Shown: piece by piece, positions 1 through 64,000 of the stretch
How the letters are laid out: every line of letters begins with the position of its first letter
How positions within the stretch are numbered: position 1 is the first letter of the stretch
NCBI GenBank assembly: GCA_963798465.1
Contig: CAWCTC010000001.1
Location: 4,315-68,314, forward strand
Length of the DNA stretch: 64,000 bases
Direction: 5' to 3'
From: an uncultured bacterium
GTDB lineage: Bacteria; Patescibacteriota; Minisyncoccia; Phycocordibacterales; GWA1-40-21
Notes under the pieces: generated by a model
Told to the model about the DNA's origin: nothing
The model's input: only the letters and a program-made list of their open reading frames with translations
The model's database searches: none
Position numbers and translations under genes: made by a program

Positions 1-212
1 TCGCGGAGAGTATTCATCGAATCGGAGATTTCGCTTGCAGATGATGTTGAATTTGTCAGATCTGCTTTATAAACCAATTCTGTTCCACCGTTCAAATCAA
101 GGCCGAGCTTAAATTTAAATTGTGATGACGAGGTTTCGCTTGCATAAACAAAATATCCTATTAAACATGCAACAAGAATAAGTATTATTGCCCAAAATCT
201 TCTTTTAATCAT
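1..212 (-). CDS. secD: Protein translocase subunit SecD, N-terminal fragment (gene continues past window start)
   Basis: Minus-strand translation from ATG at 212-210 gives MIKRRFWAIILILVACLIGYFVYAS...FKLGLDLNGGTELVYKADL. This is an N-terminal TM helix followed by the LGLDL-GG motif typical of SecD. Truncated by the window edge. Confidence 0.55.
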   Translation of the reverse strand, partial: MIKRRFWAIILILVACLIGYFVYASETSSSQFKFKLGLDLNGGTELVYKADLTNSTSSASEISDSMNTLR

Positions 213-293
213 AATACAGGCTAGTATAGCTATTTTTATCAATTTTGCAATAAGGACAAAGTGTAAAAAATGTTATTAAATAGAAATGAAAAA

Positions 294-318
294 GGGCGGG
301 AAATTTCGTCGCCGCCCT
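294..318 (-). terminator. Rho-independent terminator hairpin
   Basis: GGGCGG...CCGCCC stem. On the minus strand it is followed by a T-run. Confidence 0.5.
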
Positions 319-339
319 TAAAATATTCTGCTTATTTAT

Positions 340-908
340 CAATTACAAAAACAAACTTAGCGTCCTCAACAAAAACCACTTCATTAATGGATCAATCCTA
401 TCCATACGCAGCCCAGTTACTCCGTCCATAAACTAAAAACATGGTAATCATCCGCGGGTGATCAAAACCATACATACCGATAGATCAATTTCGCCCGTTG
501 ATCCTTATATTGCAAACACAACCATGGACCAATGTCCGGAGGACATACGGGCAAACCGAGTTTCTCCGCCGACTCAAAAAGACTGTCCAAATAACGAATT
601 TATAACTCCAATATCTTTCAATGAAACTATTGCAAGATCAAGTGTTTTTATTTTGGATAGCTTAATCGGAATTCCTTAAGAATCGATTCCGCAGATTTAA
701 AATCAATTCTTCATTCATAAAGGGACTGAAATTTCTTGTATCATTTCAAGTTCCCGACAATTGTTTTCCAAACCGGCCAGATAGGTTTGCCATCTTTTGT
801 TCTGATGACAATTTCTCCTTTGAGAAATTGCTCAACTCCTTCAACTCCTCCAAGCTTGTTAACCACTGCTTCCGTCTTCACCAAACGAAATCCATACTTA
901 TACCTCAT
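340..908 (-). pseudogene. Decayed ORF of an uncharacterised conserved family
   Basis: Minus-strand pieces in three frames: MRYKYGFRLVKTEAVVNKLGGVEGVEQFLKGEIVIRTKDGKPIWPVWKTIVGNLK (741-908), then ...AEKLGLPVCPPDIGPWLCLQYKDQRAKL... with stops and frame changes. From memory, the LCP-x-GP-x-L-x-LQYKDQ block resembles a widespread hypothetical-protein family. The plus-strand track ORFs 458-679 and 736-930 look spurious. Confidence 0.35.
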
Positions 909-1007
909 AAAACACTTCCTTCTCAGCTAATAGCTGATTTTATTCTTATCCCTAATAGGAATAAGCGATTCAAACAACAAATCTAAATAGATACTATATT
1001 AAAAAAA

Positions 1008-3316
<2,309 letters not shown>

Positions 3317-3364
3317 TTAAGGCTTTTTTATATATAATATGTTCATGATTAATGTTGCGAAAAA

Positions 3365-3470
3365 CCCCGTAAAGAATTTTTTAAGAACAACCTATATTTT
3401 AAAAGTTACATATATTTAATAAATACCAACATTATGTTAAGTTCAAAACAAAGTGAAAATTCACACGGGG
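3365..3470 (+). promoter_or_regulatory. Start-codon cassette, copy 1 (box1 CCCCGTAAAGAATTTT ... ATG ... box2 GAAAATTCACACGGGG)
   Basis: One of three 104-106 nt elements bounded by imperfect inverted repeats that enclose the ATG at 3434. Upstream ORF 3339-3419 runs over box1. Confidence 0.6.
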
Positions 3471-4606
3471 CAAGAAAGCTTTTTATCTGTATCACAAAAT
3501 CAAATTGGGGTGGCGCTCAAAAATATGTTTTTGATATCGCAACAAGCACACCGAGAGATCAGTTCGACACAACGGTGCTTCTAGGCGGCAACGGCGACTT
3601 GAAGCGCAAACTTGATGAAGCCGGAGTCAAAACGATTCTCTTGGAAAATTCACAAAGAGATATAAACACAAAAAAAGAATTCGGACTGCTGTTCGAACTT
3701 ATAAAAATATTCAAAAAAGAAAAACCAGATATCATTCATTTGAACAGCTCGAAAATGGGCTTTACCGGAGCCATTGCGGGAAGAATTGCCGGAATCAAAA
3801 AAATTATTTTTACAGCTCACGGCTGGGCATTCAATGAAAACAGAAATTTCTTTTCAAAATGTTTTTTCAGAATTCTCCATAATCTGACGATAATGCTTTG
3901 CGACAATACTATTGCAGTATCGGAAATCACAAAAAATCAGATAGGAAAAATGTTCAGAAAAAAAATAGTTGTCATAAGAAACGGTTTGAGAGAAACTGAA
4001 TTGAAAGACAGAAATACGGCTCAGAAATTTCTTTCGGAAAAGATTTTGCAGCAAAATTATAAAGCCGGAAAAATTCTTGCTGAAAAACCGATTTGGATTG
4101 GCACTTTGTCCGAACTTCATACGACTAAAGGTTTGAATTATGCAATCGAAGCAATTTCAAAAATCCAGAGTAATGTAATTTTTGTTGTCATGGGCGAAGG
4201 AGAAAAAAGAAAAGAACTTGAAGAACAAGCTGTAAAACTCGGCGCTGGAAATAAAGTTTTTCTGATAGGCCATATTGATTGCGCTTCAACATATCTAAAA
4301 GCATTCGATATCATCACATTATCTTCAATCACAGAAGCACTTCCCTACATGCTGCTCGAAGCTGGCTATGCGTCTCTTCCGATTATCGCAAGCAACGTCG
4401 GCGGCATTCCGGAAATAATTGAAAATCAAAAAACAGGAATGCTTGTTTCTCCAAGAAATTCCGAAGAAATAAAATCTGCGATTGAATATTTGATAAAAAA
4501 CCCTGAAAAAGCAAGGTTTTTTGGGGATTCTTTAAAAGCAAAAATTTCCAAAGATTTTACCCAAAAAGCCATGGTAGAAAAAACTTTTGCTCTTTATAGG
4601 AAATGA
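3434..4606 (+). CDS. Glycosyltransferase family 4 (GT-B)
   Basis: 390 aa. Contains ...KSNWGGAQKYV... and the C-terminal EALPYMLLEAGYASLPIIASNVGGIPEII (E-x7-E region). The N-terminal 15 aa come from the repeat cassette. Confidence 0.85.
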   Translation: MLSSKQSENSHGARKLFICITKSNWGGAQKYVFDIATSTPRDQFDTTVLLGGNGDLKRKLDEAGVKTILLENSQRDINTKKEFGLLFELIKIFKKEKPDIIHLNSSKMGFTGAIAGRIAGIKKIIFTAHGWAFNENRNFFSKCFFRILHNLTIMLCDNTIAVSEITKNQIGKMFRKKIVVIRNGLRETELKDRNTAQKFLSEKILQQNYKAGKILAEKPIWIGTLSELHTTKGLNYAIEAISKIQSNVIFVVMGEGEKRKELEEQAVKLGAGNKVFLIGHIDCASTYLKAFDIITLSSITEALPYMLLEAGYASLPIIASNVGGIPEIIENQKTGMLVSPRNSEEIKSAIEYLIKNPEKARFFGDSLKAKISKDFTQKAMVEKTFALYRK

Positions 4607-4644
4607 TATAATGAACAAGTTATTAATTTAATTAATTTGAAATA

Positions 4645-4690
4645 GCATCGCGCTTAAAGGAGGACCGCGCGACGTAATTTCGCAAAATCA
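4645..4690 (+). promoter_or_regulatory. Two-hairpin leader motif, copy 1
   Basis: TCGCGC-TTAAAGGAGGACC-GCGCGA-CGTAATTTCGCAAAATCA immediately before the ATG at 4691. Confidence 0.6.
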
Positions 4691-4882
4691 ATGCCAGTAC
4701 AATTTGAAGAAGAACAGAATTTCAATGACAGCTATAATAAATCTATTTCAAAATCTAACTCGGGACTGACTGCGTGGATAATAAAAAAAGGCTGGGCAAA
4801 AGATGAGAAAGGCGCGAATTCCATGATGATTATCGTGACAATAATATGCTTTGCACTCGCGATATTCGTTTTCACCAGATAA
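4691..4882 (+). CDS. Small tail-anchored membrane protein, hypothetical
   Basis: 63 aa with a hydrophilic N-terminus and a C-terminal TM helix (MMIIVTIICFALAIFVFT). Preceded by the leader motif. Confidence 0.4.
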   Translation: MPVQFEEEQNFNDSYNKSISKSNSGLTAWIIKKGWAKDEKGANSMMIIVTIICFALAIFVFTR

Positions 4883-4892
4883 AATTCAACTA

Positions 4893-4935
4893 CATCGCGT
4901 CTAAATGACTTACGCGATGTGATTCCGCAGAATCA
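4893..4935 (+). promoter_or_regulatory. Two-hairpin leader motif, copy 2 (divergent, covarying)
   Basis: ATCGCGT-CTAAATGACTT-ACGCGAT-GTGATTCCGCAGAATCAA before the ATG at 4936, which opens an 18-codon GC-rich ORF (4936-4992). Confidence 0.45.
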
Positions 4936-5133
4936 AATGACCTCCTCCCCGGGCTCCGCTACGCTGCGCCCGGGGTTTCCTTTTAAAGCATGAGAATGCT
5001 ATTTAATTACTAATTCTCATGAATATATATAAATCACGTTTAGTGAACATGGTAGTACTTATCTAACCCCCGCCCTCCAAAGTTCTGAAAATGCCCTTAT
5101 CTAGGGGATGCTTCGGGCGGGGTTCTGGGAAAG

Positions 5134-5164
5134 AAAAGGGCGGCACCGAAGGTGCCGCCCTTTT
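5134..5164. terminator. Bidirectional Rho-independent terminator
   Basis: AAAAGGGCGGCACCGAAGGTGCCGCCCTTTT between convergent genes. Confidence 0.8.
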
Positions 5165-5202
5165 GTATTTGATTTTTTTATTGCGATTTTTTTTGATTTT
5201 TC

Positions 5203-6363
5203 TTACAATCCCAAAAATTCATTTTTAATAGTATCTTTGTGAGCATCTCTCCTGTATCTTCTCATACCCATGAGCATTCCGAGACCGGCGAAAGATGTCA
5301 GAAGATTTGTTCCTCCATAACTCATAAATGGAAAAGGAATTCCCGTGACAGGCATGAGACCTAGAGCCATTCCGACATTAACCAAAAAATGGCTCATAAA
5401 TAAAATTGCGAGGCCAAGCCCGAATAATATTTCAAAATTTGTCGCACCATAATATGCATTTGTGACAATTCTCCATATAAAAATTCCAAAAATAAAAAAT
5501 AATATTCCTACGCCAACAAGTCCCCATTCCTCGGCAAAAGCTGAAAAAATAAAATCTGACCTGTATTCAGGCAAAAATTTTAATTTTGATTGGGTTCCAT
5601 ATCCTATTCCCTTTCCCAAAAGTTCTCCAGAACCGATGGCTATTGCCGACTGATATGCGTTATATCCCGAACCCCTGACATCAGAAAGCGGATGCAAAAA
5701 ATTTATAACTCTCTGTTTTTGGTAATCTTTCAGTCCATAAACCCACAAAAGTGAAAAAACCGTAGCTCCAAAAATAAATACCATGAGAAGATGTTTTTTT
5801 GATATTCCGGAAACTAGGATCATGCCGAACCAAATAAGAAATATTACGAGAGCGGAACCAAAATCCGGCTGGAAAAAAACCAAAACAAAAAAACATAAAG
5901 TATAAAATCCTGAAACTAAAATGTGCCTTAAATCGGCGATTTCAACATGCCTTCTGGAAAAATATTTTGCTAGGAGAACAATCAAAACAAGTTTTACCGG
6001 ATCTGCCGGCTCAAAAGAAATTCCGCCGAAAGAAAACCAGCTTTCCGCACCTTTTGAAATGTGCCCTAAAACGAACAACGCTGACAAAAGTGCCAGAGAA
6101 ATCAGAAATATACTTACAACAACATTTGTTTTATTAAGAAATCTGTAATCTACAAAACTAAAAACAAAAAAAACTATTATGGAAACAACCAGCCATATCA
6201 GCTGTTTTTCCAAAAAAGTATCTCCGCTTTCAAATGATGACATCGTCAAAAGTCCAAGACAAGAAATAGCGATTGCAGAAAAAAACATCATCCAATCTAT
6301 CTTGAGATTGGAAAAAAAAGAAAATATGCCAGAATTGGTTTTGTGTTGTGACTCAATCAGCAT
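5203..6363 (-). CDS. SEDS family peptidoglycan glycosyltransferase (FtsW/RodA/SpoVE)
   Basis: 386 aa and polytopic. Contains ...QPDFGSALVIF..., ...GSGYNAYQSAIAIGSGELLGKGIGYGTQSKLKFLPEYRSDFIFSAFAEEWG..., ...PFPFMSYGGTNLL. Confidence 0.9.
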   Translation of the reverse strand: MLIESQHKTNSGIFSFFSNLKIDWMMFFSAIAISCLGLLTMSSFESGDTFLEKQLIWLVVSIIVFFVFSFVDYRFLNKTNVVVSIFLISLALLSALFVLGHISKGAESWFSFGGISFEPADPVKLVLIVLLAKYFSRRHVEIADLRHILVSGFYTLCFFVLVFFQPDFGSALVIFLIWFGMILVSGISKKHLLMVFIFGATVFSLLWVYGLKDYQKQRVINFLHPLSDVRGSGYNAYQSAIAIGSGELLGKGIGYGTQSKLKFLPEYRSDFIFSAFAEEWGLVGVGILFFIFGIFIWRIVTNAYYGATNFEILFGLGLAILFMSHFLVNVGMALGLMPVTGIPFPFMSYGGTNLLTSFAGLGMLMGMRRYRRDAHKDTIKNEFLGL

Positions 6364-6369
6364 AAATGT

Positions 6370-7136
6370 TTAATCAGGCAAAACAGTCGAAACAATATCT
6401 ATCCTTACTATCGGCTCTGCAAACGGTTCCGGCCAAGTGAATACTATATCCGACGTGCCTCCTCCTGCGATAGAATCAATTTTAGTTGTGGAAAAATCTA
6501 CTGCATTATTATTTGCAGTCATACAATATCGCAACTTCCTGAATATTTTGTATCGGATTAACACCCGAGTTCGACATTGTAACAAAAAGTTTAGGATTCG
6601 TATCTTCATCAGTTAGATTTTTTGAAAGCGGAGTAATCTGCAATTCTTGACTGGTCATTTTTTGCCACGAAGGACTTTGCGTAAACTCAAGCTCTGTTCT
6701 CATCCGGAATTTTATCCCCAAGATTTATATTGTCTTCAAAAATTACGAAATTATTATCTGGCGGAATATATGCTGTGTCATTTTTCTGATAAAGAAGAAT
6801 ATTGTCTTTATCATAAACTTTGAGCGTGTATGGAACATTGTAAGCGCCAGCGCCGATATTCGGATTTTGGACATAAGTCAAAAAACTATATGTGCCATTG
6901 CTGATAATTTTTTCCCATCTCGGTCCCCAGATGACCACGGGATCGCCATATTGCGCCCTGCATAAAATCTGGCATGGCCCTCCGCAATCTATTCCCTGCT
7001 CGCCCTCATTTTGTATTCCATCAAAGCAAGTCGGCACTTTTTTCAAAGCAAAAAACAAAACGACTGCAGCTATAATTGCAAAAACAAATAGGATTGAAAT
7101 TATATAAGTTGTTTTTCTTCTTTGTGCCCAAGACAT
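6370..7136 (-). CDS. Membrane-anchored hypothetical protein, split by two frame changes
   Basis: Track ORFs 6687-7136, 6509-6721 and 6370-6609 read as one ~255-aa protein. It has an N-terminal TM helix and a Cys-rich CFDGIQNEGEQGIDCGGPCQILC segment. Confidence 0.55.
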
Positions 7137-7171
7137 GGATATTATTAATTAATTTTAACTAGCTGATATTA

Positions 7172-7198
7172 TAACAAAAAACTGCCAGTTTTGGCAGT
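7172..7198 (-). terminator. Rho-independent terminator after the 5S-like RNA
   Basis: Minus strand: ACTGCCAAAACTGGCAGTTTTTTG. Confidence 0.6.
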
Positions 7199-7216
7199 AT
7201 TTGCAAATTAAAAACT

Positions 7217-7495
7217 TAGTTCCGGCAGACCAGCTACTCCACTCCGATGGAGTTGAAAAGCGAATACGTGGAGCTTTTCAAAAACGGAGCGCGGCGGCGC
7301 GAGTCGGGGTCGCGCAAATTTTCAGCAGAAAAATACTTGTGACCCGAAGTTTTAAGACCTTTGATAGTTTTTTGCGAGCTGCAGCGCGACATTATTTACT
7401 TATGAACGCAGTGAATTAGTAAATAAGAAGTACTCTTGTGGTGAAATAAAAAACAGAAAAGGTGTACAGCACCTGTAAGGCGGAACAATCCAGCG
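7217..7495 (-). ncRNA. Candidate ~280-nt RNA with 5S-like termini (5S-derived?)
   Basis: The minus-strand sequence starts TTTGTCGCTGG (as in helix II of the adjacent 5S) and ends CTCCATCGGAGTGGAGTAGCTGGTCTGCCGGAAC. Compare the 5S 3' end CTCTCTGAAGGGGAAAGTAGCTAGGTGCCGGAAC. The interior lacks the 5S loop C motif. It is bracketed by two terminators. Confidence 0.3.
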
Positions 7496-7496
7496 A

Positions 7497-7529
7497 CAAA
7501 AAAAAACCACACTTTCGTGTGGTTTTTCT
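7497..7529 (-). terminator. Rho-independent terminator or processing hairpin after 5S rRNA
   Basis: Minus strand: GAAAAACCACACGAAAGTGTGGTTTTTTTTT. Confidence 0.65.
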
Positions 7530-7542
7530 AGTTAAATTCTTT

Positions 7543-7655
7543 GTTCCGGCACCTAGCTACTTTCCCCTTCAGAGAGAGTATCATCGCCTCAACTGGGCTT
7601 AACTTCTGAGTTCGGAATGAGATCAGGTGTGACACCAGCGACAAAGCACCAGAAC
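7543..7655 (-). rRNA. rrf: 5S rRNA
   Basis: Minus strand: GTTCTGGTGCTTTGTCGCTGGTGTCACACCTGATCTCATTCCGAACTCAGAAGTTAAGCCCAGTTGAGGCGATGATACTCTC...GTAGCTAGGTGCCGGAAC. Contains the conserved CCGAACTCAGAAGTTAAGC core, and the two ends pair. Confidence 0.9.
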
Positions 7656-8048
7656 AAAAAATTCAACTATAAACTATCGTGAAAATACTCAAAATATTTT
7701 TTGAATTAATTCCACATAACAGGTTAAAACAAAATGATTTGTGTATTTTTAAATTTCCTAATAAGAATCGGAAATTAGTATTGCTCGCCTGAACGCATTA
7801 CTCCACTTACAGCTGCAACCTATCACCTGATCATCTCTCAGGGTCCTCAAACGAATTCTAATCTTGGGGACGGCTTCACTCTTAGATGCTTTCAGAGTTT
7901 ATCCGTTCCGAACATAGCTACTCTGCGTTGCCCTTGGCAGGAACAGCAGATAGACCAGAGGTCCGTTCAACTCGGTCCTCTCGTACTAAAGTCAAATCCC
8001 CTCAAAATTCTACGCCTGCAGTAGATAGGAGACCAACCTGTCTCACGC

Positions 8049-8543
8049 ATGTTATCACAAATTACTCTGTGCATTGGACTATAGCTTATCCGAAAATTAA
8101 ATTTCGAGACTGTTGGTGTTTAGTCTCTACGGGTATTTATGAATTTCGTTGAAGTGTCAATTTTATAAAAGAAATTAGCTGGTCGAGGGGACAGGATTTT
8201 CACCTGAATGTCTTTGCCTATTGTAACAGCAACGCTCTTCTGAGGCGTACTCCTCCGAACTTATATTTTCATTAATATATACTTCAACGAAATTCACAAA
8301 CTTCCCTCGGTATAATCCACTTTCATGGACTCCACCGATACTAATCAACTTGATCATAATATTTTTATAAATATCAGACCGCCGTGATTTGATTGTGTCT
8401 TCTCTATCTATTTATATTCAATAACAAAATTTCTCATCCTGTTATGAGTTTATAAACGAAAATTTTCTAGTTCTAATACATAACAATTCCTCGATGGGAT
8501 TCAAACTGTCCAGATAACAAATAATTACTTTGTCTTCTGAACG
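8049..8543 (-). other. Intervening sequence in 23S domain V (group I-like intron, no endonuclease ORF)
   Basis: It interrupts ...GCGAGCTGGGTTCAAACCGT | CGTGAGACAGGTTGG. This is the site homologous to E. coli ~2593, the I-CreI-type homing site. About 495 nt with long internal stems (for example 8141-8155 pairs with 8284-8298). The only ORF is 60 aa with no endonuclease motif. Confidence 0.55.
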
Positions 8544-9204
8544 GTTTGAACCCAGCTCGCGTATCTTTTTAAATGGCGAACAGCCATACCCTTGGGAGCT
8601 TCTCCACCCCCAGGATAAGATGAGCCGACATCGAGGTGCCGAACTCCGCCGTCGATATGAACTCTTAGGCGGAACTAGCCTGTTATCCCTAGAGTAGCTT
8701 TTGTCCGATAATCTTCGGCCGCGTCTAATGCGGACGGTCGGTTCACTTTGCTCTGCTTTCGCATCTGCTCGACAAGTACGTCTCGCAGTCAAGCCAGCTT
8801 TTGCCAATACACTATCGGCACGGTTTCCATTCGCGCCTAGCTGACCTTAATAGACTCCTCCGTTACTTTTTAGGAGGATAGCGCCCCACTAAAACTACCC
8901 ACCAGATACTGTTTCTATGCGTTTTTTCCGTCAAAGGTTAGAATATATATTCAAAAAGAATGGTATTTCACTGACGGATCCATCTTCCCCGAAAGAAAAA
9001 CTTCAAATCCTCCCATCTACGCTACGCATTCAAAACATATACTCAATATCAAGTTGCAGTAAAGCTTCTAGGGTCTTTTCGTCTAACTGCAGGTAACCGG
9101 CATCTTCACCGGTATTGTATTTTCACCGAGCTGATCTTCGAGACAGTTCCCCACTCATTACACTATTCAAGCGCGTCTGAACTTACCAGACAAGGAATTT
9201 CGCT

Positions 9205-9429
9205 CAACCATTCCTCAAACGTTGGACTCTATCTTAATCCTCTAATAAATTAATTAAAATTTTTTCGTAGGATCCATGACGTTGGTCTCTTGTTAACCAT
9301 GTTGCGGACTAAGTGCAAATTACTTTGCATTAGGTAGCTACTTATTTTGTGTAATGCTAATTCATTTATCAAGGCCATAAATTTGCAACAGTCCTAGTCC
9401 TTCTGAAACTTTCTTGCGAAAGTTCCAGA
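9205..9429 (-). other. Intervening sequence in 23S domain IV (small group I-like intron)
   Basis: It interrupts ...ACGGTCCTAAGGT | AGCGAAATTCCTTGTC just 3' of helix 69, about E. coli 1925-1931. Length 225 nt, no ORF. Confidence 0.55.
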
Positions 9430-9464
<35 letters not shown>

Positions 9465-10273
9465 CAGGGCTTACAACAATCACCATTACCCTTGCGGATA
9501 ACAACGTCGTTAGTTGACCTTCTGGCATTGGTCAAGTGTCACCCCCTATACATCCTCTTACGAGTTCGCAGGGAGCTGTGTTTTTGATAAACAGTTGGCA
9601 GGGATACTTTAGCTGCGGCCCAAATAAATTTGGGCAAGCCTTATCCCGAAGTTACGGCTGCTTTTTTGCCGAGTTCCTTGAAGATCTATCACTCGTTCAC
9701 CTTACTCTACTCGAGCTGACCACCTGTGTCGGTTTACGGTACGGTCTTTACATATTTAAGCTTAGAGACTTTTCTCGGAAGCTTGCTTTGATAAATCCAC
9801 CACGGCGAACCGTAATATTTTCGCTGCGCTTTCGCTTATCATTAAAGAAAGAATTCCGGATTTACCTGGAACTCGCAATTACGCCACGAACGCAAATCCA
9901 ATAATGCGCTTATCATACTAAGCTTCGTCCTCCCATCGCAATATATAAAAGTCATGGAATATTAACCATGTGTCCATCGGGTGCGGCTTTCGCCATCCCC
10001 TTAGGCCCGACTAACCCTTCGCTGATTGTCATCGCGAAGGAAACCTTGGTTTTTCGGCGTGCGGGGTTCTCACCCGCATTGTGGTTACTTGTGCCAACAT
10101 TCTTACTTCAACACGCTCCACCATGGGTCACCCCTTCGCCTTCATCGCAGAGTTGAATACTCTCCTACCAATATAAATGTCCGAAGACATTCATAGTCCT
10201 CAGTTTCGGTACCATGTTTAACCCCGATTATCTGCGGCGCAAAATCTCTTAGTGAGTGAGCTGTTACGCTATC

Positions 10274-10305
<32 letters not shown>

Positions 10306-10810
10306 TCACTGTCTGAGAAAAATCACCACCTTAAGTGTACTTAACATAGATTTAGGGACCTTAAATAGAGATCCGGGCTGTTTCCCTTTTGACCATGGGG
10401 CTTAGCCCCCACAGTCTAACTGCCGAATAATTTACTTCATGGTATTCGGAGTTTGATAGGTCTTGCGATATTTCGACCTGTCAAGACCTTCCAGTGCTCT
10501 ACCCCCAGAAGGAACATGCAACGCTAGCCCAAAAGCTATTTCGGAGAGAACCAGCTATTACCAGGCTCGATTAGCTTTTCACTTCTTACCTCAAGTCATC
10601 CGAGAGTATTGCACGGCTCACCGGTTCGGACCTCCCCTCTGATTTCTCAAAGGTTCATCCTGCTCAAGATAAGCTCGCTCTGGCTTCGGGTCTGATGTAT
10701 AAAACAAACGCGCTATTCACACTCGGTTTCCCTATGGCTCCACCCGGTAAAGGGCTTAGCCTGCTTCATACATCAACTCGTTGGCTCATTCTTCAATAGG
10801 CACGCCGTGA

Positions 10811-10920
10811 CGGACAGCACATAACAAGTCAAAATTTATAAAGTCGAAATTCGAAATAAATGCTATTGCATATCCTTTAGACTTTATGGACTTTGGACTT
10901 TTCACTGGCTTGTGCTGCCC
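10811..10920 (-). other. 23S expansion hairpin (domain II variable helix)
   Basis: GGGCAGCACAAGCC...GGCTTGTGCTGTCCG-type long hairpin of ~110 nt, inserted between conserved GGAGTCGGAGC and TCACGGCGTGCCTATTGAAG. Confidence 0.5.
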
Positions 10921-10978
10921 GCTCCGACTCCTTGTAAGCATATGGTTTCAGGTCTATTTCACTGCCCTCACCGGGCTG

Positions 10979-11015
<37 letters not shown>

Positions 11016-11228
11016 ATCTCTAAAAATATTTAGCCTTACCGGTTAGTTCCGGCAGATTCCCTCAAGCTTTTCGTGTCCTGAGGTACTCAAGAATAATAAC
11101 GGAAAAGATATTTTATTTTCGCTTACGGGACTATTACCCACTAGGGTTCTGCTTCCCAGCAGATTCTGCTAACAAAATATTTTGTAACTTTTCTCATCTA
11201 TAAATAAATGACGTCATCATCTTACTAC

Positions 11229-11520
11229 ACCGATCACAAACTTTATGTACAAATTTTTCGTACTAAATAGTGGAGGCGAGTCATAGAATTTTTTTAGTGT
11301 TCTATGTTGTTACTCGCCCGTGGAGCTTGTTAGTCACAAGACAAAAAATCGGGGAAACCGAATGATCCTGTTAAAAATAACTAACTCACCTGGATATCCA
11401 ATTTCAGAGCTGCAGCCCTGAGTGCGGTTTCCAATAATTGAGAAACCCTATTGGGAATATCCTAATGCTCTCCACTATTTAATACAAAAAATAAATTTAT
11501 ACACAAAGTTTGTGATCGGT
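11229..11520 (-). other. ~290-nt structured insertion in 23S domain I
   Basis: Closed by a 16-bp stem (11229-11244 with 11505-11520, ACCGATCACAAACTTT/AAAGTTTGTGATCGGT), then an 11-bp stem (AAATAGTGGAG/CTCCACTATTT). Lies just 3' of AGTAGCGGCGAGCGAA in rRNA sense. No ORF. Confidence 0.5.
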
Positions 11521-12212
11521 TTGGGCTGTTTCCTTTTCGCTCGCCGCTACTAGGGAAATGTTGTTACTTGCGTAACATTGTTTTCTATTCCTCCAGGTAC
11601 TGAAATGTTTTACTTCCCTGGGTATGCATATTGCATCAAGTGCAATATAACCAATAAAATTGGCTGAGTTACCTCATTCGGAAATCTCTGGATCAAAGGT
11701 TGCTAAGCACCTCCCCAAAGCTTATCGCAGCTTAACTACGTCCTTCATCGCTTATTAGAGTCAAGGCATCCACCGTACGCCCTTAAATTTCCCATTAGGA
11801 AATTTAAAAACCACAATCTTTAAAAGTTTACGTTATAAACTTTAAATTTGTTTTAACCTGTTATATGGAATCAATTCCGTATAACAGTCTTATCAAAATT
11901 AATTGATAAAATTTTTTTAAATCATTTCAATCTCTCTCCAAGAAAAATTGAATGATTCACCTGCCTGCCTATAGCATCTATAAAAGACCCAATCCACTTA
12001 TCATGGAAAATTGGTAATGCTATGACAGAATGAAGATGTAAATTTTAATTATCATCCGCTAGGATAATCTCTGAAATCTTAATCTTATTTTTCAAGTTTC
12101 AATCTTTCTGATGAAAAAATCGCCTTTCGGCGACTAGTAGACAACATCAAAGATGCATCTATATAAGCCGCTTTAAAATTGATTTCTTGTATAACATATC
12201 TGTGTAAGAACG

Positions 12213-12386
12213 AGTATATAGGAAAGTAGAATAAAGTCAAGGAAAATAAGGAGTAAAACGACTATATTTTCTTGACCCAGTGCCTTTTTCCAATATAGCC
12301 ATAAATTTCAACATTATTTTTATATAACAAATATAATGATACTAAATTATGTGGGTAAATTTTTAAGAAAATGGCGGGGGTCAAGG
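12213..12386 (-). promoter_or_regulatory. rRNA promoter (TTGACT-N16-TATACT) plus conserved upstream structured module, copy P1
   Basis: -35 at 12235-12240 and -10 at 12213-12218 (minus strand). Upstream arms are TTGACCCCCGCCATTTTC / GAAAAAGGCACTGGGTCAA and GTCAAGGAAAATA / TATTTTCTTGAC. Confidence 0.55.
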
Positions 12387-12480
12387 ATTTTACAGGTTAA
12401 AATCAGATAGTTCTCTACAGGTTATCCCCAGTTTTATTTTTACCCTTATTTTCCAATATTTTTTGATATTTTGATAATAA

Positions 12481-12505
12481 AAAAACTAGGTTTTACCTAG
12501 TTTTT
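12481..12505. terminator. Terminator downstream of ndk
   Basis: AAAAACTAGGTTTTACCTAGTTTTT hairpin with flanking A/T runs. Confidence 0.6.
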
Positions 12506-12533
12506 AAATTTTTTTTTAGTGTTTATGAATGAA

Positions 12534-13127
12534 TTATTCAAGAATACTATCCAGATTTACATCATAAAGCATTTTTTCTTGAATGGAAGTATAGCTGATT
12601 ATTTCTTCAGGTTTTATCCAGATTTTTATTTCTCTTTCGGCTTCTGCCGGCTTATCCGAACAATGAATGAGGTTCCTAACTGCTCTTCCGTCGGCGTCCG
12701 CTAAAGTATAAGAATCCAAAGTAAAATCTCCTCTTATTGTTCCTACATCCGACGTTAAAGGTTCAGTACTTCCGACAAGTTTTTTTACAATCCCAACAGA
12801 TTGGTTTCCTTCTATCACCATGATTACGACAGGTCCAGCTGTCATGAATTTTACGAGTCTGCCGATTATTTCTTTTCCATATTCCAAAGCTGGTTTTGTA
12901 ACTTCTGCTCCGCGTGCAGTTCTGTCATTTACTATTTTTGTACCCTTCTCCAAAAACCAGACATCATCTTTGTTGTAATGCAACCAACATTGTTCTTCAG
13001 TTGGAATGGCCATTTTCATGGCAACAATTTTCAAACCAGTTCTTTCAATTCTGCTTATGATTTCACCTATGAAATTTCTTTGAACTCCGTCGGGTTTTAT
13101 AATTACAAAAGACTTTTCGTTTTTCAT
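12534..13127 (-). CDS. ndk: Nucleoside diphosphate kinase (with C-terminal extension)
   Basis: MKNEKSFVIIKPDGVQRNFIGEIISRIERTGLKIVAMKM...GTIRGDF...NLIHCSD (active-site His region). Confidence 0.9.
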   Translation of the reverse strand: MKNEKSFVIIKPDGVQRNFIGEIISRIERTGLKIVAMKMAIPTEEQCWLHYNKDDVWFLEKGTKIVNDRTARGAEVTKPALEYGKEIIGRLVKFMTAGPVVIMVIEGNQSVGIVKKLVGSTEPLTSDVGTIRGDFTLDSYTLADADGRAVRNLIHCSDKPAEAEREIKIWIKPEEIISYTSIQEKMLYDVNLDSILE

Positions 13128-13314
13128 TTATTTATTTTTTATAAAAATTAATTAATAATTAAACTTTAGGTGTTGTAGGTGCGCTCACGACTTCAGACTT
13201 CTTAACGCTGATCGATTTGCGAAGATGTAATCATCTGAGCAAAGCGAGTCGTATTCTGCTGCCCGCGTTGGCGGGCTCACATTACGTAAAGAAAACCTGG
13301 CATGAAAAACTGCA

Positions 13315-16077
13315 TTAAAGCGGTTTTTCATTTTTCTTATATTTTTCCATAATCGCTTCCTCAACTTCTGCTCGGTCGCGACCATACTTAAGATATGATA
13401 ATTCTTTGATTTTATCAAGCAAAAGTTTGTTTCCTCTTGGCGGAAGATTTGTTTCCATACTAAATGGTTTTATCGGTTGGCCATTTGCGAGCATTTTTAC
13501 ATATGAGTTGTGCATCTGCAAATTCATCAAATCTTTTGGTGTGAATACTGGAGCAAATTGTTTCGCCAAATATTCTGCATCTTCAGAGCTGACGCGGAAT
13601 GCAGCCATCGAGCCGACGTTTCCAAATACAGCGTTCTTAATTCTTTCATCAAGTTGTGCAATATATTGATGAGCAACTGTAAGCGCTAATTTATATTTCC
13701 TTGCCTCTGAAAGAATCATGGAAATAGAATCTGTTGTTACATTTTGGAACTCATCAATGTAAAGATAAAATGGTGGCAAATCTGTTCCAAAAGAATCCAC
13801 ACGCGACATAGCCGCCATTTGAAGTTTGCCGACAATAATAAGCCCGATGAGATTTGAATTGATTTCTCCAAGTCTTCCTTTTGCAAGATTTACAAGCAAG
13901 ATTTTCTTATTGTCCATGATATCTCTGAAATTGAATGCGGATTTTTCCTGAGAAACTATCGGGCGCATAATATCGTTTGAAAGAAATACGTCAAATTTGT
14001 TCGTGATGTACGGAACAAAATTAGCAAGTCCGCTCTCGCCGGTAGTTTTTACGGCATTTGCCCAAAATTGATTTATGAGAGGATTCTTGCATTTAGAAAG
14101 TTTCATTTCTCTGAAAGTTTTATCAGAAAGGACGCGGGCGATATCAAGAAGAGTATTTCCAGATTCCGGATCTTCCATCACGAGCAACGCGGAATTTCTA
14201 AAGTATTGTTCAAAAGCCGGACCTCCAGCAACTTTCATGTCAAAAAGCTTATTGAAAATAGAAAGCATTTCATTAACAACGAAAGTTTTTTGTTCCGGAA
14301 ATTTTCTATCGTATTCAAGCATGTTCAAACCCATAGGTCTTTCAGTGTGACTCGGATCAAAATATATTACGTCTTCATATCTTTCCGGCGGAATAAATGA
14401 AAGAACTTCCTGAATATCCGAACCATGAGGATCAATCATGCAAACGCCTTCGCCATTCAAAATATCTTGTCGTATCATCGTCTTCAAAAGAGTCGTCTTA
14501 CCTGTACCGGTTTGTCCTATGATATAAAAATGTCGCAATCTGTCTTCAACTGTAATTCTTATCGGTGTTCTTACATTCCTGTGGACATTAGTTCCAAGCA
14601 AAATTCCATGATCCGGCAAATCAAGCGGTGCCGGCGCAGTAATCGCGTTTGACTGTTTAAGCTGCGATGCTTCGCTGAAATCATTTTCCGGAAGATGAAA
14701 GAGAGTTGTGAGTTCTTTCAAATTTAAAACCAAATCATTTTTCTCGTTGAAAATTCTGAAAGAAAAATCGCGGGACATTTTCAAAAGTTCGCTTCCTTCA
14801 ATTCTTTTGAATCTAAATTTATTCCCCTTCGTATTTTCAAATTGATTGAAAGATGATTCAATATCGGAAAGAATTGCTCCGGCTTCCTCTCTAGAATTTG
14901 ACGAAGCCATTATCCTTATATTCACGCTCGCGAGCGGAGCATCAATTTTTAATTTTATATTATCTATAATATCCTGATGTGAATCTTGAGGTTTTTTCTC
15001 ATCATCTGTCTTTTTATTCGAACTTAAAATCTCTTTTCCTACCTGTTTGAAAATACCGGCAAAAGAGATGTCCGCTTTTTCGTAAGCTTCTTTTAATTTT
15101 GCGCCTTTTTCAACTTCTTTCAGGACTCTTTTATACAAACTCATTTCATTAGGTGCCGGCTTGACTATTATCTGTATTGCGGCTCCCTCGCCGTTCTTGT
15201 CCACCTTTGAAAAACTGTTCAAAATAATTTTCAGCGGATCATAATCATAATTGTCATATGTCTTTATTGGAAAAATATCGTCAGTTGAAAACTCCGCATA
15301 GGAACCGACAAAATCTCCGGCCTCATTAAAAATATTATAATCATCTTTTTTCTCGGTAATCCTTACGTCCGAAAAAGTGGATTGTATTTGTGTTTCAAAA
15401 AGGGTTTTTTTGCTGTCCGGCACGGCGATATAAAAAATTATTTCACTGCTGAAATTCGCCTTCGTCAGTTCCAAAACAAAATAGTGATTGTAACTATCGT
15501 CATTGTCTTCCACCGAAAACATGCCGGAATAAAACTGTTCCATCTTTGAAATAAGTTCTTCTAGTGCCTTATTTTTTTGGGTTTCATCTTTATTTATTCC
15601 AGGGAGTGAAACTTCAAAAAGCGTCATCTTGAGCGCTTTAAAAATAGGATTTTTTTCGTTGTCATTTGCAACTCTGAAACCGGCTTTTATATATTGAACC
15701 AAAAATCTGTGAAAATCATCTTCAACATGCGGATCTTTTAATCTTTCGACAATTGAAAGAGCATTCAAAACTCCTTTTTCTTGAAGTACATTTACAAGCT
15801 CTCCCATTTTTTCATCGTGAGCTTCAGGAGACAAATCAAGTACAATTGCTTCAACTTCATGCTGTTTTAAAATATAATCTTTATCTAGAATATCTTCTGG
15901 CTTTTTTTCGGCATGTTCGGCCAATTCCCTTTTTATTACTTCTTCTCTTGAAATCACCTCACCTTTTTCGGCTAGCATTTTTTCATGACTTGAAACTTTT
16001 GCACGCAAATAATTTAGCTCCTCTTCCGGAGTTTTAAATTTTTGTTCTATTCCTTCATTTCCGAATTGTTCAGCCAT
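13315..16077 (-). CDS. Type IV coupling protein-like (TraD/VirD4/TrwB-family) P-loop ATPase with large uncharacterised N-terminal half
   Basis: Walker A is YIIGQTGTGKTTLL and Walker B is FYLYIDEFQNV. The C-terminal block KYKLALTVAHQYIAQL...GNVGSMAAFRV is typical of T4CP/TraG-D_C. I set the start at MAEQFGNEG (16077) because the leader motif abuts that ATG. The track ORF extends to 16110. Confidence 0.75.
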   Translation of the reverse strand: MAEQFGNEGIEQKFKTPEEELNYLRAKVSSHEKMLAEKGEVISREEVIKRELAEHAEKKPEDILDKDYILKQHEVEAIVLDLSPEAHDEKMGELVNVLQEKGVLNALSIVERLKDPHVEDDFHRFLVQYIKAGFRVANDNEKNPIFKALKMTLFEVSLPGINKDETQKNKALEELISKMEQFYSGMFSVEDNDDSYNHYFVLELTKANFSSEIIFYIAVPDSKKTLFETQIQSTFSDVRITEKKDDYNIFNEAGDFVGSYAEFSTDDIFPIKTYDNYDYDPLKIILNSFSKVDKNGEGAAIQIIVKPAPNEMSLYKRVLKEVEKGAKLKEAYEKADISFAGIFKQVGKEILSSNKKTDDEKKPQDSHQDIIDNIKLKIDAPLASVNIRIMASSNSREEAGAILSDIESSFNQFENTKGNKFRFKRIEGSELLKMSRDFSFRIFNEKNDLVLNLKELTTLFHLPENDFSEASQLKQSNAITAPAPLDLPDHGILLGTNVHRNVRTPIRITVEDRLRHFYIIGQTGTGKTTLLKTMIRQDILNGEGVCMIDPHGSDIQEVLSFIPPERYEDVIYFDPSHTERPMGLNMLEYDRKFPEQKTFVVNEMLSIFNKLFDMKVAGGPAFEQYFRNSALLVMEDPESGNTLLDIARVLSDKTFREMKLSKCKNPLINQFWANAVKTTGESGLANFVPYITNKFDVFLSNDIMRPIVSQEKSAFNFRDIMDNKKILLVNLAKGRLGEINSNLIGLIIVGKLQMAAMSRVDSFGTDLPPFYLYIDEFQNVTTDSISMILSEARKYKLALTVAHQYIAQLDERIKNAVFGNVGSMAAFRVSSEDAEYLAKQFAPVFTPKDLMNLQMHNSYVKMLANGQPIKPFSMETNLPPRGNKLLLDKIKELSYLKYGRDRAEVEEAIMEKYKKNEKPL

Positions 16078-16127
16078 AATTAATTTTGCAAAATTACGTC
16101 GTGCAATCATCCTTTAAGCGCAACGCT
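16078..16127 (-). promoter_or_regulatory. Two-hairpin leader motif, copy 3
   Basis: Coding strand: GTTGCGC-TTAAAGGATGATT-GCACGAC-GTAATTTTGCAAAATTAATT-ATG. Confidence 0.55.
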
Positions 16128-16187
16128 ATGCAAATTATATCATAATAAATTGATATTTTGCACCAATAATGCCTCAATCTTCTCTCT

Positions 16188-17210
16188 CTAACTCTTAGCT
16201 AATCTTTTTTCTATTAAAATCTGCTTCACTTTTTCATAAGATTCATGATCAATACCCATATCAGATAAAATCCTAAAAGATCCTTTACCAAAAGAATTTT
16301 CTATTAGACGTCCTATTTCTAAAATATTTCCTGAAAAATGAGCTAGAAAGAATTTCTCCATAACTTCATCTTTTGTTAATGAACTGTCATCCTGCAAAAT
16401 AGAATCAACGACAAAATTTAGTACCTCTCTTTCATTTGGATAAATATAATAACTAAGCATTTTTTCAGAAGGATATATAAACTCTATTTCTGAAGGATCG
16501 ATACCCGCTTCGGAGGCTACTTTTGCTTTTTCTTCAAAATCCATATATGGCTCTTTTGGTATATTCTGAGAACTTGAAATGAGGACTGGCAAAAGTTTCT
16601 TCTCAAGTTCAACAACCACAGCTTCATTTAATCCTTTAAATTTTACTGAAAAAGGTTCATCATTTTCTTCTATTCTTCTCATATTTGAAGCAACTTTTAA
16701 TCCCTCTCTAAATAGACCGCTGTGAATTATTCTATCTTTAGGATTTTTGCTGTCTTTATCAAAAAATTCAAATATCTGATCTGATTGGTATCCTTTAAAA
16801 TGTATAGCTTCGTGCAAAATTTTACCAACATTTTCCATATTCGGTTCATTCTCAGAGTGTTTGACAAAAATTGCTTGATTAACAGAACTATAACAAGCAT
16901 TCGTATTTTTAAGACCTCCAGCAAATTTTTTATAAATATCTTCGCCAATAATATGTACATTATTTTCTTTCAAATCAAATGGTTTAAGTCCATACTCAAC
17001 GAGTAAATCATTAGTTATAGTATTTGCAAGATTGATTGTCTCAATATCAATCAAAGTTTTTTCTTTTTCGGCTTTTAACAATTCATTCACATCCTCTTGT
17101 GATAGCTCTGCCGAATAACCCTTTGCATAACTTTCTTTTATATTTACAATTTTCTCTTCCTTAAGATCTTCACTTGCATTGCCATGTATAAATATTTTTG
17201 GTTTTTCCAT
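16188..17210 (-). CDS. Hypothetical protein with HExxH motif (possible zinc metallopeptidase)
   Basis: 340 aa. The only recognisable feature is KILHEAIHFKGY (HEAIH). It sits immediately upstream of, and is co-oriented with, the T4CP-like ATPase. Confidence 0.45.
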   Translation of the reverse strand: MEKPKIFIHGNASEDLKEEKIVNIKESYAKGYSAELSQEDVNELLKAEKEKTLIDIETINLANTITNDLLVEYGLKPFDLKENNVHIIGEDIYKKFAGGLKNTNACYSSVNQAIFVKHSENEPNMENVGKILHEAIHFKGYQSDQIFEFFDKDSKNPKDRIIHSGLFREGLKVASNMRRIEENDEPFSVKFKGLNEAVVVELEKKLLPVLISSSQNIPKEPYMDFEEKAKVASEAGIDPSEIEFIYPSEKMLSYYIYPNEREVLNFVVDSILQDDSSLTKDEVMEKFFLAHFSGNILEIGRLIENSFGKGSFRILSDMGIDHESYEKVKQILIEKRLAKS

Positions 17211-17254
17211 TTTTTTTAGTTAAATTAGCAACAATTATATTTGTTACACATATA

Positions 17255-18025
17255 TTAAATCTTTGTCAATATTTCCGGCTCGCCGCTTGTAATCAAAACA
17301 GTATGTTCAAAATGTGCACTTCTTGACGCATCTACAGTTTTAAAAGTATATCCATCCTTGTCTATAAAAACATCCTTCGCGCCTTCGTTTATCATCGGTT
17401 CTATGGCAATAATCATTCCCGGTTTTAATCTGTCACCGCTTCCTCTATCACCATAATTCGGAATATAAGGATCTTCGTGAACGCTGTATCCGACTCCATG
17501 TCCGCACAAATCTTCGACAACAGAAAATCCATTCGCCTTGGCAACTCTTTCAACCGCAAAACCTATATCACCGGTATGTTTATTTCCTTTTGCAGATTTT
17601 ATTCCGGCATACAATGCTTCCTTTGTAACTTCAATAAGTTTTTTTGAAACGGAATCAATATTTCCAACTGGCACTGTAATTGCAGAATCTGTTACTAAAC
17701 CTTTGTGCGTGAGACACATGTCTAAAGAAACAATATCTCCTTCTTTCAAAATTTTTGGATTTTCATTCGGTATCCCGTGGACGACCTCATCATTTATGGA
17801 AACGCAAATGGAAGCAGGATACGGTCTCTTGGCACCTTTAGGTTTATAATTTAATTCAGAAGGAATATCTCCTTTTTCTTTTGCCAACTTTGTCGCAAGA
17901 TCATTTAATTCTGCCGTGGAAACTCCAGGTTTTGCCGCTTTACCGACTTCTTGCAATATGAAAGCTAGGCGTTTTCCACCTTCTCTCAATTTTTCTATTT
18001 CCTCTTTGGTCTTGATTGTTATCAT
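17255..18025 (-). CDS. map: Methionine aminopeptidase type I
   Basis: 256 aa. Contains ...SICVSINDEVVHGIP..., DIVSLDM, GHGVGYSVHEDP, IAIEPM, FEHTVLIT (metal ligands). Confidence 0.92.
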   Translation of the reverse strand: MITIKTKEEIEKLREGGKRLAFILQEVGKAAKPGVSTAELNDLATKLAKEKGDIPSELNYKPKGAKRPYPASICVSINDEVVHGIPNENPKILKEGDIVSLDMCLTHKGLVTDSAITVPVGNIDSVSKKLIEVTKEALYAGIKSAKGNKHTGDIGFAVERVAKANGFSVVEDLCGHGVGYSVHEDPYIPNYGDRGSGDRLKPGMIIAIEPMINEGAKDVFIDKDGYTFKTVDASRSAHFEHTVLITSGEPEILTKI

Positions 18026-18062
18026 AATCAGGCTTTAATATACGCCAAGGCCCATAAAAATC

Positions 18063-18088
18063 AAATCCCCGCATTCAAGCGGGGATTT
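18063..18088. terminator. Terminator between adk and map
   Basis: AAATCCCCGCATTCAAGCGGGGATTT hairpin. Confidence 0.6.
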
Positions 18089-18095
18089 GATTTTT

Positions 18096-18719
18096 TTATT
18101 TATTAAATACTTTTTTCATTATTTCTTCGGACACCTGTTCAATCGTCTGTTCTCCGTTTATTTCTATAAATTCGCAATTTTCATTGTTTTTAAAAAATTC
18201 CACGCAAGGCAGAACATCCGCATCAAACCAAGACATTCTGTTTGCAATCCCGTCCTTGGTATCATCAGCACGTCCTCTCGCAAGAAGTCTTGCCGTTGCC
18301 CATTCTTTACTTACGTTTATATAAACGACTCTATATTTTTTAATTTGGTAAAATTTCAATGTTCCATCAAGCAAGAGCGCTTCAGTGAGTCTTCTAGGAG
18401 CGCCATCAAAAACCAAATTTTCATTGTTTGTAAAATTATCTATAAGATAATTTACCCAAAGTCCTATCACTATTGATTCTGGCATAAGTTTTCCGGTTTC
18501 AAGTATTTCTTTTGTTTTCTCTGCTGTAAATGAAGTTGTTTTTACTAAAGCTCTCAAAAGAGAACCTGTTTCTATATGAAGAGTTTTCAATCCGTTAATT
18601 TCTTTTATTTTATTCATGTAAAGAGCGACTTGTGTTCCCTTTCCACAACCAGATCTGCCCATAAAAATACATGCTTCCAAGCCTGATGAATTTTCTTTGT
18701 CGTTTGAAATATTTGTCAT
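18096..18719 (-). CDS. adk: Adenylate kinase family protein
   Basis: P-loop FMGRSGCGKGTQ, then ...FDGAPRRLTEA..., LARGRADD (LID-region arginines). Sits in the secY-adk-map context. Confidence 0.8.
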   Translation of the reverse strand: MTNISNDKENSSGLEACIFMGRSGCGKGTQVALYMNKIKEINGLKTLHIETGSLLRALVKTTSFTAEKTKEILETGKLMPESIVIGLWVNYLIDNFTNNENLVFDGAPRRLTEALLLDGTLKFYQIKKYRVVYINVSKEWATARLLARGRADDTKDGIANRMSWFDADVLPCVEFFKNNENCEFIEINGEQTIEQVSEEIMKKVFNK

Positions 18720-18776
18720 GAAAAAGATTATATCATAAATTAAAAATTAGAATATAGTATTTAGATTTTAAAATAC

Positions 18777-18810
18777 AAAGAGGGTTTTCGCTTCGCGAAA
18801 ACCCTCTTTG
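18777..18810. terminator. Terminator between secY and adk
   Basis: CAAAGAGGGTTTTCGCTTCGCGAAAACCCTCTTTG perfect hairpin. Confidence 0.7.
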
Positions 18811-18838
18811 TATTTGCATTTATCTTATAACTTTCGTA

Positions 18839-20110
18839 TTAGTATTCTCTCATCGTTATCTGAGCTTGCACTTTCTTTATCAAATCAATAAGAACAGAAA
18901 CCACGATAAGCAACGCAGTTCCTCCGACGGCTATTGAAGATATTCCTGTAATAGATTGTATTGCTATTGGCAAAACGGCGATAACGCCAAGAAAGAGAGC
19001 ACCAACCAAAGTAATTCTTGTTAGAATATTGGCCACATAATCCGATGTTGAAATTCCAGGTCTTACTCCGGGAATGAATGCTCCGCTTTGCTGAAGATTT
19101 TTCGACATCTGTTCAGGATCAAAAGTGACTGCCGTGTAAAAATATGTGAATAAAACGACAAGAATAAAATACAGCGAGCCGTTAACCCAGGCATTTGCAA
19201 AAAATATATTCAAAGATGATGCCACAGTTTTCAAAGTTGGATTTGTCGCTATCTGAATTATGTATTTGAATATCATCTGTGGAAAAAGAAGAATGGACAT
19301 TGCAAAAATTATCGGAATCACTCCAGCTTGATTCAATCGTAGTGGTATATATGTTGAAACTCCTCCGGAAGTTTTTGAACCAGTTATTCTTTTTGCATAA
19401 GTGACTGGAATAGGTCTTTCCGCTTCCGAAATAAAAACGATTCCATAAATTACGATAAGCGAAATTACTATGACCAATAAATACATAGGAATTTGTGAAA
19501 TATCAAAAGATGCGCTCATCTGTGAAATGGCCGTGGGTATTCTTGATACGATACCGGCAAAGATAAGAAGAGAAGTTCCATTTCCTATTCCAAACTCTGT
19601 CATAAGTTCTCCTATCCACATCAGCAAGATTGAACCGGCGGTTATTATTAAAATATTTACAATCATTTCAACACCGCTCAAAGTCGGTATGACTCCGGAT
19701 TTTTCAAGCAATATTAAAAAGCCAAAACCTTGTGCGAGTGCAATCGGAACTGTAAGTAATCTTGAAATCTGCGTAAATTTTCTTCTGCCAATTTCTCCTT
19801 CTTCCTGATACATTTCTTTCACTTTTGAAGACATCATCGTAAGAAGCTGCATGATAATCGATGAAGTGACAAAAGGACCGACTCCCAACATTACAATAGA
19901 AAGTTTGCTCAAGCCTCCTCCGGAAAATACGTTTAGAAAATTAAGGACATCGTTGCCGGCAAAAAATGAATTCAATCTGCTCGTGTCAATTCCAGGTATT
20001 GGAATTGCGGCAAGCAATCTTGAAATAAGCAGCGCTCCAAGAATAAAGAGAAGTCTTCCTCTAAGGCCTTTATCTTGAAAAACCATTTTTATTTTGCCAA
20101 AAAAGTCCAT
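18839..20110 (-). CDS. secY: Preprotein translocase subunit SecY
   Basis: 423 aa with 10 TM segments. Contains ...LSIVMLGVGPFVTSSIIMQLL..., GEIGRRKFTQISR, and the operon context. Confidence 0.95.
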   Translation of the reverse strand: MDFFGKIKMVFQDKGLRGRLLFILGALLISRLLAAIPIPGIDTSRLNSFFAGNDVLNFLNVFSGGGLSKLSIVMLGVGPFVTSSIIMQLLTMMSSKVKEMYQEEGEIGRRKFTQISRLLTVPIALAQGFGFLILLEKSGVIPTLSGVEMIVNILIITAGSILLMWIGELMTEFGIGNGTSLLIFAGIVSRIPTAISQMSASFDISQIPMYLLVIVISLIVIYGIVFISEAERPIPVTYAKRITGSKTSGGVSTYIPLRLNQAGVIPIIFAMSILLFPQMIFKYIIQIATNPTLKTVASSLNIFFANAWVNGSLYFILVVLFTYFYTAVTFDPEQMSKNLQQSGAFIPGVRPGISTSDYVANILTRITLVGALFLGVIAVLPIAIQSITGISSIAVGGTALLIVVSVLIDLIKKVQAQITMREY

Positions 20111-20121
20111 TTTATTTTATT

Positions 20122-20553
20122 TTATTTTACCGATCCTCCAGCTTTTTCTATTTTTGTTTTTGCTTCAACTGATACTTTGCATCCGGAAACATTCAATTTT
20201 TTGGAAAGATCGCCCAAACCTAGTATTTTTACTTTTGGATTTTTACCAAGTCTTGTTTCGAGTGCGCCGATTTTTACCAAATATGATGGAGTAACAGAAT
20301 CGCCGTTTGAACATGCGATTTCAAGCTGACCGACATTAATGACAACAAATTTATCGTTGATTGATTTAAAAGAATAACCTCTGAGCTTAGGCATCTTCTT
20401 TATAATATCTCTCATCTCCGGTCTTAATTTGTGACCGGCTCTTGCCGTTTGCCCTTTTCCTCCTCTGCCGGATGTCTTTCCTCTTTTTCCTCCTCTTCCG
20501 ACAATCGCAGTCTTTTTATTTTTTGTTATTCTTTTAAGATTATGAATTTGCAT
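20122..20553 (-). CDS. rplO: 50S ribosomal protein L15
   Basis: MQIHNLKRITKNKKTAIVGRGGKRGKTSGRGGKGQTARAGHKLRPE... Confidence 0.9.
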   Translation of the reverse strand: MQIHNLKRITKNKKTAIVGRGGKRGKTSGRGGKGQTARAGHKLRPEMRDIIKKMPKLRGYSFKSINDKFVVINVGQLEIACSNGDSVTPSYLVKIGALETRLGKNPKVKILGLGDLSKKLNVSGCKVSVEAKTKIEKAGGSVK

Positions 20554-20569
20554 GGTAGTGAATTATTTT

Positions 20570-21196
20570 TTAACTTCCGTTTTTGCTTCGGAATTTGTTT
20601 CTGTTCTTTACAACCGCAGGGTTTCTCTTTTTATCAAAAGCTGAAAGCGCGATAATGGCCGCTCTCGCAATATTCAATTTATTTTTTGATGGTGAAATTA
20701 TTTTTGCAGTTATATCTTTTATTCCGGCCAATTCAATGACATTTTTCAATGCGCTTCCTGCGCTAACTCCTCTTCCTTTTGCAGGCATCATTATGACTCT
20801 TCCGCTGCAATATTTTGCTTCCACGCTGTGAGGAATAGACATTGTCTTTGTAAGATTCAAGTGCATGATATTTTTCTTCGCATTTCTGTATGCCTTATCT
20901 ATTGCGAGAGATGTATCATTTGCTTTTCCTGTTCCGACTCCGACTGTACCTTTCTTATCGCCGACAACCATATGAACGCTGAAATTCAATCTCTTTCCTC
21001 CTTTCGTGACTCTTGTAACTCTTCTTATATTCAAAATTTTCTGATCAAATTCCGGTTTGATTCTTTCCGGTCTTCCGTGTCCTCCTCTTCTTGGATTTTT
21101 TGTTCTGTCTCCGCTATTCATTCCAAACTGTCCAAATTGTTTTCCAACAGGCTTGGTAAAATGAGGTCTTTGCAGCCATCGGAGTGGTTTTTGCAT
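20570..21196 (-). CDS. rpsE: 30S ribosomal protein S5 (extended N-terminus, exact start uncertain)
   Basis: ...EFDQKILNIRRVTRVTKGGKRLNFSVHMVVGDKKGTVGVGTGKANDTSLAIDKA... Only 16 nt separate it from rplO, so no L30 gene is present. Confidence 0.9.
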   Translation of the reverse strand: MQKPLRWLQRPHFTKPVGKQFGQFGMNSGDRTKNPRRGGHGRPERIKPEFDQKILNIRRVTRVTKGGKRLNFSVHMVVGDKKGTVGVGTGKANDTSLAIDKAYRNAKKNIMHLNLTKTMSIPHSVEAKYCSGRVIMMPAKGRGVSAGSALKNVIELAGIKDITAKIISPSKNKLNIARAAIIALSAFDKKRNPAVVKNRNKFRSKNGS

Positions 21197-21305
21197 CTGC
21201 TGAATTTACAGGAGCAACAGGAATGCTATTTATATTTTTATTTTCTGTATCCATTTTTATTAATCTTAAGATAAGTAAATTATATTCGCTTTGCTCATTA
21301 ATTTT

Positions 21306-21656
21306 CTAAAATTTAAGTCCGCCTTCTCTTGCGCCATCCGCAAAAGCTTTCACCTTTCCAGTATAAATAAATCCTCCTCTGTCAAAAACTACTTTTGAAA
21401 CTCCTTTTTCGATTGCAATCTTTGCCAATTCTTTTCCGGCATTGGCAGATTTTTCAACAAAATTCTTTCCTTTAGCTTTATCAGCTGAATATGAGGCCAG
21501 AGTGATTCCCTTTGTATCATCAATTATTTGTCCATAAACTGAAGTGTTTGATTTGTAAACGCTAAATCTCGGCATTTCCGAAGTCCCGGAGATTTTGGCT
21601 CTGAGTCTTTTGTGTCTTACTTCTATTTTTGCTGATTTACTAGTTAATCTTTTCAT
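21306..21656 (-). CDS. rplR: 50S ribosomal protein L18
   Basis: MKRLTSKSAKIEVRHKRLRAKISGTSEMPRFSVYKSNTSVYGQIIDD...FDRGGFIYTGKVKAFADGAREGGLKF. Start set at 21656, next to the leader motif. Confidence 0.9.
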   Translation of the reverse strand: MKRLTSKSAKIEVRHKRLRAKISGTSEMPRFSVYKSNTSVYGQIIDDTKGITLASYSADKAKGKNFVEKSANAGKELAKIAIEKGVSKVVFDRGGFIYTGKVKAFADGAREGGLKF

Positions 21657-21700
21657 TTTGATTTTCAATCACGTCGCGCGACGTCCTTTAAGCGACAATC
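21657..21700 (-). promoter_or_regulatory. Two-hairpin leader motif, copy 4 (inside the r-protein operon)
   Basis: Coding strand: TGTCGC-TTAAAGGAC-GTCGCGCGAC-GTGATTGAAAATCAAA-ATG. Confidence 0.5.
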
Positions 21701-21710
21701 TCAAATTATT

Positions 21711-22244
21711 TTATGCGGTTTTCTTTCCTTCTTTTCTTCTGATGACTTCGCCTTCAAATCTTATTCCCTTTCCTTTATAAGGTTCAGGTTTTTTTATTGC
21801 TCTCAATCCTGAAGCAAAGCTGGTAATCAATTCTTTATCTATTCCCGTAATTACCACAATTCCTTTATCTAAAGACTACTTTTAATCCTGCAGGAATTTT
21901 TACTTTTACAGGATGAGAAAAACCTACTTTAAAGTGATGTCCGTAGGAGTAACGTCGGCTTTATATCCGACTCCTTCAACAATCATTCTCTTTGCCATAA
22001 CCTTTATTCACTCCTTCTACCATATTTTGAATATGAGAAGCATAAGTTCCCCAAAGCGCTTTGTTTTCCAAAGAATCTTTGACAGGTTTAAGCTGACTTT
22101 ATTTCCTTCAACAGAAATAACTATATTTTTTTTGAAAGTTCTTGAAAGTTCTCCGAGTGGACCTTTTACGCTAACAACATTGCCGTTTACTTTAATTTCG
22201 GTCTTTGCTGGTATTTCTATTCCTTTTTTTCCTAATCTTGACAT
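21711..22244 (-). CDS. rplF: 50S ribosomal protein L6 (several frame changes)
   Basis: N-terminus [37 protein letters not shown]. The C-terminus [25 protein letters not shown] is in another frame. The interior is readable only by frame-hopping. Confidence 0.8.
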
Positions 22245-22263
22245 TATATTAAAATAAACTTAA

Positions 22264-22649
22264 TTACCAGATTTTGAATAAAATTTCTCCGCCGACTTTC
22301 TGTTTGACTGCTTCTTTGTTTGAAAGAATTCCTGCTGGTGTAGAAATTATTGTCGCACCGAAACCATTTTTGAAAGGTTTGATATCTTCTGACTTTTATA
22401 TAAATTCTTCTTGAAGGTTTTGAAATTCTCTGGACATTGGTGATTTTCGGAGATTTGTCGGCTTTATAACTCAAAACAACGTCAATCATATTTCCATTTT
22501 TTGAAAAAGATTTTATATAACCCGTTCTTACAAGAACATCTGCTATGGCATACTTTTATTTTTGAGGTATAAGCTGAAACAGACTCCTTTCCTGCGAGGT
22601 TTCCATTCTTGATTCTTATTATGAAATTTCCAATAATGTCAGTTACCAT
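22264..22649 (-). CDS. rpsH: 30S ribosomal protein S8 (frame changes)
   Basis: N-terminus MVTDIIGNFIIRIKNGN. C-terminus GFGATIISTPAGILSNKEAVKQKVGGEILFKIW. The start overlaps the corrected rpsN stop (ATGGTAA). Confidence 0.75.
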
Positions 22650-22829
22650 GATGATTTTTTAATTCCGGGAATTTTTCCCTCGATTAGCAAACTCTCTAAA
22701 GCATATTCTGCAAAGATCAAAGTCTCTCATATATCCGTGTTTTCTTCCACAACGGAAACATCTCCTCACTACTCTTGAGGCAAATTTTATCGGTTTTTTT
22801 GATCTTGCAACTGTTGATTTCTTAGCCAT
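22643..22829 (-). CDS. rpsN: 30S ribosomal protein S14 type Z (zinc-binding); 1-nt indel near the 3' end
   Basis: MAKKSTVARSKKPIKFASRVVRRCFRCGRKHGYMRDFDLCRICFREFAN. Removing one A from GGGAAAAATTCCC restores the canonical ...GKIPGIKKSSW ending. Confidence 0.85.
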
Positions 22830-22873
22830 TTTGTAAAATGTAAAATAAAAAGCTTCAAAAAGCTTGTTGCAAT

Positions 22874-23049
22874 ATACTAGCAAGAAGCTCTTACAAAGTC
22901 AATGAAATAACGAGTGCATTCCCGACTATATTTCATTGACTCCGTCACTATTTCAGCAAGCACAAAATAATCACTAAAATTGGTGAAAGAAAACCTTCAT
23001 CTAAAACTGCACAAAAGCTCAATTTGATAAAAATAGTGTTGGGGGTCAA
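22874..23049 (-). promoter_or_regulatory. Promoter (TTGACT-N17-TAGTAT) plus conserved upstream structured module, copy P2, in front of rpsN
   Basis: -35 at 22897-22902 and -10 at 22874-22879 (minus strand). About 75 percent identical to the copy at 27143-27314. Confidence 0.55.
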
Positions 23050-23056
23050 TAAAAAA

Positions 23057-23080
23057 GGGCCGCACTTTTACATGCGGCCC
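23057..23080 (-). terminator. Rho-independent terminator
   Basis: GGGCCGCATGTAAAAGTGCGGCCC followed by TTTTTT on the minus strand. Confidence 0.7.
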
Positions 23081-23142
23081 GGGAAATCTTCATCGGATTC
23101 TTGTTCTTTGCCCGACTTTTAAGTGAGGCAAAATTACTCCGA

Positions 23143-23346
23143 TTAGTTTCCTTTTTTTTCTATTCTTTCTTTCATCTTGCTGAAATACTTCTCAGCAGAT
23201 TTTTTTCCCATCTCAAGGAGCATTAGATTTAACTCCTTCACTTCCTCAGAAGACAGACCTTTGGTAAAGTCCATGTTTTTCTTTATCTCATCCATCTTTT
23301 GTGAGACAGAGCGGTCCATGGACTCTTGCAGAATCCTTTCATACAT
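23143..23346 (-). CDS. Small Lys/Glu-rich helical hypothetical protein inserted between rplE and rpsN
   Basis: MYERILQESMDRSVSQKMDEIKKNMDFTKGLSSEEVKELNLMLLEMGKKSAEKYFSKMKERIEKKGN (67 aa), bracketed by two terminators. The longer track ORF (to 23505) overlaps rplE out of frame. Confidence 0.3.
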   Translation of the reverse strand: MYERILQESMDRSVSQKMDEIKKNMDFTKGLSSEEVKELNLMLLEMGKKSAEKYFSKMKERIEKKGN

Positions 23347-23366
23347 AACAGCATATAAACAAAAAA

Positions 23367-23384
23367 AACCGCTTTTCAGCGGTT
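23367..23384. terminator. Terminator after rplE
   Basis: AACCGCTTTTCAGCGGTT with A/T runs on both sides. Confidence 0.6.
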
Positions 23385-23398
23385 TTTTAAAATTTTTC

Positions 23399-23977
23399 TT
23401 ATTCTCTCTTTTTCTTTCCTTTTCTTCTTTTTTCTTCTTCACCTTTTTTGAATGGAAATCCGAGATATTCCAAGAAAGTTTTTGCTGAAATTTTATCTTT
23501 GACATTCGTCACTATTGTGACGGCGAGTCCGAAAACATCTTTCAATTCTTCATCGGATGATTCAGGAAAAACTGAATTTTCTTTCATACCGATAGTGAAA
23601 TTGCCCATATTATCTATAGCAGTGCACTGAAAGCCCTCTGAAATCTTTTGTTCTTGGAAGAGCAATGTAAACAAGCTTATTTAGAAAATCAAACATTCTT
23701 TGTCCGCGGAGAGTGACTTGGTATCCGACTGGATCTCCTTCTCTGACTTTGAAAGTTGCGACTGATTTCTTTGCAACTTTAAGCATGACTTTCTGTCCGG
23801 AAATTTTTGTCAAGCCTGTCATCAACAATTTTATTTTTGTTCTTATCTTTGAAAGAGCCGGTACCAGAACTCAAAACAACCTTCAAAACTTTTGGAGTTT
23901 GCATTTTGTTCTTTAAGCCCAAAGTTGTTCTTTAGTGCTTCAAAGGCTTTATTCTGTTTTTCTTTTAATGATATCAT
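23399..23977 (-). CDS. rplE: 50S ribosomal protein L5 (frame changes)
   Basis: Pieces: [35 protein letters not shown] / [49 protein letters not shown] / [20 protein letters not shown]...[12 protein letters not shown]...[10 protein letters not shown]. Confidence 0.8.
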
Positions 23978-23994
23978 CTCTTTTTTATTAAATA

Positions 23995-24293
23995 TTAAAT
24001 CTCTTTTCCTGTTTTTCTGTTGATTCTTACTCTATTTCTCGCCGATAGTTTTCTTTCCGACTCTCGCTCTCTTTCCGTTTTCATTTATCATGACATTTGA
24101 AGCGTGATAGGCATTGCTTTGTCCACAACCTGACCTTTTGCACCTGACTGTTTTGCTTTCTGGTGTTTCTTGCTGATATTTATTCCTTCTATCAAAACTT
24201 TATTTACTTTCGGATATGCGGCAACAACTTTCCGGTTTTGCCTTTGTCTTTTCCTGCTATAACTATTATATTGTCTCCTTTTTTAATTTTCAT
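23995..24293 (-). CDS. rplX: 50S ribosomal protein L24 (frame changes)
   Basis: MKIKKGDNIIVIAGKDKGKTGKV...YPKVNKVLIEGINISKKHQKAKQSGAKGQVVDKAMPI... Ends ...RVRINRKTGKEI in a different frame. Confidence 0.7.
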
Positions 24294-24328
24294 TTTTTTC
24301 TTTTGACTTTATGGACTTTCGACTAATT

Positions 24329-24700
24329 TTAGACTATTTCCGGCGCAAGGGAAGCGATTTTCTTGAAACCCAATTCTGCAATCTCTCTTGGAATCGGACC
24401 GAAAACTCTTCCGGCAATCGGATCCTGTTTTCCTTTTTCAATAATGACAACTGCATTCTCATCAAATCTTATATATGAACCGTCAGCTCTTCTGAATGGT
24501 TTTCTTTGTCTGACAACAACTCCGTAAAGAATATCTTTTTTCTTTGCCAATTTTCTCGGCTCAGCTTTCTGAACAGACAAGACGACAACTTCGCCGATAC
24601 TCGCCCATCTCTTTTTTGAACTTCCAAGCACTCTTAAAAATTCTGCCGATTTTGGCGCCTGAATTATCTGTTATATTTACTATTGATCTGTCTTGTATCA
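24329..24700 (-). CDS. rplN: 50S ribosomal protein L14 (one frame change near codon 23)
   Basis: MIQDRSIVNITDNSGAKIGRIFK then (shifted) VLGSSKKRWASIGEVVVLSVQKAEP...IRFDENAVVII...GRVFGPIPREI. Confidence 0.85.
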
Positions 24701-24719
24701 TTTTATTATTTAAAAATTA

Positions 24720-24953
24720 TTATTTCTTCAAAACTTTGAATCTTTTGTTTTTTGAAATCGGTCTTGTTTCGATTATTTCAATAATCTCTCCTTCTTTGCA
24801 TGTATTTCCTTCATCGTGAGCCATGATTTTATTCTGTTTCTTGATGAATTTTCCATACTTCGGATGTTTTTTGAAAGAATCGATGGAAACAACAACGGTA
24901 TCCTTCATTTTTGCTGAATACAACTTCCTTTCAATACTTTTCCATTATTCTTT
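24720..24953 (-). CDS. rpsQ: 30S ribosomal protein S17 (start uncertain)
   Basis: ...KLYSAKMKDTVVVSIDSFKKHPKYGKFIKKQNKIMAHDEGNTCKEGEIIEIIETRPISKNKRFKV. An ATG (MEK...) lies upstream in another frame. Confidence 0.8.
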
Positions 24954-24989
24954 TTTTACTGATTTTTTTTCCATATTTTTATATTATAA

Positions 24990-25180
24990 TTATGCTTTTT
25001 TCTCTTCCTTTAAGAATCGTAAGAATTCTGGGCAATTTCTTTTCTTAAATTTCTTCCGTTTTACATTTTTCATTTTGCTTCTTGAAGTTCCAAATCTGAA
25101 ATTGCTCAAAGCAGTTGCTTTTTCTGAAAGCTCTTTTTCAAGTTCGCCGTTGTTTTTTTTCTTAAATCTTTTAATTTCAT
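24990..25180 (-). CDS. rpmC: 50S ribosomal protein L29 (frame changes at A-runs)
   Basis: MKLKDLRKK / NNGELEKELSEKATALSNFRFGTSRSKMKNVKR... / ...ILKEEKKA. Confidence 0.65.
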
Positions 25181-25617
25181 ATATATTGTATATTAAAATC
25201 TTCGCTATAACTTTCGTTGTTGACTGGAAACTTCGTTCCTCCTTTTCTCAGCATTTCTCTTGCTGAAGGCACATCAACATCCGTCAACTTCAAAAAGAAC
25301 TCTTCCCGGCTTTACGATAGCGACATAACCTTGCAATTCTCCTTTTCCTTTTCCCATTTTAACTTCGGCTGGTTTCTGAGTATATGGATGATCTGGGAAA
25401 ATTCTTGTCCAAATTTTTCCGCTCTTTGCACATTGAGTGAGCAATAGCTTTTCTGGCGGCTTCAATCTGATTTGATTTAATTCTTCCCGCTCATATAGCT
25501 TTCAAACCAAAAGAACCGAAAGAAACTTTTGTTCCTCGTGTTTCTACGCCGACTCTTGTCAGGATTTTCCCTGAAAGTATGAGCTTTTCTGAATTTTACT
25601 TTTTTTGGCATTAACAT
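25177..25617 (-). CDS. rplP: 50S ribosomal protein L16 (multiple frame changes)
   Basis: [13 protein letters not shown]..., ...[10 protein letters not shown]..., ...[23 protein letters not shown]... The stop overlaps the rpmC start (ATGA). Confidence 0.75.
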
Positions 25618-25644
25618 ATTTGTTTATCTGGTTTCTTTAGTAAA

Positions 25645-26311
25645 TTATTTCTTTTCTTTATTGAAAATATCACCTTTGTAAATCCAGACTTTTGATACCG
25701 ATATCTCCGTATGTCATATGAGCTTTTTCTTGCGCATAATCAATATCTGCTCTGAAAGTCTGAAGCGGAACTCTTCCTTTTTTCATTTCTTCTGATCTTG
25801 CGATTTCTGCACCGCCGAGTCTTCCTCCGCAATAAACTCTGATTCCTTTGACATCGCGATTTGCCATGACTTTTTCAATAGTCTGTTTCATCACTCTTCT
25901 GAAAGGCAATCTTTTTTCCAAACCTTCGGCAATCATTTGGGCAACTATAGCTGCATTTGATTCTGGTGATTTGATTTCTTCAACATCCAATTTGAAATCT
26001 GCTGGAATTGAAAGTTTGTTCTTTGCGGCAAATTTCATTATATCTTTTCTCAAGTTTGACGGAACCTTCTCCGCTTCTGCCGATAACAACTCCGGGTCTT
26101 GAAGTTTTAATGATCAGTCTGAATGTCTTGTCGTTTCTTTCCATTTCAATGGAGCCGACGTATTGGCCTCGCATTTTCTTTTCGAGAAATTCTCTGAGCA
26201 TCATATCGGCTCTCAAAAATCTTTGTAATTTTTGCCAGTAGAAAACCATCGGGATTTCCAATCTCTGATGATTCCCAGTCTATGTGAATATGGATGTACT
26301 GTGTGTGACAT
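25645..26311 (-). CDS. rpsC: 30S ribosomal protein S3 (frame changes)
   Basis: MSHTVHPYSHRLGIIRDWKSRWF..., ...RPGVVIGRSGEG..., ...[57 protein letters not shown]. Confidence 0.8.
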
Positions 26312-26315
26312 AAAA

Positions 26316-26747
26316 TTATTTTTCTGATTTTTTAACTTTCTTTTCTGTTACGGCTTTTACAGCTTCTTTTTTATTTTCTACTTTAACTGCTTTTTTACCG
26401 GTTTAACAGGCATATTATCTATTGTATCCAAACTAACAAAAACATGGCTTGTTCTTTTGTTTATAGGATAAGCCATTCCTCTTGCTCTTGGCATTCTTCT
26501 TTTCAAAACTACTCCTTCATCTACTCTGAATTCTTTTACAAAAAGTTTGTCTGCTGGAATATTAAAATTGTGTCGATGCATTTGCAACCGCGGAATCAAT
26601 CAAATCTGAAAGTGGCTTTGCAGCTCTTTTAACCAAAAAGTTTAAAGTGTTTTTCGCATCCTCTACTTTCTTTCCTTTCACTAGATTGGCGACTAATCTT
26701 ACTTTTCTTGGTGACTGTCTATAATCATTTAATTTTGCGGTAATCAT
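26316..26747 (-). CDS. rplV: 50S ribosomal protein L22 (frame changes; 3' end uncertain)
   Basis: MITAKLNDYRQSPRKVRLVANLVKGKKVEDAKNTLNFL... / ...FVKEFRVDEGVVLKRRMPRARGMAYPINKRTSHVFVSL. Confidence 0.8.
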
Positions 26748-26750
26748 ATA

Positions 26751-27092
26751 TTATTTTTTAGCTTCTGTCGATGCTTTTGCTGCTTTTGCTGCTGCTATTT
26801 CTGATTCTTTTGCGGCAATATCAAGTTCTTTCTGCATCTTACCTCCGTGTCTTGTAAACTTCCTTGTAGGAGAAAATTCTCCGAGTCTGTGTCCGACCAT
26901 ATCTTCGGTGACAAGAACTTCCAAATGCGTTCTGCCATTGTGAACTCCGAAAACAAAACCTACCATTTCTGGAGATATCTGGCTTCTTCTTGACCATGTT
27001 TTAATAACACCGGTTTCAATCGGTTTTTTGCCTTCTATTTTTTTTAGAAGTTTTTCATCTACATATGGTCCTTTTTTAAGCGATCTTGCCAT
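26751..27092 (-). CDS. rpsS: 30S ribosomal protein S19 (C-terminal Ala/Lys-rich extension)
   Basis: [21 protein letters not shown]...[55 protein letters not shown]. Confidence 0.92.
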
Positions 27093-27142
27093 AAAATAAT
27101 TTGCATAAATAAAACAAGAAGCTCATAAGAGCTCGAATTAGC

Positions 27143-27314
27143 ATATTAGCAAAATTACGAATAATGTCAAGGAAAATAACGAGCACAGCGACCATATTTT
27201 CCTGACCCCGACACTATTTCAACCGAAATAAAATAATCATTGAAATTGATAAAAGAAAACTCCCATCAAAAACTGCACAGAAATCAACTGATAAAAATAG
27301 TGCAGGGGGGTCAA
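27143..27314 (-). promoter_or_regulatory. Promoter (TTGACA-N16-TAATAT) plus conserved upstream structured module, copy P3, in front of rpsS
   Basis: -35 at 27165-27170 and -10 at 27143-27148 (minus strand). Arms are 27166-27178/27195-27206 and 27203-27219/27296-27314. Confidence 0.55.
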
Positions 27315-27352
27315 CAGCAAAATGGTTTGTTTACGTGGCAAAGAACACTAAA

Positions 27353-27493
27353 ACTAATTTGGAATAGCGATTTGATTATTGTTGTTTTGACTATTTTTAG
27401 AACTTAAACCTCCAGCAATTCCCATAATCAAAAAACTGACGCCGATTATCAGTGCAAATGCTATCAAGAATTTGAAAAAGGTTGAATCGAACA
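27353..27493 (-). CDS. Small membrane protein (46 aa), hypothetical
   Basis: MFDSTFFKFLIAFALIIGVSFLIMGIAGGLSSKNSQNNNNQIAIPN. Below the track cutoff. The ATG abuts the end of the leader element. Confidence 0.35.
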
Positions 27494-27675
27494 TTTACCC
27501 GAGAAAATTTTTGCTGACTTGCCCGAAGAAAATTTGTAATAAAATTTTGACGGGTGAAAATGTGTTGGTGTTATATGACTAAACCATTTCGCAGATTTTT
27601 CTTTGCTAAAAGATTTATCGAATTGGTTAGCATTTTCAACACGTCAACAAAAACTTTAACGGGTTAATTATACCA
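27494..27675 (-). promoter_or_regulatory. TGnTATAAT promoter + structured leader element, copy A
   Basis: Minus strand: TGGTATAATTAACCCGTTAAAGTTTTTGTTGACGTGTTGAAAATG ... CAACACATTTTCAC ... GTCAGCAAAAATTTTCTCGGGTAA-ATG. Homologous to 35863-36016. Confidence 0.5.
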
Positions 27676-27679
27676 TTTT

Positions 27680-29362
27680 TTAAAAATTGTAGAATATATG
27701 GATGAAAGATTTTATTCCACTGGCTGGAATATCAACCAATTTCGACCAAAAGCTCTTTGTCGATGAGGAATAGGAATTATTATCAGGAACTGAAAGACCT
27801 GAGTTCAAAACAGACGCAGTCTGATCAAGATTTTCTGCATTGGAATTTGCTGTCGATGTTGCTGACTCTTCCCTAGTCACGGCAATTTTATTATTCTGGT
27901 TATTTTTCAAAGCAAGAGAATCTTTGTAATTTTTTAGCAATTTTTCCGCATCTTCTACAGAAATATAATTACTTGATGAAGCAACGGCAAGATTACTTTC
28001 TGGCTGTGAGGTTGTTGCATTTTGCTGACCAAAATTATCAGAAGCTACTTCCCCATCAGTAGGATTATCAAGAAATATTCCGCTCGTCGAAGCGTCTATT
28101 CCCAAATCGTCTTTCGCCAAAATAATCTTATTTCCAGCACTTATGATGGTATCTTTCGGAAACAAAAAATCTTTTTGCATTCCCTTAATTTTCCAATTTC
28201 CAACATTTATTTCGGTTACTCCATTATTTTTAATTTCTATATCGCCATTTTCCGTATCTGAAATTGAAATGTCGGGAGAAACTACATTTACCGTAGTTCT
28301 GGAAATAGAATTATACTCTCCGCAAGTTCCGTTCAAAACGACTTGATATTCCCCGGGATATTTGTAGTTATGAGAAACATCCGTGCCTTCAGCATCAAAT
28401 CCATCGCCAAACGACCATGTAAATAAGGGAGAACATTGGCCATTTTGTTCAATATTATACTTGGCATCAAATTCAATCGGCGAGCCGACCGAAGCCAATC
28501 TTTCCCTTCCCGCCGAAATTTCAAAATCATTTTCATCATTATAATTGCTTATGTCTTCCGGATCCGAATGCGAAGAAACATAAACTATTTGTGTAGTTAT
28601 ATTTGTAATTGGCACTTGAGAAGTGGAAGAAGCAACCGATACTGTAGCACTACTACTTGCAGATCCTCCATCACAAGATATTGTAAAAATAGTATTAGCT
28701 GTCAAATTGTCTGAAGAAGCAGAACCAGATGTGCCGACTTGCCATGAAGAAGTGGCACCTTCAGATATTGCGCAAGAATTAACATTGCTTGAATTCCAGG
28801 AAATGGTTGTGGAAGAATTATAAGAAATAGACGAAGGTGCGGCAAAAATTGTGGCAGTTGGAGTTGTGCCTGAAGGAGGTGACGGAAGAGGTGACATTGA
28901 TGTTCCAATATTTATGATTTGGGTTGCTGAAATCCAGGACTGTCCTTGGGCCGAAACAGTTAAAGTAAAAGTCCCGTTTGTAGAATCCGAATAGCAAAAT
29001 CCTTTGTTTGCTTTGCTAGTTGACATTGTCAGCGTACCAGTAGCAGAAATTACAGCCCCGCATTCTCCGCCAATACTCGCGTTGTAAAAAATTCCAGTCG
29101 GAGAGGAAGATATAAATTGTAATTTTGTTGCTGAGCCAACCGCGGTTGAAGTACTGTCCGCATCTTGTGTCTGAACAGTCATAATTTGTGAAATCATACC
29201 AACTCCAATGTTTTGCGGGGCTGAAGTAAAAACTAATTTTGTTATATTACCATCTGCAAAAACTTTCTCCACAGAAATAAAATTAAAAAATATTACTGAT
29301 AAAAAAATCACAAACAAAAAGAACAAATTTTTATTTTTCATAATTATAAAATATATTAACAT
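27680..29362 (-). CDS. Secreted multidomain protein (Ig-like repeats, PKD domain, lamin-tail-like domain)
   Basis: Signal/TM segment KNKNLFFLFVIFLSVIFFNFISVEKVFA. PKD-like FTWSFGDGFDAEGTDVSHNYKYPGEYQVVLNG. LTD-like IEIKNNGVTEINVGNWKIKG...ISAGNKIILAKDD. Confidence 0.7.
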   Translation of the reverse strand: MLIYFIIMKNKNLFFLFVIFLSVIFFNFISVEKVFADGNITKLVFTSAPQNIGVGMISQIMTVQTQDADSTSTAVGSATKLQFISSSPTGIFYNASIGGECGAVISATGTLTMSTSKANKGFCYSDSTNGTFTLTVSAQGQSWISATQIINIGTSMSPLPSPPSGTTPTATIFAAPSSISYNSSTTISWNSSNVNSCAISEGATSSWQVGTSGSASSDNLTANTIFTISCDGGSASSSATVSVASSTSQVPITNITTQIVYVSSHSDPEDISNYNDENDFEISAGRERLASVGSPIEFDAKYNIEQNGQCSPLFTWSFGDGFDAEGTDVSHNYKYPGEYQVVLNGTCGEYNSISRTTVNVVSPDISISDTENGDIEIKNNGVTEINVGNWKIKGMQKDFLFPKDTIISAGNKIILAKDDLGIDASTSGIFLDNPTDGEVASDNFGQQNATTSQPESNLAVASSSNYISVEDAEKLLKNYKDSLALKNNQNNKIAVTREESATSTANSNAENLDQTASVLNSGLSVPDNNSYSSSTKSFWSKLVDIPASGIKSFIHIFYNF

Positions 29363-29403
29363 CCACCATCCCTCTTTCTCTAACTTTTTTGTGGATAACT
29401 TTT

Positions 29404-29422
29404 GCGAAGGTCTGACCTTCGC
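29404..29422 (+). repeat. REP hairpin a (GCGAAGGTCTGACCTTCGC)
   Basis: Palindromic hairpin 7 nt beyond the RAYT stop codon. Confidence 0.75.
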
Positions 29423-29428
29423 AAGAAA

Positions 29429-30121
29429 TTATTTAATATCTATTTTCTCTGGATTAAAATTTAGCCACTCAAATAAATTATTTTTAAAATTTTCTTTCGA
29501 CTCAAAATATTCCGGAAAAACTTTTTTATCTAAAATATCATTTTCTAATCTTTTCAAACCAAAATAATCCAAATAACTTGAATAAGTGTAAACATTTAAA
29601 AAATCCTTAGCTTTTTCAAAATCGCTTATACCAACATCTTTCCAATCAGATTGAATTAATTTTATTGGATTTAAGTGTATATATGAATATAAAAATTTTA
29701 GATAATTGTCATTATTGGCATGCTTTGCTTGAAACCTTCCTTGAAACAAGGCGCCACTCCTTTCATATTTTTTATTAAAATACATTGAGTATGAAGTTAA
29801 TAATTTTTGAAAAAAATTAGATATGCCGCCAGGAATTTTTTCACTAACCAATAAATGGAAGTGGTTCGGCATTAAGCACCAGGCACCAATATTAATCAGA
29901 TCTTTTTCTCTTGTATTTGCTAGGTTTGCGAAGGTCTGGCCTTCGCAGACATCATTTCTCTTCATTTCCCTAACATCTGTAGGCAAACTACTATTGCAAA
30001 TTTTTAACAAAAATAAAAATCGATCATAATCATATTTGTCCATAAAAATATCTCTTTTATCAACTCCCCTATTATAAATATGATAATATTCGCCTTCTGA
30101 AAATTTTATTTTTCTGTTCAT
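29429..30121 (-). CDS. REP-associated tyrosine transposase (RAYT; IS200/Y1 HUH family)
   Basis: 230 aa. EGEYYHIYNRGVDKRDIF, HUH motif CLMPNHFHLLV, catalytic Tyr region LYSYIHLNPIK. Flanked by REP hairpins. Confidence 0.8.
   Translation of the reverse strand: MNRKIKFSEGEYYHIYNRGVDKRDIFMDKYDYDRFLFLLKICNSSLPTDVREMKRNDVCEGQTFANLANTREKDLINIGAWCLMPNHFHLLVSEKIPGGISNFFQKLLTSYSMYFNKKYERSGALFQGRFQAKHANNDNYLKFLYSYIHLNPIKLIQSDWKDVGISDFEKAKDFLNVYTYSSYLDYFGLKRLENDILDKKVFPEYFESKENFKNNLFEWLNFNPEKIDIK
29928..29946 (+). repeat. REP hairpin b, inside the RAYT coding sequence
   Basis: GCGAAGGTCTGGCCTTCGC, translated in-frame as ..VCEGQTFAN.. of the RAYT. Confidence 0.75.
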
Positions 30122-30171
30122 CCAAAAATGATTATAACAACTTTTATATAAATAACAAAAAATAAAAACCC

Positions 30172-30190
30172 GCGAAGGTCTGGCCTTCGC
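30172..30190 (+). repeat. REP hairpin c
   Basis: GCGAAGGTCTGGCCTTCGC, upstream of the RAYT start. Confidence 0.75.
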
Positions 30191-30222
30191 GGTTTTTTAT
30201 TTTGAACAATTTTCGCTAACTT

Positions 30223-30241
30223 GCGAAGGTCTGGCCTTCGC
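30223..30241 (+). repeat. REP hairpin d
   Basis: GCGAAGGTCTGGCCTTCGC, with the same TAACTT...AAAAT flanks as copy a. Confidence 0.75.
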
Positions 30242-30256
30242 AAAATTTTGACAACA

Positions 30257-30286
30257 GAAAAGGCCGGCTCTTTCGAGTCGGCCTTT
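30257..30286 (-). terminator. Terminator of the 1164-aa surface protein gene
   Basis: AAAAGGCCG...CGGCCTTTT hairpin followed by a T-run on the minus strand. Confidence 0.65.
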
Positions 30287-30340
30287 TCTTAACCTATTCT
30301 TCTATGACGAATCCCATAGATAGAATCACAAGTGGTTATA

Positions 30341-33300
30341 TTAGTTGACCATTGATGAATAATTCTGTTGAGCTGTGCTGTATGAAGGTATCAACGTTGC
30401 GTTGATTCCTGTTGCTGCACCCTCTATATCATCCCATTTAACAAAGTTGGCTGAACCAAGCTGTGTTTTAATAGAATCATTACCTGCACCAAGAGTAGCA
30501 CCCGTTATGTTCGCTAGAACATCGAATGTTACTGTTGTATTTGCTGGGATTATGTAACCTGTACCATTAAACGCCAAAGTAGTTGTTCCATTTGACGCTG
30601 ATGATGAAGCTATAACGACACTTGAATTACCATCTACAACAAGGTTTATATTACCTGTTGTTGAAGCTGCGCCTGCAAATGACAAAACTATAGGAAGAGC
30701 AGTCAAATTGACTGAATTTCCAGAAGCTGTAACTGTAATTTGTGCTATCTGCAGATTGGTTCCATCGATGTTACCCTGAGTTGGCTTAGTACTCTGTACA
30801 AGGTTAATTACTGGGTAAGCTGCAACTGGTGTCAATTGTGAGCTTGAAGGTATTGGTGAAGGATAAAGCGTATTCGTTGCATTTCCAGATATGAATTTAA
30901 CTCTGGTCAATTGTAACTGAACTGGAACATCTGAAGGTATTCCGCCATTTGAACTTACATTATTGTAAGTAACAGTGACTGGAATATCTGTACCTGCATT
31001 CGAAAGCGGTATTGAAATACCAACTGGGAATGACAATGTTGTTGTAGCACCGAGAGAAACGGCTTGTGTAACGCCTGCGACAGTGATTGATGTAATCGCT
31101 GGTGAACCTACTGGAGTTGTGTTGAAATCCATTTCAGTTATTGAAGCTGCACCAATTGTAGACTTGAAGTTGAAGGTTGCGATAGCTGAATTTGATGTAC
31201 CTCCGAGAACAAGCTGTGCGCTAGGTGAAGCTGATGTAAGTGTAGGAGCATTTACTATTGATCCTACTCCAACTGTGAACGTCTGACCTACAACTGCTGG
31301 CCTTGAAGCATCTATGTTGCTGATTACACCGTTAGCTGTGACAGCCAAAGATGTTGATGCTGTTGAACCTGTTGTTAGAATTGAAGCACCGCCACCCAAT
31401 TTTCCTGAAACTGATGTAGCCAAAGTAACTGTTGTACCGTTTGCATTAGTTGCACTCTCGGTAATAGTTACATCGTTTCCATAGGTTGTGTTGTAATTCA
31501 ATGCTGTTGTTTTAGCTGTCAAAGTAAGTATTTTACCTGTTGCATTAACTGACGCTGTTACAGGAGAAGTACTTGAACCATTTATTGCAGCTAACATATA
31601 ACCTGCCATAGTAACATCTGTCGTACTAGCAAGGTAGCTACCAACAGTATATGAATTACCACCGACTACAACTGTCGCAGTATTGCCAATCTCAAAGTGA
31701 GATCCTCCGGCAAATGCAACTGTAGCTGTCGCCGCGCTTATTGATGTTGATGAAGTCAAATTTCCAATATCAGCAAAAATATCAACTGTCTGTGAACCAT
31801 TTGCTGGAATTGTTATATTTGTGCTGAAGTTGTTTGAAAGCTGTGGATTAACTTTTGTTGAATTAACTGATGTGTACAAATTTGACAAACCAGTAATTCC
31901 AAGTGAACCTCCGATATTTACTGTCAAACCAGTAACTCTTACCGCTTCTGATGAGTTTGAACTCAAAACGAATGAACCAATTTTGAAGTTAGTTGTATTC
32001 GCTGTAAGTGTTGAACTGTTATATGAAGCGTTCTGAGCGACTGTTAAACCTGCGCCGACTACTGACATAGTAGGACCGGTTACAGGATTTAATGGGAATG
32101 TTGACAAGGTTGAAGAATATGAACCCTGAGCATTGTTTGGATAACTTGACAAAGTTATCACTGTGCTCGTTCCTGCAGGAATATTTACGCCTGCTGGGTT
32201 CTTAAGATCTCCCTTTACATCAAGTGAAACTGTTCCTCCAGCTGGGATTACCAAAGATGATCCTAGGCTGAATAGAGTAGGTGTCGTTGAAGAAACATTC
32301 TGTGAGCTTGAAATTGATGCTCCGTTTGCGTATAAAGTGACATTTGTCAAATCTTGAGTTGCAGAAATATTAAGATAAGAAACCTTAACATCTTCTCCGT
32401 AACCTCTCAATGTGTATTTTGCCAAATCTACGTTTGTTGAACCTACAACTACATTGCCTGAGCTAAGTGTTGCATCTTGTGATGCTGACAAAGATCCTGC
32501 ATTTATGCTGATTGTATTTTCAGACATTGGAATACCTGAAGCTGTGATTCCGACATTGTAGTTTGAATCTACGACTTGGAAATCTGCAGCATTCTGCAAA
32601 TCAACGCTGAATGTTCTGTCTGCACCGTTTACTATATCTGCTCTTACTTCAATTGATCTGTTGCTGTCGATCTTGTAAGGATTTGATGAAAGATCAAAAG
32701 TGATCATTCCATTGTTATCCACACCTGATGCTGTAGCAACTTGAACTCCTGAAATAAACAAACCGATATTTGCAAGTGAATTTGAAGGAACTGAACCGAT
32801 TACCTTGAAAGCTGCGCTCTTAAGATAAACTGCTCTTCCGCCTTCCGAAAGACTTGCTCCCCAGATTGTGTACTGCAATGTTCCGGCATCAACTTGTGTT
32901 GCTGGCTGTACTGCTGTAAGACCAATTGTAGCAAGATCTGTTGCAACAGCTACCGTGAAGGTAGAACCTGTTATTGGATATACTCCTGAACCTGGGATGC
33001 TTGCTGTGACTCCTGTCAAAGCAACATTTACTGTTTGTCCGGCTGCAGCACTTGAAGCTATATCAGCTTTTACTGCAACTGTTACTGATTGCCCTGGAGC
33101 AACAGTGAACAATCCTGTTCCTGAATTAAATGTAATTTGTCCAGATGAAACTGTAGCTGCATCTGTCAATCTTGTTGCACCTTGGAAAAGGTAAACATTC
33201 GCAAGTGAAGTATCTGCTGAAACTCCGCCTCTCTGCAATGTTACGTTTGTAACAACTGCTGGAGCTGATGAAGTGTTCGTGAATGTGTATTCTGCCAAGT

Positions 33301-33835
33301 CTGCTGCTGCTTGACCTTCAATGACTGAACCTGCTGAAGGTGATGTAGCTGCTAAGGCGAAGTTTAAGCTTGAACCTGTTGCTACTACTGTTGTGCCTCC
33401 TGTTGTTGTCGTTGTGACTGAACCTGCTGTTGCATTTACTTTAGCCATTGTTATAGGACCAAAGTATCCGACTGCTGGTGAAATTCCCATAGCTGCCTGA
33501 TATTTTGCTAAAGCTGTTTTTGTCAAATTTCCAAAGTAACCGAATGCTGTGCCGGCTGGCATAACGAGGTCACCTTGAGCGACAAGAATATTTTGCAAAG
33601 CTGTGACATCTGCACCTGAACTTCCAATCGTGAGACTCTTAGTGAAAGTGTATGATGAAGCTGTTGCGACTGGTGCTGCTATTGAAGCCATCAATGATGA
33701 TGCTTGCGTAGCATTGATTATTCCTGCTGCTTGAAGCATAGAAATATCTGCTGACGTCAAAGCAAAGACTGAAGTAGCAACCAATGAAAGTGTCATCACA
33801 ATTGATGCAATGACACCGATTTTATTTTTACTCAT
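30341..33835 (-). CDS. Large wall-associated surface protein (S-layer/adhesin-like) with N-terminal peptidoglycan-binding domain
   Basis: 1164 aa. Signal peptide MSKNKIGVIASIVMTLSLVATSVFA. PG_binding_1-like GSSGADVTALQNILVAQGDL...GYFGNLTKTALAKYQAAMGI. The remaining ~1000 aa are Thr/Ser/Ala/Val/Gly/Asn-rich beta-type sequence with almost no charged residues. The gene has clearly higher GC than its surroundings. Confidence 0.7.
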   Translation of the reverse strand: MSKNKIGVIASIVMTLSLVATSVFALTSADISMLQAAGIINATQASSLMASIAAPVATASSYTFTKSLTIGSSGADVTALQNILVAQGDLVMPAGTAFGYFGNLTKTALAKYQAAMGISPAVGYFGPITMAKVNATAGSVTTTTTGGTTVVATGSSLNFALAATSPSAGSVIEGQAAADLAEYTFTNTSSAPAVVTNVTLQRGGVSADTSLANVYLFQGATRLTDAATVSSGQITFNSGTGLFTVAPGQSVTVAVKADIASSAAAGQTVNVALTGVTASIPGSGVYPITGSTFTVAVATDLATIGLTAVQPATQVDAGTLQYTIWGASLSEGGRAVYLKSAAFKVIGSVPSNSLANIGLFISGVQVATASGVDNNGMITFDLSSNPYKIDSNRSIEVRADIVNGADRTFSVDLQNAADFQVVDSNYNVGITASGIPMSENTISINAGSLSASQDATLSSGNVVVGSTNVDLAKYTLRGYGEDVKVSYLNISATQDLTNVTLYANGASISSSQNVSSTTPTLFSLGSSLVIPAGGTVSLDVKGDLKNPAGVNIPAGTSTVITLSSYPNNAQGSYSSTLSTFPLNPVTGPTMSVVGAGLTVAQNASYNSSTLTANTTNFKIGSFVLSSNSSEAVRVTGLTVNIGGSLGITGLSNLYTSVNSTKVNPQLSNNFSTNITIPANGSQTVDIFADIGNLTSSTSISAATATVAFAGGSHFEIGNTATVVVGGNSYTVGSYLASTTDVTMAGYMLAAINGSSTSPVTASVNATGKILTLTAKTTALNYNTTYGNDVTITESATNANGTTVTLATSVSGKLGGGASILTTGSTASTSLAVTANGVISNIDASRPAVVGQTFTVGVGSIVNAPTLTSASPSAQLVLGGTSNSAIATFNFKSTIGAASITEMDFNTTPVGSPAITSITVAGVTQAVSLGATTTLSFPVGISIPLSNAGTDIPVTVTYNNVSSNGGIPSDVPVQLQLTRVKFISGNATNTLYPSPIPSSSQLTPVAAYPVINLVQSTKPTQGNIDGTNLQIAQITVTASGNSVNLTALPIVLSFAGAASTTGNINLVVDGNSSVVIASSSASNGTTTLAFNGTGYIIPANTTVTFDVLANITGATLGAGNDSIKTQLGSANFVKWDDIEGAATGINATLIPSYSTAQQNYSSMVN

Positions 33836-34390
33836 ATCTAATTTATAATTTTTAATTAAAAGAAAAAACTTTCCTTAACATTAACTAATAAAAAGCTAAT
33901 AACGTTGGAAAGAATCTCTTCGTTTTCTCACCAGTGAACTCTTTCGAGCAAAATAAAATGTTTCGACTAAAAACTTTTTTATTTAAATCTGATGAACATC
34001 TTTATTCCCATTGAAATTTATGAAATGACCTTTCAAAAATTTCGGGATAACACACGGCCGACATATTGCACGTGCGACTTCCTTTCTACTATTCCCTCTT
34101 TTTTATATTCTCAATCACACGATCGTCTTGAGCAGACAAAAGTTTTTTAGTGAATGAGTTCGACACAAAAAAGTTGGATTAGTTGGCGTGAACAAAAACT
34201 ATCTTTCTGTAATTCTGAACTATTCAATTGTCAAAGTTCTCGACCACTGACAAATGGACTTGAGCGAGTCCGAATCAGTTTTTCTGTATTGGTTAATCTT
34301 TTCAGATTAACCGATTAGACCGCCTTTAAAAGCCGTCTAATTTTTGAGAAATACAAAGCGTTTTTAGGCGCAACATACATCTCAACAATC

Positions 34391-34419
34391 ATTATATATC
34401 TTGTTAGAATATCTAGCAA
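34391..34419 (-). promoter_or_regulatory. Candidate strong promoter of the surface protein gene (TTGCTA-N17-TATAAT)
   Basis: -35 at 34414-34419 and -10 at 34391-34396 (minus strand). Implies a ~550-nt 5' UTR. Confidence 0.45.
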
Positions 34420-34623
34420 AATAAATAACTGTGGATAACTAAAAAAAGTTTCTACCTATCGCCATTGACTTAAGACGCTTAAATAAAAACTGCAACTAAT
34501 ATAGCCACAAAAGTATTGTTGCACACTAAAGGTGAAAAGGCAACGAAAAAACTATTGATTATTTACTAAAATTCTTGGTTAATTTTCAATAAAATTGTTT
34601 CGTAAATAAAGGACAAAAAAACT

Positions 34624-34642
34624 GCGAAGGTTTCACCTTCGC
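34624..34642 (+). repeat. REP hairpin e (variant GCGAAGGTTTCACCTTCGC) within a longer terminator hairpin
   Basis: Embedded in AAAGGACAAAAAA...TTTTTTGTCCTTT (34607-34664), just after the wHTH gene stop. Confidence 0.6.
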
Positions 34643-34661
34643 AGTTTTTATTTTTTGTCCT

Positions 34662-35516
34662 TTACTTAGATATAAAATATTTTGACCATCTTCTTTCTCC
34701 CTCCTTTTTTAAGGTCCCTTTTGATACTAAAGATAGGAGTTCTCTCTGTATAGTTTTTTCGCTGCAGTCTTTTATATTTTGAGCAAAATCCTTTATCGTA
34801 AGTTTTATTCCGCTTTTTAACATTGAGAGAATAATATCTTGTCTGTTGTTTTTGTCCTTTATAATTTTTACCGGCGCAGTTGTTTTTATAACAGACATTT
34901 TTTCAACTGGATTATTTTTTGTGTTTTCATCAGCAGATTCTTTCTGTCCTTTATAAGAGACATTTGTGTCTGTTATAGGATTATTTTTAATTAGGTTTGC
35001 ATCTGTTATCTGCACGGAAGGATCCTTGAAAGTCTGTTTTGGAATATATTTATAATCGCCGTCAAACATGTTCGGTTCAAAAGCAATTTTTGCCGATGAA
35101 AAATTTGACGAAGAGGTTATAATAAAATCAGTCAATTTTCTGAGCTCGGCAGTAATTATTTGATGATTCATTTTTGACATCATTTTTGCATTTTCAGCGA
35201 CATCAAAAAGAACTGATAATTCTCCGATAGCCAACAAAAGATTTTTCTGAAATATTTCTTCACCCCAAACTCTATTGGACATGTTCAAAGCATTCTCAAG
35301 CATCTTGTTTGCAAGTGCTCTAGCTCTTTCTCTCATCGGTTCTTTTTCAGACATCAATCCTGTTAAAAGATAAACTGCTTTTACTAGTTTTTCTGTCTTT
35401 TGAAAAACAAACAAACCATATGAGTCACCAGCAAAAAGGACACTAATATCAGCTGTAGCAGCTTTACTGTTTTGATTTTGAGAAGTTATTAAATTATTTT
35501 GATTTTGATTTTCCAT
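34662..35516 (-). CDS. Putative transcriptional regulator with C-terminal winged helix-turn-helix
   Basis: 284 aa. C-terminus LTIKDFAQNIKDCSEKTIQRELLSLVSKGTLKKEGERRWSKYFI (DeoR/HTH_11-like wHTH). The helical N-terminal domain is uncharacterised. Confidence 0.55.
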   Translation of the reverse strand: MENQNQNNLITSQNQNSKAATADISVLFAGDSYGLFVFQKTEKLVKAVYLLTGLMSEKEPMRERARALANKMLENALNMSNRVWGEEIFQKNLLLAIGELSVLFDVAENAKMMSKMNHQIITAELRKLTDFIITSSSNFSSAKIAFEPNMFDGDYKYIPKQTFKDPSVQITDANLIKNNPITDTNVSYKGQKESADENTKNNPVEKMSVIKTTAPVKIIKDKNNRQDIILSMLKSGIKLTIKDFAQNIKDCSEKTIQRELLSLVSKGTLKKEGERRWSKYFISK

Positions 35517-35862
35517 ATTTTATATATATGAATGTCTTTTAATAAAAAGTCCTTTATTTTCAGGTGTCTTTTATGTTTGTCCTTTTATTTATAAAGGACC
35601 GGAGAGCAACTTACTGATTAGTTTATTATGTCCATTACTAAATGTCAATGACTATTTTACTACTATAAAAGACATTTGTCAATAGGACAAATGGGGGACA
35701 TTTTAAGAGTATTTTGACAAAAAATTTTACATTAAATCATATGCATATTTGTAAGCACGGCGAAGCAATCCAGAATTAATAATCTAGATTGCTTCACTGC
35801 GCTCGCAAAGACAAAAAAGTAATGGCTTATAAAATAAATTACAGGAAATTATAAAATATTTT

Positions 35863-36016
35863 TGTTATAATTAACTCGCTAAAGTTTTTGTCGACGTGCT
35901 GAAAATGAGGGTTTGATAGAGATACATTTTATCAAATAAATATATCAAAATATAACCGCCAGTTCATGTAACATCAGCACACATTTTCATCGACAAAAAT
36001 TTTCTCGGGTAAATAT
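35863..36016 (+). promoter_or_regulatory. TGnTATAAT promoter + structured leader element, copy B
   Basis: TGTTATAATTAACTCGCTAAAGTTTTTGTCGACGTGCTGAAAATG ... CAGCACACATTTTCATCGACAAAAATTTTCTCGGGTAAATATC-ATG (22-aa uORF 36018-36086), leading into ftsK. Confidence 0.5.
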
Positions 36017-36049
36017 CATGGCATCAAAAAATAAAGGAAAAAAGAAAGA

Positions 36050-36153
36050 CCCCGTAAAGAATTTTATAAGAACAATTGTTGACTAAACTTAAATACTGAA
36101 ATTAACAAAAAATATCATGTCAAAATTAAAACGAAGTGAAAATTCACACAGGG
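36050..36153 (+). promoter_or_regulatory. Start-codon cassette, copy 2
   Basis: CCCCGTAAAGAATTTT ... ATG(36117) ... GAAAATTCACACAGGG. Confidence 0.6.
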
Positions 36154-38423
36154 CAAGAAAAACAAATTCAAAATCAGAATATAAAAACGATGTATTAAGC
36201 AATATAAAAAATGAAACTAAACAAGGAATATTGGCTGTCACTTTTTTAGTTTTGGGGATAATTTTTATTTTAGCTTCAATCAAGACCGGAAATTCTGGAC
36301 ATGAAGTCTATTACGCGGGACCAGTCGGAAAAGGAACTTATGATTTTCTTTCCACTCTTTTTGGTATCGGATATTTTCTTATTCCGCTATTTTTTCTCAT
36401 GTTCAGCATTTCTTTTTTTAAGGCAGAAGAACGAGAATTCAATAAGTTAAAAATCTTCGGCGGAATATTATTTTTTGTCTCCGGTCTTGGAATGATTGAT
36501 CTTGTTTCAAGACAATATTGGACTGCGCAAGGAGGCAAATTTGGCTGGCTCATTTCCACTCCTCTTTCAAGCATGTTCGGCTTCTATGCAAGTGTAATTA
36601 TTTTATTCGCACTTCTTATAATTTCTTGTCTCATTTTATTTGAAACGAGAATTACAGTTGAGTCACTTTTATTCTGGAGAAAAGAAAAAGAAACGAGGAC
36701 GAAGACGAAGATGAGGATATAAAGGTAATTGCCGAAAATTGAAGAGGAGGAAAAAAAGAGAAAGAAATTGAAAAAGAAGAAAAGAAAAGAAAAAGAAACA
36801 ACAAAAGGAGCGTTCATAAAAAAGAATGAGGAAGAGGAATCGGGAATAAAATTTAATCCGAAAATGGTGGGAAATACAAAATATGTTCCTCCCCCACTTT
36901 CTCTGCTTGAAGATGATAAAGGAAGAATGGTTTCCGGTGATATAAAAGCAAATGCAAATATTATAAAAAGAACTTTGCAAAATTTCGGCATTGATGTCGA
37001 AATGGATGAAGTTTCAATCGGACCATCAGTCACAAGATATGCACTCAAGCCAGCCGAGGGAGTGAAAATTTCAGAATTATCGGATTGCAAAATGATCTTT
37101 CACTTGCTCTTGCCGCGCACCCTCTCAGAATTGAAGCTCCGATTCCCGGCAAATCGCTTGTCGGAATAGAAATACCGAACTCCGTAAAATCAACAGTCGG
37201 TCTTGCTGCACTTATTGGTTCCGAAGAATTCCAAAAATCGGACAAGCCGCTTCTTGATAACACTTGGAAAAGGAATTTCCGGAAAATCACATTATGCAAA
37301 CTTGGCAAAAATGCCGCACGTTCTTGTTGCGGGAGCAACTGGTTCAGGAAAATCTGTGACAATTCACGCAATCATCACTTCCCTTCTTTATCGAAATTCG
37401 CCGGAAAATTTGAAATTTATAATGGTTGATCCAAAAAGAGTCGAGCTTACTCTATACAACAAAATTCCCCACCTCCTCACTCCGGTCATCACCGATGCAA
37501 AGAAAACTATTCTTGCTTTGAAATGGGCAACAAAAGAAATGGATCGCAGATATGATGTACTTGAATCCATGCGGTAAAAGATATAGATTCATATCACAAA
37601 AATATTTTTGCTCCAGCACTCAAGAAAAATTGAGGAACTGAAGAAAAAAGGAACTTATAATCCGGAAAAAAATGTTGTGCCGGAACCGATGCCATTATAT
37701 TGTCATAATAATAGACGAGCTCGCCGATATTATGATGGCTTATCCGCGAGAGCTTGAAGCCGGAATCGTTCGTCTTGGCTCAAATGAGCCGAGCTGTCGG
37801 TATCCACTTATACTTTCCACCCAAAGACCTTCCGTGAATGTCATTACCGGTATCATCAAAGGCAAATATTCCAGCAAGAATCGCCTTCAGGTGGTCTCCC
37901 AGATAGATTCAAGAACAATTTTGGATACCACAGGCGCGGAAAAACTTCTCGGTGCTGGAGATATGCTTTATATCGGCGGAGAAATGTCAAAGCCCGTGAG
38001 AATCCAGTCTGCATTCGTTTCTGAAAAAGAAGTTAAAGATGTTGTGAAATATTTGGTTGATTCATACAAGAGATGAGCTTATCGGCGGAGAAATTGATTT
38101 AGCAGAAGTCGCAAAAGGCGGAGATGAAAGCGGAGGCGTCGGAGTATTCAATAGTCTTGAAGATGACGATGGGATGAATTGTACGAGCAAGCAAAAGAAG
38201 AAGTTTTAAAAGCTGGAAAAGCATCAACTTCATATATACAGAGAAAACTTCGAGTCGGATATGCGCGAGCGGCAAGACTTGATTGATTTATTGGAACAGA
38301 AGAGGCGTTATAGGTCCTGGCGACGGTGCAAAAGCGAGAGAAGTCATCGGAAGTGGAGAAAATATTGAAAAATCTAAGATGCAGAAGAAGTGGATGAAAA
38401 TGCACAAAGAAGATCAGATATAG
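36117..38423 (+). CDS. ftsK: DNA translocase FtsK (multiple frame changes / in-frame stops)
   Basis: N-terminal TM domain (36117-36722). Then ...[10 protein letters not shown]...[61 protein letters not shown], Walker [40 protein letters not shown]. The gamma domain reads [26 protein letters not shown]. Read across at least 5 frames or fragments. Confidence 0.85.
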
Positions 38424-38479
38424 ATGAAATACAGCTTTAGAATCCTGATAGTCGAGATCAAACCTAATAAATAATTATA

Positions 38480-38836
38480 ATGACAGACAGATACGAAACA
38501 AGAAAATTTCTTAAAATAGTTATTATTTCTTTTGTTATTATTATGCTTACTCGGATATACCGCGTATGAAATACAGAAAGTTATTTTCGGTCCAAGAATA
38601 ACGGTATTCCTACCCCAAAAATGGTTCAACGGTATCGGATTCCTACATTGAAATAACAGGAATGGCAAAAAATATAAATAGTATATCAGCATGGATGACA
38701 GAAAATATTTATGGATGAGAAAGGAAATTTTAAAGAAGAAATACTTCTCTCCTCCGGCTACAATGCAATAACGATCAAAGCCAGCGATAAATTCGGCAGA
38801 AACACGGAAAAAATAATTGAGGTTATTTATAAATAA
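38480..38836 (+). CDS. Small secreted/membrane hypothetical protein (frame changes)
   Basis: MTDRYETRKFLKIVIISFVIIMLT... and C-terminal ...DEKGNFKEEILLSSGYNAITIKASDKFGRNTEKIIEVIYK, in different frames. Confidence 0.35.
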
Positions 38837-38883
38837 TATGATAAAATTAGAGAGAAATAATTATTAATTTTAATAAATCAAAA

Positions 38884-39979
<1,096 letters not shown>

Positions 39980-39991
39980 TATTTAAAAAAT

Positions 39992-40141
39992 ATGCAAACT
40001 TTCTATTGGGTTTTAATTATAGCTTTGGGAATCGCGATGATATACATTCCAGCATTACATATCGTCATCCCTGCTATATCTTTGGGAGTGGTAGTTTTTG
40101 TTTTGGGAATATTCGGGTTGGCAAAAAGCATATTTCATTAA
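39992..40141 (+). CDS. Small membrane protein (49 aa), hypothetical
   Basis: MQTFYWVLIIALGIAMIYIPALHIVIPAISLGVVVFVLGIFGLAKSIFH, two TM helices. Below the track cutoff. Confidence 0.35.
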   Translation: MQTFYWVLIIALGIAMIYIPALHIVIPAISLGVVVFVLGIFGLAKSIFH

Positions 40142-40159
40142 TTAAAAATTATTATAAAA

Positions 40160-40182
40160 GGGCGGCACCTTCGGTGCCGCCC
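40160..40182. terminator. Bidirectional terminator (GGGCGGCACCTTCGGTGCCGCCC family)
   Basis: Identical 23-nt hairpin at 53972-53994. Near-identical at 5138-5160. Confidence 0.8.
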
Positions 40183-40197
40183 TTTTATAATTTATAT

Positions 40198-40770
40198 TTA
40201 TTTATTCGCTCTGCCTATATAATCCCCTGTCTCCGTATTTATAGTTATTGTTTCTCCTTCAGTAATAAAAAGCGGACCATTTATGACTGCACCTGTTTCA
40301 AGCGTGATTTGTTTCTGTCCTCCGCTTGATGTATCGCCTTTTACCGCTGGTGGAGCTTCGGTGACTTTCAAATCTACTTTAATTGGAAGTTTTACTCCAA
40401 TAACTTTATCATCAAAAATCATCGTCTCAACAAGAGAATTTGTCTTCATAAATTTTGCGGGATTGCCGATCATCTCTTCTTCCAACTTGAATCTATTTGA
40501 TGGATCCTTTGGATCGCAAAACCAAAATTCGCCTTTGCTCTTGTAAAGAAATTTTGCATCTTTATATTCAATCTCAGCTTCCTCTATTTTTTCAGACTGA
40601 TGAAAAGAAACTTCGGTGATTTTTCCCGTTATCAAATTTTTAAGTTTCGTAGCATTTACCGGCTTTCTCATCTGTTTTCTGAAAACGTGAGAATGCAAAA
40701 CTTCATAAGGCTGTCCTTCATAAAGAATGATTTTTCTTTCAACTGCTTCACTGTATTCCAATATTGCCAT
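40198..40770 (-). CDS. efp: Elongation factor P
   Basis: 190 aa. ...YEGQPYEVLHSHVFRKQMRKPVNATKLKNLITGK..., ...VTEAPPAVKGDTSSGGQKQITLETGAVINGPLFI. Confidence 0.92.
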   Translation of the reverse strand: MAILEYSEAVERKIILYEGQPYEVLHSHVFRKQMRKPVNATKLKNLITGKITEVSFHQSEKIEEAEIEYKDAKFLYKSKGEFWFCDPKDPSNRFKLEEEMIGNPAKFMKTNSLVETMIFDDKVIGVKLPIKVDLKVTEAPPAVKGDTSSGGQKQITLETGAVINGPLFITEGETITINTETGDYIGRANK

Positions 40771-40787
40771 GAAATGAAAAAATTAGT

Positions 40788-40988
40788 TTATCTTGCTACA
40801 AAAGGCAAAAGCGCCATATATCTTGCTCTCTTTATGGCTTCTGCGAGCTGTCTTTGACTTCTAGCTTTGACTGAAGTCTTCTTCTTGCCTTGAATTCTTG
40901 CATGAGGATTGATGAACTTCTTCAAAAGCTCAACATCCTTGTAGTCCACGTATTTTATATTATTTTGTGAAAAAAAACATTGTTTCAT
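40788..40988 (-). CDS. rpsR: 30S ribosomal protein S18
   Basis: ...IKYVDYKDVELLKKFINPHARIQGKKKTSVKARSQRQLAEAIKRARYMALLPF. Confidence 0.9.
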   Translation of the reverse strand: MKQCFFSQNNIKYVDYKDVELLKKFINPHARIQGKKKTSVKARSQRQLAEAIKRARYMALLPFVAR

Positions 40989-41119
40989 CCTAATTGTAAA
41001 TTTTAATATTTGTAATTTATTTCGACTTATTGTTTATGTTTATATAATTTTTCTGACTCTTAATATTTGTATCTGCTGAATTTCCAACAGGACAAGTATT
41101 CTTATAATTTAATTTTTAT

Positions 41120-41581
41120 TTAAAATGGTATATCTTCTGGATTAATTTCTTCTGTCGGATATTCTATCGTATCCATCTGTGCTGCTTTTCCTTTTGTTGC
41201 CGGTGCTTCTTCGTGGCTCTTCGGTGCGCCTCCTTCGCTACTTCTCCCGCCTGAACTTGGTCCAAATTGGAAATTATCAACTATTATTTCTGTTCTGTAT
41301 TTTTTTGTGCCGTCATTCTTATCATCCCAGCTTCTTGTTTCAATTCTTCCTTCGACAAATGCGCTGCTTCCCTTTTTCAAATATTGAGCCATGACTTCTG
41401 CTGTTTTTCCAAAGGCTACAATGTTGTGAAAACTTGTGCTTTCTTGTTTTACTCCGTTTTTATCTTTCCATGTTCTGTTTGTCGCAAGTCCAAATGAAAC
41501 AACTTTAATACCGGAAGGAAGAGATTTCAATTCTGGGTCTCTTGTTAAGTTTCCAAATAAAAATGCTTTGTTTAAATACAT
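41120..41581 (-). CDS. ssb: Single-stranded DNA-binding protein
   Basis: MYLNKAFLFGNLTRDPELKSLPSGIKVVSFGLATNRTWKDKNG...; acidic tail ...EEINPEDIPF. Confidence 0.9.
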   Translation of the reverse strand: MYLNKAFLFGNLTRDPELKSLPSGIKVVSFGLATNRTWKDKNGVKQESTSFHNIVAFGKTAEVMAQYLKKGSSAFVEGRIETRSWDDKNDGTKKYRTEIIVDNFQFGPSSGGRSSEGGAPKSHEEAPATKGKAAQMDTIEYPTEEINPEDIPF

Positions 41582-41590
41582 AGTTAAATT

Positions 41591-42097
41591 TTATATTACT
41601 TCCTCTGCAACAAGTGCGTCGATTGATTTGTCGATTTCTTCTACTGAAGCCGGCTTTATATCTATTTCTGCTTTTTCAACTTTGAAAGTTTTTATTTTTG
41701 CGTCCTTGTCTGAAAATACTGTTATCTTTGGAGAATACATCGTATTTTCCTTTACTGTTTTTATTACTATATATCTCAAAACCGATTCATTATTTTTCAT
41801 AGCTGAATCTATTGTTCTGACATCTGCATCTTCACCGAGGGTAAATTTTATAAAACCAAAATATGCTTTATCAAATGTTTTATATGAACCGCCGAAAGCC
41901 TTTTTTATTGAATATGCTAAAGGTCTGAGCTTTGGAGCTTCCTCTGAAATGATAACTGCCTTTTCTTTGGCTAAATATGATTTGATTTTTTCAACTTCAG
42001 CCGGAATATTCTCTTCCGCAACGGAAGAAACGATGTGATATCCGACTTCGTATATCTTTTCCCCGCTGATTTTTGCAACTTTTTCCTTTTTACTCAT
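41591..42097 (-). CDS. rpsF: 30S ribosomal protein S6 (long C-terminal extension)
   Basis: ...KIYEVGYHIVSSVAEENIPAEVEKIKSYL...LRPLAYSIKK...VLRYIVIK. Sits in the rpsF-ssb-rpsR order. Confidence 0.85.
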   Translation of the reverse strand: MSKKEKVAKISGEKIYEVGYHIVSSVAEENIPAEVEKIKSYLAKEKAVIISEEAPKLRPLAYSIKKAFGGSYKTFDKAYFGFIKFTLGEDADVRTIDSAMKNNESVLRYIVIKTVKENTMYSPKITVFSDKDAKIKTFKVEKAEIDIKPASVEEIDKSIDALVAEEVI

Positions 42098-42149
42098 ACG
42101 CGAAATCCTATCATAATACTAGCCTTATTGCAACAAAAATCGCCAAAAT

Positions 42150-43418
42150 TTAAAAATGCAGGATATCTTTGAATTCCTTGTCATCTTTGAACTTCCCAAC
42201 TATAGCCAAATTCAGGCCTTCATCTTTGAATATTCTTTCCGCGACGAATTTTATTTCTTCCGCAGTGACGGCTTTTATTTCTTTTATGATGTCTTCAGGC
42301 TTTTTGATATCTTTTCTCAAAACTTCCTGCCCGCCGTAATACATAGCCAAGGAATCAGATGACTCCAATCCTAAATTTAAATTCCCAATTAAATATTGTT
42401 TTACTTTATCCAACTCGTCTGATTTAACTAAGGTTGTTTTAAATTTATTCAATTCATAAAGAATTGCTGTGATGGCTTCTTTTACTCTTTTACTATCCAC
42501 ACCTGCAGAGACTGCGAAGAATCCATGATCAGTAAAAGTATCGTCATCTGAACCAATGTAATAACAAATTCCTAATTCATCTCTCATTTTTTGAAATAAT
42601 CTGGAACTCATACCTCCAGACAATACTCCGTTCATAATCCGTATGATTGAATTATATTTATTATAGGTATTGAAAGTTCTGACCCCTAAAATTATATGCG
42701 TTTGATCCGGAAATTTATTTGATAATGCTACTTGTGGTGTTTTTTGATTTTCAACTACTTTTTCTTTACCATCTTTTTTCCAAGTCCCGATATCTTTAAA
42801 GGAATTAATTATTTTTTTAGTTGCTTCTTTTTCATCAATCCTACCGGCAACAATAATCGTTGTAGCACTTGCAACATAGTGTCGGCTTCGATAATCAATG
42901 AGATCTGTTCTATTTATTTTCTGGACGTTTTCTTTTGTGCCAGCAATATTTCGACCAGCAGGCTGATCTCCATACAAAAGTTTATAAAATTCTTCAACAA
43001 CAATCCTCTGCGGCAAATCCTGATACATATTTATTTCCTCAATTATCACTCCTTTTTCTTTTTCTATTTCTTTCTCAGGGAAAATAGGATTTAAATATAA
43101 ATCAGAAACGACATCTAAAATTTTATCGAAACTTTTGTGCTCGGCTTTTGCATAATATCCCGTATATTCCAAACTAGTAAATGCATTATACTGCGAACCT
43201 ATATTGTCTAATTCCTTAGTAATATCAAAAGCTGAAGGCCTCTTTGCTGTGCCTTTGAAGCACACGTGTTCAAGAAAGTGAGAGATACCGCTATTATTTT
43301 TATTTTCATATTCTGAACCAGTTTCTACAAGGACTAAAACAGTCACAGTTGGATTATCTTTCATTGGAACCGTGATAATTCTCATTCCGTTCTTTAATTT
43401 CTTTTTAGTGTAATTCAT
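42150..43418 (-). CDS. M16 family zinc peptidase (pitrilysin-like)
   Basis: 422 aa. Inverted zinc motif GISHFLEHVCFKGT (HxxEH) and a downstream EYTGYY/E region. Confidence 0.85.
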   Translation of the reverse strand: MNYTKKKLKNGMRIITVPMKDNPTVTVLVLVETGSEYENKNNSGISHFLEHVCFKGTAKRPSAFDITKELDNIGSQYNAFTSLEYTGYYAKAEHKSFDKILDVVSDLYLNPIFPEKEIEKEKGVIIEEINMYQDLPQRIVVEEFYKLLYGDQPAGRNIAGTKENVQKINRTDLIDYRSRHYVASATTIIVAGRIDEKEATKKIINSFKDIGTWKKDGKEKVVENQKTPQVALSNKFPDQTHIILGVRTFNTYNKYNSIIRIMNGVLSGGMSSRLFQKMRDELGICYYIGSDDDTFTDHGFFAVSAGVDSKRVKEAITAILYELNKFKTTLVKSDELDKVKQYLIGNLNLGLESSDSLAMYYGGQEVLRKDIKKPEDIIKEIKAVTAEEIKFVAERIFKDEGLNLAIVGKFKDDKEFKDILHF

Positions 43419-43458
43419 GAAGCAATTTTATCATAAAATGAAGTCTAATAAAATCAAA

Positions 43459-43483
43459 AGAGCGGCGCCTACGGCGCCGCTCT
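43459..43483. terminator. Bidirectional terminator
   Basis: AGAGCGGCGCCTACGGCGCCGCTCT with A/T flanks. Confidence 0.75.
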
Positions 43484-43490
43484 TTTGATT

Positions 43491-44915
43491 TTATTGAAGC
43501 GCTTTTTTAAAAAATTCGAATAAATCTTCAATTTTTATTCTATCTTGTGTTCCCGTATCTCTGTCTCTTACCGTGACCATATTGTCTTTTTCAATTGTTT
43601 CAAAATCTACAGTGACACAATAAGGAGTTCCGATTTCATCTTGTCTTCTGTATCTCTTGCCGATGTTTCCATTGTCATCAAACTCACACATGAAATCTTT
43701 TTTCAAAGATTCATATATTTCTTTTGCTTTTTCTACAAGAATCGGCTTATTTTTAAGAAGAGGAAACACTGCAATTTTGATCGGTGCCAATTTTTTCGGC
43801 AATTTCAAAAAAATTCTTTTTTCTCCGCCGAGATTGTCTTCTGTATATCCATAATCTAAAAACATGAGCATAAGTCTTCCGAGTCCAGCTGAGGTTTCAA
43901 CAATATGCGGAATATATCTTTCCTTTGTCTCTTCGTCATAATAACTCAAATCAACTCCGGAAAATTTTGAATGTTGGGACAAATCCCAATCACCTCTCGC
44001 ATGAATACCTTCAACTTCTTCAAAATCTCCAAAACAGGCAAAGTCATATTTAATATCATAAGCATCCGAAGCATAATGAGCTAATTTTTCATGCTTGTAC
44101 CAGGTAAGTTTTTCTTTTGGAATTTCATTTTCAAGATACCATTTCATTCTTACCTCTTTCCACATATCATATTTTTCTTTTGTATCTTTCTTGTGTATAA
44201 AATATTGCATTTCCATTTGTTCAAATTCTCTTGTTCGAAAAATAAATTGTCTTGCCGCAATTTCATTTCTAAAAGCCTTTCCAATCTGTGCAATACCAAA
44301 AGGTATTTTTGGATGCAGTGAATCCAATGTGTTTTTGTAATCCAAATATATTCCCCCGCAAGTTTCCGGTCTCAAATAAACAACATTTTCTTCACTCAAA
44401 GCTTCGGTTGGCGAACCGAAATTTGATTTTATCATCAGAGAAAACTTTTTTGCAGGAGTGATATCCGTTTCTCCACAATTTGTACATTTTAATTTTTTCT
44501 CTGCTCTAAGTTTGTCTAATTCTTTATTTATAAAATCGATCGGCATTTTATCTGCAGAAATTCCAAATCCTTCAAGAATTTGATCTGCTCGCATTCTGTT
44601 GTGACACTTCCTGCATTCAATGAGCGGATCGTCAAAATTTCCAACATGTCCAGAAGCAACCCATGTCGTTGGGTGCATAAAAATTGCACTGTCCAAAAGT
44701 AAGATATCTTCTCTGTCTTGAATCATGCTTTTCTGCCAAGAATCCCTTATATTATTTTTTAAAAGAGTCCCGTAGTGTCCATAATCATAAACTCCACCAA
44801 GTCCTCCGTATATTTCAGAACCTTGAAATACAAAACCTCTTCTTTTACAAAGTGATATCAGTTCCTCCATTCTTTGATTTTTTTCTGCCTTAGCAGGAAT
44901 ATCTTTTTTACTCAT
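43491..44915 (-). CDS. glyQS: Glycine--tRNA ligase (alpha2 homodimeric type)
   Basis: 474 aa. ...RRGFVFQGSEIYGGLGGVYDYGHYGTLLKNNI..., FRNEIAARQFIFRTREFEQMEMQYF, GLGRLMLMFL, anticodon-binding C-terminus. Confidence 0.92.
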   Translation of the reverse strand: MSKKDIPAKAEKNQRMEELISLCKRRGFVFQGSEIYGGLGGVYDYGHYGTLLKNNIRDSWQKSMIQDREDILLLDSAIFMHPTTWVASGHVGNFDDPLIECRKCHNRMRADQILEGFGISADKMPIDFINKELDKLRAEKKLKCTNCGETDITPAKKFSLMIKSNFGSPTEALSEENVVYLRPETCGGIYLDYKNTLDSLHPKIPFGIAQIGKAFRNEIAARQFIFRTREFEQMEMQYFIHKKDTKEKYDMWKEVRMKWYLENEIPKEKLTWYKHEKLAHYASDAYDIKYDFACFGDFEEVEGIHARGDWDLSQHSKFSGVDLSYYDEETKERYIPHIVETSAGLGRLMLMFLDYGYTEDNLGGEKRIFLKLPKKLAPIKIAVFPLLKNKPILVEKAKEIYESLKKDFMCEFDDNGNIGKRYRRQDEIGTPYCVTVDFETIEKDNMVTVRDRDTGTQDRIKIEDLFEFFKKALQ

Positions 44916-44954
44916 GTTATCTAATCTACTTTAAAATTAATTTTTTTGCTAGTC

Positions 44955-46898
44955 CTAGTTTGACTGTGGCACGACTTTTCCTATATCGTCTACATATGCC
45001 GGATCCGAAGTGATATTCGTAGTTATAATATCTTTGTTTTCTCCTACTACAGCTCCAGTAAAAACATCTGTTCCTCTTATAGTCGATTCATTAAGTAAAT
45101 TTAATTCTTGTCCAACTTGCGTAATACTAGGAGTAACTGCAACTTGGAAAGATACTTGTCTGGGAGAAGAATTCAGACCAACTCCGGATTGCATGTTACC
45201 AATATTCCAAGTGACTTCTCCAGTTCCTGAATCATAAGAGATATTTTCTGTCGACGATCCGGTATTCCTTGTCCATGTTACATTCGTAGGAAGAGTTGCC
45301 GATACTACAGCTCCATTTATATTATTGAATGAATCTGATGCAGTCCATGTAATAACATAAGTGCTTTCACTATTTGCCTGAGGAGGAAATGGTCCGCTGT
45401 TTTGAATATTGTTTTCAAATAGTCCAGTAGTTTTGAATCCTCTTGCCAATAAATTCAATTCTGATGAAATTTTAACTGTCTGAGTGTCAGAGTATAGAAC
45501 TTCTTGATTATTCGAGCCGTCAGAACCAGCCAGACTTCCCAGAACGCTGATATCAAATGTTATAGTCGAGTTTCCAAATGGAATCGATGAATCAGAAGAA
45601 AATGGCAATGTGTTGAAAGTAAATTGCGTACTGCCTTGATCTGAAGGATTTACCGTTTCAAGTAAAGAATTACCGCTCTTGTCGAAAACAATTGTATTGT
45701 TTGAAGAATCATAGAAACCGCTGTCCGGAACGACAGATCCTTGATCCAAAGTCTGGCCATTAATTTTTACATTTACCGACATATCATAAACTTTTTGGGC
45801 CAGATTATTCTGCCAATCAATTTTGAAAGTATTTTTATTTCCCACCTCAACAGCAGTATTGTCTCCAGTCTGATCATTGACTGAAACAGCAACTCCAACT
45901 GAAGATTTCATTAAAGATATAGTGGAAACATACGAAGCGAAAGCTGTTTCAACAACTGTGCTGTCAGTTGGACTAGGATTTCCTACCGTAAATTTGAATA
46001 CTCTTTCTTCTCCATCCTGGCCTTGGACTACTCCGGAAACTTTTATAATTCTTTTTTCGCCCGGAGACAAATCGCCCAGATTAAAAACACTATTGTCAGA
46101 GCTAGCCGGACTTGGATCGGATGATGAAAAAGTAAAACCAAAAGGATAATCTATTTTTAAAATAAGATTTTTGACGATACTGGCTGAATTGGAATCAACT
46201 TCAATAGAAAAATCTGCCGTCTGATTGGAATTGACCTCCGTCGGACCAGATATGCTTATATTTACGGGAGAAGAACTTATGAGAATAACGAAATCTTTTT
46301 CTTTGCTGAAAACAGCATTCGAACCAGGAATCCTATATTGCACTGTGACTTTGACAGTTTCCTGTGAATTTTCCTGGCCAAAAAGAATTGCCTTCGTCAA
46401 AATTTCCTTGGATTGTCCGGCACTTATGTCTCCGAGAGTCTGTTCAAAATTTTTCAAATCCGTCGTTTGATCCGTCGCATCTTTTGTTCCATCAGGATAT
46501 TCTATATGCAAATCCACGACTTGAAGATCTGTGCTGTTATTATTTTTAACCTGAATATCGAGAGGTAAAACTTCCCCACCGGCAATTGAAGCCGGACCAC
46601 CAATCAGAATATCTATATTATTTCCAGAAACGACATTTGCTCCAAAAAAGAATTTTGAAAAAGTAAAAACCATCGCTAAAACAAAAAATATAAAAGCTCC
46701 TATCAGGATTTTTGTGTAAGGAATCTTAAAATTGCTTTCCGGCTTATCTTCTTTTATATTCCAGGCCGTCGGCTCCTGCGGAGCACTTTTTTCCTGAAGC
46801 ACATGCCTTCTTTTCACAAAAATCCCATCTGGATTTTTGGAATACAATTCTTCTTCTGCTTCTTTTATTTTATCGTCTTTATCATTCGACTCGTACAT
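44955..46898 (-). CDS. Membrane-anchored protein with repeated beta-sandwich (CARDB/DUF11-like) domains, hypothetical
   Basis: 647 aa. One TM helix (ILIGAFIFFVLAMVFTF), then Ser/Thr/Asn/Val-rich repeats. No catalytic motif recognised. Confidence 0.55.
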   Translation of the reverse strand: MYESNDKDDKIKEAEEELYSKNPDGIFVKRRHVLQEKSAPQEPTAWNIKEDKPESNFKIPYTKILIGAFIFFVLAMVFTFSKFFFGANVVSGNNIDILIGGPASIAGGEVLPLDIQVKNNNSTDLQVVDLHIEYPDGTKDATDQTTDLKNFEQTLGDISAGQSKEILTKAILFGQENSQETVKVTVQYRIPGSNAVFSKEKDFVILISSSPVNISISGPTEVNSNQTADFSIEVDSNSASIVKNLILKIDYPFGFTFSSSDPSPASSDNSVFNLGDLSPGEKRIIKVSGVVQGQDGEERVFKFTVGNPSPTDSTVVETAFASYVSTISLMKSSVGVAVSVNDQTGDNTAVEVGNKNTFKIDWQNNLAQKVYDMSVNVKINGQTLDQGSVVPDSGFYDSSNNTIVFDKSGNSLLETVNPSDQGSTQFTFNTLPFSSDSSIPFGNSTITFDISVLGSLAGSDGSNNQEVLYSDTQTVKISSELNLLARGFKTTGLFENNIQNSGPFPPQANSESTYVITWTASDSFNNINGAVVSATLPTNVTWTRNTGSSTENISYDSGTGEVTWNIGNMQSGVGLNSSPRQVSFQVAVTPSITQVGQELNLLNESTIRGTDVFTGAVVGENKDIITTNITSDPAYVDDIGKVVPQSN

Positions 46899-46936
46899 GA
46901 GAATTATTATACCACAATGTTTTTAAGCCAGGAATA

Positions 46937-47557
46937 TTATAAGTGTGTTTCATTTAAGGAATCATTTATATTGGCAACAGCCTGCTTTCTGATGCTATCG
47001 AACGAATCGAGAGTTGAAAAAGACAATTCATCATCCTTTAAAAAATCAGAAAAACTAGGAGTTATTTTCATATATCCAAGATGATATAAAATTCTCAGAA
47101 CAGTTATAGTTTCAAGATTTTTTATGTTCTCCTGCGACAATTCATTATTGGATAAAAAATTATAGAAACATTCGACGCTATAAAAAAGCTGTTCATTTTT
47201 TTCTTCTCCATGAAGAAGCCTGAGAAGTAAATTAAATACATTTTTTAATGCAATAAGCTTGTTTATATCATCCAAGAAATTGCCATGTTTTATAGTTTCA
47301 ACGCTAATAATTCGCCAAATGTCCCTGCCTTTTACCAAAGAAATCTCAATGAAGCAAAAATCCTGGAGATGTCCTTTTAATTTTGATTTATCCAAGCGAA
47401 CTCCTTGAGCGGAAGCTCTGATAAATCCCAAATCTTTCGTAAGTAAGAAATAATATTTATTAGCTTCACCAATCGGGACGCTTTTTATGATCAGAGCCTT
47501 GGTCGTATAAATATGATGCATGAGTACCAGTCTAAAGTCGAAAGAGTATAAAGTCAA
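46937..47557 (-). CDS. recO: DNA repair protein RecO (true start possibly MHHIYTT at 47521)
   Basis: ...TKALIIKSVPIGEANKYYFLLTKDLGFIRASAQGVRLDKSKLKGHLQDF... OB-fold N-terminus with a helical C-terminus of typical RecO length. Confidence 0.7.
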   Translation of the reverse strand: MTLYSFDFRLVLMHHIYTTKALIIKSVPIGEANKYYFLLTKDLGFIRASAQGVRLDKSKLKGHLQDFCFIEISLVKGRDIWRIISVETIKHGNFLDDINKLIALKNVFNLLLRLLHGEEKNEQLFYSVECFYNFLSNNELSQENIKNLETITVLRILYHLGYMKITPSFSDFLKDDELSFSTLDSFDSIRKQAVANINDSLNETHL

Positions 47558-47564
47558 AAGAAAA

Positions 47565-47589
47565 AGAGCGGCACCTTCGGTGTCGCTCT
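47565..47589. terminator. Bidirectional terminator
   Basis: AGAGCGGCACCTTCGGTGTCGCTCT. Confidence 0.7.
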
Positions 47590-47599
47590 TTTTCTTCGC

Positions 47600-50500
47600 T
47601 TATTCTTCAATCAGCAATCTTCCTTTGAATCCATCAATATCCACAAGCTCGCCTTCTTCCATCTTCTCAAAAGTAATTTCTTTCAAACCTGTCGTCTTTG
47701 AAATTTCATTGCTGAACTTCTCAAAAATCTTTTTGCCTTTTTCATCCGTATCAATAATAAGTTCAACCATATCCGCGGGATTCAATTTTTTATTTTTGCG
47801 CATTTCCTGAATCGATCTGACGATATCGCGCATAATTCCCTCTTCTTTGAGTTCCTCTGTGATAGTTGTATCAAGCTCGACGTCATTCACATTCGATTCA
47901 TCGAAAATAATTTCTTTTACATTAATTTCATCCATTATCAGATTGAAATATTCCTTTTGATTTTTCAACTTCTGGCTTTTGACTTTAATTCCCATAAGTG
48001 GCTGTCTGACTTTGATTCCAACTTTCGCGCGAGCTTCAAGTCCGAGGGAAACAATTTGCCTTGTCTCTTTCATATTTTCCAATATTTCATTTTCGCTGGC
48101 GGAAAGTTCGCCGACAAGATCATCCGGCCAATTTTCCAAGTGCACGCTTTCCTTTTCCATTCCGCCGGTGATTTTCAAATATAAATCTTCAGCAAGAAAG
48201 GCATCGATGGCGCCAAGAGTTTTGAAAATTCGAGAATAACAGTTCTTGTTGTAAGCATAGCCGAATTTCTGTCTTCCACATCTTCAGATTTGAATCTGTC
48301 GCGTGATCTTCTCAAAAACCAAGTTGAAAGATCGTCGACAAAATCTCGCTATCGGCCTCGTTGCTCTATCGAGCTCATGGCTGTCTGTGGCTTTCGTAAT
48401 TTTAGTTGCTGTTTCCTTAAGTCTTGCAATAATCCATTTATCCAAAACATTATTCTGAATTTTTATAATTTTCTTTTTTAGTCAAATCAAGATCAAAACC
48501 ACCATACATTTCAAAGAATGAATAAACATTTTGCAATCTCATTATTACTTTTTTCAGAATTTCGTCCACTCCTTTATTTGAAAATTTCAAATCTTCTGCC
48601 TCTGTAGCAGAAGAAGAAAGAAGATAATATCTCATAGCGTCAGCACTATACGTATCCACAACTTCCATCGGGTCAGAATAATTTTTCAAATGTTTTGACA
48701 TCTTCTGTCCATCTTCAGCCAAAAGAATTCCATTTACAGCAACGCTTTTATAAGGAGCTTTGCCAAAAAGCGCGATTCCAAGAATAAGCAATGAATTGAA
48801 CCAGCCTCTAGTTTGATCAACTCCTTCTGCAATAAAATCTGCTGGGAAACCTTAATGTTTTCGTCGGATCAAATCTTATCTAAATTTTCAAAAGGATAAT
48901 GCATCTCTGCATATGGCATTGAACCAGACTCAAACCAGCAATCAAATACTTCTGGAATTCTTTTCATTTCTCCACCGCATTTACATCTCAAAGTAATTTC
49001 ATCTATGAATGGCCTGTGCAAATCGAGTTCGTAATTTCTGTTGTGAGGAATAGGTGCAAAAGGAAGTTCTTTGATTTCAGAATTTTCTATAAAAGCCTCG
49101 CCTTGTTTTCTTGTTTTCAAAGCCTGTGCATGATCAAAACCTGCAGCTCCGCAGAACATAAGCCAAATAGGAGTGTTGTGAGAAACAATTAGAATATTTT
49201 TTCCTTCATTTTTTGCATCTATTTCATACAAAAAATCGCACATTCTTTTTTTTGCGTCCTCGTATAGTTTCTCCGCCTTCAGGCGTTTTCCTAAATTTTT
49301 CTTCCCTGTTGCCAAAAAATGCCTGATATTCAGCATCTTTTTTGCCATCAAATTCTCCGCCAGATATTTCGTGCAGTCGTTCGGATCATAAATAATTTTA
49401 TCTTTCGGATAGCCGATATTTTCAGCAATAATTTCCGCTGTTTCTTTCGTTCTCATAAATGGAGAACAATAAATAATATCAATCTTTGTCTTTAAGATTT
49501 TCTGCAACTTTCACAGCCTGCTCTTTTCCTTTTTCCGTCAAATGATTTATAGTTTTCGGATTCGAACTCAAAATTCCCAAAACATTGCTCTCGGATTCTC
49601 CATGTCTGGCGATAAAAATTTTATTTTTGCTTTTTGTTTTTTCTTTTATCTCATCGATTGAACCGATAAATTCTTTTTCTTGGCAGTTTCATAGCGCATT
49701 TCCAAACTGGTATAGGTGCACCCCAAAATCTGCTTCTTGAAATTGCCCAGTCAGGAGCGCCTTCAAGCAATTTGCCGAATCTTCCTTCACCGATTTCTTT
49801 TGGAACCCATTTTATTTTTTTATTTGCTTCAACAAGCCTATCTTTGAATTTTGTCACTTCAACAAACCAAGAGCTTGCGGCATAATTCAAAAGCGGAGTG
49901 TCGCATCTGTAACAATGCGGGTATGAGTGGGCGAATTTTTCTTTTGCAAAAAGAGTTCCCTTTCCAGCCAGAAATTTGATCACTTCAATATCGGCAAGCT
50001 GAGGATTTTCTATCGGCTTCACTTTTTGTCCGGCAAAATCTTTCACTTCTTTTTTGAAAGTGCCGTCCATCGCGACATGCTGGATGAAAGGAAGATTTTT
50101 CTCTTTGCCGAGATTCATATCGTCTTCTCCGAATGCTGGCGCAATGTGAACAATTCCCGTTCCGTCTTCCGTCGTTACAAAAGCGGCATCATAAACTTTG
50201 AAACCGTTTTCAATATTTTTTAATTCATCATCAACATAATAATCAAAGACAGGTTTATAAGACATGCCGACTAAAGCATCGCCTTTCATTTTTTCTATGA
50301 TTTCATACGGCTCTTTTATTACGGACAATCTTGATTCAGCTAAAATAAATTTATCATTGCCAATTTTTATTTTTACATAATCAATATCTGGATTTACAGC
50401 AAGTGCAACATTTCCTGGAAGAGTCCAAGGCGTGGTCGTCCAAGCCAGGAAATATGTTCCTGGTTCATCTACAAGTTCAAATTTAACAGTCACTGAAATA

Positions 50501-51120
50501 TCTGTAATATCTTTGTAACCCTGGCCAACTTCAAAATTTGAAAGAGTTGTCCCACAGTGAGGGCAAAGATGCATGGATTTGAAACCTTCATAAATCAAAC
50601 CTTTTTTCTGAAGTTCTTTGAAAACCCACCAGACGGATTCTGTATAAGTCGGAGTCATCGTTCTGTAATCATTTTCCATATCGACAAAACGTCCGGTTCG
50701 TGGAATTATTTTTTTCCATTCATCTGCATATGTGAATATTTTTGTTCTTGCAATATCATTGAATTTTTCCAAACCAAAATCTTCAATATCTTTTTTTGAC
50801 TTCAATCCCATTTCTTTTTCAACAATATTTTCAATCGGAAGACCATGGGTATCCCAGCCCCATCTTCGATTGACATGCTTGCCTTTCATCGTCTGATATC
50901 TGCCCATATAATCTTTCATCGTTCCAGCAAGAATATGCCCGTAGTGTGGAAGTCCTGTGGCAAATGGCGGTCCATCATAAAATACGAATTCGCCATTTGG
51001 AGATGGTTTCTCTAAAGTTTTTTTGAAAATTTCTTTTTCCTGCCAGAATTGCAAGATTTCTTCTTCCCTTTCGGCGATTTTGCTTATAACTCTCGGTTTT
51101 TCTTTGTTATTTTCGCTCAT
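47600..51120 (-). CDS. ileS: Isoleucine--tRNA ligase (type 2) with embedded histidine-phosphatase domain; many frame changes
   Basis: [18 protein letters not shown] (HIGH), [41 protein letters not shown]...[28 protein letters not shown] (KMSKS), and a C-terminal anticodon-binding/Zn part. Fragments: 49651-51120, 48869-49507, 48450-48791, 47600-48178. Confidence 0.85.
49030..49635 (-). other. Histidine phosphatase (PGAM-like) domain inserted in-frame within ileS
   Basis: [16 protein letters not shown]...[10 protein letters not shown]...[18 protein letters not shown]...(alternate frame: [15 protein letters not shown]...KTPEGGE)...[13 protein letters not shown]. Flanked on both sides by IleRS sequence in the same ORF (48869-49507). 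Confidence 0.6.
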
Positions 51121-51173
51121 ATAAAATGTATTATTGAATTTTCATTGTATCAGTTTTTTTAAAAAAAGAAAAA

Positions 51174-51200
51174 GGGCGGATTTGCTTCGCAAATCCGCCC
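51174..51200. terminator. Bidirectional terminator
   Basis: GGGCGGATTTGCTTCGCAAATCCGCCC with A/T flanks. Confidence 0.75.
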
Positions 51201-51213
51201 TTTTTCTTTTTTG

Positions 51214-52896
51214 TTACATTTTTTCCGGTGCTTGTATACCAAGCAAGTTTAATCCATTTTTCAAAACAATAGAAAAAGCTTCGGTAAGCGCAACTTTATA
51301 TGGAGAATTTGAATCTGTTTTGTCGACAATTTTCCCTTGTCCATAAAAATTATTGAAAGCTGATGCGAGCTCAATAAGATAAGTTGCGATGTAATGTGGC
51401 GAATATTCCTCCCCTGCTCTTTCGACGACTTCAGGAAATCTGTAAAGAATTTTTTCCAAATTAGTTGCTTCATTTTCCTGAATTTTTTTCCAATCAACTT
51501 TTTTAATTTTTTCTTCTTTTGCTTTTCGCAAAATTGATTTCGCGCGAGCATACGAATATTGCAGATATGGTCCGGAATCGCCTTTTAGATTCAAGGCTTC
51601 ATCCCAACTGAAAATTATATCCTTTGAACTTTCTCTTTTTAAATCATTAAATTTTATTGCTCCAATACCGACAGCTTCAGCGGTGTCTTTATCAAAAACT
51701 TTTGCTTTTTCTACCGCTTCATCAAGAACTTCCTCCAGCCAAATACCATTTCCTTTTCTTGTACTCATTTTTCCTTCAGGAAAACGATAAAAACCATGTT
51801 TAACATGTATTCTGTCGTGACCATTTGAATAGCCGAGTAATTTTTCTGCTTCTATAACCTGCTGGAAATGCAAACTTTGTTCCATTCCAACTTCATTTAT
51901 AATGACAACATCTTTTCCATATTTTTCTTTTCTAAATTTGTCCGTCGCAAGATCACGAAGCGCATAAATAGTTGAACCGTCTTTTTTTAAAACCATCATC
52001 GGCGGATATTTATCATCTTTGAAAAAAATTAGATAAGCTCCCTCACTTTCCTTTGCAAGCTTAAGCTTATTTATATCTTTCAAAACTTCCTGCATTTTCT
52101 TTTCAAAATAACTTTCGCCGTAGGCGGTATCAAACTTTACGCCAAGCCTTTCATATATCTTTTCAAATTCTTTCAATGAAAGTTTAACGCAGATATTCCA
52201 AATATTTTTGGCTTCTTTATCGCCATTTTCAAGTTTTGTAAACCAATCTCGAGCTTCATTATCAAGTGCCAGATCTTTTTCAGCTTCGTCATGAAATTTT
52301 ACATACAAAGCTACCAAATCTTTTATAGGCTCGGCAGATTTCTGTATTTTTTCAATTGATGACCAATTTTTTATGGCAACAATCAGCTTGCCAAACTGAG
52401 TTCCCCAATCGCCTAAATGATTATCGCGAATCACTTCATATCCCGAAAAATCCAGAATATTTGCGATTGCATCGCCGATGACAGTGGAGCGAAGATGTCC
52501 GATTGTAAAAGGTTTCGCAATATTTGGCGAAGAATATTCAACAATTACTTTCTTCCCTTTTCCAATTTTACTTCTGCCAAATTCTTTTTCTTCTTTCAAT
52601 ATTTTTCTGTTTTCATCAACAAAAAATTCTGGGGATAAATAAAAATTGATAAAACCAGGTCCGGCGACTTCAACTTTTGAAATTTCTTTTGGTTTTCTTT
52701 CGTTTATTTCTGCGACAATCTTTTCTGCAAGTTCTCGGGGATTTTTAGCGACTTGTTTTGCAAGTATCATTGCAACATTGCACGAATAATCTCCATGAGT
52801 TAATTCCTCGGGATGTTCTAGATTTATTTTTTCGGCTTTAATATCAAGTTCAGAAAGTGCCTGCTTTATTGATTTTTCCAATATGTTTCGAATCAT
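51214..52896 (-). CDS. argS: Arginine--tRNA ligase
   Basis: 560 aa. EYSSPNIAKPFTIGHLRS (HIGH-like), ...DWGTQFG..., MSTRKG (KMSKS equivalent), DALR anticodon-binding C-terminus. Confidence 0.92.
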   Translation of the reverse strand: MIRNILEKSIKQALSELDIKAEKINLEHPEELTHGDYSCNVAMILAKQVAKNPRELAEKIVAEINERKPKEISKVEVAGPGFINFYLSPEFFVDENRKILKEEKEFGRSKIGKGKKVIVEYSSPNIAKPFTIGHLRSTVIGDAIANILDFSGYEVIRDNHLGDWGTQFGKLIVAIKNWSSIEKIQKSAEPIKDLVALYVKFHDEAEKDLALDNEARDWFTKLENGDKEAKNIWNICVKLSLKEFEKIYERLGVKFDTAYGESYFEKKMQEVLKDINKLKLAKESEGAYLIFFKDDKYPPMMVLKKDGSTIYALRDLATDKFRKEKYGKDVVIINEVGMEQSLHFQQVIEAEKLLGYSNGHDRIHVKHGFYRFPEGKMSTRKGNGIWLEEVLDEAVEKAKVFDKDTAEAVGIGAIKFNDLKRESSKDIIFSWDEALNLKGDSGPYLQYSYARAKSILRKAKEEKIKKVDWKKIQENEATNLEKILYRFPEVVERAGEEYSPHYIATYLIELASAFNNFYGQGKIVDKTDSNSPYKVALTEAFSIVLKNGLNLLGIQAPEKM

Positions 52897-53007
52897 TCAA
52901 CTTATAATACTATAGTTATAAGCTAAATTAAAGGCAGATTTTCGCGAGGCATATTATCCGCCTTCCACATGCTATAATGACTCTATTACTAATTTAACTA
53001 TTTAATT

Positions 53008-53958
53008 ATGGACAATAAACCAAAAACAACAGCAAAGGATTTCTTTCTATACTTAGGAATTACGATTGGACTTTACGCCAGTGTCGTAAGTTTTCTCAAT
53101 CTTGTTTTTACAATTATCAACAAAGTATTTCCGCTTGCGGGCGATTACATCGGAGGATATGAAAATACAATCAGAATCTGCATTGCTACCCTGATAATTT
53201 TCTTCCCAACTTTTTTCTATCTGACATGGCTCATCTACAAAGATTTGAAAGTGAATCCTGAGAAAAAAGAAATCTGGGTCAGAAAATGGATGATATTCTT
53301 GAATCTTTTCATTGCCGGACTTACAGCAGCAATAGATTTGGCAGTTCTAATTTATCAATTTTTGGGAGCGGAAGATTTAACTTTAAGATTTTTCTTGAAA
53401 GTATTTTTCGTCCTTGCATCTGCAGCAACTATATTTGTATTTTATTTTTATAATCTCAAAAGACCCATTTTTGAATACAAGGATTATATGAATATTTTTC
53501 TTGCTTTTATATCGGCTGTCATTCTCGCAAGCATCATATATGGAATCATACTTATCGGTTCGCCCGCTTCACAAAAAGCAAGACAGCTTGACGAACAAAG
53601 AATCAGCGATTTGAGCAATATTCAAAATCAGATTGTTTATGTTCAATGGGAAACTAAAGGAACTGTTCCGACTAGCTTGAGCGAATTAAATGATCCAATC
53701 AGTGGCTTCATTGTTCCGACAGATCCTCAAACCGGCGAAAGTTATATTTATAAAATGATTTCAACAAGTAGTTTTGAACTTTGCGCAAATTTTAAAACTG
53801 TCGTTTCAACAACTACATCAAATACAGTCGTGCCATCGCCAGCTTCATATCCAATTCAAGGCAATTCAGTAGATGAAAATTGGCAACACCAAGCGACAAC
53901 AACCTGTTTTACAAGAGTGATAGATGCGACGCTTTATCCGGTAAATACGAAAAAATAA
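53008..53958 (+). CDS. Polytopic membrane protein, DUF5671-like, with extracellular C-terminal domain
   Basis: 316 aa. Six predicted TM helices, starting KDFFLYLGITIGLYASVVSFLNLVF. C-terminus ...QKARQLDEQRISDLSNIQ...SYIYK...ELCANF. Confidence 0.55.
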   Translation: MDNKPKTTAKDFFLYLGITIGLYASVVSFLNLVFTIINKVFPLAGDYIGGYENTIRICIATLIIFFPTFFYLTWLIYKDLKVNPEKKEIWVRKWMIFLNLFIAGLTAAIDLAVLIYQFLGAEDLTLRFFLKVFFVLASAATIFVFYFYNLKRPIFEYKDYMNIFLAFISAVILASIIYGIILIGSPASQKARQLDEQRISDLSNIQNQIVYVQWETKGTVPTSLSELNDPISGFIVPTDPQTGESYIYKMISTSSFELCANFKTVVSTTTSNTVVPSPASYPIQGNSVDENWQHQATTTCFTRVIDATLYPVNTKK

Positions 53959-53971
53959 CAATAAATTAAAA

Positions 53972-53994
53972 GGGCGGCACCTTCGGTGCCGCCC
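53972..53994. terminator. Bidirectional terminator (GGGCGGCACCTTCGGTGCCGCCC)
   Basis: Identical to 40160-40182. Confidence 0.8.
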
Positions 53995-54007
53995 TTTTTG
54001 TATTTGT

Positions 54008-54565
54008 TTATTTCAAAAAATGGAAACTACTAATAATTTGATTATTATATTGAGTGATTTGATCATTATCTTGAGAACCATTTAAACTAATATCGTATAA
54101 TTTTTTACCATTCATAACCAACACACCGTACTCATAAATAGTTTCACCCTTTTCTTGTGGTAGCCCGTATTCATACGCATCAAATCCATCAATAGTAAAT
54201 TTCTTCTCAAAAATATTATCGGTATTGTATTGTTTTAGTATCTCATCAAGAGTCTGTCCTGGAGTTGTAACACTTACACCTATTTCCCACATACCGATAC
54301 CACCATTTTCGCCTCTATCATCTTCATTAAAACTAACCCTGTCTTTATAATCTGTTATTGCCAAGCCACTTGAAAAATCAATCTGAAATCCTAAAACTGT
54401 ATTTATATAAGTATCCCAAGTTAAAGACGAAGTTGCAGTTGATGTAGAAACCGAACTTTTAGTAGCAGGTGTTTTGTTAGCTAATAAAAAATAAAACACG
54501 GAACCAATAATCAGCAAAAAAAATATGATTAAAAATATCTTAAAATATGAAAGTTTTTTGGACAT
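54008..54565 (-). CDS. Membrane-anchored hypothetical protein
   Basis: The likely start MSKKLSYFKIFLIIFFLLIIGSVFYFLLA (54565) avoids overlap with the upstream gene. The track ORF extends to 54652. Confidence 0.45.
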   Translation of the reverse strand: MSKKLSYFKIFLIIFFLLIIGSVFYFLLANKTPATKSSVSTSTATSSLTWDTYINTVLGFQIDFSSGLAITDYKDRVSFNEDDRGENGGIGMWEIGVSVTTPGQTLDEILKQYNTDNIFEKKFTIDGFDAYEYGLPQEKGETIYEYGVLVMNGKKLYDISLNGSQDNDQITQYNNQIISSFHFLK

Positions 54566-54566
54566 T

Positions 54567-55892
54567 TTATAAATTTTTCGCTGATGACTTCCCTGCAATA
54601 TAGCCACTCGTCCAGCAAAGCTGAAGTGAATATCCCCCAGAATTTCTGTCAAAATCCAAAATATCTCCGACTAAAAATAAATTATCATAAAGTTTTGATT
54701 TCATTTCTTTAAAATCGACTTCGGATAAATCCACTCCGCCGGAAGAAACAATCGCTTTGTCATAGCCGAGCAAGCTGTCCACTGTCAGCTCAAATTTTTT
54801 GAACATTTCAACAATTGCCATTCTTTCTGGTCTTTTGACTTCGTTTGCAAACCACTCACCATCCATTCCGATGATATCTAGAATTTTTAAATATATTTTT
54901 TCTGGCACTTCCTTGAAAGCCAAATTTTTAATTTTCTTTTTTGGATTAGCTTCAAAAAGTTTCAAAACATTTGCATGCATGACATCAAGACCGACTCCTG
55001 GGAAGAAATCTATTGAAACTTTTACTTCATTTTTCTTGGCAAGCAAGTCGCCGATGTTTTTACTCATGTTCAAAATCGTCGGACCTGAAAGTCCATCGTG
55101 AGTGAAAAGTATTCTGCCTTTCTTTGAAATAACTTTTTTATTTTGAAAATTAATTTTATCTACAGTCCAAACTGAAATTCCGACATCATCGAGCGTAATT
55201 CCAGCCAAATCTGAAACCCAATTTTCTTTTACTTTTATCGGGACAAGCGAAGGATTCGGTTCAACAACTTTATGCCCGATTTCTTTCAGCCAATTGAAAC
55301 CGTCGCCAGTCGAGCCGGTTTCCGGATGTGAAAGTCCGCCTGTCGCCAAAATAAAATTTTTCCCTTTTATTTCTCTTCCGTCTGATAGTATCACTGAAAC
55401 AATTTTATTTTTTTCTTTTTTTATATGAGAAACTTCAGCACCGAGTTCAAGCTGGACTCCGCTTTGCACTGAATTTTTTGTAAGTGCGCCAAGAATATCA
55501 AGTGCATTATCGCTCACCGGGAAAACTCTGAAACCTGCTTCAACTTTCGTTTTAATTCCGAGCTTTTCAAAAAATCTTATTGTGTCATCAACTCCGAAAA
55601 TTGAAAGCGGAGTAAAAAGAAGATTTCCTTTTTTGCCGAATTTCGAAATAAAATCTCTTTGATCCGGATTTGCATTTGTAAGATTGCAGCGTCCTCCGCC
55701 GGTGAGAAGTAGCTTCTTGCCCATTACGTCATTCTTCTCAATAAGCAATACTTTAGCGCCCAATTTGGCAGCTACGGAAGAAGATATAAGCCCCGCAGGT
55801 CCTCCGCCGATAACAACAACATCCCAGATATTCGGTTTTACGTCTTTCCTTGCCCCGTGTGAATTTTTACTTTGTTTTGATTTTAAATTCAT
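54567..55892 (-). CDS. FAD-dependent flavoprotein, HI0933 / aminoacetone-oxidase-like family
   Basis: 441 aa. WDVVVIGGGPAGLISS (dinucleotide-binding fold), ...LLLTGGGRCNLTN..., ...ATGGLSHPETGSTGDGF..., C-terminus GGYSLQLCWTSGYIAG. The N-terminal 16 aa come from the repeat cassette. Confidence 0.8.
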   Translation of the reverse strand: MNLKSKQSKNSHGARKDVKPNIWDVVVIGGGPAGLISSSVAAKLGAKVLLIEKNDVMGKKLLLTGGGRCNLTNANPDQRDFISKFGKKGNLLFTPLSIFGVDDTIRFFEKLGIKTKVEAGFRVFPVSDNALDILGALTKNSVQSGVQLELGAEVSHIKKEKNKIVSVILSDGREIKGKNFILATGGLSHPETGSTGDGFNWLKEIGHKVVEPNPSLVPIKVKENWVSDLAGITLDDVGISVWTVDKINFQNKKVISKKGRILFTHDGLSGPTILNMSKNIGDLLAKKNEVKVSIDFFPGVGLDVMHANVLKLFEANPKKKIKNLAFKEVPEKIYLKILDIIGMDGEWFANEVKRPERMAIVEMFKKFELTVDSLLGYDKAIVSSGGVDLSEVDFKEMKSKLYDNLFLVGDILDFDRNSGGYSLQLCWTSGYIAGKSSAKNL

Positions 55893-55958
55893 ATATTTTC
55901 ATTAATTATACTCATATTCCGGTGTATCCGGGTCATTCCCCCAAAATTCTTTACGGGG
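55853..55958 (-). promoter_or_regulatory. Start-codon cassette, copy 3
   Basis: Minus strand: CCCCGTAAAGAATTTT ... ATG(55892) ... AAAAATTCACACGGGG. The mini-uORF ATGAAAACCCCGTAA overlaps box1. Confidence 0.6.
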
Positions 55959-56014
55959 TTTTCATTGATTGATATATTAGAGCAAAACTTGATAAAAAGC
56001 GAATTTTAAAAATC

Positions 56015-56033
56015 GCGAAGGCCAGACCTTCGC
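56015..56033 (-). repeat. REP hairpin f (inverted orientation, GCGAAGGCCAGACCTTCGC)
   Basis: Exact reverse complement of the REP at 30172-30190, about 26 kb from the RAYT. Confidence 0.7.
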
Positions 56034-56076
56034 AAAGAATTGGTTTTTAAATTTGATTTTTGCTAAACTTGACGAC

Positions 56077-56652
56077 ATGAAAATAGGAGTAGATTTAGAT
56101 GAAGTTTTGGGACATTCCCTGCCGGAACTTATTGCATTTCATAATCACAATTATGGAACAAACTTAAAAACGGAAGATTTCACATCTTATAATTTTGAAA
56201 AAATCTGGGGCGGAACTCTCGCTGAAGCCATAGACAAGGTGGAAGAATTCCACAAAACTCAATATTTTAAAAACATAAAGCCAATGGAAGGCGCAAAAGA
56301 AGTTCTGGAAAAACTCAAAAAAAATAATGAGCTTTTTGTCATCACTGCAAGAAGAGACAATATAAGAAAAGAAACCGAAGAATGGGTGAACAAATATTAT
56401 CCGAATATTTTTTCAAAAATATATTTTACCGATGAGTTTTCAAATGCCAGTACAAAAAGCACGACCAAGAAAAAAATCTGCGATAGTTTGGACATAGATA
56501 TTTTTATTGAAGATAATATTAAATATGCTCTGGAATGCGCCGGACCAAAAAGAAAAGTTTATCTTCTGAATTATCAATGGAACCAAACCAAAGAAAAATT
56601 GCCGAAAAATATAATTCGCGTCAATTCTTGGAAAGAAATAGATACTAAATGA
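56077..56652 (+). CDS. 5'(3')-deoxyribonucleotidase-like HAD phosphatase (NT5C family)
   Basis: MKIGVDLDEVL (DxDxV/T nucleophile motif), ...FVITARRD..., ...IFIEDN. Confidence 0.7.
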   Translation: MKIGVDLDEVLGHSLPELIAFHNHNYGTNLKTEDFTSYNFEKIWGGTLAEAIDKVEEFHKTQYFKNIKPMEGAKEVLEKLKKNNELFVITARRDNIRKETEEWVNKYYPNIFSKIYFTDEFSNASTKSTTKKKICDSLDIDIFIEDNIKYALECAGPKRKVYLLNYQWNQTKEKLPKNIIRVNSWKEIDTK

Positions 56653-56659
56653 AATCTAA

Positions 56660-56683
56660 AGGCGGGCCGTTTACGGCCCGCCT
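56660..56683. terminator. Bidirectional terminator
   Basis: AGGCGGGCCGTTTACGGCCCGCCT. Confidence 0.75.
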
Positions 56684-56687
56684 TTAA

Positions 56688-57411
56688 TTATTTTCTATAT
56701 TCTTGTTTTTTATATGGCAGTGGCTTACTTATCTCACTCCAATGTTTATTTTGGTCCAATAAACCTTTTATCCCCAGACAATGCGAATGCATGACAGTAA
56801 ATTTTGCATCCTTGATGGCGATATAACCTTTTTTGAACCAATATCCTGACCAAGCTTGATCTTCCCCTCCCATTCCATAGGCTTCGTCAATCTTATGCTG
56901 TTCCCATAAATCTTTTCTGATTATCGCATGCGTAAAACCCATAACACCAGTACCGAGTTTTCGGTCTATTCTTTTATAATTTATAATTCAAAAGACATGC
57001 AATTTTTACTTTGAAACCATTCCAAAATAATTTTTCTGCCCATGAGCCATCAGGCAGCGCTTGCATCATTCCATAAACACCGAGAACTTTATCATTTATG
57101 AAATCACTTACGCCGTCTGCAAGCCAAGTTTTTGAAATCGGTATGGAGTGAGCGCTTAAAATAACAAAATATTTTGTAGCTTGAGCTCTTTCGCAACCAT
57201 AATTTATCGCATACGGATAAGAAAAATCTTCAGGTTTAATCTGAAAAATTTTTGTGTTAAATTTTTTAGCAATTTCTAAAGTTTTATCAGTAGAGCCAGA
57301 ATCAATGATAATAATTTCAAAATCTTTGTAAGTTTGTTCACTTAATTTCTCCAAAACTTTACCGAGCCACTTCTCCTCGTTTTTTGTTCTTATTATTATT
57401 GATGTTTCCAT
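56688..57411 (-). CDS. Glycosyltransferase family 2 (one frame change)
   Basis: METSIIIRTKNEEKWLGKVLEKLSEQTYKDFEIIIIDSGSTDKT... (GT-A DxD region). The C-terminal part 56688-56942 is in another frame. Confidence 0.75.
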
Positions 57412-57412
57412 A

Positions 57413-57847
57413 TCATTTTCCTGTACTACCAAAACCTCCCTCGCCTCTTACGGTATCAGAAAGTTCGGAAACTTCTTCAAAATCTACAAATTCTTTTTTT
57501 TGAATTACCATCTGCGCGACTTTATGACCTTTTAGAAATGTGTAATCCGCGTCGCTCAAATTTATCATTCCAACAAGTACTTCACCGCGATAAGTTGAAT
57601 CAATCACTCCGCCGAGAGTTTTCATTCCATTTTTTATTGAAAGTCCGCTTTTGTCCCAGATGAGTCCGACATATCCTTCAGGTATTTCCATTGCAATTCC
57701 CGTTGGCACGCCGATTCTTTCTCCTTTTTTTACGACAATATTTTCCGGTGTGAACAAATCAAATCCCGCATCGTCATGATGCGAATAAGCTGGCACTTTT
57801 GCATCAGCATGAAGTTTTTTTATCTTTAATTTCATTTTTCCACTCAA
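57413..57847 (-). CDS. dut: dUTP diphosphatase
   Basis: ...AKVPAYSHHDDAGFDLF..., GVIDSTYRGEV, ...RGEGGFGSTGK. Confidence 0.9.
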   Translation of the reverse strand: MSGKMKLKIKKLHADAKVPAYSHHDDAGFDLFTPENIVVKKGERIGVPTGIAMEIPEGYVGLIWDKSGLSIKNGMKTLGGVIDSTYRGEVLVGMINLSDADYTFLKGHKVAQMVIQKKEFVDFEEVSELSDTVRGEGGFGSTGK

Positions 57848-57849
57848 AA

Positions 57850-58605
57850 TTAATTCGGCTTCTTCATCGAAGAATAAACATCCTGAACTGCATTCATAAG
57901 CTGCATCGGGAATAAAATTGTTGTGTTATTCTCATCACTCATTTCAGCAAGCGTTTGCAAAGTTCTAAGCTGCAAAGAAATTGGATGCGCCGCCATTATG
58001 TCCGCAGCTTGTCCGAGCTTCTCTGAAGCTTGGAGTTCTCCTTCTGCTGCAACAATCTTCGCTCTTCTTTCTCTTTCCGCTTCAGCTTCTTTTGCCATCG
58101 CTCTTTGCATATTGTCTGGCAGTGTAATATCTTTTATTTCAACTGCTGTCACCTGCGCTCCCCAAGGTTCTGTGTGCAAGTCTATGACATTTTTAATCTG
58201 CGTATTTATTTCTTCAGTCTGAGACAAAAGCTGGTCGAGCATAAATTGTCCGACAACATTTCTCATCGTCGTCTGACTTATCTGATTTACAGCGCTAAAA
58301 ACATCTTCAATGGCAATGACAGCTTTCTGCGAATCGACAATTTTATAATAAGCGACTCCGGCAATATCAATAGAAACATTATCTTTTGTGATGATTTTCT
58401 GTGAAGGAATATTCATCGTCACTGTTCGAAGTGAAATCTTAACCATCTTTTGAAATACAGGAAAAACAACGATAAGCCCCGGACCTTTTACTCCGCCAAA
58501 TTTTCCAAGAGTAAAAATAACTCCCCTTTCGTATTCATTAAGAACTCTCAAACCCGCAAAAACATAAAACACCGCAATCACAATCACATATGTCAAAATA
58601 TCCAT
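57850..58605 (-). CDS. SPFH/band 7 domain protein (stomatin/prohibitin-like)
   Basis: 251 aa. N-terminal TM helix, ...VLNEYERGVIFTLGKF...GPGLIVVFPVFQKMVKISLR..., AEAERERRAKIVAAEGE. Confidence 0.85.
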   Translation of the reverse strand: MDILTYVIVIAVFYVFAGLRVLNEYERGVIFTLGKFGGVKGPGLIVVFPVFQKMVKISLRTVTMNIPSQKIITKDNVSIDIAGVAYYKIVDSQKAVIAIEDVFSAVNQISQTTMRNVVGQFMLDQLLSQTEEINTQIKNVIDLHTEPWGAQVTAVEIKDITLPDNMQRAMAKEAEAERERRAKIVAAEGELQASEKLGQAADIMAAHPISLQLRTLQTLAEMSDENNTTILFPMQLMNAVQDVYSSMKKPN

Positions 58606-58793
58606 GTTTTTCTTGCCCCGTCAAAGTATTTTTTATTTGATGGGTATTTATTAATTATTAAATGTTAATGAGGTTTAATTATAACAGATTTTAAGGTTTC
58701 TAATCATAATTATATTCTTTAAATACAGATTATTTTATAATATTATTAATAATATTTTGCTATACTTTGTTATCAACAGTTTTATTTTAAATG

Positions 58794-58916
58794 TTGACTA
58801 AATTATAACATTGCTGCTATACTTACGCTGTAGTGAAAACTACCCTCGCCTAAAGGATATTGGGATTGTATTTATACCTCGCCCGAGCTTAACCGCTCGG
58901 GCGGGTTTGTTTTTAT
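58794..58916 (+). ncRNA. Candidate small RNA (promoter TTGACT-N18-TATACT to intrinsic terminator), convergent with the NYN gene 3' end
   Basis: -35 at 58794-58799 and -10 at 58818-58823. The ~85-nt predicted transcript ends in CGCCCGAGCTTAACCGCTCGGGCG + GGTTTGTTTTT. The terminator hairpin overlaps the last ~15 codons of the minus-strand NYN ORF. Confidence 0.3.
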
Positions 58917-59600
58917 ATATTCTAGATGATCTTTTAATGAATCTGCGGGAATAAAAATATCTGAATATTTATATAATTCTTCACTTACAAAATCACGCGT
59001 ACAGATAGTAATAACTTTTTTCTTTTTTGATTTTACATATTGTAAAAGGGTATGAAAATCACTATCACCAGACCATAAAAAAATAGTATCGTATTTTTCC
59101 ATCTGTTGAATTATATCCATAGTCATTTCAACATCAAAATTACATTTATTTATTTTACCCAAAAATTTTCCGTCTTCATCAAAATTATGAATTTCTTTAA
59201 TATCTTTGGTTCTAACTTTAAACCCAGACTTCCTTGCTTTATCTATTCTATATATAGACTGTCTATATTTTAGATTTAAAGTGTTTTCTGGCGCAAGACC
59301 GGGAAATTCTTTGTAATGACCATAATAAAAATACTTACGTTCAGGACAAATAATATTAATAATATCTGCAATTTTCGAAATATCTATTTCCCTTTTTAAA
59401 TATTCTTTATTTTCTGTTGGCCAAAATTTTTTTGCCCAATTACGCACATTTGCAAAATCAACAAAAACAAATATTCTTCCACAACCATCTGTTTCAAATA
59501 GGTAAAGTTTTTTAAAATGCTGATTTTTTAGTTCATCAAGATTCATAATAACAATAATATCACATAACAATATAGTAATTGCCCTAGAAATATATCTCAA
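58872..59600 (-). CDS. NYN (LabA/DUF88-like, PIN-fold) domain protein; probable start MNLDELK at 59546
   Basis: ...RIFVFVDFANV..., KCNFDVEMTMDIIQ, IFLWSGDSDFHTLL. Confidence 0.75.
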   Translation of the reverse strand: MRYISRAITILLCDIIVIMNLDELKNQHFKKLYLFETDGCGRIFVFVDFANVRNWAKKFWPTENKEYLKREIDISKIADIINIICPERKYFYYGHYKEFPGLAPENTLNLKYRQSIYRIDKARKSGFKVRTKDIKEIHNFDEDGKFLGKINKCNFDVEMTMDIIQQMEKYDTIFLWSGDSDFHTLLQYVKSKKKKVITICTRDFVSEELYKYSDIFIPADSLKDHLEYIKTNPPERLSSGEV

Positions 59601-59646
59601 ACTATGTTTATTTAATTAATTGAAATCAGTCGCTTAAATATACAAA

Positions 59647-60849
59647 CTACTTTCTAAGTATTTTATCAATCCTCTTCGCCAATTTAATCATATCTCTCTC
59701 CTTTGCTCCTCTCGTAGTTTCTCCTGCAGTACCAAGACGGATTCCTGAAGGATCCATCGGACTTCGTGTTTCGTTAGGAATCGTGTTTTTGTTCACGATT
59801 ATTCCGGCTTTTTCAAGCTTTGTCGCCGCTTCTTCCCCGCTTATTCCTTTGCCTTCCATCCAAGTATCAACAAGAATCAAATGGCTGTCTGTTCCGCCAG
59901 AAATTATTTTCCAGCCAAGTTTTTTCAATTCTTCCGCGAGAACTTTTGCATTTTTCACAACTTGATTTGCATATTTTTTAAATGCTGGCGAATGCTGCTT
60001 CCTTTAAAGCGACTGCGACGGCAGCAACTTGATTCATGTGAGGTCCGCCTTGAAGTCCAGGAAAAACCGCTTTGTCTATCAAATCGCCGAAACTTATTTG
60101 ATTTCCTTTTGCACTCAATTGTGTTTTATCATTTCTTGAAAAGATAAGTGCACTTCTTGGACCGCGTAGAGTTTTGTGAACTGTTGTCGTCACAACATCT
60201 GCATATGGAAATGGAGACGGATATGCTCCACCTGCAACAAGTCCGGCAAAGTGCGACATGTCCACCATGAGTATCGCTCCGCATGCGTCTGCAATTTCTC
60301 TGAACTTTTTGAAATCTACAATTCTTGGATATGCAGTGAAGCCGGCGATAATCATATTCGGTTTATTTTCCATAGCAATTTTTTTGAGTTCATCATAATC
60401 AATCACTTCAGTATTTTTATTTACTCCATACGGAATTTGAGTCCAGATTTTTCCTGTCGCAGAAACTTTGTGTCCATGCGTAAGATGTCCGCCGTGAGAA
60501 AGCGACATTCCCATAACTTTTCCTCCGATAGGAACAAGTGCAAGATACACTGCCAAGTTTGCCGGCGAGCCGGAAAGTCGCCTGAACATTTACATGCCAG
60601 ATCATTTTTATCCAAACCAAAAGCTTTGAGTGCCCGTTCTTGCGCGAGTTCTTCAAGCTTGTCAGTATTTGTCTGACCTTTGTAATATCTTTTGTGCGGA
60701 TAACCTTCGGAATATTTATTTGTAAACTTCGAGCCGAGTGCTTTCAAGACATCATCCGAAACATAATTTTCCGATGCAATAAGAGAGATGGTTTTTTTCT
60801 GCCTTGCTTCCTCCGCTTTTATGAGCTTTTCGATTTGTTTGTCTTTCAT
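59647..60849 (-). CDS. glyA: Serine hydroxymethyltransferase (2-3 frame changes)
   Basis: [51 protein letters not shown]..., [35 protein letters not shown] (PLP-Lys), ...[13 protein letters not shown]. Confidence 0.88.
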
Positions 60850-60900
60850 TTTTGATTTTGCAAAATCACGTCGCGCAACCGTCCTTTTAGCGCGACGCAA
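60850..60900 (-). promoter_or_regulatory. Two-hairpin leader motif, copy 5
   Basis: Coding strand: GTCGCGC-TAAAAGGACGGTT-GCGCGAC-GTGATTTTGCAAAATCAAAA-ATG. Confidence 0.55.
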
Positions 60901-61074
60901 TCGTATTGTTAATGGCTAATAATTAATTATATATAGAATATCACTAAAATACAGGTCATGCACTGTCATTTAATAAATGATATAATCCAGGAAAGAGTTA
61001 GTTGATTTTTATTTATAAATGAGTAACATTGCAACTAGACGAAAAGTTGTAAAAATAATATAAGGAGGAAAAAA

Positions 61075-61917
61075 ATGAAACAGTACAATGATGTTTTGAA
61101 AGAGATTTTCGAAAAAGGCGTAGACCGTAAGGGCAGAAATGCAGTAACGAGAGCTTTGTGGGCAAAGCAGTTGCGTTTCAATCTGGAAGATGGTTTCCCC
61201 GCAGTCACCACAAAACAGCTTGCATTCAATGCTGTCAAAGGCGAACTTCTCTGGTTTATCGAGGGTAGCGGAAGCGACAAGAGACTAAAAGAGATCATGG
61301 GCAAAGATGGAGTGCCGGCGAAGCATACAATCTGGACTGACAACGCCGAAGCTCCCTACTGGAAACCGAAAGCAAAGTTCGAAGGAGACCTTGGAAGGAT
61401 TTACGGTATGCAGTGGAGACACTGGAAGAGACCCGATGGAACTGAAGTAGATCAGCTGGCTGAAATTATCGAGAGAATCAAAAAGGATCCGAACGACAGA
61501 CGTCTCATCGTCACTGCTTGGAATCCTGGCGAGCTCGACCAGATGGCTTTACCTCCATGTCACATGACTTTCCAGTTTTTCGTTGCGAATGGAAAACTCT
61601 CGCTTCACATGCTTCAAAGAAGCTGTGATATGTTTTTGGGAGTTCCCTTCAACATCGCGTCTTATGCTCTGCTTCTCGCAATGGTCGCACAAGTAACGGA
61701 TTTGAAACCGCACGAGTGCGTTCTTACTCTCGATGATGCTCATATTTATCACGAGCACTTTGATGCAGTAAAAGAACAGCTCACGCGCAAGCCGATGAAG
61801 TTGCCTAAACTCTGGCTCAATCCGGATATAAAAGATATTGATAAGTTTACGATGGATGACATCAAACTTGTCGACTACGAACATCATCCAGCAATCAAGG
61901 CAGAAATGATCGTCTAA
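61075..61917 (+). CDS. thyA: Thymidylate synthase (ThyA)
   Basis: 280 aa. ...DRKGRNAVTRALWAKQLRFNLEDGFPAVTTK..., IWTDN, LPPCHMTFQFFV (catalytic Cys), SCDMFLGVPFNIASYALL. Canonical SD (AAGGAGG) 7 nt upstream. About 50 percent GC in sampled stretches. Confidence 0.95.
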   Translation: MKQYNDVLKEIFEKGVDRKGRNAVTRALWAKQLRFNLEDGFPAVTTKQLAFNAVKGELLWFIEGSGSDKRLKEIMGKDGVPAKHTIWTDNAEAPYWKPKAKFEGDLGRIYGMQWRHWKRPDGTEVDQLAEIIERIKKDPNDRRLIVTAWNPGELDQMALPPCHMTFQFFVANGKLSLHMLQRSCDMFLGVPFNIASYALLLAMVAQVTDLKPHECVLTLDDAHIYHEHFDAVKEQLTRKPMKLPKLWLNPDIKDIDKFTMDDIKLVDYEHHPAIKAEMIV

Positions 61918-61958
61918 ATTTAACTGGTCTAAAAAATCAGTTAGAAAAGGAGAGAGAA

Positions 61959-62453
61959 ATGTTTTCAATAATTGTAGCTATTGCAAAAAATGGAGTAATC
62001 GGAAACAAGGGAGAAATTCCATGGTATCTTACCGATGACTTCAAACGCTTCGCCAAAATCACAAAAGGTCACACTGTGATAATGGGCAGAAAAACGTATG
62101 AGTCCATATTCAAAAGACTGGGCAAACCGCTTCCGGAAAGAACAAACGTTGTTATAACAACGCAAAAAGATTTTTTGGCTCCTGGATGCACAGTTCTTGA
62201 ATCTGTTGACGCAGTAATTCATTTTTTTTCGCAAAGCAAGGAGGAAATTTTCGTAATCGGTGGAAGCACTATATACAATCAGTTTCTTCCGATAGCAAAA
62301 AAGCTTTACATCACTGAAGTTGATGCAAATTTTGAAGGCGACACAGTATTCAATTATAATAAAAAAGATTGGACACTGTCTTCAGAAGAACATCACTCGA
62401 AAGATGAAAAGCACAAATATGAGTTTGATTATCTTGAACTCGTGAAAAAATAA
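61959..62453 (+). CDS. folA: Dihydrofolate reductase
   Basis: MFSIIVAIAKNGVIGNKGEIPWYLTDDFKRFAKITKGHTVIMGRKTYESI...VIGGSTIY. SD AAAGGAG upstream. Confidence 0.9.
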   Translation: MFSIIVAIAKNGVIGNKGEIPWYLTDDFKRFAKITKGHTVIMGRKTYESIFKRLGKPLPERTNVVITTQKDFLAPGCTVLESVDAVIHFFSQSKEEIFVIGGSTIYNQFLPIAKKLYITEVDANFEGDTVFNYNKKDWTLSSEEHHSKDEKHKYEFDYLELVKK

Positions 62454-62465
62454 ATAGAAAACAAA

Positions 62466-62491
62466 AGAGCGTTACCGAAAGGCAACGCTCT
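62466..62491. terminator. Bidirectional terminator
   Basis: AGAGCGTTACCGAAAGGCAACGCTCT + TTTTT. Confidence 0.75.
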
Positions 62492-62513
62492 TTTTTCTTT
62501 GACGAATATTCCG

Positions 62514-63152
62514 TCACTTAAGAGAAGAAATTATTTTTTTGAAATCCTCGAAGACTTCCTCCTTAGACTTTTCCGCGTCGATAATCACGCTTTTAATGCC
62601 ATGATTTTTCTGTGCGAAAAATTCTTTGAATCCCTCGCGAAGCCTGTAGTGAAAATCGAGTTTCCTTTTGTCAAAATGATTTTTCTTTTCATCTTGCTGC
62701 ATATTTTTCCTAGCAAGACCAACTTCAGGCTTAACATCCAGATAAATATAAATATCTGGCTTATATTTCCTAAGATATCTGTCTCTCATCTTCCAGAAAA
62801 AACTTTCCAGATCTCTAGCACCCTGAGCCTCTATCTGGTAAGCATAAGTCGAAGAATCAAATCTGTCGCTCACAACTATCTTCCCGATGTTTAAAGCTGG
62901 AATAATAGTATTCTTCAAATGATCCGCCCTGGCTGCCCAGAACAAGGCAAACATAGTTAAAGCGTCAGCCTGCTCCGCATTTGGAGAATTCAATATTAGA
63001 TTTCTTATTTCCTCCGCATATGGAGAACCTCCTGGTTCCCTGGAGATAACAATCTCATCTCCGTAAAAATCTTTGACCATTTTTAACAACGTCGATTTTC
63101 CAGAGCCTTCACCACCATCAAGCGCAATTAACAATCCATTTTTTGCATCCAT
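62514..63152 (-). CDS. tmk: Thymidylate (dTMP) kinase
   Basis: MDAKNGLLIALDGGEGSGKSTLL..., REPGGSPYAEEIR, DRFDSSTYAYQ. The start at the second ATG is preceded by GGGAGG. Confidence 0.9.
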   Translation of the reverse strand: MDAKNGLLIALDGGEGSGKSTLLKMVKDFYGDEIVISREPGGSPYAEEIRNLILNSPNAEQADALTMFALFWAARADHLKNTIIPALNIGKIVVSDRFDSSTYAYQIEAQGARDLESFFWKMRDRYLRKYKPDIYIYLDVKPEVGLARKNMQQDEKKNHFDKRKLDFHYRLREGFKEFFAQKNHGIKSVIIDAEKSKEEVFEDFKKIISSLK

Positions 63153-63223
63153 TTTTTTTCCTCCCATTTTTATTTTGTAGGTACTTCTTTCCTTTCTAAA
63201 ATTAGCACTCCCGACTTGAAAAG

Positions 63224-63781
63224 CTAGTTTTTTAAAATATCACCAATTATCTTGTCTGTCTGATAATAAAGCTCATCTAAAGTTCCGCTATTGTCGATTT
63301 TTAATTTTGCAAAATCCATGACGACAGGAATTTCTTTTTCGGCTTCATTGTTTTGGTCAGCTAAAAATTGTTCATACGTTTTGTCCTTGTCGCCGGCATT
63401 CTCATTCCTGTTTTTCATTCTTTCATATCTGATTTGCGGATCGGCATCGACTCTTATCAAATAAAAATTCGGCAAGTCTTTCAAATATTTTATATCGGCC
63501 ATTCTTCTCACGCCGTCCACGATGACAATATCGGAATCTAGATTTGATGCATCTTTTGCAATAACTTTCGCTAAAAGATCTTCGCCGAAAGCGCCGCGCA
63601 ATACTGTGGAAATCTTCTGTAAGTTTTCTCTACTTTCAGAAATATCAAGTCTTTTTACAACATCGCGAAGCGGAGTAGAAAATCTGCAATCTTCAATATT
63701 GTATTTTTGCGCCAAATATTTTTTGGCGGCTCCTTTTCCGCACGCAATTTGCCCGACAAGTCCGATGATTATTTTTGACAT
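63224..63781 (-). CDS. P-loop nucleoside/nucleotide kinase-like protein (dNMP kinase / dephospho-CoA-kinase-like)
   Basis: MSKIIIGLVGQIACGKGAAKKYL (Walker A), ...IVIVDGVRR..., 185 aa. Specificity is not assignable from sequence. Confidence 0.5.
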   Translation of the reverse strand: MSKIIIGLVGQIACGKGAAKKYLAQKYNIEDCRFSTPLRDVVKRLDISESRENLQKISTVLRGAFGEDLLAKVIAKDASNLDSDIVIVDGVRRMADIKYLKDLPNFYLIRVDADPQIRYERMKNRNENAGDKDKTYEQFLADQNNEAEKEIPVVMDFAKLKIDNSGTLDELYYQTDKIIGDILKN

Positions 63782-63896
63782 CCCAGTTATATATTTTTAA
63801 AGCTGCTAATGTTTAACTTGCTATCACTATTATATTTTCATCTTCAAATAATTTTTATTATTTGATTCATCTCGTCATATATAACGGGACAAGTAA

Positions 63897-64000
63897 TTAT
63901 TTTTTGCAAGAATATTGCCTTAATGTCACTCCCGCTAATTTGAACATTTTCTTTGATGCTCTTGTGGCCGGAGTTTCTCCATATTTATCGCTGTCGTAAA
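63897..64000 (-). CDS. C-terminal fragment, possibly dCMP deaminase-like (gene starts beyond window end)
   Basis: Minus-strand frame ...YDSDKYGETPATRASKKMFKLAGVTLRQYSCKK-stop. It resembles the tail of ComEB/dCMP deaminases and fits the thymidylate context, but it is very short. Confidence 0.25.
   Translation of the reverse strand, partial: YDSDKYGETPATRASKKMFKLAGVTLRQYSCKK

Follow-up and report, generated by a model that had tools for sequence, protein, structure and literature searches.

The ileS locus examined here raises two questions: whether it encodes a single protein in which a phosphatase lies inside an isoleucyl-tRNA synthetase (IleRS), and, if so, what the phosphatase might do there. 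Few enzymes are as highly conserved or as thoroughly studied as the aminoacyl-tRNA synthetases, and in bacteria extra catalytic domains within the catalytic body, not at the ends, are rare. An earlier note on this DNA, a stretch of 64,000 nucleotides (the window), had claimed that a histidine-phosphatase domain is fused in-frame inside the catalytic body of IleRS and is not a neighboring gene. Intact single open reading frames (ORFs) in relatives bear this out, and we are almost certain that the locus represents a real nested domain in a functional gene.

A phosphatase domain nested in IleRS

By three-frame reading and reconstruction, the coding part of ileS extends from 51120 to 47603 on the minus strand and is followed by a stop codon at 47602-47600; the IleRS and phosphatase peptides quoted in the earlier note are all present on that strand. 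In the frame-corrected protein Pfam finds tRNA-synt_1 in two stretches (E=3.8e-134) with His_Phos_1 between them (E=1.1e-35, residues 501-667), the outcome of the HMM annotation that had been suggested as a check, and the C-terminal part matches Anticodon_1 and DUF5915. The features of the host enzyme are listed below; short motifs and peptides are placed by motif coordinates.

47600-51120, minus strand: ileS, type-2 isoleucyl-tRNA synthetase with nested phosphatase domain, 1169 aa after nine frame corrections
49690-51120, minus strand: IleRS N-terminal part, 477 residues, intact (ORF 49651-51120; TIGR00392, 552 bits over residues 14-476)
50949-50935, minus strand: HIGH motif as PHYGH, in the first Rossmann half
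50565-50554, minus strand: CP-core zinc motif CPHC
50442-50410, minus strand: CP1 editing motif, 11-residue peptide
50163-50119, minus strand: CP1 editing motif, 15-residue peptide
49914-49903, minus strand: CP-core zinc motif CYRC
49752-49702, minus strand: 17-residue strand following CP2, within the intact N-terminal part
ending at 49696, minus strand: PIPVWKC
49638-49701, minus strand: first half of the CP3 zinc knuckle (KC..NC) with an 11-residue lead-in, from orthologue alignment; frame broken by ATGA at 49692-49689
49688-49638, minus strand: 17-residue peptide of the lead-in to the phosphatase domain
49025-49057, minus strand: conserved return linker of 11 residues (consensus P.PHN..YEL) from the last PGAM strand to DLHRPFID (alignments A1 and A3)
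48908-49024, minus strand: second CP3 half, leading back into the Rossmann fold
49024-49001, minus strand: DLHRPFID
48985-48971, minus strand: zinc-knuckle CKCGG
48961-48908, minus strand: 18-residue IleRS peptide after the zinc knuckle
47603-48907, minus strand: remainder of IleRS, anticodon-binding domain and DUF5915 C-terminal domain (Pfam)
48848-48798, minus strand: 17-residue IleRS peptide
48704-48690, minus strand: KMSKS motif as KMSKH
48196-47603, minus strand: last 198 residues of IleRS, intact by reading frame

The Thr-rich and GTGxVHxAP motifs of CP1, which we take to be the editing site, are both found in the window IleRS (50442-50410 and 50163-50119). In IleRS alignment A3, residues H700, P702, D705, R719, D725 and W727 are invariant, and K804, S806 and K807 nearly so. 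An intact 1169-aa orthologue (L082) scores 871.6 bits against the TIGR00392 ileS model (cut-off 621.4) and stays under the cut-offs of the valS, leuS and metG models. Judging from these sequence features, the IleRS part would charge tRNA-Ile as usual.

A full-length AlphaFold model (pLDDT 90.1, pTM 0.83) agrees with this assignment. Its top PDB matches in Foldseek are type-2 IleRS, namely those of Priestia megaterium (IleRS2, 8c8v), Thermus thermophilus (1ile) and yeast (8wnd), with target TM values of 0.83, 0.91 and 0.80, respectively, and 31-34% identity. The HIGH, KMSKS and CP1 editing motifs and the DUF5915 domain are shared with these type-2 enzymes, whereas the insert of ~190 residues is uncovered by any matched IleRS structure. 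Normalised to the query, TM is only ~0.74, since nothing in the matched IleRS structures corresponds to the PGAM lobe. The frame-corrected protein is thus predicted to fold confidently as an IleRS with a lobe that forms a complete PGAM fold, the result of the structure prediction proposed earlier.

Insertion site and distribution

Between PIPVWKC and DLHRPF the window IleRS is longer by ~195 residues. Insert lengths fall cleanly into two classes: the gap between the two motifs is 22-48 residues, mostly 26-27, in the 49 enzymes without an insert and 210-239 residues in the 21 with one, the window copy having 223. The long insert in the earlier note, which put the normal gap at roughly 15-25 residues, is therefore confirmed. 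The insertion point is the CP3 subdomain, within the zinc-knuckle hairpin. The CP3 subdomain and the zinc motif of T. thermophilus IleRS, which the CP3 zinc motif of the window enzyme matches, are as defined in PMC7191050, according to which CP3 topology varies among solved IleRS structures. Capture of the domain in a surface loop, one of the possibilities raised earlier, fits such a structurally variable site (PMC7191050). The CP3 region is also host to a second PGAM domain in Peribacteria and to a Ser_hydrolase domain in one IleRS (P0094).

A search among IleRS orthologues of the candidate phyla radiation (CPR), likewise proposed before, revealed the same insertion in at least 21 GTDB species of Patescibacteria; the relatives belong to Paceibacteria, Minisyncoccia, Yanofskybacteria and Peribacteria. 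Five independent assemblies contain one intact ORF of 1169 aa, ~86% identical to the window in ileS DNA, with the domain order tRNA-synt_1, His_Phos_1, tRNA-synt_1, Anticodon_1 and DUF5915; at the protein level the intact orthologue is 88% identical to the corrected window IleRS. Eleven GTDB species representatives have uninterrupted ORFs of 1148-1236 aa with RHG at the same place.

For the domain profile, IleRS accounts for 88 of the best 150 clusters at 50% identity, 25 of these being single ORFs of at least 1100 aa, and the only fusion partners among those 150 clusters are IleRS and its closest paralogue ValRS (4 clusters). PGAM copies in IleRS and ValRS number 1-4 and lie at CP2-like, CP3 and post-catalytic sites. 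Some IleRS have two copies and a few ValRS up to four, and in P0094 the serine hydrolase lies beside PGAM. A Nudix box is absent from all sequences collected for this analysis. The matches of at most 570 aa returned by the first protein search might suggest that in these organisms IleRS usually comes in separate pieces; this was rejected, because that search missed the 88%-identical 1169-aa orthologue while an exhaustive search gave the 25 full-length proteins, so that short matches are a property of the first search and not of the genes.

The phosphatase domain

The nested domain is a clear member of the histidine-phosphatase family, with a His_Phos_1 (PF00300) score of 123.5 bits (gathering score 21.7) over profile positions 1-168 of 194. 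Its features, the short ones again placed by motif coordinates, are:

49058-49622, minus strand: histidine-phosphatase (PGAM-like, His_Phos_1) domain, residues ~500-686, starting KIFIARHG (Pfam, AlphaFold, Foldseek)
49607-49599, minus strand: Arg505-His506-Gly507 (RHG), in a 10-residue peptide
49541-49515, minus strand: LTEKGKEQA
49465-49436, minus strand: 10-residue peptide containing the Arg556 codon
49453-49451, minus strand: Arg556
49370-49368, minus strand: Glu583, catalytic
49195-49166, minus strand: 10-residue peptide containing the His646 codon
49180-49178, minus strand: His646

Asn512 and Glu616 are further residues given as catalytic. Across 147 IleRS-nested domains, the two Arg and two His are present in every case (147 each) and the acidic residue is Glu in 142 and Asp in 4. 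AlphaFold pLDDT is 90-98 over the domain, and Foldseek matches its model with probability 1.0 to PspA, Rv2419c, TIGAR, CobC and PhoE, target TM being 0.73-0.78 for PspA (4ij6), Rv2419c (4pz9), CobC and PhoE. We therefore consider the nested domain a probable active phosphatase.

The scores do not support a true phosphoglycerate mutase. All dPGM models in NCBIfam score below their cut-offs on the domain (dPGM_arch, the best, 101.6 vs 225; pgm_1, 28.9 vs 81.7; other GpmA models far below). Cofactor-dependent mutases typically have the acid motif ERHYG, whereas that of the domain is ExxxGxxxG(K), in an 11-residue stretch of the phosphatase type. The named small-phosphatase models also remain below cut-off (PspA NF045917, 77.3 vs 350; CobC TIGR03162, 74.8 vs 162.9), as do SixA TIGR00249 (40.5 vs 74.5) and GpmB NF002901 (47.1 vs 261). 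Since no NCBIfam equivalog cut-off is reached, the substrate specificity of these relatives cannot be carried over to the domain. Nested domains have a net charge of about -1 and are not more basic than free homologues; a role in nucleic-acid binding by surface charge was accordingly discarded for want of a basic bias. No other His_Phos_1 gene was found in the 64-kb window.

Relation to known enzymes

The nearest characterised relatives of the domain are small phosphatases, not mutases: PspA (4ij5/4ij6), a phosphoserine phosphatase; PhoE/YhfR (1h2e, 1ebb); CobC (6nru, 6e4b), an alpha-ribazole phosphatase; and Rv2419c (4pz9), a glucosyl-3-phosphoglycerate phosphatase. They share its fold, size (~190-210 aa) and catalytic residues, with sequence E values of 2e-14 to 4e-8, target TM of 0.70-0.78 and 20-28% identity, but are free-standing whereas the window domain is nested.

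The arrangement itself was not recognised in the earlier note as described, and apart from one mention no literature on it was found. Kantor et al. (2013, mBio 4:e00708-13; PMC3812714) state in one sentence that an SR1 IleRS is interrupted by a Nudix and two PGAM domains, and the sentence comes without insertion sites, distribution, catalytic-residue analysis or function. Beyond it, no relevant paper was found on IleRS joined to a histidine-phosphatase (His_Phos_1) or GNAT domain. Like the SR1 enzyme (PMC3812714), the window protein is a CPR IleRS interrupted in-frame by the PGAM family; the SR1 IleRS has three inserts including Nudix, whereas the window IleRS has a single PGAM in CP3, and its lineage is Paceibacteria-like and not SR1. 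The window IleRS is thus a further case of a PGAM-interrupted CPR IleRS, noticed in 2013 and uncharacterised.

Two other fusions offer partial parallels. In the curated family NCBIfam NF040702 (ileS_w_GNAT), an IleRS polypeptide likewise contains an unrelated enzymatic domain, an N-acetyltransferase; the guest there is GNAT and not a phosphatase, L082 is not a member (292 vs a cut-off of 1999), and a literature search for IleRS with a GNAT domain found no describing paper. In the RNase H / acid phosphatase proteins (NF005567, PRK07238, Rv2228c type) a CobC/PGAM phosphatase is fused to an enzyme of nucleic-acid metabolism. Among NCBIfam models NF005567 ranks second for the domain (78 bits vs a cut-off of 326), but the Rv2228c type is an end-to-end fusion with another partner enzyme, whereas the window domain is nested.

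Role of the nested domain

The explanation we favor, as reasonably likely, is that the protein is a bifunctional enzyme consisting of an ordinary type-2 IleRS and a complete, autonomous PGAM-fold phosphatase domain for which CP3 serves as the scaffold. The domain is predicted to be a phosphomonoesterase of the PhoE/PspA/CobC type, in which His506 would attack the terminal phosphate to form a phospho-histidine intermediate, with the phosphate held by Arg505, Arg556 and His646 and Glu583 as the general acid/base. Its substrate would be a small phosphorylated metabolite or nucleotide, not tRNA, and CP3 would provide a permissive, constitutively expressed scaffold. We lean slightly toward the view that the nested phosphatase is not mechanistically part of Ile-tRNA synthesis. 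Among the 150 best clusters its fusion partners are limited to IleRS and ValRS, and nucleotide-type hydrolases co-occur with it; this may point to a functional link with the chemistry of aminoacylation or with by-products of it, which would speak against a neutral scaffold.

Such a link would be direct if the nested phosphatase were a third catalytic site coupled to the synthetase, with a product or by-product of the aminoacylation or editing reactions, or else tRNA phosphorylated at its 3' end, as substrate, which we regard as possible though unlikely. Candidate substrates would be AMP or other nucleotides, PPi, or breakdown products of Ap4A, and the domain would be kept as the editing enzymes IleRS and ValRS generate its substrate. 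Consistent with coupling, the domain has, within the 150 clusters, joined those two synthetases only and been repeatedly duplicated to further sites in them; the SR1 IleRS joins two PGAM domains with Nudix, a nucleotide-pyrophosphate hydrolase (PMC3812714); a serine hydrolase stands beside PGAM in one IleRS; and the catalytic residues are strictly conserved. However, the ValRS copies are most similar to the IleRS CP3 copies, and because IleRS and ValRS share flanking motifs the domain may have spread by recombination between the paralogues, which needs no functional reason. Gene neighborhoods gave no consistent signal and were set aside as a clue: in one case a free tandem homologue sits immediately upstream of a gene for a class Ic synthetase, but two others are not beside synthetase genes. 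We know of no member of the histidine-phosphatase family that acts on tRNA ends. The lack of basic character in the nested domains also counts against coupling, as does the peripheral and variable position of CP3 in solved IleRS (PMC7191050).

A mainly non-catalytic role, either in IleRS dimerisation or in sensing of a phosphorylated metabolite with allosteric regulation, appears improbable. Many small PGAM-type phosphatases are dimeric and free relatives are found as tandem doubles plus a third copy; the 2-4 copies in some synthetases could form internal pseudo-dimers; the pTM of 0.83 also suggests defined packing against the core. However, two Arg, two His (one of them the nucleophile) and the acidic Glu are almost absolutely conserved in the 147 domains, as catalysis demands; this exceeds what binding or dimerisation needs, and the few degenerate copies are found only in multi-copy ValRS.

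With an autonomous phosphatase in CP3 as the preferred reading, the arrangement matters in either case: a CP3-nested phosphatase with intact catalytic residues occurs in scores of Patescibacteria lineages and has received one sentence in the literature. If uncoupled from aminoacylation, it would show how a reduced genome can accommodate a separate enzyme in a permissive loop of a protein that is essential and constitutively expressed; if coupled, it would add a new kind of functional module to the class Ia synthetases. More speculatively, and as an unlikely possibility in our estimation, the PGAM domains of IleRS and ValRS across Patescibacteria might together form an additional catalytic module, so far unrecognised, of the editing-type class Ia synthetases, which would process a phosphorylated by-product of aminoacylation or editing or a phosphorylated tRNA 3' end, joined in some lineages by Nudix or serine-hydrolase domains. 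If true, this would be a third active site tied to translation fidelity or to nucleotide economy under minimal metabolism. The hypothesis is directly testable, as there is an uninterrupted sequence of 1169 aa with defined catalytic residues and domain boundaries.

Frame slips in the window copy of ileS

In the window itself, ileS is not one open frame. A MAFFT DNA alignment against L082 places nine frame-breaking indels at 49692-48200 (~1.5 kb), with positions that are alignment-dependent to within a few nt:

49692-49689, minus strand: insertion of ATGA
49487, minus strand: insertion of A
49380-49379, minus strand: insertion of AC
49266, minus strand: insertion of T
48875, minus strand: insertion of G
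48863, minus strand: insertion of C
48452, minus strand: insertion of T
48348, minus strand: insertion of C
about 48200, minus strand: deletion of 1 nt

Eight of the nine are insertions relative to the intact relatives, and none lies in a long homopolymer. Single-nucleotide slips all over the gene had been described earlier; corrections are indeed needed to restore the frame, but the slips are confined to this patch and similar ones also break other genes, L22, S3, L14, S8 and ftsK among them. At the N-terminal junction, the supposed single-base slip is instead the 4-nt insertion in the first half of the zinc knuckle, where the intact orthologue has a 21-residue peptide. The ORF 48869-49507, which had been taken as uninterrupted across the C-terminal junction, is open but hides compensating indels (+2 at 49380-49379, +1 at 49266); ~38 of its codons (NDCTKYL...KAEK) are out of frame, and the true 37-residue sequence there carries the catalytic Glu.

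The slips are most likely sequencing, consensus or assembly errors and not signs of a pseudogene or split gene, because the gene is intact in relatives and the same kind of indel occurs in ribosomal protein genes and ftsK. About 35 small indels, mostly 1-nt insertions, break L22, S3, L16, L14, L5, S8 and L6 at 21.8-26.75 kb, genes that are intact in a relative (L087), and ftsK in the window is also split by indels. Programmed frameshifting or transcriptional slippage was rejected, as none of the sites is a slippery run and the close relatives encode the protein without any shift. Misassembly via a duplicated region was likewise dropped, the 560-aa ORFs at 27680-29362 and 51214-52896 being unrelated.

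It is highly improbable that the frameshifts are instead real and the window copy an ileS pseudogene in decay, with another, functional ileS at a different place in the 733-kb genome. The clustering of the nine indels in 1.5 kb, while the neighboring argS and recO are intact, would suit decay, as would the divergence island that ileS forms relative to its nearest relatives (8-24%, compared with 0-5% in the flanks). However, the same insertion-biased indels affect ftsK and no fewer than seven genes for ribosomal proteins, which cannot all be pseudogenes. In addition, no in-frame stop codon is left in ileS after frame correction, all catalytic and signature motifs are intact, and third-position substitutions dominate relative to the orthologue, also inside the broken patch; in the PGAM domain, 27 codon changes from L082 are synonymous and 14 non-synonymous.

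An independent phosphatase gene splitting ileS, an assembly chimera or an intein-like mobile insertion can be practically dismissed: close to either end of the insert the window sequence goes out of frame, and in one relative (L001) gene calling divides ileS into a 642-aa and a 541-aa ORF, but many independent assemblies have intact single ORFs that run through the junctions without a stop or start codon, the recurrence of the architecture in them argues against a chimera, the L001 break (an A5-vs-A6 run) is inside the PGAM domain and not at a junction, and the insert is a complete PGAM fold and not the HINT fold of an intein, the residue after the conserved PHN (R, G, S, E, D or K) being reported as not a Cys/Ser/Thr nucleophile. 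The single frame shift in L001 is probably an error as well.

No tRNA genes were found in the 64-kb window. A 23S rRNA of 4045 nt with insertions was observed; together with the groups to which the relatives belong, it is the basis for the CPR affiliation. In the annotation of metagenome-assembled genomes, ileS genes of this kind routinely appear in fragments or under the names 'partial' or 'class I tRNA ligase family protein'.

A histidine phosphatase domain nested within IleRS

In the window, isoleucyl-tRNA synthetase (IleRS) is encoded by a gene broken by frame slips:

51120 to 47603, minus strand: ileS (isoleucyl-tRNA synthetase), a string of ORFs in differing frames

Once joined, the pieces, which come from all three frames, encode a 1169-aa protein. 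HMM annotation of the frame-corrected protein with Pfam places tRNA-synt_1 in two stretches (E=3.8e-134) with a PGAM-type phosphatase domain, His_Phos_1, between them (residues 501-667, 123.5 bits, E=1.1e-35), and Anticodon_1 and DUF5915 downstream. The phosphatase domain inside IleRS is real, far beyond chance. The peptides from which the earlier note had read a phosphatase fused inside IleRS were all found where it placed them, and both the Pfam domain order and intact 1169-aa orthologues in relatives show that reading to be essentially right. The architecture is conserved and little known.

In an alignment of 70 full-length IleRSs, taken from GTDB species representatives plus the window and one close relative, the PIPVWKC and DLHRPF motifs are 22-48 residues apart (mostly 26-27) in 49 and 210-239 residues apart in 21, with no intermediate values. 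The distance is 223 residues in the window IleRS and its insert is therefore ~195 residues long. The flanking motifs bracket the connective-peptide subdomain CP3, which joins CP2 to the Rossmann fold's second half. CP3 has a zinc-binding motif in Thermus thermophilus IleRS, and its topology varies between solved IleRS structures (PMC7191050). As four cysteines in the window IleRS (KC..NC and CKCGG) lie one pair on each side of the insert, the PGAM domain sits within the zinc-knuckle hairpin.

AlphaFold models the full-length, frame-corrected protein with confidence throughout, including residues 500-690 (mean pLDDT 90.1, pTM 0.83). The model matches the type-2 IleRS structures 8c8v, 8wnd and 1ile (target TM 0.83, 0.80 and 0.91, respectively; 31-34% identity). 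Whether the insert sits on a loop had been raised before; in the model it forms an extra lobe at the variable CP3, which none of the three structures covers.

The nested domain is a predicted phosphatase

The model of the domain matches PspA phosphoserine phosphatase, Rv2419c, TIGAR, CobC and PhoE (probability 1.0, target TM 0.70-0.78), and a sequence search of the PDB returned the same set. In NCBIfam the domain falls under every equivalog cut-off, the top match being dPGM_arch (101.6 vs 225), with RNase H/acid phosphatase, PspA and CobC among the other leading sub-cut-off matches. The catalytic residues R505, H506, R556, E583 and H646 are all present. Across 147 IleRS-nested domains, R505, H506, R556 and H646 are each found in all 147, while E583 is retained in 142 and replaced by Asp in four more. 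The motif around the acidic residue (E...G...G.) is of the phosphatase rather than the mutase type. From the sequence and the model, we conclude that the nested domain is a predicted catalytically competent phosphomonoesterase.

Distribution in Patescibacteria

IleRS orthologues with the same insertion were found in many Patescibacteria lineages. Dozens of Patescibacteria IleRS fragments with PF00133 and PF00300 that span both flanks and the insert came from a word-indexed protein search; in 20 aligned fragments with the insert, the R, H, N, R and H positions are invariant. A scan of GTDB species representatives gave ~24 long-form loci, whose record titles name Paceibacteria, Minisyncoccia, Yanofskybacteria, Spechtbacterales, Peregrinibacteria and Peribacteria; 11 of them have an unbroken ORF (1148-1236 aa), in which RHG lies at residues ~510-545. 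When 1.84 billion cluster representatives were searched exhaustively with a domain-only profile in HMMER, there were 1463 matches at E<=1e-30. The best 150 comprise 88 IleRSs, four ValRSs and 58 free-standing homologues (34 single, 24 tandem). Among these IleRSs, 12 have a pair of PGAM domains and 25 are encoded by one ORF of 1100 aa or longer. In a rough neighbour-joining tree, insert-bearing IleRSs fall in two IleRS clades. Each clade also has a single nested sequence that lacks the insert, suggesting that the insertion is old, with occasional loss or transfer.

Additional copies occur at several sites. The CP3 of Peribacteria IleRSs (loci L023, L025 and L029; ~1450-1490 aa) houses two PGAM domains, with the second at another insertion site between DLHRP.ID and RIPEV.D, where the insert replaces the second half of the zinc knuckle. 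In the 528-aa IleRS fragment P0094, the PGAM domain is followed at this second site by a YdeN-like Ser_hydrolase domain. Five further proteins (P0049, P0150, P0153, P0156 and P0170) carry their second PGAM domain between the catalytic and anticodon-binding domains. The ValRSs from the representative search (P0173, P0148, P0181 and P0269) have one to four PGAM-type domains each. In P0173 (1538 aa, with a Val_tRNA-synt_C arm), P0148 and P0181 these occupy positions downstream of the CP core and, between WCISRQIWWGHRIPVW and DTLDTWFSS, the site equivalent to CP3. Pfam detects four PGAM stretches in P0148. In P0181, the second catalytic His has been lost from one copy (VTNRS). The nearest neighbours of the secondary-site PGAM domains and of half of those in ValRS are IleRS CP3 copies, consistent with duplication and spread from the IleRS CP3 site.

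Close free-standing homologues form arrays in two loci (L089:2081-4890; L093:5001-6862), in which a tandem double protein of ~404-410 aa is directly followed by a third PGAM ORF (109 aa in L089, 216 aa in L093). A gene for a class Ic (tRNA-synt_1b) synthetase lies immediately downstream of the L089 array; no synthetase genes lie near the free homologues in L093 and a third locus, L096, and the gene neighbourhoods of the three give no consistent clue to function.

Possible role of the nested phosphatase

The IleRS part likely works as a normal synthetase, since its signature and editing motifs are all intact and the orthologue scores above the ileS equivalog cut-off. The nested domain would hydrolyse a small phosphomonoester via a phospho-His506 intermediate. 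We favour an autonomous phosphatase activity for which CP3 is a permissive scaffold, because CP3 is peripheral and variable, because it also takes other hydrolases, and because the nested domains (mean net charge ~-1) lack the basic character that a tRNA-binding module might have. The main rival is a third active site coupled to the synthetase, with nucleotide by-products or a tRNA end as its substrate. Though we think it rather unlikely, it is kept because IleRS and ValRS are the only fusion partners found among the best 150 profile matches and a Nudix domain is added in the SR1 IleRS (PMC3812714).

Literature searches that paired IleRS with histidine phosphatase, His_Phos_1 or Patescibacteria turned up no relevant paper. 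An SR1 IleRS interrupted by a Nudix domain and two PGAM domains is, however, mentioned by Kantor et al. 2013 (PMC3812714), so the view that such a nested phosphatase had not been described holds for its analysis but not for its being noticed. NCBIfam also holds a curated IleRS with a GNAT domain (NF040702), which sets a precedent for enzymes hosted by IleRS. The window IleRS, from a Paceibacteria-like lineage, is a form with a single PGAM domain nested in CP3, a new member of a kind noticed but unanalysed before. The present analysis adds where the domain is inserted, how widely it is distributed, which variants have several copies or occur in ValRS, how well the catalytic core is conserved and what explains the frame slips.

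Frame slips in ileS

A cluster look-up found near-identical relatives of the window ArgRS on other contigs. In five independent assemblies of relatives, argS is followed by a single intact 1169-aa ileS with the domain order of the window:

JGI 3300038464
JGI 3300037095
JGI 3300036906
ENA ERZ27254211
Logan SRR35911584

In a DNA alignment, the window ileS differs from that of the close relative L082 by nine indels, which all fall within 49692-48200: eight insertions (one 4-nt, one 2-nt and six 1-nt) and one 1-nt deletion, none of the nine at a long homopolymer. The ORF at 48869-49507, previously taken as uninterrupted, is open solely via compensating +2 and +1 insertions, with ~38 codons between them read out of frame. 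After frame correction the gene has no nonsense codons and its product shares 88% identity with the orthologue in L082; third codon positions dominate the differences, and the PGAM domain has 27 synonymous vs 14 non-synonymous codon differences. The simplest reading is that the slips are artefacts, from patchy errors in consensus building or polishing of the assembly, as essential single-copy ribosomal genes show similar indels; a real pseudogene is very improbable, given that these genes cannot all be pseudogenes. The genes for L22, S3, L16, L14, L5, S8 and L6 are each in at least two ORFs (21700-26750, minus strand), and ftsK is in three (36117-37577, plus strand). The whole ribosomal protein operon is intact in the relative L087, against which the window has ~35 small indels over 21.8-26.75 kb, mostly 1-nt insertions. 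These patches point to a locally poor consensus in the source assembly.

Split ileS genes inferred from short matches (at most ~570 aa) in one protein search were discarded, that search having missed the 88%-identical 1169-aa orthologue. On a 57-kb Paceibacterota contig (JGI 3300037810), ileS is called as two overlapping ORFs of 642 and 541 aa (L001:4980-5005). The break is one A missing from an A-run inside the PGAM domain (A5; A6 would keep frame), probably a sequencing error. This locus is a more distant relative of the window than the L082-type loci.

Other features of the window

The ileS gene (47600-51120) is an island of divergence, with 8-24% nucleotide difference from the nearest relatives (L082-L086), compared with 0-5% for argS, recO and other flanking genes; within ileS, the difference falls to 4.8% at the centre of the PGAM domain (49250-49499). 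This pattern suggests recombination or strain mosaicism. The relatives also have an extra 131-aa ORF without a Pfam match between ileS and recO (L082:11339-11734), absent from the window (~47560-47600).

No tRNA genes were found in the whole 64-kb window, and no 16S rRNA gene adjacent to its 23S rRNA gene. The rRNA features are:

7755-11799, minus strand: 23S rRNA match, 4045 nt for a 2925-position model
7544-7653: 5S rRNA

Two ORFs inside the 23S rRNA gene (8442-8807 and 9536-9904) have no Pfam matches. The gene contains ~1.1 kb of insertions, which are common in the 23S rRNA of CPR bacteria.
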